The position numbers and the translations under genes are program-made. The notes below the pieces were generated by a model, which ran no database searches, was not told where the DNA came from, and saw nothing but the letters and a program-made list of their open reading frames with translations. Below, piece after piece: positions 1 through 64,000 of a DNA stretch of 64,000 bases. The stretch lies in the NCBI GenBank assembly GCA_903864935.1, contig CAIPHT010000006.1, positions 37,129 to 101,128 on the forward strand, in the 5' to 3' direction. The first letter of the stretch is position 1. Every line of letters begins with the position of its first letter. Source of the DNA: Candidatus Vogelbacteria bacterium. GTDB lineage: Bacteria; Patescibacteriota; Minisyncoccia; Phycocordibacterales; XYD1-FULL-46-19.

Positions 1-509
1 ATATCAAGACAGGGGAGCAGTCCGTAGCCGGACAAGCCACTGTCTCAATGATTAATTCGGGACTCTTCCAAATTGAGAGTTATGTCCCCGAAATTTATAT
101 TGCTAATTTAAAGGTGGGTAACCAAGCCGAAGTCACCCTTGATGCCTATGGCCCCGAGACCAAATTCTCAGCTCAAGTTATCTCCATTGATCCGGCCGAA
201 ACTCTTCGTGACGGCATCTCCACCTACAAAGTTAAATTACAGTTTTCTAAAGATGATGCGAGAATCAAACCGGGAATGACAGCCAACTTGCTCATTACCG
301 CCCTCAAGAAGCCTAATACGATATCTGTCCCAGCGGCGGCAATTATCACGCGAGGGAGCCAAAAATTTGTTGAAGTGGCCACCGGCACGGAAGGTAAAAA
401 TGTTGAGAAATTAATTACCACTGGCGAATTGGGTGCTCTCGGTCAAACCGAGATCTTAAGTGGGCTCATCACTGGCGATCAAGTTATTCTTAATCCTCAA
501 ACAAAATAA
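1..509 (+). CDS. Efflux periplasmic adaptor (membrane-fusion protein, HlyD/MacA-like), C-terminal part. The gene starts upstream of the window.
   Basis: The frame is open from position 3 with no stop before the ATG at 48. Composition is typical of the adaptor-protein beta-barrel and MP domains. It sits directly upstream of an FtsX permease and ATPase, a macAB-like arrangement. Confidence 0.55.
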   Translation, partial: IKTGEQSVAGQATVSMINSGLFQIESYVPEIYIANLKVGNQAEVTLDAYGPETKFSAQVISIDPAETLRDGISTYKVKLQFSKDDARIKPGMTANLLITALKKPNTISVPAAAIITRGSQKFVEVATGTEGKNVEKLITTGELGALGQTEILSGLITGDQVILNPQTK

Positions 510-511
510 TC

Positions 512-1768
512 ATGTTTTCGGCTCTTAATTACCGCATCGGCTTCTTCCTCGCTGTGCGTCAGATCAGACGGTCAAGCATTTGGACCAATACCCTTATTGT
601 CTCAGTGATGATTCTTACCTTTCTTAACCTGGTGGTGGTATCGGGCATTTTGGTCGGCTTAATTCAAGGCGCCGTTGACGCAGTGCGACTTCATTACACC
701 AGCGACATCATCATCTCCACTCCGACAAGCAAATCATCAATTGAGAACAGCCCCGCCGTTATCGCGGCTTTGGCGGCCGACCCTCGGATCGACAGTTACT
801 CCTCACGCTATCTAGAGGGAGCAACCGTTGAAGCTGGCTACAAAGAACAACACAAAGATAATGAGAAACCCAATATCGCCTCAGCTGGTGTCTCGGGCAT
901 TAATCCGCAAACTGAAGACCGAGTAACTGGGCTCTCGACTTACCTAGTTGAAGGATCATATCTTCTTCCCACTGATTATGACCAAGTTCTTGTTGGTGCT
1001 TATTTGTTAAAAAAATATCTCCCTATCGACAGCCCTGGTTTCTCAACCCTTGAAGGTGTCGCCCCAGGGACGAAGATACGACTCACGCTAAACGGTGTCC
1101 AACGCGAAGTCACCGTTAAGGGAATTATCAAGAGTAAAATCGATGAGATTAATATGCGTATCTTTATGACTGACTCACAACTCCGAAGTCTGGCCGGGCG
1201 AAGCACTTATAACGTCAACGAGATCGCCGTTAAATTAAAGCCTGGGGTTGATCCCAACGCCGTTCGTGATGCGCTTATCGGTCAGGGCCTCTCTCGTGTG
1301 GCCAAAGTCCAGACTTACGCCGACGCTGAACCAAAATTTATTAAAGATATGATTGCCACCTTTGCTCTCTTGGGCAACATGATTAGCTCAATTGGTTTGG
1401 TTGTCGCTTCGATCACCATCTTTATCGTTATCTTTATCAACGCCATTACTAGACGCAAGTTTATTGGGATTCTGAAGGGTATAGGCATCTCCGGTGAAGC
1501 CATTGAGATTTCTTACATCCTCCAATCTTTCTTCTACGCTATTACTGGTTCAATTATCGGCCTTATCATTGTTTATGCTGTCTTACAACCCTTAATTGCC
1601 GCGCACCCTATCAATTTTCCCTTTAGCGATGGTATCTTGGTAGCCCCCTTATCCTCGACCTTCCTCCGAATGAGTCTATTAATTGTCGCCACCATCTTCG
1701 CCGGCTATATACCAGCACGCATGATTGTACGCAAAAATACTTTAGACTCAATTTTAGGTAGAAATTAG
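512..1768 (+). CDS. ABC transporter permease, FtsX/MacB-like, with an N-terminal TM, a large periplasmic domain and a C-terminal TM bundle.
   Basis: 418 aa. N-terminal TM helix, long soluble stretch, then 3 C-terminal TM helices (FtsX topology). It is 3 nt after the adaptor stop and 4 nt before the ATPase. Confidence 0.7.
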   Translation: MFSALNYRIGFFLAVRQIRRSSIWTNTLIVSVMILTFLNLVVVSGILVGLIQGAVDAVRLHYTSDIIISTPTSKSSIENSPAVIAALAADPRIDSYSSRYLEGATVEAGYKEQHKDNEKPNIASAGVSGINPQTEDRVTGLSTYLVEGSYLLPTDYDQVLVGAYLLKKYLPIDSPGFSTLEGVAPGTKIRLTLNGVQREVTVKGIIKSKIDEINMRIFMTDSQLRSLAGRSTYNVNEIAVKLKPGVDPNAVRDALIGQGLSRVAKVQTYADAEPKFIKDMIATFALLGNMISSIGLVVASITIFIVIFINAITRRKFIGILKGIGISGEAIEISYILQSFFYAITGSIIGLIIVYAVLQPLIAAHPINFPFSDGILVAPLSSTFLRMSLLIVATIFAGYIPARMIVRKNTLDSILGRN

Positions 1769-1772
1769 CATT

Positions 1773-2441
1773 ATGATTGAAACAAAGAATTTAAAAAGAT
1801 CTTTTAAGAATGGTGAGGCCGAGACGCTCGTCCTGAAGGGAGTTGACCTGCGTGTCGAGACGGGTGAGTTTGTGGCCATTATGGGCCGTTCAGGGGCCGG
1901 TAAGAGCACCTTAATGTATCAGATCAGCCTCTTAGATGAACCGACCTCGGGCGAAATCAAAATTGACGACGTTGACACTCATCTAATGAGCCCTGAAGAA
2001 AAAACTCAATTCCGTTTACAGAAGCTCGGCTACGTCTTCCAAGATTACGCTTTAATTCCTGAATTAACTGCTCTAGAGAATGTCGTTCTGCCACTTCTTA
2101 TGAGAGGCATGGGCAAGAAAGAAGCTTACCTCTTAGCTGCCGAGTCATTAGAGAAAGTGGGGCTCAGGGATCATATCAAACAACTTCCCAGTCAACTCTC
2201 AGGTGGAGAGCAACAACGCGCGAGCATTGCTCGAGCCATCGCCCACAAACCAGACATTCTCTTTGCTGATGAACCAACTGCCAATCTTGATAATGAATCC
2301 TCTAAGACGGTTATGTCCCTATTTTTAGAACTTCACAAAGAGGGTCAGACCATTGTGATGGTCACTCACGAAGAACAATACGGCAGAATGGCCGAGAAAA
2401 TTATCCGCATCGACGACGGTCAAATAATTGGTATCGAATAA
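1773..2441 (+). CDS. ABC transporter ATP-binding protein (MacB/LolD-type).
   Basis: Walker A GRSGAGKST, ABC signature LSGGEQQR, Walker B ILFADEPT, and an H-loop VTHE. Confidence 0.85.
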   Translation: MIETKNLKRSFKNGEAETLVLKGVDLRVETGEFVAIMGRSGAGKSTLMYQISLLDEPTSGEIKIDDVDTHLMSPEEKTQFRLQKLGYVFQDYALIPELTALENVVLPLLMRGMGKKEAYLLAAESLEKVGLRDHIKQLPSQLSGGEQQRASIARAIAHKPDILFADEPTANLDNESSKTVMSLFLELHKEGQTIVMVTHEEQYGRMAEKIIRIDDGQIIGIE

Positions 2442-2476
2442 CAAAACCCCTTGCCCGAACGATGTCGAGCAAGAGG

Positions 2477-3469
2477 TCAGTAAAAGTAATCCTCCTCTTC
2501 GTCATTTCCTTCATCCTCAGGAACCGGAGGCAGACTCTCAGTTGGGACAACGACGACGGGCTTAGCCGGGAGGGGTGGATATATCTCCACAACCAGATGA
2601 CCATTTTTCTCGTGATTGACACGAAGTTGCAGGTCCTTAACACGCTTCTCAACACTACCCAGCTCTAAAGCCTTAGCTGCTCGCCGATGAGCAAGGGTTG
2701 GCAGGTGATCCCAACCGACAATCTTGGCAAGATGCTCCATGTGGGGGTATTTTGTCCCACCCGGTAAACGTAGGAGTGTCTCGACAACAACGTGCAAGGG
2801 CATCCCTGAATCAGCCAATCTGGCTAGTACCGGCTGAGCGCGTTTAAGCCGAGAGAATCTTTCGAGGGAGCGTCCATCTTGTGGGTAAGTCGACAGGCAC
2901 ATATCAATATACCAGGCCAGATCGTTCATCTGCCCCTGCAATTGCTTGTTTCGATTCAACTCGACCCAGCAAGCATCCCTGACGAACTCTTCGTCTCGGA
3001 GGTCAAAGCAGAAGCGAGCCCCACGAGGAAAATCTTGACGCACATCTTTGGTTTGGAGTTCCTGGCGAGTTCGTCGGTAATAATGTTTGTTAACAGTTAT
3101 ACCGAAGGTCCTATTCTTCCAACCAGAGACAGTTTTCTCGGCCAGCTCGTTTAGCTTAGACCAAACAAGCGGTGCGACAATCCGATACTGTGCCTCAGAA
3201 AGTCGAAAGAGTTTGTGCCGAGTATTCGGTCCAGCATTACTCCGCCGGTATGGTCGAGATCGCCAGAAGCCAATCTCACAAAGCAAGGCCTCGTTTGTCC
3301 TCCCAACTCGAGAATCTAGAGATCTTTCGCCTGGGCCAATTATTGCAATAACACTTAAGGCCCCTTTCGGATTTTCGGCTTGAGAGACAGACCCGTTACT
3401 GTAAATCTCCCACACAAAACGAGCGTGCCGTTGAACTTTAACGATGTCGTCAGCAATCTGCTTAAGCAT
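2477..3469 (-). CDS. Hypothetical protein in a GC-rich island, with an acidic C-terminal tail (EDEGNDEEEDYFY). A central segment weakly resembles wHTH plasmid replication initiators of the Rep_3 type.
   Basis: 330 aa. Perfect SD (gaaaggaggtgaa) 8 nt before the ATG. Local GC is about 52 %, against about 44 % in the flanks. The motif RHKLFRLSEAQYRIVAPLVWSKLNE resembles the Rep_3 N-terminal wHTH pattern; this was aligned by eye only. Confidence 0.45.
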   Translation of the reverse strand: MLKQIADDIVKVQRHARFVWEIYSNGSVSQAENPKGALSVIAIIGPGERSLDSRVGRTNEALLCEIGFWRSRPYRRSNAGPNTRHKLFRLSEAQYRIVAPLVWSKLNELAEKTVSGWKNRTFGITVNKHYYRRTRQELQTKDVRQDFPRGARFCFDLRDEEFVRDACWVELNRNKQLQGQMNDLAWYIDMCLSTYPQDGRSLERFSRLKRAQPVLARLADSGMPLHVVVETLLRLPGGTKYPHMEHLAKIVGWDHLPTLAHRRAAKALELGSVEKRVKDLQLRVNHEKNGHLVVEIYPPLPAKPVVVVPTESLPPVPEDEGNDEEEDYFY

Positions 3470-3590
3470 AATTCACCTCCTTTCGAGAGTGTGTTGTAGT
3501 TCACAAAGACCTAATTTTTCCTACCCCCAACTTACCATAAATTCAATTTTTCTGGCAATGGAAAAGCGCCACCCCAAGGGGCGACGCTTG

Positions 3591-4829
3591 TCAAGAGTCC
3601 AAACTCTTCTCGAGGATATCAAGAAGTTTTTGCTCTGTTGATGGAGACAAAGGAGGATTTGCTCTTATCATTACCTTTGCCTTAGTGACAGAAGAACTTT
3701 TCTTTCTCCCTGTGAAAATCAAGGTGTCTTCGAGGCCTGGCAAGACTAGTTGTTTAGGGAGAAGGCAGGGAACCCTTTTTACCCTAACCATCACACCCCA
3801 GCGATAGTACGGGCCAGACGGCGCAACGTAGTGGCAACACTTTTCTACTGGGCAGAACTGGCAAGGGTCACGATAGCCAACCGGCCAGTCTTCCAGTTTG
3901 AATTTTCGCGATGGAGGGGCTTTAGGAATGACTCTGTCCTCGCAAGAATTCTGAAAGTGATCAGCACATAGGGTGCGAGACAATACCCAAAGAGCAGGAT
4001 TTATCGCTAAATGGTCAAAGCCATTTCCAACCATAAACCATTGCGACCAACGGGCAACCAAGTCCGTTATTGTCTCACTGACTCTAAAGGCAATCTGACC
4101 TTTCCAATGATGCATTGCACCCCGTCCGCCAGGTTCATAGGGTTTAGCCAGAGAAAACTTCACAATCTTGGTTCCCTGAAGCAACCGAAGAGCGTGAAAG
4201 TCGATGGGCAATGGAGTAGCAAACACAGGAATCAAGCCAAAAGTCTGAAGCCAAATCGTAAACAACGAGAAAATCTTGCGTCTAATACCTTTCAAACCTT
4301 TAGATTTGCCGACTTCCCTGTAGTCTACTCGAGAAAAGGCTTCTTCAAAATCCTCAACACAGTTGAAGACATTAAGGACATTCCCGTCCCAGACTTCTTG
4401 AATTACTCGAGCGTTGTGTCTCCACGACCGAGCAAAGTCTCGATACTTTGGCCCCATCTTACCTACACCAATTTCTAAGCCGAGAGCCAATAGAATTTCT
4501 CCAGTTACGTCACTGAACAACTCACAAATTCTCTCCTCGGTCCACGACTCAATAATCCTTCGTGGCTCAAAGAGATCGGGATGAACAAGCGCCATTTGGT
4601 CAAGCCAACGAACAGGATCGTCCGAGACCATGCCTCCACGCATTGTTATCGACGCGAAGAACAGGAAATTCGCTCTGGCCCTTGGGTCTTTGGGCAAATT
4701 GACAAAACGGCTTTCGGGCAAGACAACATCATCAAACACCCCCTCCTTCTTTTCCCACGCTTTTTGAAGGGCGGAGAAAACTCGATAAGCACGAGTCTCG
4801 TCAACGACGATACGGTTTTTCTTTTCCAT
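3591..4829 (-). CDS. Hypothetical protein with a Cys-rich C-terminal region (six Cys, including C-x2-C-x4-CC). First gene of the GC-rich two-gene unit.
   Basis: 412 aa. Its SD (gaaaggaggtgaaaa) is identical to that of the downstream gene. High local GC. I recognise no known family. Confidence 0.45.
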   Translation of the reverse strand: MEKKNRIVVDETRAYRVFSALQKAWEKKEGVFDDVVLPESRFVNLPKDPRARANFLFFASITMRGGMVSDDPVRWLDQMALVHPDLFEPRRIIESWTEERICELFSDVTGEILLALGLEIGVGKMGPKYRDFARSWRHNARVIQEVWDGNVLNVFNCVEDFEEAFSRVDYREVGKSKGLKGIRRKIFSLFTIWLQTFGLIPVFATPLPIDFHALRLLQGTKIVKFSLAKPYEPGGRGAMHHWKGQIAFRVSETITDLVARWSQWFMVGNGFDHLAINPALWVLSRTLCADHFQNSCEDRVIPKAPPSRKFKLEDWPVGYRDPCQFCPVEKCCHYVAPSGPYYRWGVMVRVKRVPCLLPKQLVLPGLEDTLIFTGRKKSSSVTKAKVMIRANPPLSPSTEQKLLDILEKSLDS

Positions 4830-4931
4830 TTTTCACCTCCTTTCGGGTAGGTTGTTGTGGATCACTTGATCCGATTGTAGAGACCTTTCCTTCCTCAAGC
4901 TAACAGATTGCCTGTTATTGTCAAAAACTAA

Positions 4932-4971
4932 GGTAATAAACCATTCACGACCGTGAATGAATTGCTACCTT
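4932..4971 (+). repeat. 40-bp imperfect palindrome, family A copy 1 (ggtaataaaccattcacgaccgtgaatgaattgctacctt).
   Basis: Outer GGTAA..TTACC arms and inner CATTCACG-a-CCGTGAATG arms. Copies at 5557 and 30551. Confidence 0.6.
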
Positions 4972-4997
4972 GATATAAATTATCTATAATTTAAGAA

Positions 4998-5561
4998 ATG
5001 AAAAAGATTTCTAGAATAAATCACAAAGAAGTTATTTTAAGAACTATTGGCCTAGCTGGTTTACTTGCGGTCTCGGCTGTTGCCCCTGGGGTTTTGGTTC
5101 TTTATAAAAAACACAAGAAAATCCAGTATGAAAAACAGTCCAGAAATTATATAAACAGGGCAACGCAAAATCTAATCAAAGATGGTTTTGTCGAAATAAA
5201 AATTAACGAACAGGGAATAAAGTGCCTCCGTCTAACCAATCGTGGTCAAGAAGCCCTAAAGGAATACGCTTTGGCTGGGCTAGAAATCAAAAAACCTTGG
5301 CGTTGGGATCACAAATACCGGGTAATTATCTTCGATATTAAGGAATTTAAACGAGGAACGAGAGACAAACTAAGGCACTGGCTAGAACATCTTGGCTTTG
5401 TTCGCCTACAAAACAGTGTCTGGGTTTATCCCTATGATTGTCGAGAGGTCGTGATCTTACTTAAAGCTAATTTTAAAATAGGGAAAGAAGTCCTATATAT
5501 GACAGTTGATTCTATAGAAAACGATAAGTGGCTCAAGAAAGAATTTGGTCTGGCTAGGTAA
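4998..5561 (+). CDS. Short PaaX-like protein: N-terminal hydrophobic segment, a wHTH, and a Cas2/PaaX-middle-domain-like beta-alpha-beta core.
   Basis: 187 aa. The segment WRWDHKYRVIIFDIKEFKRGTRDKLRHWLEHLGFVRLQNSVWVYP matches the PaaX pattern W.GKW...L...GF.......P and the Cas2-like strand-helix-strand layout. TATAAT lies 7 nt upstream of the ATG with no SD. The gene is flanked by 40-bp palindromes at 4932-4971 and 5557-5596. Confidence 0.5.
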   Translation: MKKISRINHKEVILRTIGLAGLLAVSAVAPGVLVLYKKHKKIQYEKQSRNYINRATQNLIKDGFVEIKINEQGIKCLRLTNRGQEALKEYALAGLEIKKPWRWDHKYRVIIFDIKEFKRGTRDKLRHWLEHLGFVRLQNSVWVYPYDCREVVILLKANFKIGKEVLYMTVDSIENDKWLKKEFGLAR

Positions 5562-5596
5562 CAAACCGTTCACGGTCGTGAATGGTTTACTACCTT
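5557..5596 (+). repeat. 40-bp imperfect palindrome, family A copy 2. Overlaps the stop codon of the PaaX-like gene.
   Basis: ggtaacaaaccgttcacggtcgtgaatggtttactacctt. Confidence 0.6.
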
Positions 5597-5648
5597 TCTT
5601 TTTATTAAGAATTGTGATAATTTGCCAACAGAAAGGAGGTGATTAACA

Positions 5649-5984
5649 ATGTTTTTTAAAAGAAAAGCTGTTTCTGTACAACTTAAAGAGGGTGACGAGA
5701 TCCGGGTTCATAACAAGGGGATGTCTTGGGCCGTCTACTTTTATCGCTTTAACCGTCGCATAGGCGTTTGGGAGGAAATACGTTGTAGGAGCTCATTCCT
5801 TCGAATGGAAGTACCTCTCGGGGGGAGTAAGGAGGACCAAATCGCTGCAGCGAAAGGGGTGGTCGAGACCATCGCCGGATTCGCTGGTTATACCCTCTCC
5901 ACAGGGCCTAGCGAAAGGGTTGGGTGTGAAAGCGATGATCCTATTGTTCATGGTTGGGTAGGGGAACCAGTTTACAGGGTCTAA
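5649..5984 (+). CDS. Hypothetical small protein.
   Basis: 111 aa. Strong SD (gaaaggaggtga) 8 nt upstream. Followed by a rho-independent terminator at 5994-6030. Confidence 0.4.
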   Translation: MFFKRKAVSVQLKEGDEIRVHNKGMSWAVYFYRFNRRIGVWEEIRCRSSFLRMEVPLGGSKEDQIAAAKGVVETIAGFAGYTLSTGPSERVGCESDDPIVHGWVGEPVYRV

Positions 5985-5993
5985 GAGGATGCC

Positions 5994-6030
5994 TCCGGTG
6001 CGCGCTTGCGTGCACCGGGGGATTTTTGTG
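5994..6030 (+). terminator. Rho-independent terminator.
   Basis: CCGGTGC-gcgcttgc-GCACCGG stem followed by gggatttttgtg. Confidence 0.6.
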
Positions 6031-6043
6031 AAAAAACGAAAAA

Positions 6044-6071
6044 TTGAAATCTTCTCATTTCGTGGTAGAAT
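6044..6071 (+). promoter_or_regulatory. Candidate sigma-70 promoter of leuS.
   Basis: TTGAAA, a 16-nt spacer, then TAGAAT. The -10 element ends 6 nt before the leuS ATG at 6078, which suggests a leaderless transcript. Confidence 0.4.
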
Positions 6072-6077
6072 TTGGAA

Positions 6078-9056
6078 ATGGAAAAAAAATCTAAATACGA
6101 TCATAAAAAGATCGAGGCCAAGTGGCAAAAGAAATGGGTAAAAGATAAAACTTACGAGACCAAGGACCCTTCGACAGGCTCAGGGCGAGCGGGAAGTAAG
6201 AAGCCCAAGGCCTATGTTCTCGACATGTTCCCATACCCCTCTGGTGACGGACTTCACGTTGGGCATCCTAAGGGCTATATTGCCACTGATATTTACTCCC
6301 GTTTCAAGCGCATGAACGGTTTTAACGTCTTGCACCCGATGGGTTGGGACGCTTTTGGTTTGCCAGCCGAGAATTATGCCATTAAGAACAAGATTAATCC
6401 TGAGGTCGCCGTTAAGAAAAATGTTAAACGCTTTAGAGAACAAATAGACAAAATTGGTTTTGATTATGATTGGTCGCATGAGATTAATACCACTGACCCC
6501 AAGTACTATAAATGGACACAATGGATTTTCTTACAATTATATAAAAAGGGGCTCGCTCATGAGTCTTGGGAGCCAATTAATTGGTGCCCATCGTGCAAGA
6601 CAGGTCTCGCCAATGAAGATCTTGAGAATGGTAAATGTGAGCGCTGTGGCTCTGAAGTAGAGAAGAAGCCCATGCGTCAATGGATTCTTAAGATTACCGA
6701 TTATGCCGAACGTTTGCTCTCCGACTTAGATGCTCTTAATTGGCCCGAATCCGTCAAGGAATCTCAACGCAATTGGATTGGCAAAAGTGAAGGTTCCGAA
6801 ATTTCCTTCCCGATCAAAACAAAATATAAGTATGTCTTACTCCACGGCTGGCGCAGTAGCTCTAAGACCTGCTTCTTCCCTTGGCTTAAGAAAGAGCTCG
6901 AGGCCGAGGGTCATGAGGTTATCGCTCTTGATATGCCTCACCCACTGCTACCTGATGTCGTAGAGCAAGCGGATTATGTTTTGTCGAAGGTCAAATTCGA
7001 TGAGAACACAATTCTTTTGGGCCACTCACTTGGTTCTGTTGTCTCTTATCGCATCTTAGAAAAACTTAAGACACCAATTCATAAATTAATTTTGGTCGCC
7101 GGTTTAATTGAGCCTAAATTCCGCGACCATGACCGCTTGCTTGCCAAGTATTTAATGAGTTGGAAATTTGATTTTGAGAAAATTAAGAAAACTGTTGGCG
7201 AAATTGTCATTCTTGAAGACAATAATGACGTTATCATCCCCGATGGCGAATCGAATGTGATAAAACAGGCCCTTGGTGGTTATAATTACCGCCTAGAGGC
7301 CGAGAAAGCCCATTTCTGCGGGACGGTTGAACCTTTGGTCTTAGAGCACAGCCTCGACAAGATCAAGGTCTTCACCACTCGGGCCGACACCTTGTTTGGT
7401 GCGACTTATTTAGTCGTGGCGCCTGAACATCCGATAATTGAGAGGTTGTCTCCTCAGATTGATAATATCAAAGAAGTTAGAAAATATGTCGCCAAGGCCA
7501 GCAAGCGAACAGAAATTGAGCGAACAGCTGAAGGCAAAGACAAAACAGGAGTTAAACTTGAAGGTCTAACAGCCATTAATCCAGTTAATAACAAAGAAAT
7601 TCCCATTTGGGTCGCCGATTATGTTCTCCCTGATTACGGCACAGGAGCAATTATGGCTGTTCCGGCTCACGACGAACGCGACTATCAGTTTGCGAAGAAA
7701 TTTAATCTGCCGGTTATCCAAGTTATTGGTGAGGACTTGCCAACCAGACTAGAAAATTGGGGGCAAGCCTATGCTGGTTATGGTAAATTAATTAATTCTG
7801 GTAATTTCACCGGGATGGAGAGTACCAAGGCGAAGGGAGCAATTACCAAACTCGCTCGGGGGCAAATGGTCACCAAATACAAACTTCGTGACTGGGTCTT
7901 CTCGCGTCAACGTTATTGGGGCGAACCGATCCCAATTATTCATTGCCCTAAGTGTGGTGTTGTGCCCGTCCCCGAGAAAGAATTACCCGTCGTTCTACCT
8001 AAAGTGAAGAGCTATGAGCCAACTGGCACAGGGGAGTCACCGCTGGCCGCTATCTCTAAGTGGGTCAATGTGAAGTGTCCGATTTGTGGCGAGAAGGCCA
8101 AACGTGAGACCAATACCATGCCTCAGTGGGCCGGGTCATCTTGGTATCATCTGCGTTATATTGATCCGAAGAATAACAAGGCTCTCGTTGATAAAAAGAA
8201 AGAGAAATATTGGTCACCGGTAGACGTGTATGTTGGTGGCACCGAGCACGCCACTCGTCACTTAATCTACGCTCGCTTCTGGCACAAATTCCTCTTCGAT
8301 ATCGGAGCGGTGAGCCAAACCGAACCTTATGCTCGACTTAAAAATCAGGGGATGATCTTGGGTGCCGACAACCGCAAAATGAGTAAGCGTTGGGGTAATG
8401 TTATTAACCCCGATGATATTGTGCGCGATTTTGGCGCTGACACTCTCCGCGTTTATGAGATGTTTATGGGACCCTTCGAGCAAGGCGCGTCATGGAGTAC
8501 TGATAACTTAATGGGCGCGAGACGCTTTGTGGAGAAAGTTTGGAGATTAAGTCAACGACTTCGCACAGCTGGTTCATCAAGTAAAGCCCTTGAGGTCTTA
8601 CTCCACAAAACTATCAAGCAAGTCACTTCAGATATCGATAATTTCAACTACAACACGGCCATCTCGGCGCTCATGATATTAACGAATGAGTGGGAAAAAG
8701 TTGGGGGCGTAACTAAAGAAGATTGGCTAATTTTTCTCAAATTATTCGCACCTTTTGCTCCGCACTTAGCCGAAGAGTTGTGGTCTAATCCGCCAGCTGG
8801 CGGAGGACAAAAAGGTTCTATCCACCTCGCCAAGTGGCCAGAATTTGATGAGAAGAAGCTCGTGAGCGACACCGTCACCCTCGTCATCCAAGTTAACGGC
8901 AAAACCAGAGAATCAATTATTGTAGACAGGGACACCTCACAAGAAGAGGCCGTAAAAATGGCTCTAAATAACGATATTATTAAAAAATGGGTGGGTGAAG
9001 TCGTACCCAAGAAGATAATTTATGTACCCAATCGTTTGCTCAATCTGGTCGTCTAA
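6078..9056 (+). CDS. leuS: Leucyl-tRNA synthetase carrying an inserted YdeN/RBBP9-type serine-hydrolase (alpha/beta-hydrolase) domain, nt about 6822-7346.
   Basis: HIGH motif HVGHPKGY, Zn motif CPSCK...CERCG, CP1 hallmarks VFTTRADT and AVPAHDERD, KMSKS as KMSKRW, and a C-terminal anticodon-binding domain. Between NWIGKSEGSEISFPI and KVFTTRADT there are about 175 residues, where E. coli has about 10. These align along their length with B. subtilis YdeN (LHGW.SS..FFPWLKK.L...G..V.ALDMP.P..P; GHSLG nucleophile elbow). The ORF track starts at the TTG at 6072; the ATG at 6078 is the more likely start. Confidence 0.9.
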   Translation: MEKKSKYDHKKIEAKWQKKWVKDKTYETKDPSTGSGRAGSKKPKAYVLDMFPYPSGDGLHVGHPKGYIATDIYSRFKRMNGFNVLHPMGWDAFGLPAENYAIKNKINPEVAVKKNVKRFREQIDKIGFDYDWSHEINTTDPKYYKWTQWIFLQLYKKGLAHESWEPINWCPSCKTGLANEDLENGKCERCGSEVEKKPMRQWILKITDYAERLLSDLDALNWPESVKESQRNWIGKSEGSEISFPIKTKYKYVLLHGWRSSSKTCFFPWLKKELEAEGHEVIALDMPHPLLPDVVEQADYVLSKVKFDENTILLGHSLGSVVSYRILEKLKTPIHKLILVAGLIEPKFRDHDRLLAKYLMSWKFDFEKIKKTVGEIVILEDNNDVIIPDGESNVIKQALGGYNYRLEAEKAHFCGTVEPLVLEHSLDKIKVFTTRADTLFGATYLVVAPEHPIIERLSPQIDNIKEVRKYVAKASKRTEIERTAEGKDKTGVKLEGLTAINPVNNKEIPIWVADYVLPDYGTGAIMAVPAHDERDYQFAKKFNLPVIQVIGEDLPTRLENWGQAYAGYGKLINSGNFTGMESTKAKGAITKLARGQMVTKYKLRDWVFSRQRYWGEPIPIIHCPKCGVVPVPEKELPVVLPKVKSYEPTGTGESPLAAISKWVNVKCPICGEKAKRETNTMPQWAGSSWYHLRYIDPKNNKALVDKKKEKYWSPVDVYVGGTEHATRHLIYARFWHKFLFDIGAVSQTEPYARLKNQGMILGADNRKMSKRWGNVINPDDIVRDFGADTLRVYEMFMGPFEQGASWSTDNLMGARRFVEKVWRLSQRLRTAGSSSKALEVLLHKTIKQVTSDIDNFNYNTAISALMILTNEWEKVGGVTKEDWLIFLKLFAPFAPHLAEELWSNPPAGGGQKGSIHLAKWPEFDEKKLVSDTVTLVIQVNGKTRESIIVDRDTSQEEAVKMALNNDIIKKWVGEVVPKKIIYVPNRLLNLVV

Positions 9057-9148
9057 TCCACATCAAAGTGGGGCAAGAGCGACCTTTATTAGACCACAGG
9101 TTGACAACATTTGACTTATTGTGGGTTTAATGATACAACTATATCACT

Positions 9149-10180
9149 ATGAATATATTATATAAAGATATAACAAAGAAGCTTCTGGCTGAATTGCCAG
9201 TTCGCAGTCGTGATGTTCTCACCAAACGTTATGGTTTGGGCAAGGTCTCCAAGCGCGAGACACTTGAGGCTATTGGCGGTGAATACAAGATCACCCGCGA
9301 GCGTGTTCGTCAGATCGAAGCCTTTGCTATTAATCTTATTAAGAAATCCAAGTCTTATGCCGGCGCCGAAGCCGCTTTTACCCAACTCAAGAAATCTATG
9401 GACGAGTTTGGAGGTGTCGTTCACGAGCAAATGTTCCTCGAATCTCTCGCCAAGGACAAGACAACTCAGAACCATATTCACTTCATCTTGGTTGTCTCTG
9501 ATGCCTTTACTAAACTCAAAGAGGACGAGAACTTCCATTACCGTTGGACCACCAACCCTGATCTTGCCGTTAAAGTTCATCAATCATTACAAAATCTCTG
9601 CTCCAACTTCTCTGAGGGCGACCTCGTATCCGAACCAGAGCTCGTCAACAAGTTCTTGGTTGAACTCAAGAGTGTCAAAGACACCTCTGATGATCCTAAG
9701 GTTGACCGTTTTGCCAACAAGTGGCTCTCGCTATCCAAACTCTTAGCCAAGAATCCGCTTGGCGAATGGGGTCTCGCTGCTTCGCCTAATATCCGTATGC
9801 GCGGTATCCGCGATTACGCCTACTTGGTTCTCCGTCAGAACAAAGCGCCGATGCATTTTGCTGAGGTTGCCAAAATGATCAACAAAACTTTCCACCGTGA
9901 GGCTCATCCTGCCACCTGTCACAACGAATTGATTAAGGACAACCGTTTTGTTCTCGTTGGTCGTGGTCTCTACGCGCTCACCGAATGGGGTTACTCTAAG
10001 GGCACCGTTATTGAAGTTATCCAACGTCTGATCAAAGAGAATGGCCCCCTAACTCGTGACGAAGTCTTAGCTAAAGTGTTGAAAGAGCGCCAAGTGAAGA
10101 GCAACACTATCCTCGTTAATCTTCAGAATCCTAAATTCTTCAAGAAAAATTCTGACGGCAAGTTTGCTATTGCGAAGTAA
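9149..10180 (+). CDS. Protein with a sigma-70 region-4-like HTH domain at the N-terminus; the remainder is unknown.
   Basis: LTKRYGL...ETLEAIG...ITRERVRQIE matches the region-4 HTH consensus. 343 aa. Terminator at 10194-10236. Confidence 0.5.
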   Translation: MNILYKDITKKLLAELPVRSRDVLTKRYGLGKVSKRETLEAIGGEYKITRERVRQIEAFAINLIKKSKSYAGAEAAFTQLKKSMDEFGGVVHEQMFLESLAKDKTTQNHIHFILVVSDAFTKLKEDENFHYRWTTNPDLAVKVHQSLQNLCSNFSEGDLVSEPELVNKFLVELKSVKDTSDDPKVDRFANKWLSLSKLLAKNPLGEWGLAASPNIRMRGIRDYAYLVLRQNKAPMHFAEVAKMINKTFHREAHPATCHNELIKDNRFVLVGRGLYALTEWGYSKGTVIEVIQRLIKENGPLTRDEVLAKVLKERQVKSNTILVNLQNPKFFKKNSDGKFAIAK

Positions 10181-10193
10181 ACCCCTCCTTTCT

Positions 10194-10236
10194 CCCGCCA
10201 GACCTTAAGTGAGCCCAAGGTCTGGCGGGTTTTTTG
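10194..10236 (+). terminator. Rho-independent terminator.
   Basis: CCCGCCAGACC-loop-GGTCTGGCGGG followed by TTTTTTG. Confidence 0.65.
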
Positions 10237-10258
10237 TCATTAATGTATAATAAAGTTA

Positions 10259-11461
10259 ATGCAAGTTGTTTTTTGGGCTCTCACTTATTTTGTTTATTTT
10301 CTGCCCTTCGCTTTAGCCTATCTGACGTGGGTATTTTATCTGTACTATATCAGAGAAAAATATATCAACGACGAGCCCCGCATTCTGCTCGAGATCAAAA
10401 TTCCTAAAGAAGTAACTAAGTCGCCCAAAGCGATGGAACTTTTTTATGAAGTGATGGAGCAAGGCTACGAAGGTGAGTTGATCGACCGATACATCAAGGG
10501 GAGCATACGTGGCTGGTTTTCAATGGAGCTAGTCTCGATTGGCGGACAAATTCATTTCTATTTTAATATCCCAAAATTTTTCCAAAATGTGATTGAGGCT
10601 CGACTCTACTCTCAATATCCAGAGGTGGAGATAAGTTTAGTGGAGCAAGATTATACTAAAGAGGTCACCTTCGGCCAGCCCGGCTCACCGTGGGATGTGA
10701 AAATTTGGGAATATGTTTTGGATGAGAAAGATGAGGCTCTGCCTATCAAGACCTATATCGATTACGAGATGGACCGCGACCCTAAAGAAGAATTCAAGAT
10801 CGAACCAATGACTCCAATGTTAGAATTTTTGGCCTCAGTTAAGCCTTTTGAGCGCGTCTGGATCCAGATCATGATTATGGCCGCAAAAAAACGAGTACCA
10901 ATGTATAACGACAAAGACAAGAAAACTGAAATGGTAACTTGGAACAAGAAAGGTAAAGAATTAGTAGAAAAGTTATCCAGACGTGATACCAAAGAAAGCG
11001 ACTTAGCCAAAGCCTGGACCAAAAATGTAAGCACCGATGCCGAGCGAGATGCGCTCAAGTCTGTTCAACGCAATCTAAACAAAATACCATTTGATGTCGG
11101 GATACGCGCCGTCTACGCCTCAAGCCAAGGTTTGAAGCCGGCAACAGGGGTAGGTCTTAATTCATCTTTCAAACAATATGGCTCTAATAATCTAAATCGC
11201 TTCAAGGCTAAGATCCAAACCAGTTATGACAACCCTTGGCAAGATCCTTGGGGTTGGCGGGCCAAGCGTTTGCAACTTAGGCACTTCCAATATTATTGCA
11301 ATCGTTCTTATTTCTATCCTCCAGCAAGTAAAAAACCAATCGGACTCTCCACAGAAGAATTAGCCACCATCTACCACTTCCCAAGTAGCACCGCCAGCAC
11401 CCCAACTCTTGGCCGTATCCCATCCAAGCGTGGCGAACCACCAGAGAATTTGCCAATTTAA
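10259..11461 (+). CDS. Hypothetical protein with an N-terminal membrane anchor.
   Basis: 400 aa. Hydrophobic N-terminus (FWALTYFVYFLPFALAYLTWVFYLYY). TATAAT lies 7 nt before the ATG. Confidence 0.4.
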   Translation: MQVVFWALTYFVYFLPFALAYLTWVFYLYYIREKYINDEPRILLEIKIPKEVTKSPKAMELFYEVMEQGYEGELIDRYIKGSIRGWFSMELVSIGGQIHFYFNIPKFFQNVIEARLYSQYPEVEISLVEQDYTKEVTFGQPGSPWDVKIWEYVLDEKDEALPIKTYIDYEMDRDPKEEFKIEPMTPMLEFLASVKPFERVWIQIMIMAAKKRVPMYNDKDKKTEMVTWNKKGKELVEKLSRRDTKESDLAKAWTKNVSTDAERDALKSVQRNLNKIPFDVGIRAVYASSQGLKPATGVGLNSSFKQYGSNNLNRFKAKIQTSYDNPWQDPWGWRAKRLQLRHFQYYCNRSYFYPPASKKPIGLSTEELATIYHFPSSTASTPTLGRIPSKRGEPPENLPI

Positions 11462-11465
11462 TTTT

Positions 11466-12440
11466 ATGACTGAAGAAAGAAAACCCCTATCAGCCTGGGC
11501 AAAATTGGGCTTAACCATAATAATCACCGCGACCAGTGCCTTGGCCTTATTTGTTGTCTTGGCCGTTTTCCCGCCACGCAATTTCCCAGCCAACTCCTTC
11601 ATCCATGTTGACCGCGGTAAGACCGTCACCATGATTGGCCAAGAACTTAAAGCGAAGGGGATTATTCGCTCCGTTACCGCCTTTAAATTTTTCACCGTCC
11701 TCTTAGGTGGTGAGAAGCGAATGCAAGTCGGAACATATTTCTTCAGGCAACCAAGCTCGGTTATTAATGTCGCCCTTAAGATTACCAATCGCTTCTTAGG
11801 GATTAAGCCTTATCGAGTAACAGTGACCGAAGGTCTGTCAAATGAAAAAATTGCCAATCTCTTAGCCAAACAAATTCCCCATTTCGATAAAAAAGATTTT
11901 CTCGAGAAAACCAAGGGTTCGGAGGGTAAACTTTTTCCCGACACCTATTTCTTCTCGCCCCTCGACAATGTCGATGACATAATTTTTGAGATGAGCCAGA
12001 GCTGGCAAGAACAGACTAAAGATATTCGCGCCGAGACCCTCTTCTCGGGCAAATCTTTTGACGACATCTTAACCATGGCCTCAATTATTGAGAGAGAAAC
12101 GAGAACGGCCGAAGATCGGCGCCTCGTTAGCGGCATTCTTTGGAAGCGAATGAGTCTGGGTATGCCCCTGCAAGTTGATGCGACTTTCGAATATTACACC
12201 AAATATAATACTTATACGATAACCAAAGCCGAGATGAAGAAAGATTCGCCTTATAATACCTATACCAACAAGGGTCTACCGCCCACACCAATAGCCAACC
12301 CCGGCCTCGATTCGATCATTGCCGCCCTCCATCCAACCCAAACAGATTATCTCTATTATCTTACCGGCCGTGATGGCAAAATGTATTATGCCACCGATTT
12401 TGCTGGACATAAGAAGAATCGTCGCTTATATTTGGACTAA
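11466..12440 (+). CDS. mltG: Endolytic murein transglycosylase MltG (YceG family).
   Basis: N-terminal TM helix and a conserved C-terminal YceG motif set (NPGLDSIIAALHP...DYLYYL...G...FA.T...H..N). The start is moved from the ORF-track 11409 to the ATG at 11466 so it does not overlap the upstream gene. Confidence 0.75.
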   Translation: MTEERKPLSAWAKLGLTIIITATSALALFVVLAVFPPRNFPANSFIHVDRGKTVTMIGQELKAKGIIRSVTAFKFFTVLLGGEKRMQVGTYFFRQPSSVINVALKITNRFLGIKPYRVTVTEGLSNEKIANLLAKQIPHFDKKDFLEKTKGSEGKLFPDTYFFSPLDNVDDIIFEMSQSWQEQTKDIRAETLFSGKSFDDILTMASIIERETRTAEDRRLVSGILWKRMSLGMPLQVDATFEYYTKYNTYTITKAEMKKDSPYNTYTNKGLPPTPIANPGLDSIIAALHPTQTDYLYYLTGRDGKMYYATDFAGHKKNRRLYLD

Positions 12441-13636
12441 TGTCCACAAAAAAACAACAACGGGTATTTGTCGGTATGAGTGGCGGAGTAGACAGCTCGG
12501 TCTCGGCCGCTTTGCTTAAGCAGGCCGGTTATGAAGTAATTGGCGTTTTTATCCGTGTCTGGGAACCGGCCGGTTTTGTTTGCAACTGGAAGGAAGAGCG
12601 ACGCTGGGCGAGACGAGTAGCGGCCCACTTAGACATCCCCTTACTTACCCTCGATTTAAGCAGGGAATATAAAAAGAGAGTTGTTGATTATTTTATCTCT
12701 GAATATAAAGCTGGGCGAACACCAAATCCTGACGTGATGTGTAATAAGCATATCAAATTTGGTGTTTTCTATGATTGGGCAATGGCTCACGGTGCCGATT
12801 TTGTGGCAACGGGACACTACTCTCGCGTCGAAAAAACGCGAGAATTATCAATGATCAATTCTCAATTTTCTCAAGCCCCGGTTTCCCGAGGTGAGTCCTC
12901 AAGTGCTGTGCCCCTCGAAGCCCTTGGGCGAAGTGGGGAGCCCGAGGTCTCACCTCAAGAGGGGCTTGTTCTAGAAATTGCCAAAGACTTAAACAAGGAC
13001 CAATCATACTTCCTCTGGAATCTTAAAACCGAGCAACTCTCTAAAATCCTTTTCCCAATTGGCCAATACACCAAACCTGAAGTGCGCAAACTCGCAACAA
13101 AATTCAAACTCCCCACCGCCCTTAAAAAAGACAGTCAGGGTTTATGTTTTGTTGGCAAAATTGATTTCAAAGATTTTTTAAAACGCGAGATTAAAGAAAA
13201 AGAGGGAAATGTCTTAAATGAAAGAGGGGAAGTAATAGGCAAGCATGAAGGGGCCACCTTTTTTACCATTGGCGAAAGACATGGCTTCGAAATTAGCACC
13301 AAATCACCAAGTGAATTGCCTTATTACATCATTGCCAAAGATATTAAGAAAAATACTCTCACTGTCTCAAACAAAAATAATCAAGGGCGTGCCTTGATTA
13401 CGGAAATAAAAATAGAAAAAACAAATTGGATTTCTGATCCCCAAAAGCTACCAACTAAAAGCTACCAACTAAAAGCTAGGGTCCGCTACCGTCAACCCCT
13501 CCAAAAATGCTCACTGTTAATAGTTGATGGTCAATCGTCAATAGTCACTTTCGACCAACCCCAAATCGCCGCCCCCGGCCAATCGCTTATCTTATATCAT
13601 AAGGATATCTGCCTCGGCGGGGGAATTATTGCCTAA
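12440..13636 (+). CDS. mnmA: tRNA 2-thiouridylase MnmA, with an in-frame insertion of about 23 residues encoded by a palindromic repeat element.
   Basis: PP-loop VFVGMSGGVDSSVSA, plus DQSYFLW and a C-terminal GQSLILYHKDICLGGGII. The extra segment ...RGESSSAVPLEALGRSGEPEVSPQEG... is encoded by nt 12888-12956, which is a diverged copy of the repeat at 35667-35733. Confidence 0.85.
   Translation: MSTKKQQRVFVGMSGGVDSSVSAALLKQAGYEVIGVFIRVWEPAGFVCNWKEERRWARRVAAHLDIPLLTLDLSREYKKRVVDYFISEYKAGRTPNPDVMCNKHIKFGVFYDWAMAHGADFVATGHYSRVEKTRELSMINSQFSQAPVSRGESSSAVPLEALGRSGEPEVSPQEGLVLEIAKDLNKDQSYFLWNLKTEQLSKILFPIGQYTKPEVRKLATKFKLPTALKKDSQGLCFVGKIDFKDFLKREIKEKEGNVLNERGEVIGKHEGATFFTIGERHGFEISTKSPSELPYYIIAKDIKKNTLTVSNKNNQGRALITEIKIEKTNWISDPQKLPTKSYQLKARVRYRQPLQKCSLLIVDGQSSIVTFDQPQIAAPGQSLILYHKDICLGGGIIA
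12888..12956 (+). repeat. About 69-bp palindromic element in its full-length form, inserted in frame in mnmA. Outer arms are GAGGTGAGTCCTC / GAGGTCTCACCTC; the core CCCCTCGAAGCC..CGAAGTGGGGAG is shared with 35667-35733.
   Basis: Direct sequence comparison with the intergenic copy at 35667-35733. Confidence 0.6.
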
Positions 13637-13677
13637 ATTTGACGAAAAGAAATTAAGAGAGTTTACTTAAATCAGAC

Positions 13678-13729
13678 AGCGAGGTGTTCTCGCGCAAAAG
13701 AAAAGGGCTCAAAAAGGGAGGAAAAACCC
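13678..13729 (+). promoter_or_regulatory. Conserved leader of small-protein cassette 1: hairpin aGCGAGgtgttCTCGCg, an A-rich tract, then the SD aagggagg.
   Basis: Near-identical to 14060-14112. Confidence 0.45.
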
Positions 13730-13966
13730 ATGAGCAACGATGATAACTTTACCCCGCCGTTCATCCCGTTCGGGGAAACAAATTCGGCTGACCCAAAAGG
13801 GGAGACCGATATCCTCAGACCCGGCAGTGTATTTGGCCCTCCGGGGTCAACAATCGGCCAGCTTCAAGCTGACAGGTTCCAGCGGATTCTCGGTGGAGAT
13901 CTTTCCCGAGAAGAATTAAAGGGAACGGACATCGAGAGATTCCGGAGGGCGAAGCATGGATTGTGA
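13730..13966 (+). CDS. Small hypothetical protein (cassette 1, 78 aa).
   Basis: SD aagggagg 9 nt upstream. Leader and terminator are shared with cassette 2. GC-rich island. Confidence 0.35.
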   Translation: MSNDDNFTPPFIPFGETNSADPKGETDILRPGSVFGPPGSTIGQLQADRFQRILGGDLSREELKGTDIERFRRAKHGL

Positions 13967-13983
13967 TGCTTTGTCTTTCCCGG

Positions 13984-14023
13984 CCCCCGACACGCACCAG
14001 CGTTGTCGGGGGCAGTTTTGTTT
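13984..14023 (+). terminator. Rho-independent terminator of cassette 1.
   Basis: CCCCCGACA-cgcaccagcg-TTGTCGGGGG followed by cagTTTTGTTTG. Confidence 0.6.
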
Positions 14024-14059
14024 GACTATTTTCATTACTAAGCGTTTAATCAATTTAGA

Positions 14060-14112
14060 AGCGAGGTGTTCTCGCGAAACAAAAAAGCTCAAACAAGGGA
14101 GGAAAACAACCC
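14060..14112 (+). promoter_or_regulatory. Conserved leader of small-protein cassette 2.
   Basis: Same hairpin AGCGAGGTGTTCTCGCG, A-rich tract and SD as 13678-13729. Confidence 0.45.
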
Positions 14113-14484
14113 ATGAGCAATAGTATGAAAGTAGTTACGTTCGGAAGGAGTATCCTTTCCGGCGTCATCTTTTGCGAGATAGGAGGAACAGTTGCTTTCG
14201 CCAAAAAAGCGGGCCCCCAACCTAAGGAGGGAGAAACCTGGGAGGTAATACCTCACCGGAACGGGGATGACGGAACTTACTTCCTCCTTGAACTCCTTAA
14301 GAAAATTGAGGAGGGCCCTAAGTCCCCCTCTGTCGAAGAGATCCTTGGGACCATCAACTTCGACGGCAATGGCCCCGGTCCCGAAGGGCCACCTGAACTG
14401 CCGGAGGACTTCGACGCCGGTGGCGTTATCGAACCGAGTGACCGCCCCTGGGATGGTGGAGTTCACCGACGCTTACCAATCTGA
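14113..14484 (+). CDS. Small hypothetical protein (cassette 2, 123 aa), with a hydrophobic N-terminus and a Gly/Pro/acidic-rich C-terminus.
   Basis: SD aagggagg upstream. Preferred over the overlapping minus-strand ORF 14089-14466 because of the SD and the paralogous cassette structure. Confidence 0.35.
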   Translation: MSNSMKVVTFGRSILSGVIFCEIGGTVAFAKKAGPQPKEGETWEVIPHRNGDDGTYFLLELLKKIEEGPKSPSVEEILGTINFDGNGPGPEGPPELPEDFDAGGVIEPSDRPWDGGVHRRLPI

Positions 14485-14502
14485 ACCCGGTTTCTTTCGT
14501 TG

Positions 14503-14541
14503 CCCCCGACACGCATCAGCGTTGTCGGGGGCAGTTTTGTT
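14503..14541 (+). terminator. Rho-independent terminator of cassette 2.
   Basis: CCCCCGACA-cgcatcagcg-TTGTCGGGGG followed by cagTTTTGTTT. Paralogous to 13984-14023. Confidence 0.6.
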
Positions 14542-14650
14542 TATTCAAAAAACCCTTATTTGTCGAAGTCCAACTTCGTAAACTATACAAAACTGTTAAT
14601 AAGTGACAAATATTTTTATTTTTGGCTATTTTTTGTTACTATATTAGACA

Positions 14651-16480
14651 ATGACATCTGAAGAAATCCGGCAAAAGTTCTTAGACTTTTTCGAACAAAG
14701 GGGGCACAAGATAGTGCCTTCGGCTTCGCTTATCCCTAGTACTTACGGCGACGAGGGGACTCTCTTCACCACGGCGGGGATGCAACCCATGATTCCTTAC
14801 TTACTAGGCAAAGCCCACCCCGAAGGTGTAAGAATTGCCGACGTGCAGAAATGTCTGCGCACAATTGACATCGATGACGTGGGTGACAACAGGCATAATA
14901 CTTTTTTCGAAATGTTGGGTAATTGGTCACTTGGTGATTATTTTAAAGCTGAGTCCATCCCTTGGAGTTTCGATTTTCTCACTAACAAAGAATATGGCTT
15001 GGGTCTCGACCCGGCTAGATTTTACGTTACCGTCTTTAAAGGTCAAGAGGCCACCGCCGAAGGCGGGGCAAGCATCCCGCGCGACGAAGAATCAATCAAA
15101 ATCTGGCAAGAAGTTTTTGCTAAATATAATATTTCTAATGAAGTGGCGGGCGAAGACGGAGTTGTTAAAGAAGGAGTAAGAATAATCCCACTTGGTGTTG
15201 ATGACAACTTCTGGATTGCCGGTAATTCTGGCCCCTGCGGTGGAGATACTGAGATTTTTTATGATGTCTACCCGAACGACAAAGTCGGGCGGGCCAACCC
15301 AGAAGGTAATTTTAATGACCTCGTAGACTCCTTCAGATTAATTGAGGTGTGGAATAACGTCTTCATGGAGTACAACAAGACCACAGAGGGCAAATATGAG
15401 CCTCTAGCGGCCAAAAATGTAGACACCGGCATGGGCTTAGAACGCACAACGGCCGTCGTTAATGGCAAGGACAATATTTTTGAGACAGATCTCTTTGCCC
15501 CTATTCTCAGCGAGATTAAACAACAGGTGGCCAATTTTGATGTTAAAGCTTCACGTATTGTTGCCGACCATGTGCGTACCGCTGTCTTTATGATTGCCGA
15601 CGGGGTGACTCCATCAAACACTGACCGAGGCTATATCTTAAGACGAATTATCCGTCGCGCGGTGCGTTATGCTGACAGTATGCAGGCTGACAATGAGGTC
15701 TTAAGCAAAGTGGCCTATATTGTGATTGAAAAATATAAAAAAGTTTATCCCGAACTTGAGCAAAACCGTGAGCAAATTTTTACTGAGCTAAATAAAGAGG
15801 AAGAAAAATTTAGAAAGACACTCGAGCAAGGCCTTAAAGAATTCGAGCGAGGTCAGGACCCCTTCGATCTCTACCAAACTTTTGGCTTCCCGATTGAATT
15901 AACCGAGGAATTGGCTCAAGAAAGAGGGATAACAATAGACAGAAAGAAGTTTGATGAGCAAATGATTGAGCATCAAGCTATTTCTAAGGCTGGCTCTGAG
16001 CAGAAGTTCAAAGGCGGGCTTGCCGAGCACTCCGAGCAGACGATTAAATATCATACCGCTACCCACCTCTTACACTCCGCCTTGCGACAAGTCTTGGGGA
16101 AAGAAGTTGGACAGAAGGGGAGCAACATCACCGACGAGCGTCTGCGCTTCGACTTCGCTTGGCCAAATAAATTGACCGATGCACAAAAGATTGAGGTAGA
16201 AAAAATTGTGAACGATAGCATCTCCGCCAATTTGCCCGTCTGTCGCATTGAGCTCTCTAAAGAAGAGGCCGAGAAAACCGGCGCCCTGCACTTCTTCGGT
16301 GAGAAATATGGCGACACTGTCTCGGTTTATTATATTGGTGATGGTATCGACGATGCCGTATCTAAAGAATTCTGCGGTGGCCCTCATGTCAAGAATACCG
16401 GCGCCCTCGGCCACTTCAAAATCACTAAGGAAGAGGCCTCCTCGGCCGGAGTCAGACGCATTAAAGCCATTTTGGAATAA
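14651..16480 (+). CDS. alaS: Alanyl-tRNA synthetase, compact 609-aa form that lacks the C-terminal C-Ala domain.
   Basis: Class-II AlaRS N-terminal motifs (FLDFFEQRGH, GNWSLGDYFK), the editing-domain zinc site HTATHLLH, and CGGPHV. Confidence 0.85.
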   Translation: MTSEEIRQKFLDFFEQRGHKIVPSASLIPSTYGDEGTLFTTAGMQPMIPYLLGKAHPEGVRIADVQKCLRTIDIDDVGDNRHNTFFEMLGNWSLGDYFKAESIPWSFDFLTNKEYGLGLDPARFYVTVFKGQEATAEGGASIPRDEESIKIWQEVFAKYNISNEVAGEDGVVKEGVRIIPLGVDDNFWIAGNSGPCGGDTEIFYDVYPNDKVGRANPEGNFNDLVDSFRLIEVWNNVFMEYNKTTEGKYEPLAAKNVDTGMGLERTTAVVNGKDNIFETDLFAPILSEIKQQVANFDVKASRIVADHVRTAVFMIADGVTPSNTDRGYILRRIIRRAVRYADSMQADNEVLSKVAYIVIEKYKKVYPELEQNREQIFTELNKEEEKFRKTLEQGLKEFERGQDPFDLYQTFGFPIELTEELAQERGITIDRKKFDEQMIEHQAISKAGSEQKFKGGLAEHSEQTIKYHTATHLLHSALRQVLGKEVGQKGSNITDERLRFDFAWPNKLTDAQKIEVEKIVNDSISANLPVCRIELSKEEAEKTGALHFFGEKYGDTVSVYYIGDGIDDAVSKEFCGGPHVKNTGALGHFKITKEEASSAGVRRIKAILE

Positions 16481-16484
16481 TAAA

Positions 16485-17009
16485 ATGAAAGAATCTTGGG
16501 AAGGAGAATTTCAACATTTTATCAGAAACGAAGACGAAGCTGATTTGCTTTGGTTTACAGTAGAAATGGTAATAAAAGAAGCTGGCAAAAAAGAATTACT
16601 GGCTAACCCAAAAATATTAGATATTGGCGGAAGACAAGGAGAATTTTCTAAATTTTTAAATAGTAAAGGAATAAAAGCTGTTAGTATTGATTTACTAAAA
16701 GTCGACCATAACCAAGGAGCAGAACAGGTCCAGGCCAATATTCATAAATTACCTTTTCAAAACGAGAGTTTTAATATTATTGTTGCTAATAGCGTCTTTG
16801 ATGATTTGCTTTATAAATTTAATTATTCAACCGTAATCAAAGAGATTGCTAGGGTTTTGGAACCCAATGGTATTTTTATTATGCTAGCTAGTGCTATTAA
16901 TAGCCACAAAGTCCCAGAATTAAGCGAGTATTTTTCTAGAATTGACACTCCTTTTACAAAAAATTTGGCTTTTAGCGAAGAAGAAGCAATCCTCTGGCAG
17001 AAAAAATAA
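16485..17009 (+). CDS. Class I SAM-dependent methyltransferase.
   Basis: Motif I ILDIGGRQGEFS and post-I/II acidic residues. The start is moved to the ATG at 16485, after the alaS stop; the ORF-track start at 16248 overlaps alaS. AT-rich region. Confidence 0.55.
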   Translation: MKESWEGEFQHFIRNEDEADLLWFTVEMVIKEAGKKELLANPKILDIGGRQGEFSKFLNSKGIKAVSIDLLKVDHNQGAEQVQANIHKLPFQNESFNIIVANSVFDDLLYKFNYSTVIKEIARVLEPNGIFIMLASAINSHKVPELSEYFSRIDTPFTKNLAFSEEEAILWQKK

Positions 17010-17018
17010 ATTTTATAA

Positions 17019-17519
17019 ATGATGGAAAAAATAGAAGAACAAAAAGTTGGCCCTAAAGAGGGGAAAGAAAACGTTTTGGAAGGATTTAAGATTGGGGTTT
17101 TTGGAATAATCAGGGACGAACAAAATCGAGTTCTACTTTGTCTACGAACAGATTACGACATGTGGAATTTGCCCGGTGGCGGTTTAGAAAAAGGAGAATC
17201 ACCCTGGGACGGGACAATTCGCGAAGTCAAAGAGGAAACTGGTTTTGATGTTGAAATTGTCAGACTGGCTGGGGTTTACAGCAAACCAGATAAAAATGAA
17301 GTAATTTTTAACTTTGAGTGTCAAATTACTGGAGGAGAAGCAACGTTAAACGACGAAGCAAGAGATATCAAATGGTTTGCTTTTGATGAAATCCCTCATA
17401 ATACTTCACCCAAGCATATTGAAAGAATCAAGGACTTGCTCGAAAATAAACCTGAAACAATAATGAAAGTTCAGAGTGGCAAATCTTCAATCGAATTGAT
17501 AAAAGAAGGAAAGCTATAA
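17019..17519 (+). CDS. NUDIX hydrolase.
   Basis: Nudix box GGGLEKGESPWDGTIREVKEETGF, consistent with the Nudix-box consensus (G-x5-E-x5-7-REVKEETG; spacer is 5 here). Confidence 0.75.
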   Translation: MMEKIEEQKVGPKEGKENVLEGFKIGVFGIIRDEQNRVLLCLRTDYDMWNLPGGGLEKGESPWDGTIREVKEETGFDVEIVRLAGVYSKPDKNEVIFNFECQITGGEATLNDEARDIKWFAFDEIPHNTSPKHIERIKDLLENKPETIMKVQSGKSSIELIKEGKL

Positions 17520-17560
17520 TAAAATGCCCCCGATTGAAGAATTACAACAATAAATAATCT

Positions 17561-17926
17561 ATGGAAAATCCAACTCAAAAGCTTAACGCAGAGGGAAAAG
17601 AGACATTAAAGCAAGAATATTTAGCTGATTTTATTGATTTTCGCAACAATTATCTCGACGACTTGCCAAGAGAAATTGTGGAGCAAGATGATCCCAATTT
17701 AGAGAGATATAAGTGTCGAGGAAATTTCTGGTTTGGACTTTCAAGTCGAATCATCGATCTGATAACTGAGGGAATTATTACTAGCCCTGAAGCGATAGAA
17801 AAATACCAAGAATTTTATGCTTATCAAAAAAGCCTGAAGTGGGACGGAGAAAATTTTAGGACTCAAGCTGACATCGACTATATTAATGAAATCTTAGATT
17901 TTTTTATAAAAGAATTGAGTAGCTAA
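17561..17926 (+). CDS. Hypothetical protein.
   Basis: 121-aa ORF in an AT-rich block. No recognisable motif. Confidence 0.35.
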   Translation: MENPTQKLNAEGKETLKQEYLADFIDFRNNYLDDLPREIVEQDDPNLERYKCRGNFWFGLSSRIIDLITEGIITSPEAIEKYQEFYAYQKSLKWDGENFRTQADIDYINEILDFFIKELSS

Positions 17927-17931
17927 ATAAA

Positions 17932-18804
17932 ATGACAAATTTTGATGAATTCAAGAAGCCGTTACCAAAAGATCCCAAGGAAATAAGCGATGGGATTGAC
18001 GGACTTTTGAGGCCAGCCGAATTTTTTGAGCCCAGAGACGAGGAGGATAGAGATGAAATTGATAAAAAAATAAGAGAAATTGGTTCAAAAAAGAAAGAAC
18101 CTTTTAAATTACCGACCCTTGAGGAGGCTGTGGGGATGACACCAGAGCAGGAAGAAGCTTTCCACGAACTGAGACGAGAACAAGGCAAAGAAGAGGCCCC
18201 CAATATTTTTCCTGAGCCATTTGGTGATTTAGAAGGAGATTCTCCGGCCCAAAAGAAATTCAACCGGATAATGAGAGAAAATCGAGAACAAAACACGGCG
18301 ACGAGTAAAAAAGAAGAAACAGGGGAACCTATCGAAGATAAAAGATATTCTCAAACAATAGACCCAAAGAAAGATGTTCAAGATCTTGTCGACCCAGATT
18401 TCTTGGGTGGCAGAATGATTTCTAGTGGCATCATTATTTTTTGGCCAACAATGTCTGAAGAAAATTTTCAGTCCCTAGGCTCAAACGCCCTCTCGGCTTT
18501 TGTTCACCCAATGTCTCATTACCGACAAAATTTTGAAGAAAAGCGGGACGAGTTTTTAAACATTAACGATAAAAAAGAGGTGCTATTATATTACGGAGCC
18601 GATAATTACCAAAAGATGGTTGATTTTCAGAACGGTTACGTTAAACGAATAATGGAGCTAAGCGACCCCAACCAAATAAGAAAATATGATAAGTTGGTGG
18701 ACGAATTCAATGCTGACCGAGAAAGAATTATAAAAGAAAGGGATTATGAAGGTTTACAAAAATATATTGCCAAAGTAAAGGCACTGATTAGGGAGACGAA
18801 ATAA
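17932..18804 (+). CDS. Hypothetical protein.
   Basis: 290-aa ORF with an acidic/Lys-rich N-terminus. AT-rich block. Confidence 0.35.
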   Translation: MTNFDEFKKPLPKDPKEISDGIDGLLRPAEFFEPRDEEDRDEIDKKIREIGSKKKEPFKLPTLEEAVGMTPEQEEAFHELRREQGKEEAPNIFPEPFGDLEGDSPAQKKFNRIMRENREQNTATSKKEETGEPIEDKRYSQTIDPKKDVQDLVDPDFLGGRMISSGIIIFWPTMSEENFQSLGSNALSAFVHPMSHYRQNFEEKRDEFLNINDKKEVLLYYGADNYQKMVDFQNGYVKRIMELSDPNQIRKYDKLVDEFNADRERIIKERDYEGLQKYIAKVKALIRETK

Positions 18805-18857
18805 CTTTTGCACAGGATTTACTTAACACTTAATCTTATTCGGTGTTATAATAATAA

Positions 18858-21320
18858 GTGATGTTCGCCTCTAAGAAAAAAGTGGGGAGTAATGTTATTG
18901 GTGTTATCGATATTGGTAGCGCGCGGGTTAGCGGTGCCTTAATGACTGACTGGCCCAAGATAACAGGGGAGACAAGCGAGAGTGTCAATTGGCAAGAATT
19001 GCCCGATTGGGACAGATTCCAAGCGGGAATTGAGCAATCACTCGAGCGCGTTCTTAAGAAATTAGCCAAGGGCAAACACGCTAAACCAACGGAGTTATTT
19101 GTTTTCCTCTCGGCCCCCTTTTTTATCGGTAGCACCAAGATTGTACGTACCAAAGATAAAGCCCCTTTTGAGATTACTCCACCTTATCTCGCTGGCTTGG
19201 TAAAAAAAGATATTCTAAGCTTTGATCGTGGACAGAAGGGCGATCTCGTTCGACTCGAGAACGAGATTATGCAAATTAAGCTCAACGGCTATTCAGTTAC
19301 CGAACCGCTCGGCCAGATGGCCACCGAGATAGAACTCTCTCACTGGCAAAGCGAGAGTCACATTTCCTTAATTGAGAAATTCAAAGAGATTATTAAGGGA
19401 GAATTTCCCGAAGCACGAATAACTTTCCATTCCTTCGCCTATGCCTCTTACGCCGTTTTTAGCGAATTATTGCCCGAGAAGGATCTGATTATCATCGACA
19501 CCGGCAACGAATTGACCGATGTCATCGTTATTAAAGATGGTTATCTTGCCGAACACTTATCCTTCCCTTTGGGTAAGAATTATCTTATTCGTTCTGTCAC
19601 CAAGTCTCTCCAGACTGTGCCCGTTGACACTGAGGGTATTCTTAATCGTTACGCGAGCAGTAAGACAAACAATCAACTAAAGAATCGTCTCGAACCAGCT
19701 CTCGTTAAGCCCGCCGAAGAATGGTTGGGAAATCTTGGCGAATCTCTAACCCGCGCCCTAAAGACAACAATACTGCCCGAAGATATTTATATTTTTGGTG
19801 ACGAACCAAGCGACAAAGTCTTCGCTGATTTTATAAAAAAGGCCGATTTTTCATCCATTTCTATCGGTCACAAACCTTTTAGAGTCTATTATTCAGAGAA
19901 ACCGCTCGGTCAAGCACTTGAGCACTTGTCAGGCAAAATTTCTCCACCCGTTGGCAATAATTTCCTTTTGGCAGAGGCCCTCTTTTGTGCTATGCTGAAG
20001 GGTAGCAAATTGAATCTTTGGCCATTTAATCAATTAATAACAACTATGCATGATATAACTAAAAACAAAAAAAGTTTGCGTGATATCTTCCCCGAGAACA
20101 AAGTCGGGACGGGGACTATTAATAATTCTATGAATGAAGAGCCTAATTTCAAAACTTCGAGCTACACCCCTCAGAGACCAGTACGGTCTAGCACCGGCTT
20201 GAGCCTAAAGATCAAAATCTTTGCCGGAGTTCTCGTCTTAGCCATCATTATCGCCGGCGGTTTTGCCCTCTCATCACAATTTGCCAAGATTACCGTTAAG
20301 GTTACTCCCAAACAAGGTCGCCTGATGGTCAGCAATACCTATGAGGCCAACAAGTTGGCCGGTGAAGGGCTCAAGTTTTCTCTGGCCTCCAATATTTCGG
20401 TTGAAGATAGTGCCAACGTTCCAGCCAGCGGCGTAGTTGCCGTTAAGAACAAGACTCGAGGCAAAATTGTCATCTCTAATACAAGCAACACTAGTCAGAA
20501 CCTAATCGCTACCACCCGCTTCCAAACTCAAACTGGTTTAATCTATCGGATTGAGAAAAATATCAGCGTACCAGTCGGTCAGTCAGAGGTCACCGTTGTC
20601 GCTGATCAGCCCGGCCCAGATTACAATCTAGCCAGTGCCGATTTTACTATCCCTGGCTTTAAGGGGACGCCCAAATTCACTCAATTCTCCGCCAAGACAA
20701 AGGAGGCTCTCACCGGTGGGGCAATTGGCAATCAACCAAAAGTCTCGGACGAAGATCTTGCCAAGGCAACCGCTGGCCTCAAAGCCAAACTTCTGGCTGC
20801 CGCCGTGGCCAAACTTAAGCCCCAAATTCCCGACGGTTTTATCCTTTTTGACGGAGCAGTTATTGCCAATTTCACCCCAGAGATTAGTAGCGACCCCAGC
20901 AAGCCTGGCGAAGCGATCCTTAAGCTTAAGGCGGATGCCACCGGTATCCTCTTCAACGAGAGAGAGCTGGCAGGATTTCTAGCCAAGCAACAAGTTCCCG
21001 ATTACAAGGACGAACCGGTTGATGTCACCAATTGGTCAAGTTTCAAATTTAGCTTGATAAATAACGATAATTCTGACCTAAGCAGTGTCGACAAAGTCAG
21101 TTTCAAACTTGAGGGGACCGGCCAATTAGTCTGGGCCTTCGACCCCGCAATGCTTAAACAGAAGCTCCAATCTGCCGGAGCAAACAATTATAAGACGGTC
21201 TTCACCCAAGATTTTCCTATGATCCAAGTGGCCAACATTGTCTTCACCCCACCCTGGGTGAGGAGTATCCCAAGTGACCCCAACCGGATCTCGGTCGAGA
21301 CAAGCATTAGCAAGCCTTGA
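18858..21320 (+). CDS. Large membrane-anchored protein with an N-terminal actin-like ATPase domain (FtsA/PilM-like), one TM helix and a long extracytoplasmic C-terminal region.
   Basis: Phosphate-1-like motif IGVIDIGSARVSGAL. TM helix IFAGVLVLAIIIAGGFALS near residue 450. 820 aa. TATAAT lies 4 nt before the ATG. Confidence 0.45.
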   Translation: MMFASKKKVGSNVIGVIDIGSARVSGALMTDWPKITGETSESVNWQELPDWDRFQAGIEQSLERVLKKLAKGKHAKPTELFVFLSAPFFIGSTKIVRTKDKAPFEITPPYLAGLVKKDILSFDRGQKGDLVRLENEIMQIKLNGYSVTEPLGQMATEIELSHWQSESHISLIEKFKEIIKGEFPEARITFHSFAYASYAVFSELLPEKDLIIIDTGNELTDVIVIKDGYLAEHLSFPLGKNYLIRSVTKSLQTVPVDTEGILNRYASSKTNNQLKNRLEPALVKPAEEWLGNLGESLTRALKTTILPEDIYIFGDEPSDKVFADFIKKADFSSISIGHKPFRVYYSEKPLGQALEHLSGKISPPVGNNFLLAEALFCAMLKGSKLNLWPFNQLITTMHDITKNKKSLRDIFPENKVGTGTINNSMNEEPNFKTSSYTPQRPVRSSTGLSLKIKIFAGVLVLAIIIAGGFALSSQFAKITVKVTPKQGRLMVSNTYEANKLAGEGLKFSLASNISVEDSANVPASGVVAVKNKTRGKIVISNTSNTSQNLIATTRFQTQTGLIYRIEKNISVPVGQSEVTVVADQPGPDYNLASADFTIPGFKGTPKFTQFSAKTKEALTGGAIGNQPKVSDEDLAKATAGLKAKLLAAAVAKLKPQIPDGFILFDGAVIANFTPEISSDPSKPGEAILKLKADATGILFNERELAGFLAKQQVPDYKDEPVDVTNWSSFKFSLINNDNSDLSSVDKVSFKLEGTGQLVWAFDPAMLKQKLQSAGANNYKTVFTQDFPMIQVANIVFTPPWVRSIPSDPNRISVETSISKP

Positions 21321-21358
21321 CGATTAGCCTATTAATTTGCTAAGATAAGCAGGTCATT

Positions 21359-21580
21359 TTGAGAATGGATAAAGACGAAAAAAACCAAACGGTTTCCGGT
21401 GTTGTCACCGAGGCTTTGCCCAACACTCAATTCAAAGTGAAGATTGGCCCCGACCAAGAGGTTCTAGCCTATTTGGCCGGCCGTATGCGTCTACATCGGA
21501 TTAGAGTTCTGATTGGCGATAAGGTCGAGCTCGTGCTAGATGACTATGGTGGGAGAGGCCGAATCACCCGACGCTTTTAA
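21359..21580 (+). CDS. infA: Translation initiation factor IF-1.
   Basis: S1-like OB-fold sequence (GVVTEALPNTQFKV...LAYLAGRMRLHRIRVLIGDKVELVLDDY). The start could instead be the second ATG at 21365. Confidence 0.75.
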   Translation: MRMDKDEKNQTVSGVVTEALPNTQFKVKIGPDQEVLAYLAGRMRLHRIRVLIGDKVELVLDDYGGRGRITRRF

Positions 21581-21585
21581 ATAAA

Positions 21586-21702
21586 ATGAAAATTAAGTCG
21601 ACAATCAAAAAGAGATGTGCCCAATGCAAAATGGTTAAACGCCGAAGCCATCTTTATATTATTTGCCCTAATAAGCCTCGCCACAAGCAAAAGCAAGCCT
21701 AA
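21586..21702 (+). CDS. rpmJ: 50S ribosomal protein L36.
   Basis: Manual translation gives MKIKSTIKKRCAQCKMVKRRSHLYIICPNKPRHKQKQA (38 aa, C-x2-C...C...H zinc ribbon). It lies between infA and rpsM and is below the ORF-track size cutoff. Confidence 0.8.
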   Translation: MKIKSTIKKRCAQCKMVKRRSHLYIICPNKPRHKQKQA

Positions 21703-21705
21703 ACT

Positions 21706-22086
21706 ATGCGTATCTCTGGTATTACCATCCCCGATAATAAGCGGTTAGAATATGCCTTGACGGCCATTTATGGTATTGGCTTGGCTCGTTCCCGCAAAAT
21801 TCTAGACGCGGCCAAAGTTTCTCATGCCAAAAAAGGTCCTGAAATTTCCCCTGAAGAAGAGAATCAGATTCGTAAAGCCGTTGAAAGTTTCAAGATTGAA
21901 GGAGATCTTAAACGAGAAGTTTCTGCTAATATCAAACGTTTGAAGGATATCAAGTGCTACCGTGGGACCCGTCACTTGAAGGGTTTGCCAAGTCGAGGTC
22001 AGCGCACCAAAACCAATTCCCGTACCCGTCGAGGCAACGTCAGAAAGACTATGGCCTCCGGTAGGAGAAAAGCTGATAAGAAATAA
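21706..22086 (+). CDS. rpsM: 30S ribosomal protein S13.
   Basis: MRISGITIPDNKRLEYALTAIYGIG... is the S13 consensus. Conserved infA-rpmJ-rpsM-rpsK-rpsD-rpoA-rplQ order. Confidence 0.9.
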   Translation: MRISGITIPDNKRLEYALTAIYGIGLARSRKILDAAKVSHAKKGPEISPEEENQIRKAVESFKIEGDLKREVSANIKRLKDIKCYRGTRHLKGLPSRGQRTKTNSRTRRGNVRKTMASGRRKADKK

Positions 22087-22107
22087 AAAGTAATAAATTA
22101 TTGAGTT

Positions 22108-22533
22108 ATGGGAAAGAAAAGAATAATTAAAAAAGGAGGTCAAGATAGTGGCAAAACCGCTAGTGGCGCTCGTGTACCTAAGAAAAAATTAGATCACGGC
22201 GTTTTGAATATCGAGGCAACTTACAACAACACCAAGGTTTCTCTCGCAGACACCAAAGGCAATCTCTTTGTCTGGTCTTCGAGTGGCTCGCTCGGTTTTT
22301 CTGGTTCCAAGAAAGGCACACCTTTTGCCGCTGGCAAGGTTGGTGATTTAATTGCCGATAAGGGAATTGCCATGGGTCTTAAGGATGTAGACGTGGTTAT
22401 CAAGGGCGTTGGTGCTGGTCGCGAATCAGCCATGCGCGCCTTTGCCGCTAAAGGTATCAACATTTTATCAATTAAAGACCGCACCCCAGTGCCATTTAAT
22501 GGCCCCAAGGCGCCTAAGCCCCGCCGAGTATAA
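22108..22533 (+). CDS. rpsK: 30S ribosomal protein S11.
   Basis: S11 motifs (NIEATYNNTKVSLADTKGN...SSGSLGFSGSKKGTPFAA). Confidence 0.9.
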   Translation: MGKKRIIKKGGQDSGKTASGARVPKKKLDHGVLNIEATYNNTKVSLADTKGNLFVWSSSGSLGFSGSKKGTPFAAGKVGDLIADKGIAMGLKDVDVVIKGVGAGRESAMRAFAAKGINILSIKDRTPVPFNGPKAPKPRRV

Positions 22534-22536
22534 TAT

Positions 22537-23151
22537 ATGAAATTAGGACCAAAATTTAAAATTTGTCGTCGAGTTGGAGACCGTGTTTTCGGTAAGTGCG
22601 AAGGCACCAAGTTTACTGTCTCTGGTACCGAACGTATCCGCCGTGGTGGCAAGCACCCTAAGGGCGCTCCGTCCGAATACGCCTTACAGTTAACCGAGAA
22701 GCAGAAGGCTCGTTTTACCTATGGGATGACCGAGCGACAATTTTCTAATTACGTTAATGAAGCTAAGAAGAAGCAGGGTGGCGACCCCGGAGTTGAGCTC
22801 TACAAGCGTTTGGAGTCTCGTATCGACAATGTTATCTACCGCCTCGGTATCACCAGCTCCCGCCAAGCTTCTCGTCAGCTCGTTTCTCACGGCCACATTA
22901 CCGTTAATGGCAAGAAAATTCGTGTCCCTTCCTACTTAGTTAAGATTGGAGACAAAATTGGCATTCGTGAGGGTAGCAAGAACAAAGGTCCTTTTACTGG
23001 TCTCGCCGAGAAATTAGCTGGCAAGAGTGTCCCCGAATGGCTTAGCTTCGATCTGCAGAAGGGCGAAGTAACCATTAAGGGCGAGCCTGTCTTTGGGCAA
23101 GCTGAAGGAACTATAAACTACGGAGTCATTCTTGAGTTCTATAGTCGTTAA
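22537..23151 (+). CDS. rpsD: 30S ribosomal protein S4.
   Basis: S4 N-terminal domain and S4 RNA-binding domain (SRQLVSHGHITVNGKKIRVPSYLVKIGD). Confidence 0.9.
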   Translation: MKLGPKFKICRRVGDRVFGKCEGTKFTVSGTERIRRGGKHPKGAPSEYALQLTEKQKARFTYGMTERQFSNYVNEAKKKQGGDPGVELYKRLESRIDNVIYRLGITSSRQASRQLVSHGHITVNGKKIRVPSYLVKIGDKIGIREGSKNKGPFTGLAEKLAGKSVPEWLSFDLQKGEVTIKGEPVFGQAEGTINYGVILEFYSR

Positions 23152-23185
23152 AATATAACTTATTATTAATAGCTTTTAAAAAAAT

Positions 23186-24148
23186 ATGCCGGATTTTAAT
23201 ATAATTTTACCTTCCAAGCCTCGTATCGCCAGCGAAAAGGAATTCGTCGGTGTCTATGAGATTGAAGGGCTCTACCCAGGCTACGGCCACACTCTCGGTA
23301 ATTCGCTTCGTCGAATTATTTTGTCGTCCCTTCCCGGTTTTGCGATTACCTCCCTCAAGATTGATGGGGTTAATCATGAGTTCTCAACAATGGCTGGTGT
23401 TAAGGAGGATGTTATCAACATCATTCTTAATCTCAAGCGTGTCCGCTTCCAAGTTATTGGTGACGAGGCTCAGACCGTCAAATTACTGGTTAAGGGTGCC
23501 AAGGATGTCACCGCCAAGGATTTAATTCTCCCTGGTCAGGTTACGGTTATTAATCCTGAGCAACCAATTGCCACTATTACCGACAAGAATGTTACGCTCG
23601 AGGCTGAAGTTGTCTTAGAGAAGGGCCTTGGTTATGTCTCAAGTGATGTACTTAAGAAAGACCGCGTTGAAGTTGGCAATATTGCTCTTGATGCCGCCTT
23701 CACTCCAATCAAGAAAGTTAGTTATGAGGTAGAGAATATGCGTGTTGGCAATCGCACCGATTTCAACAAACTCATTATCCATGTTGAGACTGATGGTACT
23801 ATTACTCCCCGCGAAGCTCTTGAGCAGAGTATCAAAATTATGATCAATCAGCTCAAAGCGATTGTTGATTTCAAAGAGGAAGAGGAGGAAGAGAAAATGC
23901 CTTCACTCAAGGATATTAAGAATGAGGCCAATACCAGCGATGGCGAAGAAGATGCCTTGAAGACGAAGATTGAGGACTTGGGCCTCTCTGTTCGCACCCA
24001 AAAAGCGCTCACCAATGCCAGTGTCCGCACCATCGGTGGTCTCTCTCGCAAGAAGGAGGCTGATGTTAAAGAAATTGAGGGTCTCGGCGATAAAGGTTTA
24101 CAAGAAATCAAAAAAGTGTTAGAAGATTATGGTCTAAGCCTTAAATAA
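23186..24148 (+). CDS. rpoA: DNA-directed RNA polymerase alpha subunit.
   Basis: N-terminal domain motifs (PGYGHTLGNSLRRILLSS) and a C-terminal alphaCTD (LSVRTQKALTNASVRTIGGL). Confidence 0.9.
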   Translation: MPDFNIILPSKPRIASEKEFVGVYEIEGLYPGYGHTLGNSLRRIILSSLPGFAITSLKIDGVNHEFSTMAGVKEDVINIILNLKRVRFQVIGDEAQTVKLLVKGAKDVTAKDLILPGQVTVINPEQPIATITDKNVTLEAEVVLEKGLGYVSSDVLKKDRVEVGNIALDAAFTPIKKVSYEVENMRVGNRTDFNKLIIHVETDGTITPREALEQSIKIMINQLKAIVDFKEEEEEEKMPSLKDIKNEANTSDGEEDALKTKIEDLGLSVRTQKALTNASVRTIGGLSRKKEADVKEIEGLGDKGLQEIKKVLEDYGLSLK

Positions 24149-24153
24149 TTAAT

Positions 24154-24507
24154 ATGCAACACCAAGCCAAAGGCCGAAAATTCAGTCGAGTTAAGAAAGT
24201 CAGAGTCGCTCTCTTGCGCTCTTTGGCAAGCAATTTAATTTTGCGCGAGAAAATGACCACGACTGAACCAAAGGCTAAAGAAATCCGTCCTTACGTTGAG
24301 AAACTCGTTACGAAAGCCAAGAAAGATACTCTGGCCAACCGCCGCTTGGTGATTGAAGAGATCGGTCAAGATAAGAAGGTTCTTGCTAAATTGTTCGGTG
24401 AGTTAGGCCCCCGCTTCAACGAACGACGCGGTGGTTATACCCGCATTATGAAGCTTGGTCGTCGTATTAGTGATGGTAGCCCAATGGCGATAATTGAATT
24501 TGTATAA
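24154..24507 (+). CDS. rplQ: 50S ribosomal protein L17.
   Basis: L17 consensus (LLRSLASNLILREKMTTTEPKAKEIRPYVEKLVT...GGYTRIMKLGRR). Confidence 0.85.
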   Translation: MQHQAKGRKFSRVKKVRVALLRSLASNLILREKMTTTEPKAKEIRPYVEKLVTKAKKDTLANRRLVIEEIGQDKKVLAKLFGELGPRFNERRGGYTRIMKLGRRISDGSPMAIIEFV

Positions 24508-24511
24508 TCAT

Positions 24512-24877
24512 ATGGAAAAGCAAACTGTAAAAAAAGAATATGTCATTGATGCTACAGGGCAAGCCTTGGGACGCATTGCGAGTGAAGCCGCTAAGGTTTT
24601 GCGTGGCAAAGATACTGTTGAATTCATCAACAACATCGCTCCTAAAGTTACCGTTAAAGTTATCAATGCTAGCCATATTGATGCCAGCCAGAAGAAGCTT
24701 AGGGAAAAGATTTATACCCATTATACTGGTCATCCCGGTGGCTTGCGCAAAACCTCTCTCGCTCGTATGATTGAGAAGAAGGGTTGGGAAGAGCCCATCA
24801 AGAAGGCCGTTTATGGTATGCTCCCAGCCAATCGTTTGCGCGCGGTCATGATGAAGAATTTAATAATCACCGAATAG
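24512..24877 (+). CDS. rplM: 50S ribosomal protein L13.
   Basis: YVIDATGQALGRIASEAAKVLRGK... and YTHYTGHPGG match L13. The start is moved to the ATG at 24512, the sixth codon of the ORF-track frame. Confidence 0.85.
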   Translation: MEKQTVKKEYVIDATGQALGRIASEAAKVLRGKDTVEFINNIAPKVTVKVINASHIDASQKKLREKIYTHYTGHPGGLRKTSLARMIEKKGWEEPIKKAVYGMLPANRLRAVMMKNLIITE

Positions 24878-24901
24878 TTCAATATATTCACTATAAATAA
24901 T

Positions 24902-25315
24902 ATGGCAACTACTACCACAACCAAAGAAAGATATGTCGAGGCAATCGGCCGTCGCAAGACGGCAACCGCCAGAGTCCGTCTCACCAAGGCGAGCAAGGAC
25001 AGCGTCGTTGTTAACAACAAGACCTTAGACGCCTACTTCCCAACCATTGAGATGCGTGAGCGTGTTAAGAAGGCTCTGGCTAAGATTGGCGAACACGGTG
25101 CCTTTGCTATCTCCGCTCAGATTACTGGTGGGGGAGTAAGCGCCCATACCGATGCCATGATTATGGGTCTTGGACGTGCCATCATCAAGATCAAGCCTGA
25201 GATCAAACCTGAGATCAAGAAAGAAAAGATGTTAACCCGTGATGCCCGCGAGAAAGAACGCCGCAAGTTCGGCCTCAAGAAGGCTCGCAAGAGTCCTCAG
25301 TGGAGCAAGCGTTAG
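24902..25315 (+). CDS. rpsI: 30S ribosomal protein S9, with a Lys/Glu-rich insertion before the conserved C-terminal tail.
   Basis: GRRKTATARVRL, the conserved core, and a C-terminal ...ARKSPQWSKR. Confidence 0.85.
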   Translation: MATTTTTKERYVEAIGRRKTATARVRLTKASKDSVVVNNKTLDAYFPTIEMRERVKKALAKIGEHGAFAISAQITGGGVSAHTDAMIMGLGRAIIKIKPEIKPEIKKEKMLTRDAREKERRKFGLKKARKSPQWSKR

Positions 25316-25329
25316 TCTCAAATCCTACC

Positions 25330-25360
25330 AATCAGCCCAGTTGACAAACTGGGCTGATTT
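25330..25360 (+). terminator. Hairpin terminator after the rplM-rpsI operon.
   Basis: ATCAGCCCAGTT-gaca-AACTGGGCTGAT followed by a weak T tract. Confidence 0.45.
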
Positions 25361-25416
25361 AGTGTTCAATAGAAAAAGAAAATACACTCGTGCCAAAGGC
25401 ACAGGAAAGGAAGAAT

Positions 25417-25557
25417 ATGAGCTGCATAGATCAAGTCGGTATTGTTGTCTTTGCTGCGGGAGTGGCCTTGGTTGTCTTTTCCATGTATAGACTCATGGCA
25501 GAGGCCCTGAGTTCAACCGAAAAAGACAAGGAGCCCTTTGGGATTGAATGGTTTTGA
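25417..25557 (+). CDS. Possible 46-aa single-TM small protein. Not in the ORF track because it is under 60 aa.
   Basis: SD ggaaaggaag 6 nt upstream. Hydrophobic core IVVFAAGVALVVF. Strong terminator immediately downstream at 25574-25615. Confidence 0.25.
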   Translation: MSCIDQVGIVVFAAGVALVVFSMYRLMAEALSSTEKDKEPFGIEWF

Positions 25558-25573
25558 CCTACCGATAACTACA

Positions 25574-25615
25574 CCCGGCGCGCCCCAAGCGCGCCGGGTG
25601 GTTTCTTTTTATTTT
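25574..25615 (+). terminator. Rho-independent terminator.
   Basis: CCCGGCGCGCC-ccaa-GCGCGCCGGG followed by tggTTTCTTTTTATTTTT. Confidence 0.65.
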
Positions 25616-25619
25616 TCTT

Positions 25620-25890
25620 AATTTATGCCATAGTAAAACTACACAGCTTAAGGGCTCACTTGCCACAAGTTCTAGGACAGAAACTTAATCTTGTGCAAAG
25701 GAGGAGAAGACGGAGGGAAGACCTCTGAGATGAAAAAGGTCTTACATTGGGCAAGACGGTAGGTATGACAGATGGGAAGACTGCGGTTGTTCCCCGCACC
25801 CCTGTCACTGGCAAGCTGAATGGGCCGAGCTGGATAGGGGTGTCACAATAGTGGCATCCCGCCTTTTTATTTAAACTTATCCCCATTTTT
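25620..25890 (+). ncRNA. Candidate structured non-coding region. The strand is unknown and no family is assigned.
   Basis: About 270 nt lies between a strong terminator and the REP element, with no credible ORF. Several local hairpins, for example AAGACCT-ctgagatgaaaa-AGGTCTT. I see no convincing match to RNase P, SRP, tmRNA or 6S RNA conserved motifs. Confidence 0.2.
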
Positions 25891-25896
25891 GTATAC

Positions 25897-25919
25897 TATG
25901 CGAGATTGGATATCGCACA
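25897..25919 (+). repeat. REP hairpin (tatgcgaGATTGGATAtcgcaca).
   Basis: 7-bp stem and 9-nt loop. Identical core at 26640, 30888 and 49459, and an inverted copy at 26105. Confidence 0.7.
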
Positions 25920-25949
25920 ATAAGGGTTTTTATGATAATATAATGACCA

Positions 25950-26624
25950 ATGAGGGAGAAGCCCACGGAAGACTACATTTATCACATTTTTAATCGCGGA
26001 GTAGACAAGCGAGAAATTTTTTCTGATGACAGTGATCGTCAACGTTTTTTGGCCTGTCTTTATCATTTTAATGACACAGCTCAAGTGAGAAATATCGATC
26101 GCGTGTGCGATATCCAATCTCGCACAAATGACGACCGGGATAAATTAGTGGAGATACTAGCCTTTACCCTGATGCCTAACCACTTCCATCTCTTAGTAAA
26201 ACCTCTGATTGAAGACGGTGTTTCTGAATTTATGAAAAAAATTGGTATTGGCTACACTCATTACTTTAATATAAAAAACGAACGATCAGGAAGTCTCTTT
26301 CAAGGTAAATATAAATTTGTAAGGATAGAAGACGATGAGCAGCTAAACTATATACCTTATTACATCCACTTTAATCCAGCCGAACTCGTTGATTCGGGAT
26401 GGAAAGAAAAAAAAGTTCAGGATAGTCAAAAGGTTTTTGATTTTTTAAAATCTTATAGATGGTCAAGTCTTCGAGATTATCTCGGCCAAGACAATTTCTC
26501 TCAAATTATAGACAAAGGGGTCCTGACAGACTACCTAGGGAGCCCCGAAGAATTTGAGAAGGAAATCTCTGCTTGGCTCAAAGAAATGGGCTCAATAGAC
26601 CATACAAATCTGTGGATAGAGTAG
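25950..26624 (+). CDS. IS200/IS605-family Y1 (HUH) transposase of the RAYT type.
   Basis: YHIFNRGVDKREIF, HUH motif NHFHLLV, then GYTHYFN....SGSLFQGKY with the catalytic Tyr. 224 aa, which is typical RAYT length. Confidence 0.8.
   Translation: MREKPTEDYIYHIFNRGVDKREIFSDDSDRQRFLACLYHFNDTAQVRNIDRVCDIQSRTNDDRDKLVEILAFTLMPNHFHLLVKPLIEDGVSEFMKKIGIGYTHYFNIKNERSGSLFQGKYKFVRIEDDEQLNYIPYYIHFNPAELVDSGWKEKKVQDSQKVFDFLKSYRWSSLRDYLGQDNFSQIIDKGVLTDYLGSPEEFEKEISAWLKEMGSIDHTNLWIE
26105..26127 (+). repeat. REP hairpin copy in inverse orientation, embedded inside the RAYT coding sequence.
   Basis: tgtgcgaTATCCAATCtcgcaca, encoding DRVCDIQSRTND. Confidence 0.6.
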
Positions 26625-26639
26625 CCAAAATATCCTTAT

Positions 26640-26662
26640 TGTGCGAGATTGGATATCGCACA
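26640..26662 (+). repeat. REP hairpin (tgtgcgaGATTGGATAtcgcaca).
   Basis: Perfect 7-bp stem; see 25897. Confidence 0.7.
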
Positions 26663-26746
26663 TATTGCATAAAATGGCTATTTTGATAGAATTAAGGTCA
26701 AGATAGTTAAGAATAAGAGAAAATTAGCTAAAATAGCTTATAAATT

Positions 26747-27319
26747 ATGACTAAAAACATAGACGAAAACGAGGAGGATTTTGAGTTCGTGGAGAATACC
26801 GAAGATAGGGCGCCAGAGGCAGCCGAGATGGGCGGGAAATTGAAGAAAGTTAAAGAAGAACTCAAAGCCTGCCAGACCGAACGCTCTGAATACCTTGATG
26901 GCTGGCAACGCGCCAAGGCAGACTACCTGAATCTTAAAAAGGAGGGGGAAGCAGGGAAAAGCGAGCTGGCCAAATGGGCCAAAGAAGGAGTACTTGCAGA
27001 TCTCTTCGTTCTCGCCGACAGCTTCGAGATGGCCTTCATCAACAAAGAAGCTTGGGAGCAGGCACCAGAGAATTGGCGGAAGGGGGTGGAATATATTTAT
27101 AACCAATTGCAAAACATTTTCCGCGACCACGGAGTAGAAGAGATAGAACCCAAGGTGGGCGACAAATTCAATCATGCGGAACAGGAACCCATCGCGACAA
27201 TTGAAACTGATAACAAAGAAGAAGATGATGAAATTGTTGAAATAATTAAGAAAGGTTACCGTCTACATGGGAAGATAGCGAGACCGGCGAGTGTAAAAGT
27301 TAAGCATTATCAAAATTAA
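26747..27319 (+). CDS. grpE: Nucleotide exchange factor GrpE.
   Basis: Coiled-coil N-terminus and a conserved GrpE core (LADLFVLADSFE...HGVEEIEP.GDKFNHAEQEPIATIE..IVEIIKKGYRLHGKIARPASVKV). Directly upstream of dnaK. Confidence 0.8.
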   Translation: MTKNIDENEEDFEFVENTEDRAPEAAEMGGKLKKVKEELKACQTERSEYLDGWQRAKADYLNLKKEGEAGKSELAKWAKEGVLADLFVLADSFEMAFINKEAWEQAPENWRKGVEYIYNQLQNIFRDHGVEEIEPKVGDKFNHAEQEPIATIETDNKEEDDEIVEIIKKGYRLHGKIARPASVKVKHYQN

Positions 27320-27438
27320 TTTCCAATTATCAATTCTCAATTTTCAATCAAGTCTCCAATGTTTCAATTTTAAAATTTACTGAAAATTGAGAACTGAAAA
27401 TTGATCATTATTAGATTAAAAAACAGATAAAAATAAAC

Positions 27439-29415
27439 ATGAGCAAGATATTAGGCATAGACTTAGGTACTACAAATTCAGCAATGGCGGTCGTTGAGGG
27501 CGGTTCTCCACGAATCGTTGAGAACGTTGAAGGTATGCGCACCACCCCGTCTATCGTGGCCGTTTCTAAAGCTGGCGAGCGACTGGTGGGACAATTAGCT
27601 AAGCGCCAAGCCATCACCAACCCAAAAAACACTATCTTCGGGGTGAAGCGCTTGATGGGTCATAAATTTAACGATCCCAATATCCAAAAAGACAAAGGGC
27701 TCGTCTCCTTCACTATGGAGCAATCCACTGATGGTGGCGTGCAAGTGAAGTTGGGAGATAAGGCCATGCGTCCTGAGGAAGTCTCCGCTCAAATTCTCCA
27801 GAAATTAAAGCATGATGCCGAAGCTAAACTTGGCGAGAAGATTGAAGAAGCAGTGATTACTGTCCCGGCCTACTTCGACGACTCTCAACGTAAGGCCACC
27901 AAGGATGCTGGCGAGATTGCCGGCTTCAAGGTTCGTCGTATCATCAACGAGCCAACAGCCGCCGCGCTCGCTTATGGCCTTGATAAGAAGAAGGATGAGA
28001 AAGTGGTGGTCTACGACTTCGGCGGTGGAACCTTCGACGTCTCGGTCCTCGAAATTATCGGTGGGGAAGAAGAGCAGAGTATCTCCGTTAAGTCCACCGA
28101 TGGTGACTCCCATATGGGCGGTGAAGATATTGATCAGAAGATTATCGAATGGATTGGTGGCGAATTTAAAAAACAAAATGGTATTGATATCACCAAGGAT
28201 GAGCTCGCTCTCCAACGTTTGAAAGAAGCCGCCGAGAAAGCCAAACATGAGCTCTCGACAATGAACCAAACCGAGATTAATATCCCATTCATCACCTCTG
28301 ATGCCAATGGCCCCGTGCACCTCAACATGAGCATGACGCGCGCCACCTTGGAGGACCTCTCACGTGAGTTCGTCGACAAGTCTATCGAGATTACTAAACG
28401 CGCCATGGAGGCCTCTGGACTGGCTATGAGCGATATCAACGAGATTATTATGGTAGGAGGTCAGACCCGTATGCCAGCCATCCAAGAGGCGGTGAAGGCC
28501 CTCTTCGGCAAAGAGCCGAACCGTTCAATTAACCCAGACGAAGTGGTCGCTATCGGCGCCGCTATCCAAGGAGGGATATTTGCCGGTGATGTGAAAGATG
28601 TCTTGCTTCTTGATGTCACCCCACTTTCCCTTGGTATCGAAACCATGGGGGGAATTGCCACCAAGATTATTGAGCGCAATACCACTATCCCAACATCGCG
28701 CTCCCAAGTTTTCTCAACCGCCGCCGACAATCAACCCTCCGTTGAGATTCATATTGTCCAAGGTGAACGCGAGCTCGTTGGTGACAACAAAACTCTGGGT
28801 CGCTTTATCTTAGATGGTATCCCACCAGCCCCACGTGGCCTGCCCCAAGTCGAGGTCACCTTCGATCTTGATGCCAATGGTATTTTGTCGGTCAAAGCAA
28901 AAGAAAAGACGACAAACAAAGAACAATCAATTCGCATTGAGGCTAAAACAAGTTTGAGTAAAGAAGATATCGAAAGAATGAAAAAAGATGCTGAACTTCA
29001 TGCCGAAGAAGATAAGAAAAAGCGTGAAGTTATCGAGACTCGGAATATGGCGGACCAACTTATCTATCAAGCTGAGAAAGCAATCAAAGATGTCGGAGGC
29101 ACCTCAGGTGCCGGAGATACTGTAAGTACAAATAAGATCCCCGAAGATATTAAGAGGGGAGTTGAAGACAAAATTACTGCTCTCAAAGGTGTGAAAGATG
29201 GCGAAGATCTCACTGCGATAAAAACCGCGACCGAAGCCCTCTCCACCGAAATGCAAAAAATTGGTGAAGCGATGATGTCCTCCTCCGCTAAAGCTACGGA
29301 AGGACAAGAAGGCGCTAACCCCGCCTCGGATGCATCCTCGGCGGGCGACACCGACGACACCAACCCTTCCTCCGATTCCCCCGAAGGCAACGTCCGCGAC
29401 GCTGAGACCAAGTAG
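27439..29415 (+). CDS. dnaK: Molecular chaperone DnaK (Hsp70).
   Basis: [38 protein letters not shown], and a substrate-binding domain with a C-terminal lid. Confidence 0.95.
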
Positions 29416-29421
29416 GTTTTA

Positions 29422-29456
29422 GAAGTTGGCACTTCGCGTAGCCAAGTCCAACTTCG
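29422..29456 (+). repeat. Short-form GAAGTTGGACTTC-family palindromic element immediately after the dnaK stop.
   Basis: gaagttggCacttc-gcgtagcc-aagtccaacttcg. The arms are inverted relative to the pyrD copies. Confidence 0.5.
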
Positions 29457-29534
29457 AAAACTTTAATTTATTCAAAAGGAAAACCCACCGTGTGTCAGAC
29501 GGAGGGTTCTCCGAATTCACACGGCGGGTGGGGA

Positions 29535-30359
29535 TCAATACGCCTTAGTTTCCAGGCAGTGACGAACACCGTAGTCTGCCTCTTTCGAGTGGGTCTCCCC
29601 AAGGCTAATGGCGATCGCCAGGGCACGCTCAGGATCTTTTTTGGCTAGTCTCAACAGCATTTTCGCCAAGTTGGGGCTCTGGTGCGGACATGCGAACATG
29701 ACTGTGCCAAGAGTGTCAGCCATAAGCTCTGGCGCCAAAAACCAGAAAACCTCAGGAAGATTTAGAAAGTGTTCATTCGTCTTGGGATTACATGTCGCTG
29801 AAATACCCGCCTTGGTGAGAAGAGCAAGGGCCTCCGCTAAATTAAGGCCCTTGGCCGCATGGGCAATTCGCGTAAGCTCCACCGCCTGATTTGCCATTTC
29901 TTGGCGGGCCATCGCTTCCTTCTCTCTCTCATTCTTTCCCTTAATATACCAATAAATGGGGAGGGCCATAAAGTAGAGAACGAGCACCTCTGTGACAGAG
30001 AACAGGGCAACCCACAGCGGAGTCGGAAGGTTCGTGATCCCGAAGAAATAGATAAACGGGACAAGAACAACCCCAGTAAAGGCCAAGATCGCTTCTCCAC
30101 GAAAAATAAAATTCTTCGCGTCGGGGTCAAGCGCATTCCAAAACCCTTTCAACTCTTTCCGCACCGTTGCCCACTTCTGGCTCAACTTCTTGCCGTAAGC
30201 AAGGTTGACCATAGAAGCAAGGGCGATCAAGGCACACGGCAGCATGACCTTAAAGGGTTGGGACATCATCGCCGAGGCCAACATGGACAGGAGAAGGCAG
30301 ATGGCCAAAACCACAACTTCAAGTCTCTTCGCGTTCATGACAATGTTCCTTTTCTTCAT
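29535..30359 (-). CDS. Hypothetical multi-pass membrane protein.
   Basis: 274 aa with at least four predicted TM helices. It sits in the insertion between dnaK and dnaJ on the opposite strand. Confidence 0.4.
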   Translation of the reverse strand: MKKRNIVMNAKRLEVVVLAICLLLSMLASAMMSQPFKVMLPCALIALASMVNLAYGKKLSQKWATVRKELKGFWNALDPDAKNFIFRGEAILAFTGVVLVPFIYFFGITNLPTPLWVALFSVTEVLVLYFMALPIYWYIKGKNEREKEAMARQEMANQAVELTRIAHAAKGLNLAEALALLTKAGISATCNPKTNEHFLNLPEVFWFLAPELMADTLGTVMFACPHQSPNLAKMLLRLAKKDPERALAIAISLGETHSKEADYGVRHCLETKAY

Positions 30360-30550
30360 CCGCGGGGAATGCTCAGGGCCGATTTCTACGCAGGGTAGAC
30401 CTAAGTCACCTTCGCCTGCAACAGAGCAAGCTACGGCGAACCAAGGAGGGGGTTGCCCTAATCAGCTGATTTCAAGAGTGCCTTACTGAATTTCAGACAC
30501 TCACTTTCTGCTTCTAATTATACTCTCATTTTACTGCCCTGTCAAGCCAT

Positions 30551-30590
30551 GGTAATCATCCATTCACGACCGTGAACGATTTGTTACCTT
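30551..30590 (+). repeat. 40-bp imperfect palindrome, third copy of family A (ggtaatcatccattcacgaccgtgaacgatttgttacctt).
   Basis: Same architecture as 4932-4971 and 5557-5596. Confidence 0.6.
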
Positions 30591-30616
30591 GTTCGAAACC
30601 TTTCCCCCAACAAAAG

Positions 30617-30649
30617 AGCCCGCCATACGGAGGCGAGCTCCATTGGCGG
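30617..30649 (-). terminator. Terminator hairpin E1, a paralogue of 30946-30978.
   Basis: cccgcca..ggaggcgagctcca..ttggcgg, followed on the minus strand by CTTTTGTTGG. Confidence 0.5.
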
Positions 30650-30677
30650 ACTAGCGGTTTGGCAGTGTCCTTTCCGT

Positions 30678-30794
30678 TCAACAAAAGGCCTTAACCAGAA
30701 AGTACAGCACCATCCCTCCGACGACGAGCACCATCAACCACTGTGGCGGACCAATCGGAACAGGGTCGTCATCCCAATATCTTTTCTCACTCAT
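30678..30794 (-). CDS. Possible 38-aa single-TM micro-protein.
   Basis: SD aggaga 6 nt upstream. Hydrophobic core LMVLVVGGMVLYFLV. The terminator hairpin E1 at 30617-30649 lies downstream on the minus strand. Confidence 0.25.
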   Translation of the reverse strand: MSEKRYWDDDPVPIGPPQWLMVLVVGGMVLYFLVKAFC

Positions 30795-30887
30795 GGCGAA
30801 TCTCCTCTAAGTTGCCATCGTTCTGCTTTCTATTATACACCTTTCTATTCTCTCTGTCAAGCCCAACTCTTGTCTAAAAAACCTTAG

Positions 30888-30910
30888 TGTGCGAGATTGG
30901 ATATCGCACA
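30888..30910 (+). repeat. REP hairpin copy (gtgtgcgaGATTGGATAtcgcacac, 9-bp stem).
   Basis: Identical to the RAYT-flanking REPs. Confidence 0.7.
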
Positions 30911-30945
30911 CTTTAGTAAAATGTAGATAAAAATATAAACAAAAG

Positions 30946-30978
30946 ATCCCGCCAACAGAGACGAACTCCATTGGCGGG
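30946..30978 (-). terminator. Terminator hairpin E2.
   Basis: cccgccaacagagacgaactccattggcggg matches E1 at 28 of 32 positions. T-rich on the minus strand. Confidence 0.5.
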
Positions 30979-30995
30979 GGAATAAGCTGATTATC

Positions 30996-31211
30996 TTATC
31001 TCCTGGATCTCTCCCACTCCTCTCTGGTAAAGCCAAAAGGTATGTAGGCCGGAGCAAGAGATGAGGAAGTGCTTCTTGAGGGCCCGTGGGGTAAAATCAG
31101 ACGGGCACACCTCTCAGCGTCACCCTGTGGTTGGCGGGGTGTCTCCACCCTGATCTTGACGGATCCATCGTCTGGAACACAGCAATTATATCCACCGTTT
31201 AGGTCAGCCAT
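30996..31211 (-). CDS. Small hypothetical protein (71 aa, contains a CC pair).
   Basis: SD agggag 9 nt upstream on the minus strand. Terminator E2 downstream. Confidence 0.35.
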   Translation of the reverse strand: MADLNGGYNCCVPDDGSVKIRVETPRQPQGDAERCARLILPHGPSRSTSSSLAPAYIPFGFTREEWERSRR

Positions 31212-31327
31212 GATAAAATTCTCCCTAGGGTTAGATGTTCACACTCTGTCTGTACGATAGCATTTTTTATATTATTGTCAACCCGACCCTTGTTCATCCT
31301 TAAAAACATAGTATAATCAACATCATT

Positions 31328-32449
31328 ATGCCCAAAGATTATTACAAAACTCTAGGTGTGGAGAAGGGGGCCTCGAAGGAGGAGCTCAAGAAAGCCTTCC
31401 ATAAACTCGCCCACAAACATCATCCTGACAAACAGGGTGGCGATGAAGCGAAGTTCAAAGAAATTAACGAGGCCTATCAAATTCTCTCAGACGACAATAA
31501 GCGCGCGCAATATGACCGCTTCGGCGAAGCGGGAACTAATGGCGGATTTGGTGGAGGACAACCAGGGGGCGGGCAAGGTGGAGGCTTCGGCGGATTTGAT
31601 TTCTCGGGCTTTCAAAATGCTAATGGCGGACAAGGTTTTGAATTTGATCTCGGTGATATCTTCGGCGAAATGTTTGGTGGCGGCGGCGGACGCGGTCAGG
31701 TACGACGTGGACGCGATATCTCTGTCGATATTCAGATTAGCTTCAAAGAGGCGGTCTTTGGTGTAGAGCGCAATATTTTAATCAATAAAATTAGCGAATG
31801 TGATACTTGTCATGGCTCTGGTGCGGAGGCTGGCTCACAAATGAAAAAATGTGCCACTTGTGGCGGCAAGGGTAAGGTCAACGAAACCCGTCGTTCCATC
31901 TTCGGCACCTTCCAATCTTCCCACGAATGCCCCGACTGTCATGGCAAAGGCGAAGTCCCAGACAAGAAATGCAAGACCTGCCGTGGCGAAGGTGTCTATA
32001 ACAAGCAAACAAATATTAAAGTTGCTGTTCCCGCTGGCATGGATGCCGGCGAGATGATACGTCTCACTGGACAAGGCGAAGCGGTTGCCGGTGGACAAGC
32101 CGGAGATCTTTATGTGAAAGTTCATATCGAGAAAGATAATATTTGGAAGCGAGTGGGTAATGACCTCACAACCGAAATTAAAATTAAATTAACAGATGCG
32201 CTCTTAGGTTCTGACTACAATCTCGAAACACTCGATGGCCCATTAACGCTTAAAGTCCCGGCCGGCCTCACCTATGGCGAAATATTGCGTGTGAAGGCGA
32301 AGGGGGTACCGGCACGTTCCGCCTCCGCCAGAGGCTTCGGCGAGACAAAGCGAGGAGACCTACTTATCCGCGTCACTTTTCCAACACCAGCCAAACTCTC
32401 CAAGACGGCTCGCAAAGCTATTGAGGATCTTCAGTCTGAGGGCCTCTAG
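31328..32449 (+). CDS. dnaJ: Molecular chaperone DnaJ.
   Basis: J-domain with HPD (KKAFHKLAHKHHPDK), a G/F-rich linker, four CxxCxGxG zinc-finger repeats, and a C-terminal domain. Confidence 0.9.
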   Translation: MPKDYYKTLGVEKGASKEELKKAFHKLAHKHHPDKQGGDEAKFKEINEAYQILSDDNKRAQYDRFGEAGTNGGFGGGQPGGGQGGGFGGFDFSGFQNANGGQGFEFDLGDIFGEMFGGGGGRGQVRRGRDISVDIQISFKEAVFGVERNILINKISECDTCHGSGAEAGSQMKKCATCGGKGKVNETRRSIFGTFQSSHECPDCHGKGEVPDKKCKTCRGEGVYNKQTNIKVAVPAGMDAGEMIRLTGQGEAVAGGQAGDLYVKVHIEKDNIWKRVGNDLTTEIKIKLTDALLGSDYNLETLDGPLTLKVPAGLTYGEILRVKAKGVPARSASARGFGETKRGDLLIRVTFPTPAKLSKTARKAIEDLQSEGL

Positions 32450-32521
32450 ACATAAGCTCCCAATTATGATATAAGATGGAGAGAGGAGCTATCCTGACAA
32501 CAGGAGAAAGGAAACCCAACC

Positions 32522-32680
32522 ATGCTTCTGACTGTTGTGGAATTGTTGGCAATTGTTTTCTTGTCCCTAGGAATCTATGTTCTGCTCTGCTGGATAAGAA
32601 AGGACAGCAAGGAAAAGAGGGAACAGAAAAGGCAAGAACAGCTCCACAGAGGAGCAAGTATGCCAAAGACTTACGACTAA
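32522..32680 (+). CDS. Possible 52-aa single-TM small protein.
   Basis: SD aggagaaagg upstream. TM helix LLTVVELLAIVFLSLGIYVLLCW. Followed by terminator D2. Confidence 0.3.
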   Translation: MLLTVVELLAIVFLSLGIYVLLCWIRKDSKEKREQKRQEQLHRGASMPKTYD

Positions 32681-32693
32681 CCTTAGCCACACC

Positions 32694-32762
32694 ACCCGCC
32701 GGCGCCAAACGGAGACCCTCCGTCTGGCACACGGCGGGTTTTCTGTTTTTTCAAAATTACCC
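32694..32762 (+). terminator. Double-hairpin, probably bidirectional, terminator. Member D2 of a three-copy family.
   Basis: cccgccggcgcc...cggagaccctccg...ggcacacggcggg followed by TTTTCTGTTTTTT. Related copies at 29470-29530 and, inverted, at 49503-49552. Confidence 0.55.
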
Positions 32763-32807
32763 CGACCTATTTCCCATACTTATAATTATAACCTTATGTA
32801 CAAAATC

Positions 32808-32834
32808 AGACGGCCGTCCAAAAGTGTACATAAG
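32808..32834 (+). repeat. 27-bp direct repeat, left copy (agacggccgtccaaaagtgtacataag). Contains the perfect palindrome GACGGCCGTC.
   Basis: 26 of 27 identical to 33403-33429, in the same orientation. Confidence 0.65.
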
Positions 32835-32850
32835 GTTCTTTATAAAATAT

Positions 32851-33372
32851 TTAGATAATATCTGTTTCTTTAACTTCAAAAAATTTCAGAAAAGGCGTAA
32901 TCTTCGCTACTTTCAAAAACTCAATAAATTCTGGGGGTAACGGGGCGGGGCCAAGCCAGACACTCTGTTGCATTTTTTTGAAACCGAGGGTTACCAATTC
33001 TATCCTCAACCAGTTTCTGTCTTTACGTCTCGCTTCGGGAATGTCAAAAGCTATAATAATCTTGCGGTCTGATTTTTTCTGTTTATTTTCTACTCTGGCA
33101 TATTTTTTAGAAAACTTACTTTTACCAAATTTATTCTTACCGAAAACTGTGATTTTCCAAAGACCATCTTTATTTTCAACCAAACCCTGCTTTTTCAGGC
33201 GAGACAGGGCAACCCTAAGAGAATTATCAAAAACTTTATCCTCCTTTATTTTAGAACCCTCCCCCAGATCATCAAAGCCAGGACCAACACGCCGAAGCAT
33301 CCGTTCTCTCAAACGGCTATAATTTCCGGGACTATTCGATAAGAAAAATAACAATTCTTCACCAATACTCAT
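32851..33372 (-). CDS. Short PaaX-like protein 2 (wHTH plus Cas2-like core), a paralogue of 4998-5561.
   Basis: RKIIIAFDIPEARRKDRNWLRIELVTLGFKKMQQSVWLGPAP gives the same pattern as the first copy. The N-terminal wHTH is LRVALSRLKKQGLVENKDGLWKIT. The start is moved to the ATG at 33372, because the ORF-track start at 33426 lies inside the flanking direct repeat. Confidence 0.45.
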   Translation of the reverse strand: MSIGEELLFFLSNSPGNYSRLRERMLRRVGPGFDDLGEGSKIKEDKVFDNSLRVALSRLKKQGLVENKDGLWKITVFGKNKFGKSKFSKKYARVENKQKKSDRKIIIAFDIPEARRKDRNWLRIELVTLGFKKMQQSVWLGPAPLPPEFIEFLKVAKITPFLKFFEVKETDII

Positions 33373-33402
33373 TTTTTTATTTATCACCATATTATCATAT
33401 TT

Positions 33403-33429
33403 GGACGGCCGTCCAAAAGTGTACATAAG
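33403..33429 (+). repeat. 27-bp direct repeat, right copy (ggacggccgtccaaaagtgtacataag).
   Basis: See 32808-32834. Confidence 0.65.
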
Positions 33430-33498
33430 ATAAATTAGACAGCTCTAGGCAAAACGAAGAGAAAAGAGTAACATTAAATCGGAAAGCAACTTCAACTC

Positions 33499-33741
33499 AT
33501 GGAGGACAGTGCGATGCAACAGGAATATCGTTGCGACCGTTGGCTCCACGGTATTGGAGTCTTCCTTGTTTTTGTCAGTTTGGCCTTGTTGGCCTGGTCA
33601 ATCAATGAGGAAAGTCTTGGGATTTTTGTCTCCTTTATTTTCTTTCTAATTGTCGGTTTTGCCCTAAGCTACGAACCCGGCAAGATAGAGGAGAAACTAA
33701 GGAAATTCCGAGATTGGCGAGAAAAAACTAATCGTGAATAA
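33499..33741 (+). CDS. Small hypothetical membrane protein (80 aa, two TM helices).
   Basis: Hydrophobic helices GIGVFLVFVSLALLAW and IFVSFIFFLIVGFAL. Terminator at 33742-33776. Confidence 0.35.
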   Translation: MEDSAMQQEYRCDRWLHGIGVFLVFVSLALLAWSINEESLGIFVSFIFFLIVGFALSYEPGKIEEKLRKFRDWREKTNRE

Positions 33742-33776
33742 CCCGCCCAGCAGAGCTGGGCGGGTTTCCTCTTTTT
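33742..33776 (+). terminator. Rho-independent terminator.
   Basis: CCCGCCCAGC-agag-GCTGGGCGGG followed by TTTCCTCTTTTT. Confidence 0.65.
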
Positions 33777-33795
33777 ATGCTATCATAAGGCAAAT

Positions 33796-35130
33796 ATGGA
33801 AAGCTGGATCAAAACTAGGAACAAAATTATTGGTTGGAATTATCGAAATATTCTCAAACCAATTCTCTTCAAATTCGATCCTGAAGATATCCACGACTTA
33901 TTTATTAAAGTAGGGAATCTCCTTGGCCAAACATCCGCCACTCGATATTTAACAAGAGTTCTTTTTGATTATGAGAACCCAGTGCTTGAACAAGAAATTT
34001 TGGGCATCAAATTTAAAAATCCAGTTGGCCTCTCGGCTGGCTTCGACAAGAATGCAAGACTAACAAAAATCTTACCAGCTGTTGGCTTTGGTTTTGCTGA
34101 AGCGGGTTCAGTCACTGGCCGACCCTGCAAGGGCAATGAGGGGCGACATTTATGGCGCTTGCCTAAGTCTAAGAGTTTGATTGTTTATTATGGTTTGACG
34201 AATGATGGGGCAGAGGCCATCGCCAGGCGATTGTTAGAAGTCCAACTTCAAGTGAGCCCGAAGTTGGACTTCGAACAAGAAGCCAAGGGTCCGGAAGTTG
34301 GACTTCGGGCTCACTTGAAGTCCAACTTCCTACACAAGTCCAACTTCGTTCTGGGCATCAGTCTCGCCAAAACAAACGACCAAAAAACCATCACGACCGA
34401 AGCGGGGACTGCTGATTATATTAAAGCCTATGAAGCCTTCCTCAAGACCGACGTTGGCGACTACTTCACCATCAACATCAGTTGCCCCAACACCTTTGGT
34501 GGCGAACCTTTTGTTGAACCAGAACGTCTTGATTTGTTACTCTCCGCTTTTGCTAAAATAAGAGACGAAGAATCTGCCCGAGGACTACCCTCGGTCAAAG
34601 CGAAAGAAGTCCAACTTCAAGTGAGCCCGAAGTTGGACTTCGTGAGCGTCAACCGTCCACTTTTTATAAAACTCCCACCAGACCTAAGTGAAGAAAAACT
34701 AGACGCCATTATTGAACTGGTCAAGAAATATAAAATCAATGGCTTCGTCTCGACAAATCTCACCAAGGACCGAAACAATCCACTAATTAAAGATAAAATA
34801 AAGGATCCTTTGCCCACAGACAAAGGGGGATTGTCAGGTAAGATTGTTGAGGAGCTCGCAACCAAGCAAATTGAATATATTTATAAAAAAATAAAAGATC
34901 TCCCTCAGACCGAGAGACCTATCATCATTGGTTGCGGAGGCATCTTCACAGCCCAAGACGCCTACAACAAAATCAAAGCTGGCGCCTCACTCCTCCAACT
35001 CATCACCGGGATGATTTTCGAAGGCCCTCAAGTCATTAGCGAGATCAATCAAGGCCTGGTCACCCTGCTCCAAAAAGATGGGTATAAAAATATAAGTGAG
35101 GCGGTAGGGAAGTCTACTTGCCAACCATAA
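33796..35130 (+). CDS. pyrD: Dihydroorotate dehydrogenase (class 2-like), carrying three in-frame palindromic-element insertions that add about 100 aa.
   Basis: GFDKNA, NISCPNT, GGLSG, IIGCGGI...DA..KI.AGASLLQL.TG. It is 444 aa, against about 340-360 for typical DHODH. The extra peptides EVQLQVSPKLDF (twice) and PEVGLRAHLKSNF are encoded by the repeats at 34237-34273, 34292-34330 and 34606-34642. Confidence 0.8.
   Translation: MESWIKTRNKIIGWNYRNILKPILFKFDPEDIHDLFIKVGNLLGQTSATRYLTRVLFDYENPVLEQEILGIKFKNPVGLSAGFDKNARLTKILPAVGFGFAEAGSVTGRPCKGNEGRHLWRLPKSKSLIVYYGLTNDGAEAIARRLLEVQLQVSPKLDFEQEAKGPEVGLRAHLKSNFLHKSNFVLGISLAKTNDQKTITTEAGTADYIKAYEAFLKTDVGDYFTINISCPNTFGGEPFVEPERLDLLLSAFAKIRDEESARGLPSVKAKEVQLQVSPKLDFVSVNRPLFIKLPPDLSEEKLDAIIELVKKYKINGFVSTNLTKDRNNPLIKDKIKDPLPTDKGGLSGKIVEELATKQIEYIYKKIKDLPQTERPIIIGCGGIFTAQDAYNKIKAGASLLQLITGMIFEGPQVISEINQGLVTLLQKDGYKNISEAVGKSTCQP
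34237..34273 (+). repeat. 37-bp palindromic element, short form (GAAGTCCAACTTC-aagtgagcccg-AAGTTGGACTTC-g), in frame in pyrD.
   Basis: Perfect 13-bp inverted arms. Translated as EVQLQVSPKLDF. Confidence 0.75.
34292..34348 (+). repeat. Inverse-orientation copy of the 37-bp element plus an adjacent half-element, in frame in pyrD.
   Basis: cggaagttggacttcgggctcacttgaagtccaacttcc, then aagtccaacttcg. Translated as PEVGLRAHLKSNF..HKSNF. Confidence 0.7.
34606..34642 (+). repeat. 37-bp palindromic element, second direct copy, in frame in pyrD.
   Basis: Identical to 34237-34273. Confidence 0.75.
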
Positions 35131-35154
35131 CCTTATTTTGTTAATATTATCGTT

Positions 35155-35526
35155 ATGGAGAACTTAGATCCAAAAAACACAAAAAAGGAAACCATAGCAA
35201 TGATAGAGAGATTGCCCGATGAAACCCTCTCACAATTGGCAATAGCCGGCTTCGTACATGTTACGGGTCTGGGAACTCAAATTTTGCGAGTAGAGGATGT
35301 TATCAAGGCTAATGAAAGGGATCTTGGACGTTGGAATACGTATAACGGTAAGACCGTCTTGGTAACCGTCGATGGCCAAGTCTGGCTTGGCAAAGGCCTT
35401 CTGTCCAACGAGCTGGTTGCCGAACTCTGCCCAAATGGTCAGGGAGCGAACATCCCCTGCTCTTATGGAGAGATGATCTATGTCGACAGACTCCTTGACC
35501 GCTTTGCTCACCCCTACGGCATATAG
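35155..35526 (+). CDS. Hypothetical protein.
   Basis: 123-aa ORF. No recognisable motif. Confidence 0.35.
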   Translation: MENLDPKNTKKETIAMIERLPDETLSQLAIAGFVHVTGLGTQILRVEDVIKANERDLGRWNTYNGKTVLVTVDGQVWLGKGLLSNELVAELCPNGQGANIPCSYGEMIYVDRLLDRFAHPYGI

Positions 35527-35666
35527 CCGGCCCCCATTACTCCCGCCCGTACGGCGGCAACGAATCCCGTTGCTAGCAGTACGTGGCGGGATTTTTTGTT
35601 TAAGAAAAGGAAGTTAGAAGTCGGATCTGGCTACGCGAGATACGACTTCAGAACTTCCTAACAAAA

Positions 35667-35733
35667 GAAGTCCAACTTCAAGTGCCTGCCCCTCGAAGCC
35701 TTGGCGAAGTGGGGAGCCCGAAGTTGGACTTCG
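35667..35733 (+). repeat. Full-length (about 67 bp) palindromic element: GAAGTCCAACTTC-aagtg-cctgCCCCTCGAAGCCttggCGAAGTGGGGag-cccg-AAGTTGGACTTC-g.
   Basis: The 37-bp form in pyrD equals this element minus the inner roughly 30 bp. Intergenic, between the 35155 gene and the convergent tyrS. Confidence 0.7.
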
Positions 35734-35747
35734 CGAGTGATTAGAAT

Positions 35748-36962
35748 TTATTTAAAAATAATTTTCTTGTAGGTTTTTTTACCAGTCCGAAGAAGAACAA
35801 AATCTCGCCCATCTTTAGTTATAGAAACAAGACTATTGGAAACAGGGACATCGTCAACATAAACTCCACCACCATCCACAAGCCGACGCGCCTGCGTTTT
35901 AGACATTGCCATTTGTGCCAACATCAATAAATCCGCAATATTAATACCAACTTCATTAATTTCTACTTCCAAACTCGGTATTGCCTCCGAATCAGCTCCA
36001 GCTCCAGAGAAAAGCTCAAGCGCCGCTTGTTTGGCCTTCTCCGCCTCAGCCTCGCCATGGATAAACTTAGTCACTTCATAAGCCAAAACTTCTTTGGCCT
36101 GCTTTATCTCCGCGCCTTCTAATTTTTCTAAATTGGCGATTTCTTCGAGGGAAAGGAAGGTAAAAATCTTCAAGAATTTACCCACATCACGGTCGTCAAC
36201 ATTAATCCAGTATTGATAAAAATCGAAGGGGGAGTATTTGCTCGCCTCAAGCCAGACAGCGCCCCCCACACTCTTGCCCATCTTCTTGCCATCGCTGGTC
36301 GTGATAAGGGGAATAGTGAAAGCATAAACTTCTTGCTCACGCTTGCGACGGATCAAATCCACACCGGCCAAGATATTGCCCCACTGATCGCTCCCTCCGA
36401 TCTGCAATTTGCAAGCAAACTCATCATGAAGATGAAGATAATCGACAGCCTGTAGCAAAAGATAATTAAACTCAAAAAAAGTTAGGCCTTGTTCACTCTC
36501 TAAGCGGTCACGATAGGTCTCATTCTTAATCATCTCGTTGACCTTAAAATAGGAGCCATATTCTTGCAAGAATCCAAGATAATTAACATCACGGAACCAA
36601 TCAAGATTATTCACAAACTCCACTTCATAACCTTTTAGAAGTTTGCGCACCTGAGCCGAGAGAGAAGCGTAATTGTGGTCTAAGGTCTCAGTGCTCATCA
36701 TCTGACGCATCTCAGTGCGACCAGAGGGATCTCCCACCATACCAGTGGCACCACCGACGAGACACACGGGCTTATGGCCAGCCGCGGCCAAACGGGCCAT
36801 GGTAATGATCAAAGCCAAACTCCCTACATGCAAACTGTCGGCGGTCGGATCAAACCCAGCATAAAAGGAAATTTTCTCTTTCCCCAAGACTTCACCAAGC
36901 TTGCCCTCGTGTGACTCTTGGGCGAGTAACCCACGCGCCTTTAATTCTTCGATAATATTCAT
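35748..36962 (-). CDS. tyrS: Tyrosyl-tRNA synthetase with a C-terminal S4 domain.
   Basis: HIGH-region GFDPTADSLHVGSL, KMSKS as KMGKS, and a C-terminal S4-like RRLVDGGGVYVDD. Confidence 0.9.
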   Translation of the reverse strand: MNIIEELKARGLLAQESHEGKLGEVLGKEKISFYAGFDPTADSLHVGSLALIITMARLAAAGHKPVCLVGGATGMVGDPSGRTEMRQMMSTETLDHNYASLSAQVRKLLKGYEVEFVNNLDWFRDVNYLGFLQEYGSYFKVNEMIKNETYRDRLESEQGLTFFEFNYLLLQAVDYLHLHDEFACKLQIGGSDQWGNILAGVDLIRRKREQEVYAFTIPLITTSDGKKMGKSVGGAVWLEASKYSPFDFYQYWINVDDRDVGKFLKIFTFLSLEEIANLEKLEGAEIKQAKEVLAYEVTKFIHGEAEAEKAKQAALELFSGAGADSEAIPSLEVEINEVGINIADLLMLAQMAMSKTQARRLVDGGGVYVDDVPVSNSLVSITKDGRDFVLLRTGKKTYKKIIFK

Positions 36963-36974
36963 AGTAACTCAATT

Positions 36975-37922
36975 CTAGCGATTTTTAAGGAATTTAACAA
37001 CAACCCGAGCCGCCTGCTCTAAGTGACTTTCGGACAACTGATCGACAGTATCGCCAGCACTATGATAAATCTCGTAAAGTTTCTTGAGATCAGCGCAAGC
37101 CACGAGAATCTTCTTCCGAAATTTCTTAATATTTTTTATCGGGAAACATTCGCTAACAAATTCTTCGTCGGTACTAAGTTTAGTCTCGCCATTACCCACG
37201 CAATCAATAACTAAAATTCTCTCGGCTTCCTTGAAGAGGCGCGGATGGCGCTTTTCTAAAATTCTGAAACCTCGGCCCCAATATTGTGGTCGGTCATAAG
37301 AAATTTCTTCATTACCGCTAAAAATAAACAAGCAATTTTCTAATAACTCCTGATGGTTAATAATTACTCCCATCATAGTAGACACACCCGAGGCATTGTC
37401 GGTCGCCCCGGTCTCGAGACAATCATAATGAGCAAAAACTAAATACTGGGGATTATTCTTATTCCCAACCAAGATATTCTTAGACAAGAAGCCTGTTCGC
37501 TCGACGTCAATCGAGCCCTCAATCTCTTCGCCTGACATTAATTGAACCAAATCTTTTTTATTTATCGCCAAAGAAGGGAAGTGATAATGTTGGGCCAAGG
37601 AGAGGTCGTCGGACTTAGGATTAAAATTAATATTCGCTCCACCCTCATAATCAAGCAGAGAATTTATGACCTTCGATTTCCTAGTAATCTTACCGTCAAC
37701 AAAAGAGGTCGGACGACAATCAATTTCTTTATCATCTACCACAAGACAGGTCTTAATATTCTTAGGATATGAGGTGTGGAATTTCTCAACAATAAAAGGT
37801 ATCCCTTGTTCCTTCAGATAAGCTTCGAGAAACTTCGCCGTCTTTTGTTCGTTCTTACCCAGTCGCGGAGAAAACTTTATTAATTCCTTAACAAAGTGGA
37901 GATAGAAGTCTTTGTTTGACAT
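36975..37922 (-). CDS. M28-family zinc peptidase-like protein.
   Basis: FAHYD...DNASGV matches the M28 metal-binding motifs (H.D ... D-N-A-S-G). 315 aa. Confidence 0.55.
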   Translation of the reverse strand: MSNKDFYLHFVKELIKFSPRLGKNEQKTAKFLEAYLKEQGIPFIVEKFHTSYPKNIKTCLVVDDKEIDCRPTSFVDGKITRKSKVINSLLDYEGGANINFNPKSDDLSLAQHYHFPSLAINKKDLVQLMSGEEIEGSIDVERTGFLSKNILVGNKNNPQYLVFAHYDCLETGATDNASGVSTMMGVIINHQELLENCLFIFSGNEEISYDRPQYWGRGFRILEKRHPRLFKEAERILVIDCVGNGETKLSTDEEFVSECFPIKNIKKFRKKILVACADLKKLYEIYHSAGDTVDQLSESHLEQAARVVVKFLKNR

Positions 37923-38043
37923 AATTACATTATAAGCTATCAGCTCATGGCGTAAACTTGACAGAAGAGGTGCTCTGTGCTATCATTAAGGCAGACATTG
38001 AAATAACAAGGTTCGAAAACAACAGGGAAAAGGAGGTCCAATC

Positions 38044-38529
38044 GTGGACATTCAGAAAGTTGCCGAACGTGTGGCCGGTTACTCGACCGCGACGGCCGTG
38101 TCGGTTGTCATTGACGACCTGCTGTGGCCGGTTGTGATGTTGTGGCAAGGGTCAGTATGGGGTGGGGTCATCATGTTTTTGATCGCTCTCCTGGCCAACC
38201 TCGTAATGATCTGGGCTTACGACAAGATCAAGAAGGACCTCTTCTGTTTCGAGGACCTCCGAGCCCTGGCCGAGAACGAGCAGGCCACCAGAGGGATGCG
38301 CCTCCTGGCTTGGTTTGTCCGAGCCGGCAAGGTGCCAGCCTTTCTGGCCATCTCGTTCTACGACCCCTTCATCTCCGTGCTTTACATGCGAAGGGGGGCG
38401 GGTAAGTACCAGATGGAGAATCGTGACTGGGGCTACTTCATGCTGGCGATGTTCATCGCCTGCACAGGGTGGACCGCTTGCTGGGGAGGAGCCATCCTCA
38501 CCGGCAAAACTATTTGGGGGCTGCTCTAA
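38044..38529 (+). CDS. Hypothetical membrane protein (GC-rich).
   Basis: 161 aa, four hydrophobic helices, about 58 % GC. Terminator at 38549-38582. Confidence 0.4.
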   Translation: MDIQKVAERVAGYSTATAVSVVIDDLLWPVVMLWQGSVWGGVIMFLIALLANLVMIWAYDKIKKDLFCFEDLRALAENEQATRGMRLLAWFVRAGKVPAFLAISFYDPFISVLYMRRGAGKYQMENRDWGYFMLAMFIACTGWTACWGGAILTGKTIWGLL

Positions 38530-38548
38530 GCCTCTCCGCGTACGTCAG

Positions 38549-38582
38549 GGCCGGCTCGAGCTTCTCGAGCCGGCCCTTTTAC
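38549..38582 (+). terminator. Rho-independent terminator.
   Basis: GGGCCGGCTCGAG-cttc-TCGAGCCGGCCC followed by TTTTACT. Confidence 0.65.
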
Positions 38583-38653
38583 TACCTGCTCGAAGCCTTA
38601 AACCAATTGAATACTTTTAACCGTAAGCATATAATAAAAATAGAGAAAATATC

Positions 38654-39832
38654 ATGACCATTGAAGATCTATATACTCCGCTAGAGGAGGCAAAGAAAGA
38701 AATACGTAGACGTTGGGCCGACAAAGATTTAGAAAAAAAAGTGGCCAAATTTTTAAAAGGGAATATTCCCGATGTTTTTTTGCATGAACCACTCGCTATC
38801 TCCACGACTCACGTCGCCACGCCCAATTGGGCGCTCTTAGAATTCAGAAAGGAGGCGCAAGAGATTGGTCTTAAACCATTAATTTTTGAATACCTAGAAG
38901 ATGCCTTTATCACCACCAACTTCGACAAGGCCTCACTCGCGCGAATGGTCTTCTATCACGGGCGTGATGATCATGGCGATATGATGACGACCAGTCGCCA
39001 TGTTATCGACCTTACTGGCAAAGAGGAGAAGAAGAAGATCAAAGACATCGAGACACTCTGGGGAAGCAACTTAGTTGAGTTTCATCATGGCGTCTTCATG
39101 TCTTATTGCCCGGGCGTCGACGTGACCGACGGCTCCAGTTTCTACAAGGCGATGGGCAATTGCGCCAAAGAATATTATCCTTATATCCTCGCTCTCTATA
39201 TTAGAAACGGTGTTCTCTTCGAGAATTATATTGCCAACCGACACGAACAAAAATTCCTCGACGAAATTCTCTTTCCCGCTTTTGAAATCGTCCAAAAAGA
39301 ATTCGGCCTCAAACCTCTGATTGTAACCATCGCGCCCCAGAATGAAGCCGATAATAAATATTGGTGGTGTTATCCCGAATTTATTAAAACTCTAATTCCT
39401 AAGAACAAAGAGGAGGAGGAACGAGAGACTGTCCACAATGTCAACAAAGCCAGTGGCCTAAGTGTCGAGGAGCTCAAGGAATTAATGAGCAAGTGGCAAG
39501 TTAAACTCAAGATGGAGGATTGGAATCTCTCGCTCGAGATTGTGAAATTCTATCGCAAAAATGGTTACCATCAGAGCGGCGACTTTATTGCTGATCCGCT
39601 TAAAAAAGAAGCGATTATCCTCCTCACTCACAATCCTTGGCGCGGCGATGAAGAATATACCTTGGTGCATGAGATGCTCCACGTTCTTCTCTATGATTAT
39701 GATAAATATAGCGAAGATTTAATTTTGAAAAATTTCCAAAAATCCAGCCTCGAACACGACGCCTATATGGAGAAACTAGAGGAGACCACTCACAACCTCA
39801 CAAGGATAATTCTGGGGAGGAGTGATAGATAA
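38654..39832 (+). CDS. Hypothetical protein with a C-terminal HExxH motif. Putative zinc metalloprotease-like.
   Basis: 392 aa. HEMLH near the C-terminus. No other recognisable family motifs. Confidence 0.4.
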   Translation: MTIEDLYTPLEEAKKEIRRRWADKDLEKKVAKFLKGNIPDVFLHEPLAISTTHVATPNWALLEFRKEAQEIGLKPLIFEYLEDAFITTNFDKASLARMVFYHGRDDHGDMMTTSRHVIDLTGKEEKKKIKDIETLWGSNLVEFHHGVFMSYCPGVDVTDGSSFYKAMGNCAKEYYPYILALYIRNGVLFENYIANRHEQKFLDEILFPAFEIVQKEFGLKPLIVTIAPQNEADNKYWWCYPEFIKTLIPKNKEEEERETVHNVNKASGLSVEELKELMSKWQVKLKMEDWNLSLEIVKFYRKNGYHQSGDFIADPLKKEAIILLTHNPWRGDEEYTLVHEMLHVLLYDYDKYSEDLILKNFQKSSLEHDAYMEKLEETTHNLTRIILGRSDR

Positions 39833-39876
39833 GGGAATTTTCTTTTGTCTAAAAGTTTTTATGCTATAATATCGAC

Positions 39877-40212
39877 ATGGACAAAAAGTCTAAAATTCTA
39901 CTCTTCATTGTGGGCTTGGGAATTCTCGCTTCAATTGGTGTTTCTTTTTATAAATACGTTGTCTTGCGCGATTATCAAATTTTCGCCGAGATGCCTTGCG
40001 ACCCGGCAATCGATAATTGTTTTGTTCGCACCGCCGAAGATAATTCAACCTCCACTTACAAATTACTTAGCCGTCAGGCTTCGAATATCCCGCTTTGTGA
40101 CCCAACAAATATTAATTGCCAAGCTCTCACTTGCCAGCCAAATGAGAAAAATTGCGTTATCACTACTTGCTCAGAGAAAGATCTCCCTGAGGGTGAGGCT
40201 TGTTCGAGATAG
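39877..40212 (+). CDS. Secreted or membrane-anchored Cys-rich small protein (10 Cys).
   Basis: N-terminal signal-anchor LLFIVGLGILASIGVSF and a Cys-rich C-terminal half. TATAAT lies 7 nt upstream of the ATG. Confidence 0.4.
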   Translation: MDKKSKILLFIVGLGILASIGVSFYKYVVLRDYQIFAEMPCDPAIDNCFVRTAEDNSTSTYKLLSRQASNIPLCDPTNINCQALTCQPNEKNCVITTCSEKDLPEGEACSR

Positions 40213-40330
40213 AGAAATTAAACTTTTGACTTTCTAAAAATCAAAAGGGGGTCGGACCGAAGTCCAACCCCCTTATTTGGGATAACTTTCCTGTTTGAGA
40301 GGAATCATGAGCTGTCCTCCGAGAGCGCGG

Positions 40331-41560
40331 CTAAATGCCTCGTTGGGCGCGGTAAGCCACAAAGGCCTCTTCTCCGTATGGGTCCGGTTTGGTAACATCA
40401 CCGCAAAAGATGTGTGATCGCGCCTGACAACCACGTAGGCCGTTCCGACGGAACTCGGTGAAGACCGGATGATTTCTCCATGTCTCGACAAAGTTTTCGT
40501 CGAAGAGGGGCAACTCGTCACCTTTGTAGTAACCAGAGAAAAGCAGTGACGGGCAGGGCAGCATCCGGCCGCCAGCGTCAATGACCACTCCCGACTGAGC
40601 CGCTCGGCATTCATTGCGGGGCGCTAATCCCAGAAGCTGAGAGATAATCGCCGAATTGGAGAGACCGACATCGTAGTTACCATCGACTCTCTTGTGAAAG
40701 AGGTCGACGATTGACTCGAAGAAGGCTTCCGGAGTTGGTGTCAACTCTTGATGGGCGGGTCGGAACGGCTTAAACAGGCTGAAGTTGCAAGGGATGCCGA
40801 TTCCGCGACCGTAGTCGAGGACGGCCTGATACCGGCCGATGTTAGTAGCCATCAGGGTGAAGATGAGCTCCACCCGGATTCCGGCCTCGACCATTTTCCG
40901 AATGGCCCAGTCTGCCTTGGCGAAAACTCCGGCACCGCGATTTGCGTCGTGGTCTCCGTTCAGCCCTTCCAGGCTGACAAACATCGCCAGATTTCTCATC
41001 GCTGCCAATTCCTGGATCATCTCTTCGTTCAGCAGTGTGCCGTTGGTGACAATGTTCACGGCAAACTCATGGTGAGCGCAAAGCCGGAGAATTGAACGAA
41101 TATCAGGGTGAACGAATGGCTCACCGCCGATAACGCTAACCTCGAACACTCCGGTTTTGGCCAGGATGTTGAGCGCCTTCTCGACTTCGGCGAAGGGCAT
41201 CTGATACCCGTAGCCGTCTTGCAGACAGTGTAGGCAGTGCAGATTGCACTTTCCGGTAATCCCGAGCTCCACACCCCAAGGGAAAGGAGTCTGGATCTGC
41301 GGCGTGACGTTGAAGACCTCCGGCGACAGCTCCACTTCTACGCTGAACAGGAAAGCTTTCGTGTCGGCCTTAACCTGTTCAAGTGGCAACTGATACTCCG
41401 TGGCCAATTCTTGAACAATCTGCTCAACGCCTTGTCCTTGGTTGAGCATCTTGTCCAGGATCATTCTTCCGGTTTGGTTCACTCCAATGACCCGCCGCGA
41501 ATCAATGAAGTAAGCCCAACTTTCCCCGTTCTTTCCGGGACTGAATCTTACTTTCGTCAT
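40331..41560 (-). CDS. Radical SAM / SPASM-domain peptide maturase with an N-terminal PqqD-like RRE domain. RiPP-modifying enzyme.
   Basis: CX3CX2C cluster GITGKCNLHCLHC, and Cys-rich C-terminal SPASM-like motifs (C-x17-C, GC-x7-C-G). N-terminal PqqD/RRE-like segment ...WAYFIDSRRVIGVNQTGRMILDKMLNQGQGVEQIVQELATEYQLPLEQVKADTKAFL. The start is placed at the ATG with SD aggaga 8 nt upstream; the ORF-track start is 41608. GC is about 55 %. Confidence 0.75.
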   Translation of the reverse strand: MTKVRFSPGKNGESWAYFIDSRRVIGVNQTGRMILDKMLNQGQGVEQIVQELATEYQLPLEQVKADTKAFLFSVEVELSPEVFNVTPQIQTPFPWGVELGITGKCNLHCLHCLQDGYGYQMPFAEVEKALNILAKTGVFEVSVIGGEPFVHPDIRSILRLCAHHEFAVNIVTNGTLLNEEMIQELAAMRNLAMFVSLEGLNGDHDANRGAGVFAKADWAIRKMVEAGIRVELIFTLMATNIGRYQAVLDYGRGIGIPCNFSLFKPFRPAHQELTPTPEAFFESIVDLFHKRVDGNYDVGLSNSAIISQLLGLAPRNECRAAQSGVVIDAGGRMLPCPSLLFSGYYKGDELPLFDENFVETWRNHPVFTEFRRNGLRGCQARSHIFCGDVTKPDPYGEEAFVAYRAQRGI

Positions 41561-41638
41561 GTTGGCTTCTCCTGTTGAAATGGGCGGTCCGAGAGGAGGG
41601 GATAACACGAGTTAATCCTCCTCCCGGACCACGAATCA

Positions 41639-41815
41639 TCAGAGCTGGGACGCGGCGACCGCTACCTCCTGGGCAACGGGCGTTTGGTTCCTCGGCGTGT
41701 GCGTCGGTCCGGGGGACCCACCACAGCTTTGCAGGCAACAGCCCGCTTCCACCGGCTCGGGGTTCGCCCCCTTGCAGGTGACTTCCGGCTTCTGGTACTG
41801 CTTGTGCTTGTCCAT
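41639..41815 (-). CDS. Candidate RiPP precursor peptide, 58 aa: MDKHKQYQKPEVTCKGANPEPVEAGCCLQSCGGSPGPTHTPRNQTPVAQEVAVAASQL.
   Basis: Manually translated minus-strand ORF, absent from the ORF track. SD aaaggag 10 nt upstream. It ends 78 nt before the rSAM start. It has four Cys and is Gly/Pro/Thr rich. Confidence 0.4.
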   Translation of the reverse strand: MDKHKQYQKPEVTCKGANPEPVEAGCCLQSCGGSPGPTHTPRNQTPVAQEVAVAASQL

Positions 41816-42054
41816 AGGTATCTCACTCCTTTCAAAGGACAGTTGTGACCCAAAACAATATTGGGTACATCTATTTTTACGCTACCATAATTTTTATATC
41901 TTGTAAACAGGCCCTAGACTATAATACTATTTAGTTTTATAGTATTTACATTACCATCATTTAGAGTAGAATCACTTTAGAGTGTTCTTCGTAAATGCTA
42001 TAATTCTAAGCACTTAACCCCCCATAAACCATGGGAGAAAGGAGATAGACGGCC

Positions 42055-43734
42055 ATGTTAAAAGTCAAGAACATCAGCAAAAGCTACGGTACTAAAGTCG
42101 TTTTCTCCGACGTCTCCTTTGGTTTGGAGAAGGGTCAAAGAGCGGCTTTGGTTGGTAGCAACGGAGTGGGGAAAACAACCCTACTCAAGATTGTCGCGGG
42201 GCTAGACGAAACAGAGACGGGCCAAGTAGAAATTAGCCGGGGCACCTGCCTGGGCTATATGCCTCAAGATACCAGCCTGACTGGACCTGAGACAATTTGG
42301 CAATATCTGCAACGAGTGACCGGCATCGCTTCGCTTGAAAAAGAGCTGGGCGAACTGGAAGCGGCTGACCTAAGCGACAAAACGATGAGCGATCGTTACG
42401 CCAGTGTCCGCGAGCGTTATGACCATCTTGATGGCTACACGCTCAAGCATCGAGCCGAAGTGATGATGTCTGGTTTCAGTATGGACGATGTTGGGCTGGA
42501 TCGGCCGTTATCCGATCTGTCCAGTGGCCAAAAGAGCAAAGTTGCTCTGATTGGCATCCTGCTGGCCGGTATTGATCTACTTCTGCTTGATGAGCCGACG
42601 AATAACTTGGATTTACCGGCCCTGATCTGGCTGGAAGATTACCTGTTGAAGTCTGAAGCGGCGTGCATCATTGTCTCGCACGATCGACGTTTTCTTGACA
42701 GAGTTGCCGACCGAGTCTTTGAGTTGAATCGACAGACCCACTCGCTCAATGTGAGCAACGGGTCATACAGCGAGTACCTTGCCCGTAAGCTGAAAGATCG
42801 GGTCCAGCAGAAAGAGCAGTATCGTCAACAACAGGAAGAGATCGGGCGCTTGACCGAACAGGCGAGAGAGAAGAAAGCCTCCGCCTTGCGTGGTTCGAGT
42901 TGGCAAGGAAGTGACAGTGACAAGTACCTTCGGGGATTTAAACGAGACCGAGCCTCAAAGTCAGGGAAGGTTGCCAAAGTTCTTGAGAAGAGGATTGATC
43001 AAATGGACAAGATCGATCGACCAATCGAACGTGAGCCACTCTCCATCTCACTTGAGGCTGAGAGCAATGGTCGTCCTCTGGATATCTCGCTCGACAATGT
43101 CGTCACTGGGTACCCTGGCCAATTTGAGTTAGGACCAATAAGCTTTGCTATTGGTTATGGCAATCGCATTGGGTTCCTCGGCCTTAACGGCAGTGGCAAG
43201 TCAACGCTCCTGAAAACAATCACTGGTCAACTTCCCGCCATCTCGGGCCAAGTGTCCCTTGGCTATGGTCTCAAGATTGGCAATATGATGCAGGAGCACG
43301 AGACTCTTCCTCGCGAAGAGACTCTGCTCAACTTCATCAAAGATCAAACTGGCCAACCTGACCAAGACGTCTTCTCTACCCTCGTGAAGTTTGGTTTCGG
43401 AGAGAAAGACATTCGGGGCAAGATCTCCGAGATCAGTCCCGGTGGTCGCGCTCGTCTTCTGCTGAGCTTGTTTTCCCTGCTGTCCGTTAACGCTCTGGTC
43501 CTCGATGAGCCCACCAATCATCTTGATGCCGAAGCAGTGGACGCGTTGGAAGAAGTCTTGGCCAGCTACAAGGGAACCGTGATTCTGGTCTCTCATGATC
43601 GTGATTTCCTTGAGAAAGCCAAGATCGACTCTGCCTACCTCATTACCGACGGACAATTGACCAAGGTGGACGACTTCCACGAATATGTCACCATGGCTGA
43701 ACAGAAAGCGAGAAAATTGCTTAGAACTATTTAA
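42055..43734 (+). CDS. ABC-F family ATPase: two ABC cassettes and no TM domain.
   Basis: Two Walker A motifs (GSNGVGKTT; GLNGSGKST), two signature motifs (LSSGQKSK; ISPGGRAR), and an inter-domain linker. 559 aa. Confidence 0.8.
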   Translation: MLKVKNISKSYGTKVVFSDVSFGLEKGQRAALVGSNGVGKTTLLKIVAGLDETETGQVEISRGTCLGYMPQDTSLTGPETIWQYLQRVTGIASLEKELGELEAADLSDKTMSDRYASVRERYDHLDGYTLKHRAEVMMSGFSMDDVGLDRPLSDLSSGQKSKVALIGILLAGIDLLLLDEPTNNLDLPALIWLEDYLLKSEAACIIVSHDRRFLDRVADRVFELNRQTHSLNVSNGSYSEYLARKLKDRVQQKEQYRQQQEEIGRLTEQAREKKASALRGSSWQGSDSDKYLRGFKRDRASKSGKVAKVLEKRIDQMDKIDRPIEREPLSISLEAESNGRPLDISLDNVVTGYPGQFELGPISFAIGYGNRIGFLGLNGSGKSTLLKTITGQLPAISGQVSLGYGLKIGNMMQEHETLPREETLLNFIKDQTGQPDQDVFSTLVKFGFGEKDIRGKISEISPGGRARLLLSLFSLLSVNALVLDEPTNHLDAEAVDALEEVLASYKGTVILVSHDRDFLEKAKIDSAYLITDGQLTKVDDFHEYVTMAEQKARKLLRTI

Positions 43735-43819
43735 CATGGGGTCGACTAGATTTTTTCTAGTCGGCCCTTTTGCAATTCACTCTTTTACTCCAAACCTTTT
43801 ATTGGTATAATAATTATCA

Positions 43820-44377
43820 ATGGGTGCAAAGTTTAAAATTCAAGACACAGGTAAGTACGGTTTAGGAGTTTTTGCTGATGAAGATATTAAAAAAGGGGAG
43901 ACGATAAAAGTTTTTGATGGTGAAGTAATTGATTTTGCCGAGACCGAGGAGAGAATAAAAGAGGGGAGCGAGAACAGAACAGATACCTTTCAGGTCGGTT
44001 TAGAATTAGATATGGACCTCGATGAAGAATCTCGATCATTCAACCATAGTTGCAACCCTAATGCCGGATTCAGAGGAATAAGCGAACTTATCGCCATTAG
44101 GGATATCAAGAAGGGCGAAGAGATGACTTATGATTACTCGGCCACAGTTGGCCCAAACGTCCCCGCTTCTCTCTGGGAGATGTCTTGTGATTGCGGAGCA
44201 ACCAATTGCCGTAAGATTATTGGCAATGTCCTCACTATCCCCAAAGAACAACTTAATAAATACCGTCAAGCCGGAGCACTCCAAGACTACATACTAAAAG
44301 AACTCGATATTATAGAAAAAAATAACGGGATTTCCCCTAAATACAAACCAATCCCAGGTCACGAAGAATTATCATAA
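43820..44377 (+). CDS. SET-domain protein (putative lysine methyltransferase).
   Basis: NHSCNPN, GEEMTYDY, and post-SET C.C....C. Confidence 0.65.
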   Translation: MGAKFKIQDTGKYGLGVFADEDIKKGETIKVFDGEVIDFAETEERIKEGSENRTDTFQVGLELDMDLDEESRSFNHSCNPNAGFRGISELIAIRDIKKGEEMTYDYSATVGPNVPASLWEMSCDCGATNCRKIIGNVLTIPKEQLNKYRQAGALQDYILKELDIIEKNNGISPKYKPIPGHEELS

Positions 44378-44392
44378 TCAACAAATATTATC

Positions 44393-46162
44393 GTGAGTGA
44401 AAATCTAGTTACAAATATTGGGCATTGTCTAACTTCAGCTTCCGAAATGGTTGGGGGCAACATGAGTCTTGTTTATTATTCTCATATCCCCACCGCTATC
44501 ATTACACTACTAATGGGCTTTTTTGTTCTCCGAGCCGGCAAAAACAGTTTGTCTTCGAAAATTTTGTTTGCTTTTTGCTTAACTTTCTCGATTTATATTT
44601 TTGCCAATCTTATGTCGTGGATTGGGACAAGTAGTGTCTGGATTACTTTCTTCTGGTCACTTCTCGGCTTAACGGATATCCTCTTTTATCTTCTTGGATT
44701 ATACTTTTTCTATGTCTTCGTTGACGGCAAAGACATCAGCTTCCGTCTCAAATTGGTCTTGGTGGCTATCTTCGTCCCATTTTTAATAATGTCCCCCACA
44801 CGCTTGAATATCCCCGGTTTTGACTATATTAATTGCACAGCCCTGGACACTAATTTCTTAAACTATTTATTTTATGCCAAGATATTCATTGCCATATGGT
44901 TGGCAATTTTAGCTATTTATAAATATTTAAAAGCCAAGAGCGAAGACCGTCAGCGCATTGTCATTCTTTCTCTCGGCCTTGGTCTCTTCTTGTTCTCTTT
45001 TTTTGCAACCAGTTATCTTTCTGATATTTATCAAAGATACGACATCGAACTCTACGGTCTCTACGCCATGACGGCCTTTATGGGTATCTTGGCTTACCTG
45101 ATTGTTAAATTTAAAGCTTTTAACATCAAGCTTATCGGCTCGCAAGCTCTCGTCTATGCCTTAATTATCCTGATTGGGTCACAATTCTTCTTTATCAAAA
45201 CAACCATCAATATGTTCCTGACCGGCATAACTTTTGTTATGGCCCTCATCTTCGGCGGACTCTTAATCCGTAGTGTGCAACGTGAAGTGACCCAGCGCGA
45301 AGAAATTGAGAAATTGGCCGAGAACTTGGCCAAATCTAACGACAGCCTCTATGTCGCTAATGAGAAATTGAAGGAACTCGATCGCCAGAAGACGGAGTTC
45401 GTCTCGATTGCTTCCCATCAACTCCGAAGCCCTCTCACCGCCATCAAGGGTTATTCGTCAATGCTCTTAGAAGGTTCTTTTGGTCCCGTTGAAGACAAGG
45501 CCAAGGGAGCGATTGATGTTATCTACCAATCTAGTCAACGTCTGATGACCGTGATCGAAGACTTCTTGAACATCACCCGTATCGAACTCGGCCGAATGAA
45601 GTATGAGTTATCCGTCTTTGACCTTGGTCAGATTGCTCAGACTGTTATTAAAAATCAGGAACCCAACGTATTAAAAAGAGGGCTTAAAATTGAATTCGTT
45701 GATGGCACTAATAATCATCAAATTTCGGCTGATAGCGGTAAAGTCACTCAGGTGGTCTCTAATATTGTTGACAATAGTATCAAATACACGCCAAGTGGCT
45801 GGATCAAGGTTAGTGTAGAAAACAGGCCGATGGGCAAAAGCAAATCTAAAGAAACAGTACGCTTAACCGTCTCAGACAGTGGGGTGGGTATCAACAAAGA
45901 AACCCTGCCCAAACTCTTCGATAAGTTTGTGCGCGCTGATGATGCGGGCAAAACAAATATCTCGGGTACAGGTCTTGGTCTCTATGTTGCCAAGCAAATT
46001 GTGGAGGGCTTAGGTGGCAAAATCTGGGCCGAATCCGAAGGCAAGGGTAAGGGTGCTCAGTTTATTGTTGAATTCCCGCGTTCGACCGGCGAAGTCACCC
46101 AATCCAAAAGCAAAATTGAGTCTTACACCAAAGCGGACCTTGATAAACTGAAGAAAAAATAG
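44393..46162 (+). CDS. Sensor histidine kinase with an N-terminal multi-TM sensor domain and no adjacent response regulator.
   Basis: At least 7 TM helices. HisKA H-box SIASHQLRSPLT. HATPase_c N, G1 and G2 boxes (NIVDNSIKYT, DSGVGI, GTGLGL). Confidence 0.8.
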   Translation: MSENLVTNIGHCLTSASEMVGGNMSLVYYSHIPTAIITLLMGFFVLRAGKNSLSSKILFAFCLTFSIYIFANLMSWIGTSSVWITFFWSLLGLTDILFYLLGLYFFYVFVDGKDISFRLKLVLVAIFVPFLIMSPTRLNIPGFDYINCTALDTNFLNYLFYAKIFIAIWLAILAIYKYLKAKSEDRQRIVILSLGLGLFLFSFFATSYLSDIYQRYDIELYGLYAMTAFMGILAYLIVKFKAFNIKLIGSQALVYALIILIGSQFFFIKTTINMFLTGITFVMALIFGGLLIRSVQREVTQREEIEKLAENLAKSNDSLYVANEKLKELDRQKTEFVSIASHQLRSPLTAIKGYSSMLLEGSFGPVEDKAKGAIDVIYQSSQRLMTVIEDFLNITRIELGRMKYELSVFDLGQIAQTVIKNQEPNVLKRGLKIEFVDGTNNHQISADSGKVTQVVSNIVDNSIKYTPSGWIKVSVENRPMGKSKSKETVRLTVSDSGVGINKETLPKLFDKFVRADDAGKTNISGTGLGLYVAKQIVEGLGGKIWAESEGKGKGAQFIVEFPRSTGEVTQSKSKIESYTKADLDKLKKK

Positions 46163-46202
46163 TCAACTTCACCTCTGGCCCCTTTTCTGTTACCATTAGA
46201 CC

Positions 46203-47207
46203 ATGACAGAAAATAACAAAAAAATCTTATTATCCGGTGTTAAGCCAACGGGCCGTCCCCATATCGGCAATTATTTTGGGGCAATGAAACAATTCGTCGA
46301 TCTCCAAGATGAGTATCAAGGCTATGTCTTTATTGCCGATCTTCACTCTCTCACTACCACTCGTGACCCCAAACAACTCAAGCAAGACACCTTAGACCTC
46401 GTCATTGATTATCTCGCGATTGGCCTCGATCCTGACAAAGTTATTTTCTATAAACAATCAGAGGTTTTAGAGCATGCCAACCTCGCTTGGATCTTCAATT
46501 GTCTAACCACTATGCCTTATCTTGCTCGCGCACATGCTTACAAGGCAGCCGAGGCCAAAAATAAGGAGGCTAACCCCGCTGACAGCGGGGTGAATGTTGG
46601 CCTCTTCGATTATCCCATCCTGATGGCGGCCGACATCCTTCTCTACGACGCCGATGTTGTACCAGTCGGGGCGGATCAGAAACAGCATGTCGAAATTGCT
46701 CGTGATACTGCCGAGAAATTTAATTATCATTATGGCGAAACTTTCAAATTGCCGGAGCCTCTTATTATGGAAGGGGTTAAGACTATTGTCGGACTCGACG
46801 GCCAAAAGATGAGTAAGAGCTACAACAATACCATCCCGCTCTTTGCCGAAGAAAAAGAATTAAAGGACTTGGTGATGAGTATTAAGACCGACTCTCTTGG
46901 GGTCGAAGATCCAAAAAATCCCGAGGAGTGCAATGTCTTTGCTTTGCACAAACTCTTCACTCCCGCCGACCAGCTCGCCGAGATTAAGAAGCGTTATGTC
47001 GAAGGGGGGATTGGGTATAAAGAATCTAAAGACTTGCTCTTCGAGAGTATTAATAATTATCTCAAACCCTTACGCGAGAAGAGAAAAGAAATTGCTAAGG
47101 ACCCCGCTCGCGTTATCGACATTCTCAAAAAAGGCGCCGAGCTCGCTCGTGGCCGTGCCCAAGCCAAAATGGCTGACGTGAATACCAAAGTGGGGATTGA
47201 TTTATAA
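46203..47207 (+). CDS. trpS: Tryptophanyl-tRNA synthetase.
   Basis: HIGH-like SGVKPTGRPHIGNYFG and KMSKS. 334 aa. Confidence 0.9.
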   Translation: MTENNKKILLSGVKPTGRPHIGNYFGAMKQFVDLQDEYQGYVFIADLHSLTTTRDPKQLKQDTLDLVIDYLAIGLDPDKVIFYKQSEVLEHANLAWIFNCLTTMPYLARAHAYKAAEAKNKEANPADSGVNVGLFDYPILMAADILLYDADVVPVGADQKQHVEIARDTAEKFNYHYGETFKLPEPLIMEGVKTIVGLDGQKMSKSYNNTIPLFAEEKELKDLVMSIKTDSLGVEDPKNPEECNVFALHKLFTPADQLAEIKKRYVEGGIGYKESKDLLFESINNYLKPLREKRKEIAKDPARVIDILKKGAELARGRAQAKMADVNTKVGIDL

Positions 47208-47208
47208 A

Positions 47209-47240
47209 TTACCAATTTAGACGACCGTCAAAATTGGTAA
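47209..47240 (+). repeat. Palindrome TTACCAATTT-agACGACCGTCa-AAATTGGTAA between convergent genes. Probably a bidirectional terminator.
   Basis: 10-bp arms. The central ACGACCGTC core is shared with other repeat families in the window. Confidence 0.5.
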
Positions 47241-47307
47241 CATTTTTTGCAATTGTAAATTTTGTTACCAATTTTTGATAACGTTTTTTAGAAAAAAGAA
47301 AGCCGCC

Positions 47308-47592
47308 CTAGCTTTCGTCAGGGCGGTTGTGGTTCATGACCTCACGGATGGTGTAACATCCGCAAACAATCAGCAACATCTGGACACAACCCAGATGGCG
47401 ACCGGTTTCCCCCACTTGCTCAGGGTTCTCAACATACTCGACAATCCCGTCAAGCAGGTAATGAGCATGAGCGAGCATGTCCCAACGGGAACAGAATTTG
47501 TCATCGAGACCTAATCGGATTTTGGGGATCTCCTCGGCCTCAAACCGCTCCCGATACAGCTCGACGACAGCTAGAATTTTCTTCTTCGTCAT
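47308..47592 (-). CDS. Hypothetical protein (94 aa).
   Basis: SD aaggaga 8 nt upstream of the ATG at 47592. The ORF-track start at 47661 is probably too long. Confidence 0.35.
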   Translation of the reverse strand: MTKKKILAVVELYRERFEAEEIPKIRLGLDDKFCSRWDMLAHAHYLLDGIVEYVENPEQVGETGRHLGCVQMLLIVCGCYTIREVMNHNRPDES

Positions 47593-47694
47593 GACTTTTC
47601 TCCTTTGTTTAAGACCCAAACCTAGCCTAATTATGCACAAATAATATTCCAAGACAAACATTTGCCAAAAGATTAATTAGTGTTATCATGTAAA

Positions 47695-47865
47695 TAAGCT
47701 CTTGAGCCGATTAACAACCGGGCGAAACCTCAAGGCAAATGAGTTACAAATCAGGGTGGCACCGCGGAATTATCCGCCCCTGGGACTAGAAGTCCTTGGG
47801 GTGTTTTCTTTGTCTCGCCGAAGTCTTACCTAGACGAAGGCGGATAATTACAAAATTATTTATTA
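47695..47865 (+). promoter_or_regulatory. T-box riboswitch leader of aspS.
   Basis: Canonical T-box sequence AGGGTGGCACCGCGG at 47753-47767, followed by an intrinsic terminator (CCCCTGGGAC...GTCCTTGGGG TGTTTTCTTTG). A short stem I (CTTGAG...CTCAAG) encloses AACAAC, a candidate AAC (Asn) specifier. Confidence 0.6.
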
Positions 47866-47877
47866 ACAAACAAATTT

Positions 47878-49209
47878 ATGATAAACAGAATAAAAATTAG
47901 TGAGTTAGGTCAGCATATTGGTGAGGAGGTGAGTATCGCCGGATGGGTCGACGTGCGTCGTGACCATGGCAAATTAATCTTCATTGATTTGCGCGATGCT
48001 TCAAGCAAAGTTCAAATGGTCGTTCTTCCCGCCCATGAAGGAGCCGTCGAGACCGCTCAGAAATTAAGACCAGAGTGGGTTATTCGCGTTACTGGTGCTG
48101 TAAACAAGCGCCCTGACAAAATGATTAAAGAAGGACAAGAAAATGGCGATGTGGAAATTGAAGTTAAAGAAATCGAAATCTTAGCCGAAGCTAAAGAGTT
48201 ACCATTTGATAAAGACAGCGAATTAAACTTCGACACTTATCTTGATTATCTTCCTCTTACCCTTCGTCGAGAGAAAGCTCGAGCGATCTTCCGTGTCCAA
48301 GCGCAAATTCTCAAATCCTTCCGCGAATTCTTAACCGGTGAAGGCTTCGTCGAATTCCAAGCCCCTAAACTTATCGGTGATGACGCCGAAGGGGGAGCGA
48401 ACTCCTTCGATGTGGAGTACTTCGGCCACACTGCTCACTTGGCTCAGAGTCCTCAACTCTATAAGCAAATCATGGTGGGCATCTTCGAGCGTGTCTTTGC
48501 CGCCGGCAACGTCTATCGCGCCGAGAAGCACAGCACCACCAGACACTTAAATGAATACACTAGTCTCGATATCGAGATAGGCTTCATTACTGACCACACA
48601 GACGTGGTAAAAATGGAAATGAGATTCCTCGCCAAAATTATGGAGGACCTCAAGGCTAATTGCGCCAAAGAATTTGCCCTCTTCGATGCCGATATTCCTA
48701 ATGTCCCGCTTGAAGTCCCGATGATGAAATTGCGCGCTGCCCAGCAGGTGATTAAAGAAGAATTCGGCGAAGATTGCTCGAGCGAACCAGACCTCGAACC
48801 CCAACACGAACGTTGGCTCTGTGAGTATTCGAAAAAGAAATTTGATTCAGATTTTATTTTCATCTCACACTTCCCAATCACCAAGCGTCCATTCTACACC
48901 ATGGAGGACCAGACTGACCCCGGTTATGCCATGGGCGGGGACTTACTTTTCCGCGGTGTTGAGATTACCACTCTCGCGCAACGTATTCACGATTACGATA
49001 TGCTCGTGGCCTCAATGGAGAAGAAAGGGCTTAACCCCGAGAAATTTAGTTATTATCTCCAAGCCTTCAAATACGGCATGCCTCCTCACGGCGGACTAGG
49101 CTTAGGTCTTGAGCGCCTCACCGCCAAGCTCCTTGGTATTGAGAATGTGAAAGAAGCAACCCTCTTCCCTCGTGACCTAAACCGCATCGACAATCTTCTC
49201 TCAAAATAG
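47878..49209 (+). CDS. aspS: Aspartyl-tRNA synthetase, archaeal/type-2 form of about 440 aa, possibly non-discriminating.
   Basis: Class IIb core (QSPQLYKQ, FRAE-like, GGLGLGLERL) and a C-terminal FPRD. That tail is AspRS type-2-like rather than the AsnRS ...FPRTPR. Confidence 0.75.
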   Translation: MINRIKISELGQHIGEEVSIAGWVDVRRDHGKLIFIDLRDASSKVQMVVLPAHEGAVETAQKLRPEWVIRVTGAVNKRPDKMIKEGQENGDVEIEVKEIEILAEAKELPFDKDSELNFDTYLDYLPLTLRREKARAIFRVQAQILKSFREFLTGEGFVEFQAPKLIGDDAEGGANSFDVEYFGHTAHLAQSPQLYKQIMVGIFERVFAAGNVYRAEKHSTTRHLNEYTSLDIEIGFITDHTDVVKMEMRFLAKIMEDLKANCAKEFALFDADIPNVPLEVPMMKLRAAQQVIKEEFGEDCSSEPDLEPQHERWLCEYSKKKFDSDFIFISHFPITKRPFYTMEDQTDPGYAMGGDLLFRGVEITTLAQRIHDYDMLVASMEKKGLNPEKFSYYLQAFKYGMPPHGGLGLGLERLTAKLLGIENVKEATLFPRDLNRIDNLLSK

Positions 49210-49458
49210 AAACATAACAAAAGCCGAGAGTTTCCTCTCAGCTTTCCGAGGCGTCACTCTCGGGTTATGACACTAAATTCGATAACGATGACGTCGCATG
49301 ACGTACTCCTTCCGCGGCTAGGCCGCTAGTGATGGCCGACCCCTGACGTAGGCAAGCGGGGTAACCCTGGCGTGGACCGCTAAAACAACCAAAAGATCAA
49401 TAATTATAGTGTAGCATACCATTAATCTTTTGTCAAGCCCATCCCAAGAAAGCCTTAT

Positions 49459-49481
49459 TTTTCGATATCCAATCTCGAAAC
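49459..49481 (+). repeat. Degenerate REP hairpin (tttcgaTATCCAATCtcgaaa). Same loop as the RAYT REPs but a variant stem.
   Basis: Loop identical to the REP family. Confidence 0.45.
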
Positions 49482-49502
49482 ATTATAAAAATGTGGACAA
49501 AA

Positions 49503-49552
49503 GAAAAACCCGCCGTGTGCCCGACACGGAAGGCTTTTCCGTGGGGCACGCG
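49503..49552 (+). terminator. Double-hairpin bidirectional terminator D3, in inverted orientation relative to D2.
   Basis: cccgccgtgtgccc-gacacggaaggcttttccgtg-gggcacgcgacggg, between convergent genes. Confidence 0.5.
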
Positions 49553-49575
49553 ACGGGAGATAAGGAGAGAAAATA

Positions 49576-49845
49576 CTAGGCAGAGAACAACTTCCTCCAA
49601 AAAGAAGAGGCGAACTCCGCCAAGACAATAGCCATAAAGACAACCGCCGTATTAATGAGAGCTGCCACCACCATGGCTACGAGGGCGGTGGCCTCATTAT
49701 TAGGCATTCCCAGACTTTGCGCCGTCAGGGCCGTCAACACATAAATAATCAGACCAGACACCATCCACACGATCAAATCCCAAGGCACATAAAACATGAC
49801 TTTCTCCTTCTCAAAAGCTTGCGAGATTAACTCGTAGCCGTTCAT
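49576..49845 (-). CDS. Small hypothetical membrane protein (89 aa, 2-3 TM helices).
   Basis: Hydrophobic helices. The start is uncertain and could extend to 49974. Confidence 0.3.
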   Translation of the reverse strand: MNGYELISQAFEKEKVMFYVPWDLIVWMVSGLIIYVLTALTAQSLGMPNNEATALVAMVVAALINTAVVFMAIVLAEFASSFWRKLFSA

Positions 49846-49957
49846 TACTCTATTCTGTTTTTTATTATACACCCATTGGAGCCTCTTGTCAAGAGCAGAA
49901 AAACAGCCCAAAAATCTGAAAAATTGGGAGAATTTGGTATAATAGAAAATAAGTTTT

Positions 49958-50686
49958 ATGGATAATGACTTCAAAGTAAAAGTAGGGGAATTCGAGGGAC
50001 CTTTGGACCTCTTGTTAAACCTGATAGAGAAGAGAAAATTGCATATCTCGCAGGTGTCTCTGGCGCAAGTGGCCGATGATTATATTGGTTATCTCAAGAG
50101 CGAAGACGATGGGCAATCAATGGAGGCGATGGCGAATTTTATTATGGTGGCCTCAACACTGATGTTGATTAAGTCGCTCGCGCTCTTGCCCGGTCTCCAA
50201 CTTAACGAAGAAGAGAAAAGTGATATCTCAAATCTCGAAGACCGGCTTAAACAATTGCAGAGAGTGAGAGAATTAAGTTTGCATGTGAAAGAGAGGTTTG
50301 GGAAGGAGGTGATTTTTACGCAAACTGAGAGAGCAAAGAAGGTTACAGTCTTCGCTCCCACTAACGAGATAATCATTCCCAACTTACTAACCGCAATCAA
50401 AGAGCTCATCAAGAATCTTCCTAAAGTTGAAGTGATTCCCGAGAAAATTATTCGGAAAGTAATTAGTCTAGAAGAAGTAATTAGTGACTTGGCTAAGCGC
50501 GTGGGGCAAGCAATGAAAATGTCTTTTAAAGACTTTGTGAAGGATAAAGCCGACAAGGTGAATATTATTGTGAGTTTCTTGGGTATGCTTGAGCTCGTTA
50601 AACAAGGTGCGATTAATATTGAGCAAAAGGCCCATTTCGAGGATATTGGGATGGAGTCAACAACGGTTGGAATTCCGCGTTATTAA
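49958..50686 (+). CDS. scpA: Segregation and condensation protein A.
   Basis: N-terminal ScpA motif (FEGPLDLLLNLIEKRKLHISQVSLAQVADDYIGYL). Confidence 0.8.
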   Translation: MDNDFKVKVGEFEGPLDLLLNLIEKRKLHISQVSLAQVADDYIGYLKSEDDGQSMEAMANFIMVASTLMLIKSLALLPGLQLNEEEKSDISNLEDRLKQLQRVRELSLHVKERFGKEVIFTQTERAKKVTVFAPTNEIIIPNLLTAIKELIKNLPKVEVIPEKIIRKVISLEEVISDLAKRVGQAMKMSFKDFVKDKADKVNIIVSFLGMLELVKQGAINIEQKAHFEDIGMESTTVGIPRY

Positions 50687-50718
50687 ATTATTTAAAAATA
50701 TTATTAATTTTTGTTGAT

Positions 50719-51498
50719 ATGCAAGAAAATTTAGGCAACATAGCTCCGGCACCAGATGACAAGAAAGAGGAAAGGTTAGCCGTCGCCATTGTCCCAGTAG
50801 AAGAATTAATCCCAGACATAAAACCACAAACTAAAGCTGATAATTCATTTAGAGAACGAGAGGCAACTAATCATTTTACGGATGTTTTTAGTGACAGTCT
50901 CTTCCAATTTCAAAAAGCCTTAGGCACAAGATTAAGCTTTGAATTAACCAAGGCAGGCGATGGGGAGGGACTAAAAAATTTAGATTACGGTGAAGGTGGC
51001 TGGGGTAGGATATTTAAAGATAAAATCGTCGTAGATCTCTGTGCTGGCTGGACACCTTATGGTTACATTTTTGCAGCACTTTATGGAGCAAAGGGGTATG
51101 TTGGAGTTGATAAATATGACTCTGAAGCTTTGCTTGAGCAACTAGACGAAATAGATAAAGCGCTGAAAAAACTTAAAAATAAATCAAACGGGTATATTAA
51201 TATTTCAAAGGAACAATTAAGACCGACACCAGCAGCTATTGTAAATGAGGATGTCTTGTCTTTTCTAGAGAGGCTACCTAAAGACTCCGTAAGTTTTCTT
51301 AGTTCGGGGAACATTGGAGTTTTTACAGACTCAGACGGTAAATATGTCAGGTCGTGCAATGAGCAAATATCACGAGCATTAAACCCAAACGGAATAATTG
51401 TTGCAAATGAAAGTCTTTTTGATGGTGAGGATACTGAAAAATTAGTCAACGAAAGTGGATATTTAATAGCTCGAAAAAAGAAGAAAAACTTGTTATAA
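50719..51498 (+). CDS. Hypothetical protein with a class-I methyltransferase-like fold, inserted between scpA and scpB.
   Basis: Motif-I-like VVDLCAGWTPYG and NPNGIIV. 259 aa. AT-rich. Confidence 0.4.
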   Translation: MQENLGNIAPAPDDKKEERLAVAIVPVEELIPDIKPQTKADNSFREREATNHFTDVFSDSLFQFQKALGTRLSFELTKAGDGEGLKNLDYGEGGWGRIFKDKIVVDLCAGWTPYGYIFAALYGAKGYVGVDKYDSEALLEQLDEIDKALKKLKNKSNGYINISKEQLRPTPAAIVNEDVLSFLERLPKDSVSFLSSGNIGVFTDSDGKYVRSCNEQISRALNPNGIIVANESLFDGEDTEKLVNESGYLIARKKKKNLL

Positions 51499-51506
51499 TA
51501 AGATTA

Positions 51507-52061
51507 ATGACTCTAGAAGCAAAGATTGAGGCAGTTTTGTTCTATCGTGCCGAACCGGTCAAGAAAGCCGAGCTGGCTAAATTGCTGAATACCGACCAAG
51601 AAGCCCTCTCTGAGGCAATAAACGGCCTTAAAACAAGGCTAGAGGGCCAAGGCTTATGTTTGCTTGAATTAGGCGAGGAACTCGAATTGGGGACCGCTCC
51701 AGAGGCTTCAGAATTAATCGAGCAAATGGCTAAAGAGGAGCTCTCCAAAGAGCTCGGCAAAGCGGCTCTTGAGACCCTCACCCTTATCGCTTACCAAGGG
51801 CCAATTAGTCGTCCCGAGATTGATCAAGTACGAGGAGTGAACTCCAGTTTTATCCTACGCAATCTAATGGTCCGCGGTTTGGTCGAGAGAGTTACTGACA
51901 GCAAAGATTCGCGTCGCTTCCTCTATCAACCGACACTCGAACTCTTGCGCCACCTAGGTTTAGAAAAAATTGGGGACCTACCTGAGTATGAAATTGTTCA
52001 ACAAGAGATTAATAAATTTTTAGAGACCAACGAAGAAGAGAATGGAGGAGGAATTAACTAA
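51507..52061 (+). CDS. scpB: Segregation and condensation protein B.
   Basis: Tandem wHTH ScpB pattern (AVLFYRAEPVKKAELAKLL... and ETLTLIAYQGPISRPEIDQVRGVNSSFILRNLMVRGLVE). Confidence 0.8.
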   Translation: MTLEAKIEAVLFYRAEPVKKAELAKLLNTDQEALSEAINGLKTRLEGQGLCLLELGEELELGTAPEASELIEQMAKEELSKELGKAALETLTLIAYQGPISRPEIDQVRGVNSSFILRNLMVRGLVERVTDSKDSRRFLYQPTLELLRHLGLEKIGDLPEYEIVQQEINKFLETNEEENGGGIN

Positions 52062-52995
52062 AAAAAATCGCCATCGAGAAGTGCTCATCACCCTTCTTAT
52101 ATCCTTTTTATTTATGGGGGTTGGCTTTTTCTTAACTTACCAGACGGACCCACTTAACCTCTCAACTCAAAATGAGAAGAAGGAACGAGAGGCTGTAGCT
52201 GAGCAAGCAAGAATCAGTGGTCTCAAGCAAAACTTTTTTGGCCATCTCAAGCTCGAGGCCAAGGCTTATATCATCTATAATTCTGAAACAGGCGAAATCG
52301 TCGCGGGTCGTAATGAGAAAAAAATTTTACCTCTCGCCTCTTTAACAAAAGTAATGACTGTCCTCGCCACCAGTGAACAAATTGGCCCCAATACGAATAT
52401 AACAATTGGCAATAATATTGACGAGAATGCCACAACCCTAAGAAAAGGGGAGCGGTGGCAAATGGCTAATTTGGCCGCCTTGACCCTTGTCAGTTCCTCG
52501 AATGAGGGAGCCGAGGCTCTGGCCGAAGCAGCAGCGACAAGCAGTGCCGCCTTAGTCGAAATAATGAACCAAAAAGCAAAATCCCTTAATTTAAATTCAT
52601 TTCATTTTATCAACCCGACCGGTCTTGATGAGAACTATCTTCCGGGCGGAGTGGGCACCGCTCTTGATGTGGCCAAACTTTTCTCTTACGTTCTAAAAAA
52701 TAAGCCTGAGTTACTCTCAGCAACAAAAGAAAGTTCAGTCTCTGAGCAAGACTCTTCGGGCCTAACGCACAATGTTCTCAATACCAATACCGCTGTTAAC
52801 GAGATCCCCGGCCTCTTCGCCGGAAAGACTGGTTATACTGATCTCGCCGGAGGCAACTTGGCCGTGGCGGCAAATATCGGTCTGCATCGTCCGCTCATCT
52901 TTGTCGTTCTTGGCTCAAGCAAAGAAGGCCGTTTCTCTGATACCAAGAAATTGACTGAGGCCACTTTCAAATATTACGCCCAAATTAATAAATAA
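52042..52995 (+). CDS. Serine-type D-Ala-D-Ala carboxypeptidase (PBP5/DacA-like).
   Basis: SxxK (ASLTKVMT), SxN (SSN) and KTG (KTGYT) motifs. N-terminal TM anchor. Confidence 0.75.
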   Translation: MEEELTKKNRHREVLITLLISFLFMGVGFFLTYQTDPLNLSTQNEKKEREAVAEQARISGLKQNFFGHLKLEAKAYIIYNSETGEIVAGRNEKKILPLASLTKVMTVLATSEQIGPNTNITIGNNIDENATTLRKGERWQMANLAALTLVSSSNEGAEALAEAAATSSAALVEIMNQKAKSLNLNSFHFINPTGLDENYLPGGVGTALDVAKLFSYVLKNKPELLSATKESSVSEQDSSGLTHNVLNTNTAVNEIPGLFAGKTGYTDLAGGNLAVAANIGLHRPLIFVVLGSSKEGRFSDTKKLTEATFKYYAQINK

Positions 52996-53008
52996 TTTTT
53001 AATAAACT

Positions 53009-54073
53009 ATGTTATACCCAAGCCTTATTAAAGTTTTCCTCGCCTCGGCCGGTGCCTTCTTTATCGGGATGGCGATTACTCCGATCCTTACCAATTGGCT
53101 CTACAATAACAAAATGTGGAAGAAGAAGGCGGGCAAAATTTCGCCCGATGGTTGCGCGACCCCCATTTTTAACGAACTACACAAAGATAAGGAGGTGGGA
53201 ACTCCCCGTATGGGCGGGATTGTTATTTGGGGGAGTGTACTTCTGGTCACCATTCTTTTTTGGCTCTTAAGCCTTCTTTGGCCCGACCATAGTCGACTTA
53301 ATTTTCTCAGTCGCAATCAAACCTGGTTACCACTCTTCACCCTCCTCGTCGGAGCAATCGTCGGCTTCATTGATGATTGGCGTCAAGTTAAAGCCGAGCA
53401 AGATTGCCATAAGGCTGGCTTGCCCTTCTCTCAGCGACTCTTGGTTGTTGTTGTCCTTGGATTAATTGGCGGTTATTGGTTTTATTTCAAATTGGGAATG
53501 GTGGCCATTGCCATTCCCTTTGTCGGCAGTCTCTATCTTGGTTGGTTGATAGTCCCTCTGTTTATCTTAGTTATGATTGCCCTTTTCTCAAGCGGGGTGA
53601 TTGACGGCCTCGACGGTCTCTCCGGCGGAGTGATGGCCATTATTTTTTCGTCCTACACTATCATCGCCTTTGCCCAAGGGCAATTCGACTTAGCCGCTTT
53701 TTGTGGGGCAGTCGCCGGCGGGCTCTTGGCCTTCCTTTGGTTTAATATCCCTCCCGCTCGCTTCTATATGTCTGAGACGGGCATCTTAGGACTCACTACC
53801 GCTCTCACTGTTGTCGCTTTCCTCACCAACTCAGTCGCCACCTTACCAATTATCGCCCTGCCCCTCGTCGCCACTGTTCTCTCGGTTGTTATTCAACTCG
53901 CCTCCAAAAAATTAAGACAAGGCAAAAAGGTTTTCTTAGTCGCACCACTTCATCACCACTTCGAAGCTTTAGGTTGGCCCGCTTATAAAGTAGTTATGCG
54001 CTACTGGGTTATCGGGATTATCTTCGCCATTATTGGTCTTATTATTACACTCTTCGGAGGACCAAAATTATAA
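53009..54073 (+). CDS. mraY: Phospho-N-acetylmuramoyl-pentapeptide transferase MraY.
   Basis: 10 TM helices. DDW..., GVIDGLDGLSGG, and the PLHHHFE motif. Confidence 0.85.
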   Translation: MLYPSLIKVFLASAGAFFIGMAITPILTNWLYNNKMWKKKAGKISPDGCATPIFNELHKDKEVGTPRMGGIVIWGSVLLVTILFWLLSLLWPDHSRLNFLSRNQTWLPLFTLLVGAIVGFIDDWRQVKAEQDCHKAGLPFSQRLLVVVVLGLIGGYWFYFKLGMVAIAIPFVGSLYLGWLIVPLFILVMIALFSSGVIDGLDGLSGGVMAIIFSSYTIIAFAQGQFDLAAFCGAVAGGLLAFLWFNIPPARFYMSETGILGLTTALTVVAFLTNSVATLPIIALPLVATVLSVVIQLASKKLRQGKKVFLVAPLHHHFEALGWPAYKVVMRYWVIGIIFAIIGLIITLFGGPKL

Positions 54074-54083
54074 TTTTTTTATT

Positions 54084-54659
54084 ATGTCACCCTTTGAAGG
54101 AAGAGATAGTATCCCGCTTAGCCCAGCTGAGAGAATTAAGAACGGGCTCGAATTTCTAAAAGAAAACGAAGAAGGTTTTCAAATTAACTTGCAGAATGGC
54201 GAATTCATAATGAGTGCCGGACCAGGAAAAAGACTGCAAGAAATTCTGGGGCTAGAGGGTTATGATTTTAACACTACGGTTGCTCAATTAATCGGCGACG
54301 CCGAAGATCTTGGTTATAAAATTAAACAAGAACTAGTTGCCAAGGGGAGTATTATTTTTACTTTGACCAAAACAATTAAACCAAAAGGGGAGACAATCAT
54401 CGATAAGGGCTATAACCAAGGTTTGGAATTTTTAACAAACAATCACGACGATATTGTTATTCGTCTCGGGTTCATCCCCAAAATGGAAACGGTGGCCGCT
54501 GAAGCGTTCGAGAGATCGATCGAAGCCGGACTGGATTTCTCTGGGTCAACATTTAATTTAGTTTTATCTTCCCTCATCAAGAAATCCTCCGAACTTGGTT
54601 ATCTTGTCACCAAGACTCAAGAAGGGGGTAATGACATTATTAAGTTAACTCGTTTATAA
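54084..54659 (+). CDS. Hypothetical protein (191 aa).
   Basis: The start is placed at the ATG at 54084, after the mraY stop. Confidence 0.35.
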   Translation: MSPFEGRDSIPLSPAERIKNGLEFLKENEEGFQINLQNGEFIMSAGPGKRLQEILGLEGYDFNTTVAQLIGDAEDLGYKIKQELVAKGSIIFTLTKTIKPKGETIIDKGYNQGLEFLTNNHDDIVIRLGFIPKMETVAAEAFERSIEAGLDFSGSTFNLVLSSLIKKSSELGYLVTKTQEGGNDIIKLTRL

Positions 54660-54666
54660 TAGGGTA

Positions 54667-55764
54667 GTGAAAACAAAGAAACCAGATCGAATTTTTTTCT
54701 TCCTCACCTTGATTTTAGTCTTGGTGGGCGTCGCCATTTTTTCTTCGGCGGCCATGGGTCAAGTGGGCAAAGATAGTGCCAGCTTCACCACGATTGTGGT
54801 TAAGCAAGTGGCTATCCTCTTGGCTGGTTTGGTCTTGATGGTGATAAGTGCCAATTTACCTTACCAAAATCTTAAGAAATGGTCACCCTTTATTCTGCTT
54901 GGCGGGCTCGCCTTATCGGCCCTCGTCTTCGTCCCCGGTCTTGGCTTCATGTACAACGGCGCTACGCGTTGGATCAACGTTGGCTTTATCACTATCCAAC
55001 CAGCCGAATTCCTCAAACTCGCTTTTATTATTTTCTTGGCCGCTTGGGCCGGCGCGCGCAAAGAAAAAATTAAGAGTCTCACTGAAGGCTTCCTACCTTT
55101 CCTTATTTTCTTAGCTTTAGTCGTAGCGGTAATGTTCTTCCAAAAGGATACCGGGACTCTCATGGTCATGGTGGCCGGAGCTATCGGGATCTTTATCGCG
55201 GCAGGAGGGAGAATCTGGCACCTTCTGGCCCTAGGTTTGATTGGGGTTATTGCCTTCGGGGCCTTGGTCGTCGTGCGCCCTCACGTTCGAGACCGCGTGA
55301 CCACCTTCCTTGATCCAAGTCGTGACGAGCAAGGCTCTTCTTATCAAATTAATCAATCACTCATTGCTATCGGTTCAGGCGGTTTAATGGGACGAGGCTT
55401 CGGTCAGAGTATCCAAAAATTTAATTTCCTACCCGAGCCAATCGGTGACTCTATCTTTGCCGTAGCCAGTGAAGAGTTCGGGATTGTCGGCTCAAGTCTC
55501 CTGGTCCTTCTTTTCCTTGCCTTTGCCCTCTATGGCTATCGCTTAGCCAACAAAACGAGTGATAGTTTTGGCCGCCTCCTAACCGTTGGACTAGTCACGC
55601 TTATTGCGGCCCAAGCTTTTATTAATATCGGGGCAATGCTTGGGCTCCTCCCTCTAACCGGCGTACCCCTGCCATTTATCAGTCATGGCGGAACGGCCCT
55701 CCTCTTGGTTTTAATCGAGGTCGGTATTATACTTAGCATATCGCGCCATCATGGCGCCAAATAA
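54667..55764 (+). CDS. SEDS-family peptidoglycan glycosyltransferase (FtsW/RodA).
   Basis: 10 TM helices. Conserved SEDS motifs (GATRWI, QPAEF.K, FLPEPIGDSIFAV, HGGTALL). GTG start. Confidence 0.8.
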   Translation: MKTKKPDRIFFFLTLILVLVGVAIFSSAAMGQVGKDSASFTTIVVKQVAILLAGLVLMVISANLPYQNLKKWSPFILLGGLALSALVFVPGLGFMYNGATRWINVGFITIQPAEFLKLAFIIFLAAWAGARKEKIKSLTEGFLPFLIFLALVVAVMFFQKDTGTLMVMVAGAIGIFIAAGGRIWHLLALGLIGVIAFGALVVVRPHVRDRVTTFLDPSRDEQGSSYQINQSLIAIGSGGLMGRGFGQSIQKFNFLPEPIGDSIFAVASEEFGIVGSSLLVLLFLAFALYGYRLANKTSDSFGRLLTVGLVTLIAAQAFINIGAMLGLLPLTGVPLPFISHGGTALLLVLIEVGIILSISRHHGAK

Positions 55765-55770
55765 TTAATT

Positions 55771-56910
55771 ATGAAGATATTATTCACCGGTGGGGGGAGC
55801 GGGGGACACTTTTACCCCATTATCGCTATTGCCGAAGAGATAAGAAATTATGCCACGAGAGAACATTTGGTTCAGCCAAGTCTCTCCTTTATGTCTGACG
55901 CACCCTACAACGAGCGGGTCCTCTTCGAGAATGAAATAAAATTTATTAAAGTTCGAGCCGGCAAATTACGTCGCGACATCTCACCAATAAGCGTCATTAA
56001 GAATTTCTTTGATTTGTTCAGAACCTTGTTTGGTGTGATTGAAGCCATTTTCAAAGTTTTTAGCCTCTACCCCGATGTAGTAGTGGGCAAGGGCGGTTAT
56101 GCCAGTTTCCCTGCCTTACTCGCCGCAAGGATCTTCCGCATCCCAGTCTTTATTCATGATTCTGATTCTCACCCTGGGCTCGTCAATCGTTGGGCCGGCA
56201 AATTTGCCACTAGGGTCGCCCTGTCTTACCCTGAGGCCATAAAATTCTTCCAAGCTGATAAGGTCGCCGTGACCGGCAATCCTCTACGCCAAGAAATTAT
56301 CACACCGACTCAGAGTGGTGCTTATGAGTATCTGCGTTTAGACAAGAATCTGCCGGTCATCTTTGTCACCGGGGGATCACAAGGAGCCAGTAAAATTAAC
56401 GAGATTATTGTCGATGTTTTACCTCAATTAATTGAAAAGTATCAAATCATTCACCAAGTGGGGAAGTTGAAGTATGCCGATCTTGCCGGCCGCGCCAAGT
56501 TTGTTCTCAAGGGGAACCCCTTTGCCGATCATTACAAAATTTTTGATTATCTTGATGTCGCCGCTCTTCGCATGACCGCCGGTGTCGCCTCGCTGGTTAT
56601 CACTCGCGCTGGCTCCTCCTTATTCGAGATTGCCAATTGGGGTCTACCCTCAATCGTGATCCCTATTCCCGAAGAGATAAGTCACGACCAACGCACCAAC
56701 GCCTTCACCTATGCTCGAAGTGGGGGGGCGGTCGTCATCGAAGAAAAAAATCTCACCCCATCAATTCTCCTCTTTGAAATTGATAAAATAATGACGGACG
56801 AGAAAATGCGCGAAGACATGATTAAGGGAGCCAAGTCATTTGCCCGTCCAGATGCCGCCTTTGTTATTGCCGGCGAAATTTTAAAAATCGCTTTAAGTCA
56901 TGAAGAATAA
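55771..56910 (+). CDS. murG: Undecaprenyl-PP-MurNAc-pentapeptide UDP-GlcNAc transferase MurG.
   Basis: FTGGGSGGHFYPIIAIAEE N-terminal motif and a GT-B C-terminal domain (GGSQGA). Confidence 0.85.
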   Translation: MKILFTGGGSGGHFYPIIAIAEEIRNYATREHLVQPSLSFMSDAPYNERVLFENEIKFIKVRAGKLRRDISPISVIKNFFDLFRTLFGVIEAIFKVFSLYPDVVVGKGGYASFPALLAARIFRIPVFIHDSDSHPGLVNRWAGKFATRVALSYPEAIKFFQADKVAVTGNPLRQEIITPTQSGAYEYLRLDKNLPVIFVTGGSQGASKINEIIVDVLPQLIEKYQIIHQVGKLKYADLAGRAKFVLKGNPFADHYKIFDYLDVAALRMTAGVASLVITRAGSSLFEIANWGLPSIVIPIPEEISHDQRTNAFTYARSGGAVVIEEKNLTPSILLFEIDKIMTDEKMREDMIKGAKSFARPDAAFVIAGEILKIALSHEE

Positions 56911-58219
56911 TATCATCACCAGATTTGCTCCCAGCCCGACCGGCTTATTGCACGCGGGTAATTACCGCACAGCGGTTTTTAGCTATCTTCAAGCAAGACA
57001 AAATGGTGGCAAATTTATTTTGCGTATCGAAGATACCGACCGCGAACGCTCAAAAAAAGAATACGCCGACAATATTATTGAGAGCTTGGCTTGGCTTAAC
57101 TTAGACTATGACGAAACCTTCTATCAATCAGAACAGGCGTCTAAACATCGAGAATATTTAGAAAAACTGATTGCTGAAGGCAAGGCTTATGTTTCTCAAG
57201 AAGAGATAAAGAAAGAAGGTGATCGAGCTGAGGTCATTCGCTTCAAGAACCCCGGCAAAAAAGTTAGCTTCCGTGACTTAATCCGTGGCGAAGTGGTCAT
57301 GGATACTAGCGACTTGGGTGACTTCGTTATTGCTAAGAGTCTCGACGAGCCCGTCTTCCACCTAGCTGTCGTTGTTGATGATTATGAGATGGGTATCACT
57401 CAAGTTATTCGCGGTGAGGACCACATCTCTAATACCCCCAGACAAATTCTAATTCAAGAAGCAATTGGTGCGCCAACACCCGAGTATGCTCATTTGCCAT
57501 TAGTCCTTTCGGCTGATCGCTCTAAACTGTCAAAACGTCGTGGCGCTTTAGCAATTACAGAGTATCGCGATCGAGGCTATTTGCCTGAAGCTGTTCTCAA
57601 CTATATGGCCATGCTTGGCTGGAATCCCGGCACAGAACAAGAAATTTTTTCTAAAGAAGAACTAGTAAAAGTTTTTGATTTATCTAAAGTTCAAAAAGGG
57701 GGAGCCTTCTTTGACCAAACCAAACTTGATTGGTTCAATCGTGAATTTATAAAAAGACAAACCCAAGACAAAAAAGTAAAAGAGGTTCTTGGACGATGCC
57801 CAACCAGAGTAAAAGAATTACCTCTTTATTCTGACGACAAACTCGCTTCTATCTCCCATCTCCTAACCGAGAGGATCAATAATTATAGCGAAGTGGCCGA
57901 CATGCTTGGTCGAGGCGATTTCGATTTCTTCTTCACCACACCTCATCCTAGCCAAGAGCTCCTACGTGGCGGAACTTACTTAAGCCAAACCCTAGATATT
58001 GTTAAAAATCTTCCCGCGGATAATTTTTCTAATTCAGAGGATATTAAGAAGGCTCTCTGGGATTTTGCCACCGAGAAGGGCCGGACCGAGGTCCTCTGGC
58101 CCATGCGCGTTGCCTTAACCGGGCAAGAGAAATCTTCCGACCCCTTCACGGTGGCCGCGATTCTCGGCAAAGAAGAGACAATAAAAAGACTCACTCATGC
58201 TGAGCAAATTTTACGTTAA
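56900..58219 (+). CDS. gltX: Glutamyl-tRNA synthetase.
   Basis: RFAPSPTGLLHAGNYRTAVFSYL (HIGH region) and KLSKR (KMSKS). 439 aa. Confidence 0.9.
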   Translation: MKNNIITRFAPSPTGLLHAGNYRTAVFSYLQARQNGGKFILRIEDTDRERSKKEYADNIIESLAWLNLDYDETFYQSEQASKHREYLEKLIAEGKAYVSQEEIKKEGDRAEVIRFKNPGKKVSFRDLIRGEVVMDTSDLGDFVIAKSLDEPVFHLAVVVDDYEMGITQVIRGEDHISNTPRQILIQEAIGAPTPEYAHLPLVLSADRSKLSKRRGALAITEYRDRGYLPEAVLNYMAMLGWNPGTEQEIFSKEELVKVFDLSKVQKGGAFFDQTKLDWFNREFIKRQTQDKKVKEVLGRCPTRVKELPLYSDDKLASISHLLTERINNYSEVADMLGRGDFDFFFTTPHPSQELLRGGTYLSQTLDIVKNLPADNFSNSEDIKKALWDFATEKGRTEVLWPMRVALTGQEKSSDPFTVAAILGKEETIKRLTHAEQILR

Positions 58220-59486
58220 GTTTTTAATTTTATTTTTTACCCTAACAACTTCTTTAATAGTTGGTGGGCAGTATTTAAGCGCCGCCACAACAGAAGATCT
58301 CCAAGCGAAGATCACAACCCAACAAGCACAGATCAAGCAACTAGATATCGAGATTGCCAGTTATCAAAAACAACTCACTCAAACCGGAGCGCAAAAAGCT
58401 TCGTTGAATAAAGAACTCGCGACGCTCGAATTAACTAGGAAAAAACTCCAGGCCGATATCGCCGTTACCCAAAATAAAATTTCGATCACTAATAGTAATA
58501 TCCAAAATTTGAACCAGGGGATCAAGACCACAGCCGAGAAGATTGACGATAATCAAAAAGCTCTCGGCCTGTCTCTCCGTCTCGTTAATGAAGCTGAACA
58601 AAGCAGTCTGGTTGAAGTCATGGTAAGTGACCAAAGCACAACCGAACTCTGGGACAATCTCGCTCGCTATCAGAGTCTTGGTCAACAAGTTGATACTCTC
58701 ATCAGCACCTTAAGACAAGACAAAAAACAATTAGAGGGAACTAAGATCCAAAAAGAGGCGGAGAAAAAAACTCTGACCACTCTCCAAAGCCAATTGACCG
58801 ATCAGAAAGTAATTACCGATCAGACCAAACAAGCCAAGAATACTTTATTGGTCGAAACAAAAAACAAGGAATCAAATTATCAGACCCTCCTCGCTGACCG
58901 CTTAAAAAAGAAACAACAAGTTGAGAGCGAGATGCTCGCGGCCGAAGCGGCTCTCCATTACACCGCGACACCCGGACAATTACCTCACCCTGGCTCTGGC
59001 GTGCTCGCTTGGCCACTTGATAAAGTGGTTATTACCCAAGGTTTTGGTAATACCGATTTTGCGAAAAGTAATCAAGCGATTTATAATGGTAAAGGTCATA
59101 ATGGTATCGACTTAGGTACGCCAACCGGGACAACTCTTAAGTCGGCCGTTGATGGGGTAGTCATGGGAACAGGGGACACCGATCTCACTTGCAAGGGGGC
59201 CTCCTACGGACGTTGGATTCTAATCGGCGGAGATAATGGCCTCGCCACCCTCTTCGGCCACTTGTCAGTAATTAAGGTAACCGAGGGTCAGAGAGTAGCA
59301 ACCGGACAGATGGTGGGCTACACCGGCAGTACCGGTTATGCTACTGGTCCGCATCTCCACTTCTCAGTTGTGGCTAAAGATGCCGTCCAAGTTGGTTCAC
59401 TTAAGAGCAAGGTGGCTGGCTGTGGCACATACCGCTTGCCCTTGGCCGCCTTCAGCGCCTATCTCAACCCTTTAAATTATTTATGA
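58197..59486 (+). CDS. M23-family peptidase with an N-terminal coiled-coil (EnvC-like murein hydrolase activator).
   Basis: Signal peptide, a long coiled-coil, and an M23 domain (GIDLGTPTGT...HLHFSV). Confidence 0.75.
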   Translation: MLSKFYVKFLILFFTLTTSLIVGGQYLSAATTEDLQAKITTQQAQIKQLDIEIASYQKQLTQTGAQKASLNKELATLELTRKKLQADIAVTQNKISITNSNIQNLNQGIKTTAEKIDDNQKALGLSLRLVNEAEQSSLVEVMVSDQSTTELWDNLARYQSLGQQVDTLISTLRQDKKQLEGTKIQKEAEKKTLTTLQSQLTDQKVITDQTKQAKNTLLVETKNKESNYQTLLADRLKKKQQVESEMLAAEAALHYTATPGQLPHPGSGVLAWPLDKVVITQGFGNTDFAKSNQAIYNGKGHNGIDLGTPTGTTLKSAVDGVVMGTGDTDLTCKGASYGRWILIGGDNGLATLFGHLSVIKVTEGQRVATGQMVGYTGSTGYATGPHLHFSVVAKDAVQVGSLKSKVAGCGTYRLPLAAFSAYLNPLNYL

Positions 59487-59510
59487 TCAATAAAACTTTT
59501 TTAATAAAAT

Positions 59511-59759
59511 ATGGCAAATAACAAAGAAGCTGGTCTGGTTAAATTAATCGTCTTAATTGTCGTCGTGATCATCATCTTAAGCTATCTTGGTATCAATATT
59601 CAGAAGGTAGCTGAGTCTGATGCCGGCAAAGCCAATTTTGGCTATGTTTGGCACATTATCCAACAAATAGGGGGTTGGCTAGCTGGTTTATATCAAAAGT
59701 ATCTCGCTAATTACCTAAATCCGGCTCTCAGACGATTGCCATTTAACCTTGCAAAATAA
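59511..59759 (+). CDS. Small hypothetical membrane protein (82 aa).
   Basis: TM helices LVKLIVLIVVVIIILSYLGI and IIQQIGGWLAGLY. Confidence 0.35.
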   Translation: MANNKEAGLVKLIVLIVVVIIILSYLGINIQKVAESDAGKANFGYVWHIIQQIGGWLAGLYQKYLANYLNPALRRLPFNLAK

Positions 59760-60010
59760 GGGTTTTTTAACTAGAAGGGGAGCTAAAAAGAGGCTTTTAG
59801 GGTTGACTTTTTTAGCCTCTTATGCTATGATATAAATACCTACAGATGTCAAGAGTGACAGCGAACGCTTAATCCTTGTAGGCCGTCGAAATTAATAATA
59901 TCGGCTCCCTTAATTAGCTATTTATTATTAAAGCTGACCTCGTTTACACCAAGGCCAGAAGGTAATAGATAGTTTTAAATTGACTTATTTTACAAACCCT
60001 ACAAATAGGC

Positions 60011-60478
60011 TTGGCAAGCCTTATTATCACTGCAAGCTCCACCGGTCCCGCTCTGGCTATTAATCCGCTCGTTACGAGCAAGATAAATGGTCAAGAAGTA
60101 GCTCAGGTTGAGACTTACAGTATCGAACGTCCAACTAGTACCGCCTCAGGCGCCATCTACGACAAGATTGTCGCCTCTAGCGCCAAGTATGGCATCCACA
60201 CCGACACCGCCCTCCGTATCGCTAAGTGTGAAAGTGATTTCGCTCAATACGATAACGCTGGTGAGGTCAAGCGTGGTAAAGTGAACCCTCAAGATGTTGG
60301 AGTCTTCCAAATCAACGAGAAGTGGCACTTAGACCAAAGTCAGGCCGAGGGCCTCGACATTCATACAACCGCCGGCAATATTGAATATGCCATGCAGTTG
60401 ATGAAGAAAGAGGGTAATCGTCACTGGAATTGGAGCAAGCCATGTTGGGGCGCTGAAGGCCCCGTCAAAAAAGCCTAA
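60011..60478 (+). CDS. Lytic transglycosylase (SLT domain).
   Basis: AKCESDFAQYDNAGEVKRGKVNPQDVGVFQINEKWH contains the catalytic E-S and GxxQ motifs of family-1 SLT domains. TTG start immediately after an in-frame stop. The N-terminus looks like the end of a signal peptide, so the true start or frame upstream is uncertain. Confidence 0.5.
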   Translation: MASLIITASSTGPALAINPLVTSKINGQEVAQVETYSIERPTSTASGAIYDKIVASSAKYGIHTDTALRIAKCESDFAQYDNAGEVKRGKVNPQDVGVFQINEKWHLDQSQAEGLDIHTTAGNIEYAMQLMKKEGNRHWNWSKPCWGAEGPVKKA

Positions 60479-60485
60479 TAAAAAA

Positions 60486-60520
60486 AGAAACCCTGGGTTA
60501 AATCCTGGGGTTTCTTTTTT
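60486..60520 (+). terminator. Rho-independent terminator.
   Basis: GAAACCCTGGG-ttaaat-CCTGGGGTTTC followed by TTTTTT. Confidence 0.6.
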
Positions 60521-60593
60521 AGATTTTTATGTTATAAATATAATTAGATGAAACATGTGCCCCGTTGCTCAAACCAAGGGAGGGTTTAAACCC

Positions 60594-60773
60594 ATGAACG
60601 AGCATAACCACGTATCAGAAGACGAAATGGCTGCCCTGTGTGGCGCCACCGTCGAAGACGCAGAGGCCGAAGCCATCTGCGACAGAATCAAGGAATGCCT
60701 TGATTGTCGTCGTGCCTGGATGGCTTATGTCAGCACGCACGAATGCACAGGCACCTGCCAGTGCGCCGAATGA
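60594..60773 (+). CDS. Cys-rich 59-aa protein. Reads as either a zf-HC2-like anti-sigma zinc-finger or a RiPP-precursor-like peptide.
   Basis: SD gggaggg 8 nt before the ATG at 60594. The C-terminus ECLDCRRAWMAYVSTHECTGTCQCAE has 7 Cys and one H-x3-C-x2-C-like arrangement. GC-rich island. Confidence 0.35.
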   Translation: MNEHNHVSEDEMAALCGATVEDAEAEAICDRIKECLDCRRAWMAYVSTHECTGTCQCAE

Positions 60774-61311
60774 ACCCAACCCGCCCGTCTGTTAAGCCAC
60801 CGGCAAGCCCGTCGTCTTGATGAGACGGGCTTTGCTATTACTTTAAATTATAAATAAGCGATTTTTAAGGCGAAAAGTGAAAAAAATCGAAAAATGACCA
60901 AATTTGGCTTTTTGAGGATCTTTAAGAAAATAGCGATATTAACACTTTTTGACGGCCGTCAGGAAATGTTAATAAGGGTTCGGGGTCAGAAATTTAGCGA
61001 TAAGTTGACAGAGAAGTGAAGAAAATATTTTTGGAAAATAATTTTTAGACGGCAGGGTAGGGGGTTTTAATATCGCAAAATGCATTGTCCGACGTCAAGG
61101 CACACATCGGACAATGCCCTTCGATTTTGCAACATTAAGCCTACGGCTTATGTCGCAAAATCTATGTTGTGCGACATATACCATAGTTATCCACAGCTAG
61201 CTAAAAGCCCTCCCCCTTTACAAGATTGACAATTTGTTTCACATTTGATAATCTATCTTTCAGACAAAGTGGTGAGCAACTAGTGCTTACCCAAACAAAA
61301 AGGAGAAGTCC

Positions 61312-61527
61312 ATGCCCCACGTACCAGACCCGAACCCCATCATAGGGAAAGCTCATGAAGATGCCCTCTCCCCCGCCCTGGAGGAAGAGGGTGGGCAAGC
61401 CGCATTCAGGCCGGACCCGACACCTTTCCACCGGGCAGTCCTCAAAAGCATGCAGAGGCAGGAAAGAAACCTGCCCCCGAGCCTGAGGCGGGTAAACGGC
61501 CACATGGTGGCCAGCTACAGCGACTAG
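61312..61527 (+). CDS. Small hypothetical protein (71 aa, Pro-rich).
   Basis: Strong SD aaaggagaag 7 nt upstream. Terminator at 61553-61596. Preferred over the overlapping minus-strand ORF 61201-61671. Confidence 0.3.
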   Translation: MPHVPDPNPIIGKAHEDALSPALEEEGGQAAFRPDPTPFHRAVLKSMQRQERNLPPSLRRVNGHMVASYSD

Positions 61528-61552
61528 CCCCCGGGAGGGGCAAAAGAGATTC

Positions 61553-61596
61553 CCCCGGCGCGACTGCAACAAGCAGAGCGCCGGGGCTTTTTTATT
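61553..61596 (+). terminator. Rho-independent terminator.
   Basis: CCCCGGCGC-gactgcaacaagcaga-GCGCCGGGG followed by CTTTTTTATT. Confidence 0.65.
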
Positions 61597-61713
61597 ATTT
61601 TTTATAATTTGACTGAGTACTATTTTAATAGTATAAATAAACACAGAAAGTTCGCCGGTGCCGTGTGGCACTGACTGTCAAAAAAGTTGCAAACAGAACA
61701 GAGGAGAGAGGTC

Positions 61714-62262
61714 ATGAAGAAACTGGTTTTTGTCTTTCTTGCGCTCGTAATGTTTATTCCCCAGGCCACAGTTCAAGCCGACTCACGGCCCTTCGTGCCA
61801 TACTTATGGGCAAGGGAGATGTCTATTCCCTACTTCGCGTTCGGCGTCCCCGACAAAGAAGCCGGGAAGTTTGTGGAGGGGGTAATGTTAAATCCACCCA
61901 CCATCAGCCTGGAGAAAGGCGAGGTGGGGAGGGTCTTCTTCCTGTACAAGGACAAGTTAACGGGAGAAGAAAGTCATTGTTTCTTCCGTCTCAGCGACCT
62001 AACGGGAGACCCACGGGAGACCGAGTGGTGGCAGAAGACCATCTATCGCTTCCCGGCCGACAATCTTCGCAAGATGGTCGATGAGGCAGCGAGTGTAAAG
62101 ACTTGTCCCGAAGGAGAAAAGGTCACCGATCTTATCCTCGCCGACATGGTAGCCCGTGGCTATGCCACCAAAGACGAGATTGGCAAGGAACGCCTACCTC
62201 TAACTCGCACCCGTGAGATTATGCGCAATTACACAGGGGAAATAGAGATCGCCATCTTCTGA
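61714..62262 (+). CDS. Secreted hypothetical protein (182 aa).
   Basis: SD gaggagagagg upstream. Signal peptide MKKLVFVFLALVMFIPQATVQA. A bidirectional terminator hairpin follows at about 62283-62325. Confidence 0.45.
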   Translation: MKKLVFVFLALVMFIPQATVQADSRPFVPYLWAREMSIPYFAFGVPDKEAGKFVEGVMLNPPTISLEKGEVGRVFFLYKDKLTGEESHCFFRLSDLTGDPRETEWWQKTIYRFPADNLRKMVDEAASVKTCPEGEKVTDLILADMVARGYATKDEIGKERLPLTRTREIMRNYTGEIEIAIF

Positions 62263-62316
62263 CCAACCCCCCCCAGACAGTAAAAGCCCCGTCTCGCCTA
62301 GTGCGAGGCCGGGGCT

Positions 62317-62508
62317 TTAGTTTTGAACCATATCGGCCCCCTCGATCTGCACCGGCATTTTGTCGCCCTCAAGGCGTGATAAGCGCCCCAAGCCAAAGGC
62401 CAAGACAGCCACCAGGATAACAAGCAAGGCCACGAAGAGCTCTTTCTCATAATCTCTTAGCTTCCCCAGTTTGCCCTTGATTTTTTCCCCTATTTGATTT
62501 ATACTCAT
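62317..62508 (-). CDS. Possible small membrane protein (63 aa).
   Basis: TM helix LFVALLVILVAVLAFGL. No clear SD. Confidence 0.2.
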   Translation of the reverse strand: MSINQIGEKIKGKLGKLRDYEKELFVALLVILVAVLAFGLGRLSRLEGDKMPVQIEGADMVQN

Positions 62509-62537
62509 ATGGTTAATATTATACCAATTATAGCAAT

Positions 62538-62816
62538 ATGGCACATAGAAAAGCAGGTGGTACTGCCAAAAACTTAAGAGACTCTAATCCTAAGTACCTA
62601 GGAACCAAATTATATGACGGTGAGGCCACTCAGTCTGGTAGCATTATTATTCGTCAGCGTGGCACCAAGATTATGGCTGGTAAGAATACTGCTGTTGGTA
62701 AGGACCACACTATCTACGCCAAGACCGCCGGTACCGTTAAGTTTGGCACCAAGCGCAAGCTCGGCTTCAATGGCAAGACTAAGATTATGCGTTCAGTCTC
62801 AGTCGAGGCTAAATAG
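62538..62816 (+). CDS. rpmA: 50S ribosomal protein L27.
   Basis: [24 protein letters not shown]...IIIRQRGTK...GKDHTIYA matches the L27 consensus. Confidence 0.9.
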
Positions 62817-63252
62817 CCTCCACCAAAATAAGAATATCTTTACGAGAGTCGCCCGCTTTGAGGGCGATTTTTGTTTCCCCTACTTCCTTGATTGGTTTGT
62901 CGAGAATAATAAGATCAGCGGGCAATTCTACCCCCACAGTCTTCTTTATCGCTTCGGCAATATCTTTAGCATGGAGAGAAGCAAATAAGTGGCCAGCACC
63001 ATTGGCCTTAACCTTGATAACCAGGGGACTCTCCCCTACTCTCATCAAAAATTGATCGACGAGAGAAATTGTTTTTTTCACCTGCTCCACTTGTCCCTGC
63101 TTAAGACCCAAAACTCGCGAGAGGTTCGCTGGGCTAGCCAAAATAGCTTTATTATTGCCTAATAAGAAATTTCGCGCGAAGCCATCGTTGACCTCCTTCA
63201 CCTCATGCTTGCGTCCCACCTTAGCGACGTCTTGTAATAAGATAATCTTCAT
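62809..63252 (-). CDS. rplI: 50S ribosomal protein L9.
   Basis: [31 protein letters not shown] is the L9 N-domain. 147 aa. Confidence 0.85.
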
Positions 63253-63264
63253 TCTTCTGTTGTA

Positions 63265-64000
63265 CTACTTCTTCAGTAAAATTTCAACCGCTTTGTCCAT
63301 CTGAGGATCTTTGCCTGCCTTGGCATCATCGATAGTGAACGGGACGACGACATCTGGCTTGAGGCCATTAAGAGAGATCGAGTGATTCTTTGGTGTATAC
63401 CACTTAGCAATAGTGACTTTAATTGAGCTATCACCAAGCGGAATTAATTCCTGTACTGAGCCTTTGCCAAAGGTCTGCTCGCCCACCAACTTGGCTTTAC
63501 CATATTCAGACAAAGCACCGGCCAGAATTTCGGAGGCTGAGGCACTCCCCTTGTCGACAAGAATAACCATCTTAAGTTTGTCGCTGAAGATGTCGTAACC
63601 CTGACTGCGATAAACCTTATCGGGAACTTTACCACCATGCTTCTCTACCACCACCGGTTTACCTGAGGGCAAGAACCAGCTGGCCATATCTACGGCCGCA
63701 TCCAAGAAGCCTCCGGGATTACCTCTTAAATCAAGAATTAACTTGTCAGACTTTGTGTCAACAAATTGTTTCAAAGCATCACGGAAGAGGCCCGGCGAAA
63801 CTGCCGAGAAATTGTAGAGGCGTATAACAAAGACGCCGTTATCCATCTTCTTAGTATCAATGGTCGGGATAGTAATAACCTCGCGCTTGATAGATACATC
63901 GAACGGTTTGTCTTTGTCCGTCATCTTCGTTGAAGAAGCCAAACGCAATACGCTCAATTTAACAACCGTTCCCTCTGGCCCACGAATCAGGTTGACTGCT
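63265..64000 (-). CDS. C-terminal processing (S41 family) peptidase, partial. The N-terminus lies beyond the window end.
   Basis: LDLRGNPGG, GSASASEI and FGKG are S41 motifs. The reading frame stays open to position 64000. Confidence 0.75.
   Translation of the reverse strand, partial: AVNLIRGPEGTVVKLSVLRLASSTKMTDKDKPFDVSIKREVITIPTIDTKKMDNGVFVIRLYNFSAVSPGLFRDALKQFVDTKSDKLILDLRGNPGGFLDAAVDMASWFLPSGKPVVVEKHGGKVPDKVYRSQGYDIFSDKLKMVILVDKGSASASEILAGALSEYGKAKLVGEQTFGKGSVQELIPLGDSSIKVTIAKWYTPKNHSISLNGLKPDVVVPFTIDDAKAGKDPQMDKAVEILLKK

Follow-up and report, generated by a model that had tools for sequence, protein, structure and literature searches.

In-frame hairpin elements in the pyrD gene of a Candidatus Vogelbacteria genome and their probable relation to REP/REPIN-type repeats

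Several kinds of short bacterial repeat bear on the locus described here. REP and REPIN elements are associated with a REP-associated tyrosine transposase (RAYT), for example in E. coli and Pseudomonas (PMC3116915, PMC3337134, PMC5581495), and a second group is formed by the Rickettsia palindromic elements, or RPEs (Ogata et al. 2000, Science 290:347; summarised in PMC10969869). Bacterial MITEs such as Correia/NEMIS, ERIC and BOX make up a third (review PMC10969869). Intragenic REPs tagged with GTAG/CGTC were described in Opitutus terrae and Thioalkalivibrio (Di Nocera et al. 2013, PMC3733652), where they encode 20-30 aa, sometimes at two sites of one gene, and were read as neutral linker or loop insertions. 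As REPs inside genes are on record from bacteria other than Rickettsia, the novelty of the present case is somewhat lower. Our literature search on CPR bacteria with RAYT or REP, on Paceibacteria with palindromes and on strings of the 13-mer discussed below found nothing relevant.

We followed up an earlier note on a 64-kb stretch of DNA, here called the window, which had proposed that palindromic mobile repeats are translated in frame inside pyrD. Coordinates are those of the window, and all features are given on its + strand. The extra segments of this gene are probably translated in-frame hairpin insertions, REP/REPIN-like elements that belong to a Patescibacterial lineage of RAYT-like (Y1, HUH) transposases.

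The host gene, pyrD (33796..35130), encodes a class-2-like dihydroorotate dehydrogenase of 444 aa (Pfam DHO_dh, 1.3e-57). Its PDB matches are quinone DHODHs, with breaks in the alignment at aa ~149-185 and ~258-285, and every residue invariant in 25 aligned orthologues is kept. The protein had been described as about 100 codons overlong; this figure suits E. coli PyrD (336 aa, a difference of about 108 aa), whereas the excess over Patescibacterial orthologues of about 373 aa is about 70 aa. In the alignment of 25 orthologues, lengths run from 444, 440, 431, 408 and 386 down to about 373 aa, with all differences at the same two sites. Comparison at the codon level with L021, L022, L024 and L050-L052 showed these sites to be filled, differently filled or empty. 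Because most orthologues lack the segments and close ones vary in them, the segments are insertions and not native sequence, which is the outcome that the earlier note had expected of an orthologue alignment.

Site 1 holds copy 1 (34237..34272), a 36-nt hairpin composed of arm GAAGTCCAACTTC, loop AAGTGAGCCC and arm GAAGTTGGACTTC and translated as EVQLQVSPKLDF (RNA hairpin -18.9 kcal/mol, z -5.7). A 21-nt spacer encoding EQEAKGP (34273..34293) leads to copy 2 (34294..34329), translated as EVGLRAHLKSNF, and together the three form a head-to-head doublet with 41-nt arms that are 80% complementary and 21 nt apart. Copy 2 had been taken for an inverse copy. Its loop is indeed inverted, the minus strand reading GAAGTTGGACTTC-AAGTGAGCCC-GAAGTCCAACTTC, but it is not a plain reverse complement, as the CCA/TGG triplets at the arm centres are swapped. 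Its complementarity to the other copies is 83%, yet it still folds as a perfect hairpin (-23.4 kcal/mol), and the same isoform is present in L021. Beyond it lies a solo half arm, CAAGTCCAACTTC (34335..34347; 12/13 matching), translated as HKSNF, the NF of which aligns with the native K/N-F of orthologues. The half arm was also considered as the mark of a native REP-like target at the NF codons; this idea is not supported, the empty site in L050 (CGC TCA AAT TTC) not being REP-like.

Site 2 holds a small, older hairpin of another family (34578..34594; CCGAGG-ACTAC-CCTCGG, translated ARGLPS), which L022 and L050 share in diverged form, followed by copy 3 (34606..34641), identical to copy 1 and likewise translated as EVQLQVSPKLDF. 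The identity between copies 1 and 3 extends over 38 nt. All pyrD copies are read in phase GAA|GTC, giving the peptides EVQLQVSPKLDF and EVGLRAHLKSNF. Two identical 36-nt hairpins, a third one and the half arm thus all stand in frame, and the central observation of the earlier note is upheld.

In an AF2 model of PyrD (pTM 0.85), pLDDT falls below 50 only at residues 154-182, 267-284 and the C-terminus. Both inserts sit between a helix and the next strand, that is, in alpha-to-beta loops of the TIM barrel, and the model places them in two disordered surface loops of an otherwise confident barrel, as had been anticipated for extruded inserts. The same two loops are occupied in relatives. The hairpin family is in frame at site 2 in L021 (a 66-nt form) and L036 (an identical 36-mer) and at site 1 in L021 and L024, and across relatives site 2 holds three different hairpin families in differing orientations and frames. 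Because independent assemblies from other samples carry the family, the pyrD repeats are not an assembly artefact, an alternative that the earlier note had left standing.

It is very unlikely that the hairpin segments are untranslated, whether removed from the mRNA or bypassed, or that they represent native PyrD sequence or an artefact of assembly. A strong hairpin might conceivably be a processing site, and nothing more direct speaks for this explanation. Against it, intragenic copies are all multiples of 3 in length (36, 66, 33 and 69 nt), none of 16 lies in the stop frame when one third would be expected if frame were irrelevant, most orthologues are without the inserts, and the same inserts recur in assemblies made independently from different samples.

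The element measures 13+10+13 = 36 nt, GAAGTCCAACTTC-AAGTGAGCCC-GAAGTTGGACTTC, and not the 37 bp first reported; the 37th base is a 3' G that is kept in 16 of 19 copies. Its perfect 13-bp stem agrees with the strong mRNA hairpins predicted earlier and borne out by the folding energies of copies 1 and 2. The unit can be described as two inverted 13-nt REP-like palindromes (GAAGT-YSR-ACTTC) around the 10-nt loop AAGTGAGCCC. The repeats had been called stop-free multiples of 3; all copies are in frame, but the element itself is stop-free in only four of six reading frames, frame 2 of either strand containing TGA. Stem cells pair in 95.4% of cases and compensatory changes occur in 10 of 13 stem pairs, a number that 0 of 500 shuffles reached, and all 10 loop positions are invariant while the stems covary. 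Four different peptides are encoded by the copies. Conservation of the elements also far exceeds that of synonymous sites. Taken together, the sequences indicate that constraint acts on the hairpin rather than on the peptide. In the flanks of 19 oriented copies we found no target-site duplication, no conserved GTAG/CGTC tag and no strong target motif beyond the 3' G and a weak G at position -4. GTAG is present only within the loop of a 33-nt sister family.

Such conservation could also reflect a function for the host. The hairpins would then be nucleic-acid signals in which the loop AAGUGAGCCC, on any 13-bp stem, binds a conserved protein or RNA, and selection would retain them within and between genes as possible stabilisers or processing sites of mRNA, as terminators, or to pause translation between folding units. 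In favour of this explanation, the hairpins are strong (-19 to -23 kcal/mol), and elements at orthologous sites are 35-36/36 identical when third-codon positions are only about 50% identical and synonymous sites are near saturation. The invariant loop is also found on unrelated stems: an intergenic 36-nt hairpin at 10194..10229 joins the identical loop AAGTGAGCCC to the unrelated 13-bp arms CCCGCCAGACCTT and AAGGTCTGGCGGG and is followed by T6 in a terminator-like arrangement. This variant occurs twice in L031, and L038 also combines the loop with unrelated arms. Nevertheless, we regard a host signal as unlikely. Within genes the same element lies in either orientation, which gives different loops in the RNA; copies sit in unrelated genes, and most orthologues and about 100 kb of related sequence lack them; and, depending on the lineage, one PyrD loop is taken up by any of three unrelated hairpin families. 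An Rfam search of the hairpins matched no family, returning only generic miRNA-precursor hairpins below threshold, and a host signal would not explain why the arms are found next to a transposase-like gene.

Elsewhere in the window, the 13-mer GAAGTCCAACTTC with at most one mismatch was found 11 times on both strands against 0.10 expected, and the loop five times in 64 kb. The intergenic family members noted earlier were recovered at 35667-35732, 29422-29455 and 14565-14577. The first (35667..35732) is a 66-nt long form with the same arms and a nested 30-nt insert that separates AAGTG from AGCCC in the loop; in L013 the 36-nt form stands at the syntenic position, and the long form is translated in PyrD of L021. 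Close by lies the 33-nt intergenic hairpin of the sister family, GAAGTCGGATCTGGCTACGCGAGATACGACTTC (35617..35649; termini GAAGTC...GACTTC), which is translated within PyrD of L024, L051 and L052. A variant hairpin, GAAGTTGGCACTTC-GCGTAGC-CAAGTCCAACTTC, stands downstream of dnaK (29422..29455). The third member is a solo intergenic inverted repeat of the RAYT-flank type, ACCCTTATTTGTC-GAAGTCCAACTTC-GTAAA (14541..14604), with its 13-mer at 14565-14577, comparable with the downstream RAYT flank of L022. As for the copy reported in mnmA, a 69-nt in-frame hairpin at 12888..12956 does have the same loop with a nested insert, but its arms differ (GAGGTGAGTCCTC / GAGGTCTCACCTC); in MnmA the Pfam HUP domain is interrupted after aa 135.

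Eight of the nine exact 13-mers in the window fall within 1.5 kb (34237-35732), and the cluster in pyrD could accordingly have arisen by duplication or conversion on the spot. This distribution speaks for copies that spread and stay uniform without any dedicated enzyme, through replication slippage promoted by hairpins, template switching and gene conversion. The 38-nt identity of copies 1 and 3 and the missing target duplication are in line with such a process, and an arm-swapped isoform such as copy 2 is the expected product of conversion or template switching between near-identical arms. However, identical 36-mers occur in unlinked genes of genomes whose PyrD proteins are only 57-67% identical, and the arms are exactly the palindromes that bracket the RAYT-like gene in several genomes, a match that slippage does not predict. 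We consider enzyme-free spread improbable.

The dispersal of the element was assessed in related genomes. The PyrD of the window had no exact match in the contig index. A scan of 596 Gb of contigs with an 18-mer gave 20 matches, of which ~13 were chance matches in unrelated phyla, in keeping with the size of that search, and the seven from Paceibacterota/Vogelbacteria were kept; a metagenome scan permitting long forms returned 36-nt forms only. A scan of viral contigs gave no match, and hence no evidence for carriage by phages. The window and the Paceibacterota/Vogelbacteria contigs yielded 23 non-redundant complete elements of 36-66 nt. Sixteen of them lie inside ORFs of 186-497 aa and seven are truly intergenic, proportions that come from loci selected by the pattern itself and are biased accordingly, as is the census of host genes. 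The hosts include CysS, RNase R, PrmC, a 2-hydroxyacid dehydrogenase, RNase HII, Tgt, enolase (twice), MiaA (twice), PyrD and others, so that many unrelated housekeeping genes carry the element, in both orientations and both stop-free frames. No split gene was observed. Nesting also occurs: a 30-nt insert occupies the element loop at 35667-35732 and in L021, a 27-nt insert occupies the loop of the RAYT-flank palindrome in L050, and additional hairpins abut the element loop in L036 and L042.

A conserved 10-mer shared across species, often in an inverted-repeat context, within coding regions and in variable parts of proteins, recalls the DNA uptake signals of Neisseria (DUS) and Haemophilus (USS), which can likewise lie within ORFs or be paired as inverted copies. 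Scavenging of DNA is assumed for CPR bacteria. Uptake sequences of this kind are present at about one per kb. With five loop copies in the 64-kb window and not one in the roughly 100 kb of L050-L055, loci whose choice did not depend on the element, the density is far too low and patchy for such a role, and the conserved motif is a hairpin loop and not an arm. We dropped this interpretation on grounds of density and consider it highly improbable.

A candidate for the mobilising enzyme lies between rpsI and grpE (25950..26624), where a 224-aa protein matches Pfam Y1_Tnp (5.9e-9) with a score above the cut-off of that family. Its assignment to RAYT proper is less secure, since the match to NCBIfam REP_Tyr_transpos (1.7e-10, 40.9 bits) is below the curated cut-off of 80. 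The best PDB profile match is a weak one to TnpA-REP (4er8, E 0.11), and a single-sequence PDB search gave no match. The residues H78, H80 and Y138 (HUH plus Tyr) are invariant, and the order rpsI-RAYT-grpE-dnaK is preserved in six genomes.

The gene is accompanied by palindromes at three positions. In the window these are TGCGAGATTGGATATCGCACA upstream (25899..25919), where relatives have CGAAGTTGGACTTCG; an inverse copy in frame inside the ORF (26104..26127), translated as RVCDIQSRT in a column where distant homologues have GAAGTCGGACTTC (EVGL); and the same palindrome downstream (26639..26662). The GAAGT-YSR-ACTTC 13-mer of the hairpins stands on both sides of the gene in L022, L051, L054 and L055. 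Specifically, L022 and L051 have GAAGTTGGACTTC upstream and GAAGTCCAACTTC downstream, and L054 and L055, with proteins 45-46% identical and in other neighbourhoods, have GAAGTCSGACTTC on either side of the ORF and also in frame within it. Co-varying variants stand at these three positions in the window, L050, L052 and L053. These data suggest that the RAYT-like Y1 gene may encode the mobilising enzyme of the hairpins. The window enzyme itself may not act on the pyrD copies, because its flanking palindrome is the variant GCGAGATTGGATATCGC (variant form GTGCGAGATTGGATATCGCAC), unlike the GAAGT 13-mer of pyrD.

In the reading we prefer, that of REP/REPIN-like insertions, the candidate enzyme would cut and rejoin the hairpins as single-stranded DNA, in a manner modelled on IS200/IS605 and RAYT, and would copy them to new sites without target duplication; the missing duplication matches expectation for Y1 transposases. 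The enzyme would favour the loops of pre-existing hairpins, a preference that would explain why hairpins are nested in hairpins and why the two hot spots of PyrD hold composite arrays. Most insertions would land in genes because the genome is about 90% coding, and survival would be limited to elements that are 3n long and stand in a stop-free frame and a tolerant surface loop; these would be read through as disordered peptide loops in an enzyme that stays functional. Mobility, translation and enzyme activity are predictions for this system.

A bolder version, to which we attach limited credence, would see a Patescibacteria-wide RAYT lineage that carries a copy of its own target hairpin in frame within its coding sequence and drives the insertion of hairpins into hairpins, with a preference for loops that already exist. 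The AAGUGAGCCC loop would be a recognition signal for the enzyme or a host factor, kept across genera, and not a passive spacer, and the system would act as a standing generator of disordered protein loops, a vertically inherited partner of its host over the long term. If so, it would shape the protein evolution of streamlined genomes and be more than junk.

Beyond the earlier note, the analysis adds the link with a RAYT-like gene, the architecture of REP doublets, the invariant loop with covarying stems, and the fact that several hairpin families have repeatedly settled in the same two loops of the protein. The genomes of ultra-small CPR/Patescibacteria pass for streamlined; nevertheless, the essential genes pyrD, eno, miaA, cysS, tgt and mnmA bear what are probably translated selfish hairpins. 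Such insertions show, as a natural experiment, where conserved enzymes have loops that tolerate added sequence. They also call for caution in annotation and phylogenomics, since lineage-specific 'insertions' of 11-40 aa in CPR proteins may be repeat DNA and homoplasious between species. Among REP systems it is unusual that the loop is invariant when the stems covary and that the transposase ORF contains a REP copy; these features could reveal how this clade of enzymes recognises its substrate.

Compared with REP/REPIN systems, the elements share short palindromic units in dispersed multiple copies, and, like REPINs, doublets of inverted units around a short spacer that form hairpins. The Y1/HUH transposase-like gene bracketed by the same palindromes resembles a REPtron and may likewise be single-copy and vertically inherited, and the pyrD-type hairpins are without target duplication, as in REP/RAYT. 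Several points count against the REPIN reading. The spacer, or loop, is the most conserved part and is also paired with unrelated arms, whereas classical REPINs conserve the REP arms; there is no GTAG/CGTC tag; the protein falls below the curated RAYT cut-off in NCBIfam and its PDB match is weak; and copy number per genome appears low and patchy. Other differences from REP/RAYT are the small size, with units of just 13-15 nt and a doublet of 36 nt, and the palindrome copy that the transposase gene itself contains in frame. REPs are also predominantly extragenic where the present hairpins are mostly intragenic and in frame (16/23 in long ORFs, in a pattern-selected sample).

The intragenic REPs of Opitutus and Thioalkalivibrio come closer in this respect, with REP singles and dimers wholly inside ORFs of known proteins. 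There, intragenic copies are a tagged minority of large extragenic families, whereas here the tags are absent and intragenic copies dominate (in a sample biased towards the pattern), and the recurrent use of one protein loop by several families across species is unreported for those REPs. Bacterial MITEs are likewise small non-autonomous repeats able to fuse in frame with host ORFs, but they measure 70-300 bp and have IS-derived terminal inverted repeats and target-site duplications; the present elements are 36 nt, show no duplication and have no parent IS that we could see. The parallel with RPEs drawn in the earlier note holds at the level of the phenomenon: RPEs are selfish palindromic repeats, translated in frame within unrelated housekeeping genes at fold-tolerant positions of a reduced genome, and the present elements probably are too. 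An element of the RPE-1 type measures about 100-150 bp and its encoded peptide is conserved, whereas the present element encodes 12 aa and yields its four peptides through orientation and frame. A sequence relation is not obvious, and we have not filed the pyrD hairpins as RPEs because size (36 nt) and lineage (Patescibacteria) differ. They would represent a second, independent case of Rickettsia-type selfish DNA in proteins, built of much smaller units and, where RPEs have no identified dedicated transposase, accompanied by a candidate enzyme.

The 444-codon ORF at 33796-35130 encodes a class-2-like dihydroorotate dehydrogenase (Pfam DHO_dh, 1.3e-57; DHODH matches in PDB) and encloses three 36-nt hairpins and a solo arm. 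Two identical copies (34237-34272 and 34606-34641) consist of 13-nt arms around the 10-nt loop AAGTGAGCCC; the third (34294-34329) is a perfect hairpin with an inverted loop, followed by a solo arm (34335-34347) that matches the arm 13-mer GAAGTCCAACTTC at 12/13 positions. Each arm is its own mini-palindrome, GAAGT-NNN-ACTTC. All copies lie in the phase GAA|GTC, giving the peptides EVQLQVSPKLDF (twice) and EVGLRAHLKSNF (once), in agreement with an earlier note on this DNA that had described in-frame palindromes in both orientations. That note's inverse copy holds for the loop and the perfect pairing but not as a plain reverse complement, as the central arm triplets CCA and TGG are also swapped and the copy is 83% complementary to the others. 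The strong mRNA hairpins it expected were reproduced by RNA folding, at -18.9 and -23.4 kcal/mol (z -5.7 and -7.7). Over both strands of the 64 kb, GAAGTCCAACTTC with at most one mismatch occurs 11 times against 0.10 expected. Eight of the nine exact 13-mers are packed into 1.5 kb, indicating that local duplication or conversion contributes to the pyrD cluster.

By the names that its best homologues bear, the source organism is a Patescibacterium (Paceibacterota/Vogelbacteria-like MAG). Alignment of 25 orthologues gave a typical PyrD length of ~373 aa, compared with 444 aa in the window. Close relatives form a graded series (444, 440, 431, 408, 386 aa, and so on) in which length varies at only two places, site 1 (after residue ~148) and site 2 (after residue ~258), and the window protein retains every invariant residue. 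An AlphaFold2 model with this alignment as input showed a confident barrel (pTM 0.85), with pLDDT <50 solely at 154-182, 267-284, and the C-terminus. Each insert falls between a helix and the next strand (H139-152 to E185-190; H242-261 to E289-293); in TIM barrels, alpha-to-beta loops and the catalytic site occupy opposite faces. The extra segments, as the note had proposed, are insertions in tolerant loops and not native PyrD sequence. Separately, Cys-230 of the NISCPNT motif (S229-C230, window 34480-34500) is invariant in the window and 24 aligned Patescibacterial orthologues. The same column in rat and human class-2 DHODH holds the second Ser of NVSSPNT, the catalytic base in class 2, with Cys in this role in class 1. 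The window enzyme would then combine a class-2-like sequence with a catalytic residue of the class-1 kind.

Codon-level comparison of pyrD with related loci (L021, L024, and L022 at 82, 80, and 79% protein identity, and L050-L052) disclosed different fillings of the same loops. At site 2, the 36-mer of the window is accompanied by a small CCGAGG/CCTCGG hairpin, and the small hairpin alone is present in L022 and L050. L021 has the 66-nt long form there, which is read as EVQLQVPAPRSLGEVGSPKLDL. A sister element of 33 nt (GAAGTCG...CGACTTC) occupies the site reversed in L024, and forward in a different frame in L051 and L052; the 36-mer in another relative, L036, is identical to that of the window. 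Site 1 is empty in L050 and holds other combinations in L021, L022, L024, L051, and L052. Such differences show that hairpins entered these protein loops independently, a recurrence compatible with selection for tolerant positions, with insertion aimed at hairpins already in place, or with the two combined.

Beyond pyrD, one scan of species-representative genomes, one of JGI metagenomes, and the window together yielded 23 non-redundant complete elements. Sixteen lie within open frames of 186-497 aa and seven are genuinely intergenic, proportions that are indicative only, the sample being pattern-selected. As read from sequences and motifs, the host products are CysS, RNase R, PrmC, a 2-hydroxyacid dehydrogenase, RNase HII, Tgt, enolase and MiaA (each in two species at the same site), PyrD, and a DNA-alkylation-repair protein; no gene split by an insertion was seen among the 23. 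Intragenic copies use both orientations and both stop-free frames, producing four peptide types (phases, 9 versus 7 copies), never the TGA-containing frame, and their lengths (36, 66, 33, and, in mnmA, 69) are all multiples of three. With a coding density of roughly 90%, near-random insertion and purifying selection would be expected to leave mostly intragenic copies. The Tgt, PrmC, and enolase ORFs of L030, L015, and L048 contain multiple extra inserts, GC-rich and of low complexity (LPAGRQGGEGG, SAQGRQ, ACPERSRRGK, and RGESSS among them), that resemble translated hairpins of further families. Translated repeats of this type may extend well beyond the 36-mer.

Judged from the sequences, constraint appears to act on the hairpin and loop, not the peptide. 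Among 15 distinct 36-mers, chosen by their loop (four further loops that lacked a right arm were excluded) and invariant in it, pairing was found in 95.4% of stem cells versus 76% in shuffles, and both sides had changed at 10/13 stem pairs, which 0/500 shuffles reached. Pairing is kept in arm variants CCA/TGG, TGG/CCA, CCG/CGG, CGG/CCG, and C-to-T/G-to-A. The loop also sits on unrelated 13-bp arms, such as CCCGCCAGACCTT/AAGGTCTGGCGGG at 10194-10229, a variant found twice in L031, with a GAGGT variant in L038. The window copy, an intergenic 36-nt hairpin with GC-rich arms followed by TTTTTT, looks like a terminator bearing the element's loop. In same-site pairs (enolase, L033/L048; MiaA, L034/L039; PyrD, window/L036), the elements agree at 35/36, 35/36, and 36/36 positions, whereas the host proteins share 67-78% of amino acids outside them, identical residues agree in their third codon position at a rate of only 0.50-0.53, and the directly adjoining residues differ. 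Elements so alike in such diverged hosts must have inserted recently or repeatedly, have been homogenised across copies, or be under selection at the nucleotide level.

Approximately 8 kb upstream of the pyrD elements, the ORF at 25950-26624 encodes a Y1_Tnp protein (Pfam, 5.9e-9). The NCBIfam model of REP-associated tyrosine transposases matched it at 1.7e-10, but the score of 40.9 bits falls short of the cut-off, 80; its top PDB profile match was E. coli TnpA-REP (4er8; weak E of 0.11), and HUH and Tyr are invariant across 26 homologues. This RAYT-like gene occupies the rpsI/grpE interval in six genomes (proteins 59-78% identical), a synteny that argues for vertical inheritance there. In L022 and L051 the arms of the pyrD element flank it, CGAAGTTGGACTTCG on the upstream side and CGAAGTCCAACTTCG on the downstream side; the flanks carry CGAAGTTGGATTTCG in L052, GTGCGAAATCCGATTTCGCAC in L053, and GTGCGAGATTGGATATCGCAC in the window and L050. 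Distant homologues in L054 (Giovannonibacteria) and L055, with 45-46% identity and other gene neighbourhoods, have GAAGTCSGACTTC upstream, downstream, and in frame within the ORF (IEVGLRY, YEVGLRK; 6178-6190 in L054, 3868-3880 in L055). The window ORF holds its own variant palindrome in frame at 26104-26127 (RVCDIQSRT), in the alignment column of their EVGL; the in-ORF palindrome might be autoregulatory or part of the mobile unit. Window 14541-14604 is a solo RAYT-flank copy bearing the GAAGT 13-mer, and the loop decamer occurs without arms at 25652-25661 (minus strand), ~240 nt upstream of the RAYT-flank palindrome. The presence of the 13-mer at the flanks and inside the ORF suggests that this enzyme clade has it as its cognate REP-like unit, and the 36-mer is built like a REPIN, from an inverted pair of REPs with a spacer between them.

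Two other models are alive, in which the hairpins serve a host function or enzyme-free recombination spreads or maintains the copies. Both are kept in play by the mismatch in the window between GAGAT-variant RAYT-like flanks and GAAGT-type pyrD elements, by an invariant part that is the spacer and not the arms, by the absence of a GTAG or CGTC tag with the elements, by a copy number that looks low, and by the clustering of 13-mers. The loop was absent from ~100 kb of loci that had been selected by their RAYT gene, independently of the element.

For the REPIN-like reading, a mode of insertion is suggested by nesting. The long form (35667-35732; also L021) has 30 nt placed within the loop, between AAGTG and AGCCC, the mnmA insert (12888-12956) has the same nested core on other arms, a 27-nt insert interrupts the loop of the palindrome upstream of the RAYT-like gene in L050, and further GC-rich hairpins abut the element loop in L036 and L042. 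No target-site duplication was found at element flanks, where only a 3' G is conserved. Insertion could target single-stranded hairpin loops, which would suit an HUH enzyme working on single-stranded DNA and would help explain hot spots.

The window holds further repeats. The AT-rich family AATTATCAATGATCAATTCTCAATTTTC is translated in mnmA (12843-12870), beside the hairpin insert, and recurs as an inverted pair in the grpE-dnaK spacer (27317-27410). Repeats of 60 nt centred on GACGGCCGTC (32775-32834, 33370-33429, 60917-60976) bracket ORF 32851-33426, a PaaX Cas2-like domain protein, and may be operator sites of this regulator. Palindromes of family CCATTCACGACCGTGAATGA flank ORF 4998-5561 (4925-4979, 5550-5604) and recur 25 kb away (30544-30598). 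Duplicated 50-nt blocks (13974-14023/14493-14542 and 13678-13729/14060-14111), located around two small ORFs in the mnmA-alaS interval, contain the GC-rich terminator-like hairpin GCCCCCGACACGCACCAGCGTTGTCGGGGGC.

In-frame palindromic repeats have two precedents: the RPEs of Rickettsia (Ogata et al. 2000, summarized in PMC10969869) and the GTAG/CGTC REPs of a number of bacteria, Opitutus terrae in particular (PMC3733652). For Proteobacteria there are good descriptions of REPIN-RAYT systems (PMC3116915, PMC5581495). Our literature search turned up neither a REPIN-RAYT-like system described for Patescibacteria nor any mention of these sequences, Rfam had no family for the hairpins, and a scan of viral contigs revealed no viral carrier of the element. 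The likeness to Rickettsia drawn in the note, of selfish palindromes tolerated in an ORF, rests on a real observation and is supported as a reading. Compared with the known systems, the unusual traits here are the tiny 36-nt unit, the invariant loop with covarying stems, the REP within the transposase ORF, and the cross-genus identity of the elements.

Follow-up and report, generated by a model that had tools for sequence, protein, structure and literature searches.

Does a reading frame of 58 codons beside a radical-SAM gene, in the 64,000-nucleotide stretch of DNA analysed here (the window), encode the precursor of a RiPP, and what would the product of such a gene pair act on? An earlier note on this DNA had proposed a RiPP locus composed of a radical-SAM/SPASM maturase with an N-terminal RRE and, upstream of it on the minus strand, a short Cys-containing peptide ORF with a good Shine-Dalgarno site. 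We verified the coordinates of the ORF, its AAGGAG site, its distance of 78 nt from the maturase ATG and its translation, MDKHKQYQKPEVTCKGANPEPVEAGCCLQSCGGSPGPTHTPRNQTPVAQEVAVAASQL, which is identical to the sequence quoted in that note. The features of the locus are collected in Table 1.

Table 1. Positions of the genes, protein domains and signals of the locus, in window coordinates.
Feature	Position	Strand	Basis or detail
Radical-SAM peptide maturase, 409 aa	40331..41560	-	Pfam/NCBIfam domains, homolog alignment, AF2 model
PqqD-like RRE, beta3-alpha3	41321-41560	-	maturase residues 1-80
Radical-SAM core	41225-41248	-	maturase residues ~96-300; the position given is that of C105-X3-C109-X2-C112
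Twitch-like C-terminal domain (probable)			maturase residues ~301-409; C318-X12-G331-X4-C336 and C378
Precursor peptide gene, 58 aa	41639..41815	-	ORF call and Shine-Dalgarno site; homologs in related loci
Precursor Shine-Dalgarno site AAGGAG	41826..41831	-	10 nt 5' of ATG; read from sequence
Stem-loop between precursor and maturase genes	41584..41632	-	16-bp G+C-rich stem with small inner hairpin
Intrinsic terminator closing the precursor-maturase operon	40245..40274	-	13-bp stem, TTCG loop, T-rich tail
Divergent intergenic region, AT-rich	41816..42054	.	34.7% GC
ABC-F ATPase, ribosomal-protection type, 559 aa	42055..43734	+	NF000355, conserved adjacency

Gene calls on 9 public contigs include the 58-aa ORF. 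Conservation of the peptide/enzyme pair in other genomes, which the earlier note had named as a check, is extensive: a homologous precursor lies next to the maturase homolog in 44 of 52 non-redundant loci, whose maturases are 35-85% identical, and seven of the remaining eight loci are contig ends with at most 206 nt of upstream sequence available. Among the homologous precursors, the 18-codon core carries 159 synonymous codon differences against 45 that change an amino acid, and its invariant Ser swaps between AGY and TCN codons, which indicates that the core is under purifying selection. Together, the gene calls, the recurrence beside the maturase and the synonymous excess mean that the ORF is more than a chance reading frame. 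Most homologous precursors are also preceded by GGAGG-type sites.

Two elements of the peptide are conserved. The leader carries Y7-Q-K-P10-E-V12, an instance of the Y-x-x-P-x-[VIL] motif that is found in most family members, usually as Y-x-K-P-x-[VIL], with constant spacing to the core. The core of the window precursor reads E23-A-G-C26-C27-L-Q-S30-C31-G-G-S-P35, and the invariant pattern across homologous precursors is E-x-G-C-C-[LFIV]-x-S-C-G-G-x-P, followed by a variable C-terminal tail. A protein database search returned about 25 small-peptide representatives among 1.84 billion proteins, a word-indexed search returned only seven close relatives, and the precursor matches no Pfam or NCBIfam family.

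The precursor and maturase genes share an operon and an unusual base composition. As the earlier note had remarked, the pair is GC-rich (55.9% against 45.3% for the window); with the ABC-F gene discussed below it forms one island of 52% GC against 45%. The stem-loop between the two genes is very stable (-40.7 kcal/mol, z = -5.4), with none of 200 shuffled sequences equally so. In 21 of 32 related loci a stable hairpin (z < -2) comes after the stop codon of the precursor gene, in many cases with a U-run behind it, and we regard the element of the window as likely to be a partial terminator or an mRNA-stabilising structure that would raise the ratio of precursor to enzyme. Rfam at gathering thresholds finds no structured RNA in the window. 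Two sigma-70-like sites, at 41945-41972 and 41976-42004 on the plus strand, face the ABC-F gene; both are consensus matches only, and the second has an extended -10. The GC content foreign to the window could mean that the module is a decaying remnant, no longer expressed, of an island acquired horizontally, and a decayed relative does exist: in L138, alone among the full-length loci, the precursor has lost its Cys motif (GFCFRGHGG). We regard this explanation as highly improbable, given that the three ORFs of the window are intact, that their catalytic residues are conserved, that Shine-Dalgarno sites and a terminator are in place, and that the identical pair occurs on the nine contigs, which come from several samples.

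Is the neighbouring enzyme a peptide maturase? Its ORF spans 40331-41608 on the minus strand, with a likely start at the ATG at 41560, which has AGGAG 8 nt upstream and is also the start in public gene calls. Two of its proposed domains held up. C105, C109 and C112, the residues of the CX3CX2C radical-SAM cluster motif, do not vary among 38 homologs, and Pfam Radical_SAM matches with E 1.1e-19; C258 is also invariant among homologs. The PqqD-like RRE at the N-terminus was found by profile search (PF05402, E 3.2e-8, 34.2 bits against a cut-off of 23.4), and in the AF2 model of the maturase (pLDDT 92.3) residues 4-78 form beta1-3/alpha1-3 as in PqqD-type RREs (pLDDT 83-97). The sequences CNFNLFKPF, NECRA, CPSL, CQAR and DPY are further signatures of the family. 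A CX3CX2C motif, a PqqD-like RRE and an adjacent conserved precursor with a leader and a conserved candidate modification site are the features expected of a RaS-RiPP locus, and all are present here. By these features, the precursor and the RRE-radical-SAM enzyme are a genuine RiPP-type precursor/maturase pair.

The SPASM domain, with its C-terminal auxiliary-cluster cysteines, is the part of the earlier proposal that failed. The alignment of homologs lacks the CX2CX5CX3C of the seven-Cys SPASM motif (CX9-15GX4C ... CX2CX5CX3C ... C), Pfam SPASM (PF13186) stays below its cut-off in the maturase (E 0.092, 13.5 bits against 21.5), and we dropped the assignment (PF13186/TIGR04085). What the C-terminal domain does contain is CX12GX4C, flanking a predicted beta-hairpin (E324-327/E332-334) that is followed by a helix in the AF2 model, and one or two further cysteines (C378, possibly C258), as expected of a Twitch domain of the SkfB, BtrN and MoaA type. 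Since CX2CX5CX3C is absent, we describe the domain as Twitch-like, as in SkfB, probably with one auxiliary cluster. In line with this description, 35 of 38 family members match NF033640, 'twitch domain-containing radical SAM protein', albeit below its cut-off (50.8 against 170 bits for the window protein).

None of the 38 members reaches the cut-off of any curated radical-SAM maturase family in NCBIfam. The top match of the window maturase is MftC (TIGR03962), whose cut-off is 265 bits and which it hits with 84. Over all members the best curated-family E-value is 6e-30 (WgkB, MftC); at best StsB gives 1.8e-23, SkfB 1.6e-21 and PapB 2.2e-20, none of them near a curated cut-off. By sequence the closest solved relative is the sactisynthase SkfB (6efn, E 7.6e-29), and the best fold matches of the model in Foldseek are SuiB, CteB, anSME and SkfB, all of them radical-SAM enzymes that modify peptides. 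Relatives of the maturase catalyse many other reactions, and a thioether assignment is based only on the nearest homolog and the Cys motif.

These matches bear on whether the locus makes a sactipeptide or ranthipeptide by means of a SPASM maturase, in which case the Cys-rich secreted neighbour noted earlier (39877-40212) might be involved. Such a locus would have an RRE, a radical-SAM core and a Cys-containing precursor, all confirmed here, and the nearest structures include SkfB and CteB. We nevertheless consider it decidedly improbable, as the SPASM motif is missing, no sactipeptide or ranthipeptide family cut-off (AlbA, SkfB, StsB, PapB, SCIFF-type) is reached, AlbA giving 57 bits against 850, and the linkage to ABC-F and Erm genes described below would be left out of account. 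The Cys-rich ORF exists as reported (111 aa, 8 Cys), but it is confined to contigs identical to the window and is not conserved with the module. It was rejected as a module member together with a 161-aa GC-rich ORF and an M28 peptidase, none of which has counterparts in related loci; a 392-aa HEMLH protein and a SET-domain protein, which recur only as flanks in two or three related genomes, were rejected as well. An anti-phage defence function was also set aside, as PADLOC gives generic viperin-core and ABC-ATPase matches only.

The clue to a possible target comes from the other side of the precursor. An ABC-F gene of 51% GC, part of the same GC-rich island, is transcribed divergently from a position 239 bp upstream of the precursor gene; it had been overlooked in the earlier note. 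Its product has two ABC_tran domains, an ABC_tran_Xtn linker and no membrane domain in Pfam, its Walker B DEPTN motifs are intact, and their glutamates E180 and E485 are invariant. It scores 398.9 bits against NF000355, 'ribosomal protection-like ABC-F', which has a cut-off of 380. Each of the 35 ABC-Fs linked to these clusters matches this model too, and no other family gives a lower best E-value. The nearest solved structures to the window ABC-F by pairwise similarity are YheS and EttA of E. coli, which are housekeeping translation factors, and then PoxtA, a resistance factor; the subfamily is not settled by sequence alone, and the closeness to YheS and EttA counts against the explanation that we favour below.

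In 38 of the 52 loci, no more than about 0.7 kb separates an ABC-F gene from the maturase or precursor; both its side and its orientation vary. When Erm-type 23S rRNA methyltransferases are included, an ABC-F and/or an Erm lies within that distance of the pair, or adjoins that ABC-F, in 41 of 52. Erm is adjacent in six non-redundant loci, with none in the window, and occupies the usual place of the ABC-F in L012, L115 and L139. Three of these enzymes were scored against NF000499 (cut-off 212) and gave 232.9 (L096), 229.1 (L012) and 240.4 bits (L139), where KsgA scores 147-175; the neighbour in L020 is KsgA and was left out. The divergence of maturase and ABC-F is correlated (Mantel r = 0.76, 0 of 2000 permutations), a correlation that shared organismal phylogeny could explain. 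Taken across loci, the linkage indicates that the ABC-F is a third conserved member of the module, with Erm substituting in some loci, and we propose these as self-immunity genes. The adjacency suggests that the peptide is a new ribosome-targeting antibiotic, produced chiefly by uncultured ultra-small bacteria, and is the sole clue to its target.

Both genes are lacking, despite full flanks, from L010, L102, L112 and L138, and these four loci count against the proposal. In L138 the absence of both resistance genes coincides with the loss of the Cys motif from the precursor.

The module loci occur mostly in Patescibacteria, in many gene orders across the 52 distinct loci. In Firmicutes-type loci the module is flanked by recombinase or relaxase genes, and the window and L096 share the same flanking genes around differently arranged modules. 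The three-gene module is thus most likely horizontally mobile. No relative of the maturase was found in PLSDB plasmids or the INPHARED phage collection. As the earlier note had observed for this locus, no protease/exporter pair is evident: neither an exporter nor a leader peptidase is conserved with the module in related loci, and M16 peptidases and DUF2268 Zn-proteases are present in four loci each. The missing exporter and leader peptidase are unusual for a secreted antibiotic and count against the antibiotic reading.

The same observations fit a RiPP that acts inside its producer, either as a ribosome-modulating or dormancy factor, as part of a toxin/antidote-like addiction module with ABC-F or Erm as the antidote, or as a peptide whose own difficult translation (PEPVE, GGSPGP) requires the ABC-F. 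A minimal module of three genes with no conserved exporter or protease, carried on mobile DNA and containing an ABC-F nearest YheS and EttA among solved structures, would suit such a role. We consider it unlikely, as Erm stands in for ABC-F in three loci and 23S rRNA methylation is ill-suited to aiding the translation of one peptide, while every linked ABC-F falls under the ribosomal-protection model.

Alternatively, the peptide might have a role away from the ribosome, as a redox cofactor like mycofactocin or PQQ, a metal-binding peptide or a signal, with ABC-F and Erm merely co-travelling resistance genes. Genes for Erm and ARE-type ABC-F are commonly found on mobile DNA, the three-Cys motif could bind metal, and the top NCBIfam match of the maturase is the mycofactocin maturase. 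That match, however, is far under its cut-off, and the precursor does not end in Gly-Val-Tyr as MftA does. Chance co-travel is also hard to reconcile with linkage in 41 distinct loci of many gene orders, mostly within Patescibacteria, and with the recruitment of two unrelated ribosome-protection mechanisms, both of which are gone together with the Cys motif in L138. This explanation appears to us quite unlikely.

What the analysis establishes is the pair of genes with its domains, how widely it is conserved and its linkage to ABC-F or Erm. On that basis the balance of probability tips, in our judgement, towards a compact mobile module (a precursor, an RRE-radical-SAM-Twitch maturase and a ribosome-protection gene) that makes a modified peptide acting on the large ribosomal subunit. 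We envisage that the precursor would be transcribed in excess, with the intergenic hairpin attenuating read-through into the maturase gene, and that the leader Y-x-K-P-x-V would be bound by the N-terminal RRE of the enzyme. The C105/C109/C112 cluster would then cleave SAM, and the 5'-deoxyadenosyl radical would take hydrogen from the core E-x-G-C-C-L-x-S-C-G-G-x-P, presumably assisted by the single Twitch-type auxiliary cluster (C318, C336, C378 and perhaps C258). The most probable product would carry at least one intramolecular Cys thioether of the sactionine or ranthionine type. Leader removal and release may fall to non-dedicated or variable functions, for which the M16 and DUF2268 peptidases are candidates in some loci only. 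On the 50S subunit the product would bind close to the peptidyl-transferase centre or the mouth of the exit tunnel, and the producer would be protected by the linked ABC-F through drug displacement or, elsewhere, by Erm at A2058.

Literature searches on the core motif, and on ABC-F or Erm with RiPP, radical SAM or CPR, found no description, and the precursor/maturase/ribosome-protection module is undescribed in the curated families and literature searched. We tentatively suggest, at a little short of an even chance, an undescribed RiPP class: a radical-SAM/Twitch-modified GCCxxSCGG peptide that inhibits the 50S subunit at or near the macrolide/PTC site, encoded by a minimal mobile module, mainly in Patescibacteria (CPR), in which a ribosome-protection factor (ABC-F or Erm) is the sole accessory gene. 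If this were true, the peptide would be the first RiPP of the radical-SAM kind to have the ribosome as its target and the first antibiotic of predictable target from ultra-small episymbiotic bacteria, possibly used against hosts or competitors, and would offer a clue to how episymbionts of reduced genome interact with neighbouring cells. ARE-type ABC-F and Erm, best known as clinical resistance determinants, would then serve as self-immunity for a peptide of uncultured Patescibacteria, which would point to selection for these resistance families in the environment. Peptides that target the ribosome are in demand as antibiotic scaffolds, and the known RiPP examples rely on other chemistries. 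As the resistance genes foretell the target ahead of the compound, the idea is directly testable with two small genes.

Among known systems, the closest in layout is SkfB of the Bacillus subtilis sporulation killing factor, which has the same order of RRE, radical-SAM core and Twitch domain with a single auxiliary cluster and acts on a small Cys-containing precursor encoded alongside. The match, however, spans only residues 33-254 of the maturase (RRE and core), and the precursors are unrelated. The skf operon has its own export/immunity ABC transporter and a protease-like cyclase and, to our knowledge, no ribosome-protection gene. SuiB (5v1q), CteB (5wgg) and PqqE share the fold of RRE, radical-SAM core and C-terminal Fe-S domain (Foldseek matches of this type have E 3e-19 to 1e-11, TM 0.55-0.71 and 15-18% sequence identity), but they have the full seven-Cys SPASM motif and two auxiliary clusters, whereas the maturase family described here lacks CX2CX5CX3C. 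The mycofactocin system (MftA/MftB/MftC) differs both in its precursor ending, GVY, and in having a separate chaperone, MftB, where the RRE here is fused to the enzyme. The leader of the module fits the [Y/W]xxPx[L/V/I/F/A] motif of lasso-peptide and LPP leaders, which is bound by a PqqD-like RRE (PMC13381572), but neither a lasso cyclase nor a B2 protease is present, and the RRE is part of a radical-SAM enzyme.

In proposed target, the nearest relatives are klebsazolicin and phazolicin, modified peptides of ribosomal origin that block the upper part of the exit tunnel by the peptidyl-transferase centre (PMC7136475), the site that Erm and ARE-type ABC-F guard. These linear azole peptides are formed by YcaO/dehydrogenase chemistry rather than radical SAM, and their clusters rely for self-protection on an exporter, which is not conserved with the module here. 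A 2020 review of translation-targeting RiPPs makes no mention of ABC-F, Erm or a radical-SAM enzyme (PMC7136475). The logic of the module is that of macrolide, lincosamide and streptogramin producers (OleB, CarA, TlrC, SrmB; ErmE), whose clusters include an ABC-F gene, an A2058 methyltransferase gene or both, and the second NCBIfam match of the window ABC-F is to the producer family TlrC/CarA/OleB/SrmB, at 289 bits below a cut-off of 800. Those producers are actinomycetes, and what their clusters make is a polyketide or another non-ribosomal compound; the module described here would apply the same arrangement to a ribosomal peptide, in hosts that are mainly Patescibacteria.

The segment at 40331-41815 (minus strand) contains two genes in the same orientation, a 58-aa precursor peptide and a radical-SAM maturase, which we consider, with high confidence, to be a functional pair. 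The maturase ORF is listed from a GTG, but reading from the ATG at 41560, which is preceded by AGGAG, gives 409 aa, the length also assigned by public gene callers on nine contigs. The earlier note, made from the sequence alone, had translated the small ORF exactly, and its spacing of 78 nt between precursor end and maturase ATG was borne out. This interval holds a stable hairpin (-40.7 kcal/mol, z = -5.4) that has counterparts, many with a U-run, in 21 of 32 related loci. Hairpins between precursor and enzyme genes are common in RiPP operons and raise the precursor-to-enzyme ratio.

A maturase search returned ~40 close homologs (39-69% identity), most of them from MAGs labelled Patescibacteria or Parcubacteria-group, and scans of genome and metagenome collections yielded 161 loci, 87 of them with this maturase family; clustering the maturases at 90% identity gave 52 non-redundant loci. 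With the 58-aa peptide as tblastn query, 59 loci matched, nearly always on the maturase's strand and 50-210 nt ahead of its gene, and a motif search brought in more divergent copies. The precursor is present in 44 of the 52 loci, and seven of the eight others have at most 206 nt of upstream sequence; this conservation beside homologous maturases confirms the RiPP-like pair that had been proposed. The aligned precursors begin with a short leader carrying Y-x-K-P-x-[VIL], continue into the invariant core E-x-G-C-C-[LFIV]-x-S-C-G-G-x-P, and end in a variable tail of 20-28 residues. The leader fits [Y/W]xxPx[L/V/I/F/A], the motif bound by PqqD-like RREs (PMC13381572). Across the 18-codon core, 15 comparisons gave 159 synonymous versus 45 residue-changing codon differences, and codons of the invariant Ser switch between AGY and TCN, demonstrating selection on the protein sequence. 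A peptide profile searched against 1.84 billion representative proteins found 31 matches, of which ~25 are small peptides of 51-87 aa; the family is real yet rare.

In the maturase, Pfam identifies a Radical_SAM domain (E 1.1e-19) and, at the N-terminus, PqqD (E 3.2e-8, exceeding the gathering score), in agreement with the RRE and radical-SAM core described previously. The proposed SPASM domain did not hold: the CX2CX5CX3C half of its signature is absent from the alignment, and the Pfam SPASM match (E 0.092) is under the cut-off. Invariant residues include C105/C109/C112, C258, C318 and C336, while C378 is absent only from one truncated sequence. As the SPASM/Twitch signature is represented only by its first half, C318-X12-G-X4-C336, the C-terminal domain is Twitch-like and would accommodate one auxiliary cluster. 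The confident AlphaFold model (pLDDT 92.3, pTM 0.90) has the beta1-3/alpha1-3 topology of an RRE at its N-terminus and places a beta-hairpin between residues C318 and C336. Among solved structures, the maturase profile matched SkfB best (E 7.6e-29), then SuiB, anSME and CteB; Foldseek ranked SuiB, CteB, anSME and SkfB at the top. SkfB is a sactisynthase with the same set of domains (RRE, radical-SAM and Twitch). None of the curated NCBIfam radical-SAM families was approached by the 38 family members scored (best E-value with any family, 6e-30; the window maturase has 84 bits on the MftC model, cut-off 265). The SPASM class and every curated maturase family tested were rejected as assignments; the locus belongs among RRE-dependent radical-SAM RiPP systems. 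On the strength of its nearest relative and of the precursor's three invariant cysteines, we tentatively favour a thioether cross-link as the modification, but another Cys-directed radical reaction may take its place.

Clustering of all ORFs from the 52 loci revealed only one other widely shared family, an ABC-F protein, found in 38 loci ~0.7 kb or less from the maturase or precursor, upstream or downstream and on either strand. The window copy (559 aa, no membrane domain), divergent from the pair, scores 398.9 bits (cut-off 380) on NF000355, 'ribosomal protection-like ABC-F family protein', and its next-best family is the antibiotic-producer TlrC/CarA/OleB/SrmB. All 35 full-length linked ABC-Fs match NF000355, with the lowest best E-value among families, and their Walker B glutamates are invariant. 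Pairwise identities of maturases and ABC-Fs are correlated (Mantel r = 0.76, reached by 0 of 2000 permutations), to which shared phylogeny could contribute. A five-codon mini-ORF (ATG GGA GAA AGG AGA TAG, MGERR-stop) overlaps the window ABC-F Shine-Dalgarno site and could be a leader-peptide attenuator, as known for resistance ABC-F/erm genes, or chance.

Second in recurrence is an Erm-type 23S rRNA methyltransferase, in six non-redundant loci; three scored copies reach 229-240 bits on NF000499 (cut-off 212), above their KsgA scores. Erm lies directly 3' of the maturase, without ABC-F, in L012, L115 and L139, and accompanies ABC-F in L091, L096 and L113. This substitution argues against ABC-F being a mere 'translation helper'. 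ABC-F and/or Erm occur in 41 of the 52 loci, most of the remainder being short contigs. Their linkage, missed by the earlier note, is the key addition to its picture of the locus, of which the RRE-radical-SAM enzyme with cognate precursor stands and the SPASM assignment does not.

Four fully flanked loci (L010, L102, L112 and L138) have neither gene. In L138 (Portnoybacteria-type), the peptide upstream of the retained maturase, between pheS and pheT, has decayed to GFCFRGHGG with one Cys left; the Cys motif seems to have disappeared along with the immunity gene. No conserved transporter or protease was found among the ORF families of the 52 loci, consistent with the previously remarked lack of a protease/exporter pair; four loci have an M16 peptidase and four a DUF2268 Zn-protease. 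The Cys-rich neighbour pointed out earlier (111 aa, N-terminal hydrophobic segment, 8 Cys, no family match) turned up on no contigs other than those identical to the window and lies outside the conserved module. Membrane histidine kinases lie 2-5 kb from the module in four loci (the window, L009, L021 and L096), a recurrence that probably reflects generic kinase similarity and not a linked regulator.

The GC richness reported for the pair was reproduced (55.9% versus 45.3% for the whole window), and since the ABC-F gene has 51% and the genes flanking on both sides 40-44%, the GC-rich block reaches over this divergent neighbour. A second small islet (57.8% GC) is a 161-aa ORF that matches nothing in Pfam, NCBIfam or PADLOC and lacks a counterpart in related loci; its hydrophobic product resembles a membrane protein. 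In Firmicutes or Actinobacteria-type loci, the module again comprises only three genes, with recombinase or relaxase genes close by. Integrase-, relaxase- and serine-recombinase-like ORFs, recognised by eye from N-terminal sequences, adjoin it in the gut or rumen-type loci L127 and L021. The same two host genes, for a 392-aa HEMLH (HExxH) protein and a SET-domain protein, flank differently arranged modules in the window and L096, which points to a mobile cassette; a homolog of the former also flanks the module in L103, suggesting that the window, L096/L097 and L103 share an insertion site. Bacterial-type ABC-F modules occur in archaea- or Gammaproteobacteria-labelled MAGs (L019, labelled Candidatus Woesearchaeota archaeon, L010, L013 and L016), which may mean misbinned or mislabelled records, or genuine transfer between domains.

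Aminoacyl-tRNA synthetase genes (LeuRS, AlaRS, TyrRS, TrpRS, non-discriminating AspRS and GluRS) are unusually numerous in the window, which also encodes DnaK. The 994-aa LeuRS matched its model in two separated stretches, suggesting a large insertion. A tRNA-Gln (anticodon TTG), the sole tRNA detected, falls within an 820-aa ORF that matches no NCBIfam family and whose listed start is probably over-extended.

Coordinates of the features discussed (window positions unless a related locus is named)
Feature	Position	Strand	Remark
Aminoacyl-tRNA synthetase/DnaK genes	6072-9056, 14651-16480, 35748-36962, 46203-47207, 47878-49209, 56900-58219		
820-aa ORF	18858-21320		
tRNA-Gln	19186-19268	+	
161-aa ORF	38044-38529	+	
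392-aa HEMLH protein	38654-39832	+	module flank
Cys-rich 111-aa protein	39877-40212	+	
Hairpin and T-tail 3' of maturase stop	40274-40245	-	13-bp GC-rich stem
Maturase ORF	from 41608	-	GTG, ORF listing
Precursor	41639-41815	-	AAGGAG 10 nt upstream
Mini-ORF	42031-42048	+	
ABC-F	42055-43734	+	
SET-domain protein	43820-44377	+	module flank
Membrane histidine kinase	44393-46162	+	
L096, homologs of 392-aa and SET-domain proteins	4685-5419, 10303-10806		also in L097
L138, decayed peptide	5779-5931	+	
L127, mobility ORFs	953-2176, 8644-9900		
L021, mobility ORF	5166-5777		

Two unrelated 50S-protecting mechanisms, drug displacement by ABC-F and methylation by Erm, are repeatedly linked to one gene pair. 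Both shield the region of A2058 and the peptidyl-transferase centre in the 50S subunit, and in macrolide, lincosamide and streptogramin producers such linkage represents self-resistance to a 50S-binding compound. By analogy with these producers the product reads as a large-subunit binder, and the most parsimonious interpretation would place the modified peptide near the exit-tunnel entrance. We lean slightly towards ABC-F or Erm serving as immunity against such a ribosome-directed product. The main rival is an intracellular role of the peptide, in ribosome modulation or as an addiction module. An antibiotic would sit less easily with the lack of a conserved exporter or leader peptidase, with the four loci devoid of both protection genes, and with an ABC-F that resembles YheS and EttA somewhat more than it does the structurally characterised resistance factors.

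Our literature search found nothing on the precursor core motif or on radical-SAM RiPPs linked to ABC-F or Erm, and a 2020 review of translation-targeting RiPPs mentions neither ABC-F, Erm nor radical-SAM enzymes (PMC7136475). We rate the system as a new RiPP family, mainly in Patescibacteria, whose proposed immunity partner is unprecedented and whose predicted target is the ribosome. The azole RiPPs klebsazolicin and phazolicin bind the large subunit near the exit-tunnel entrance (PMC7136475), although their chemistry is unrelated to the radical-SAM modification proposed for this peptide.
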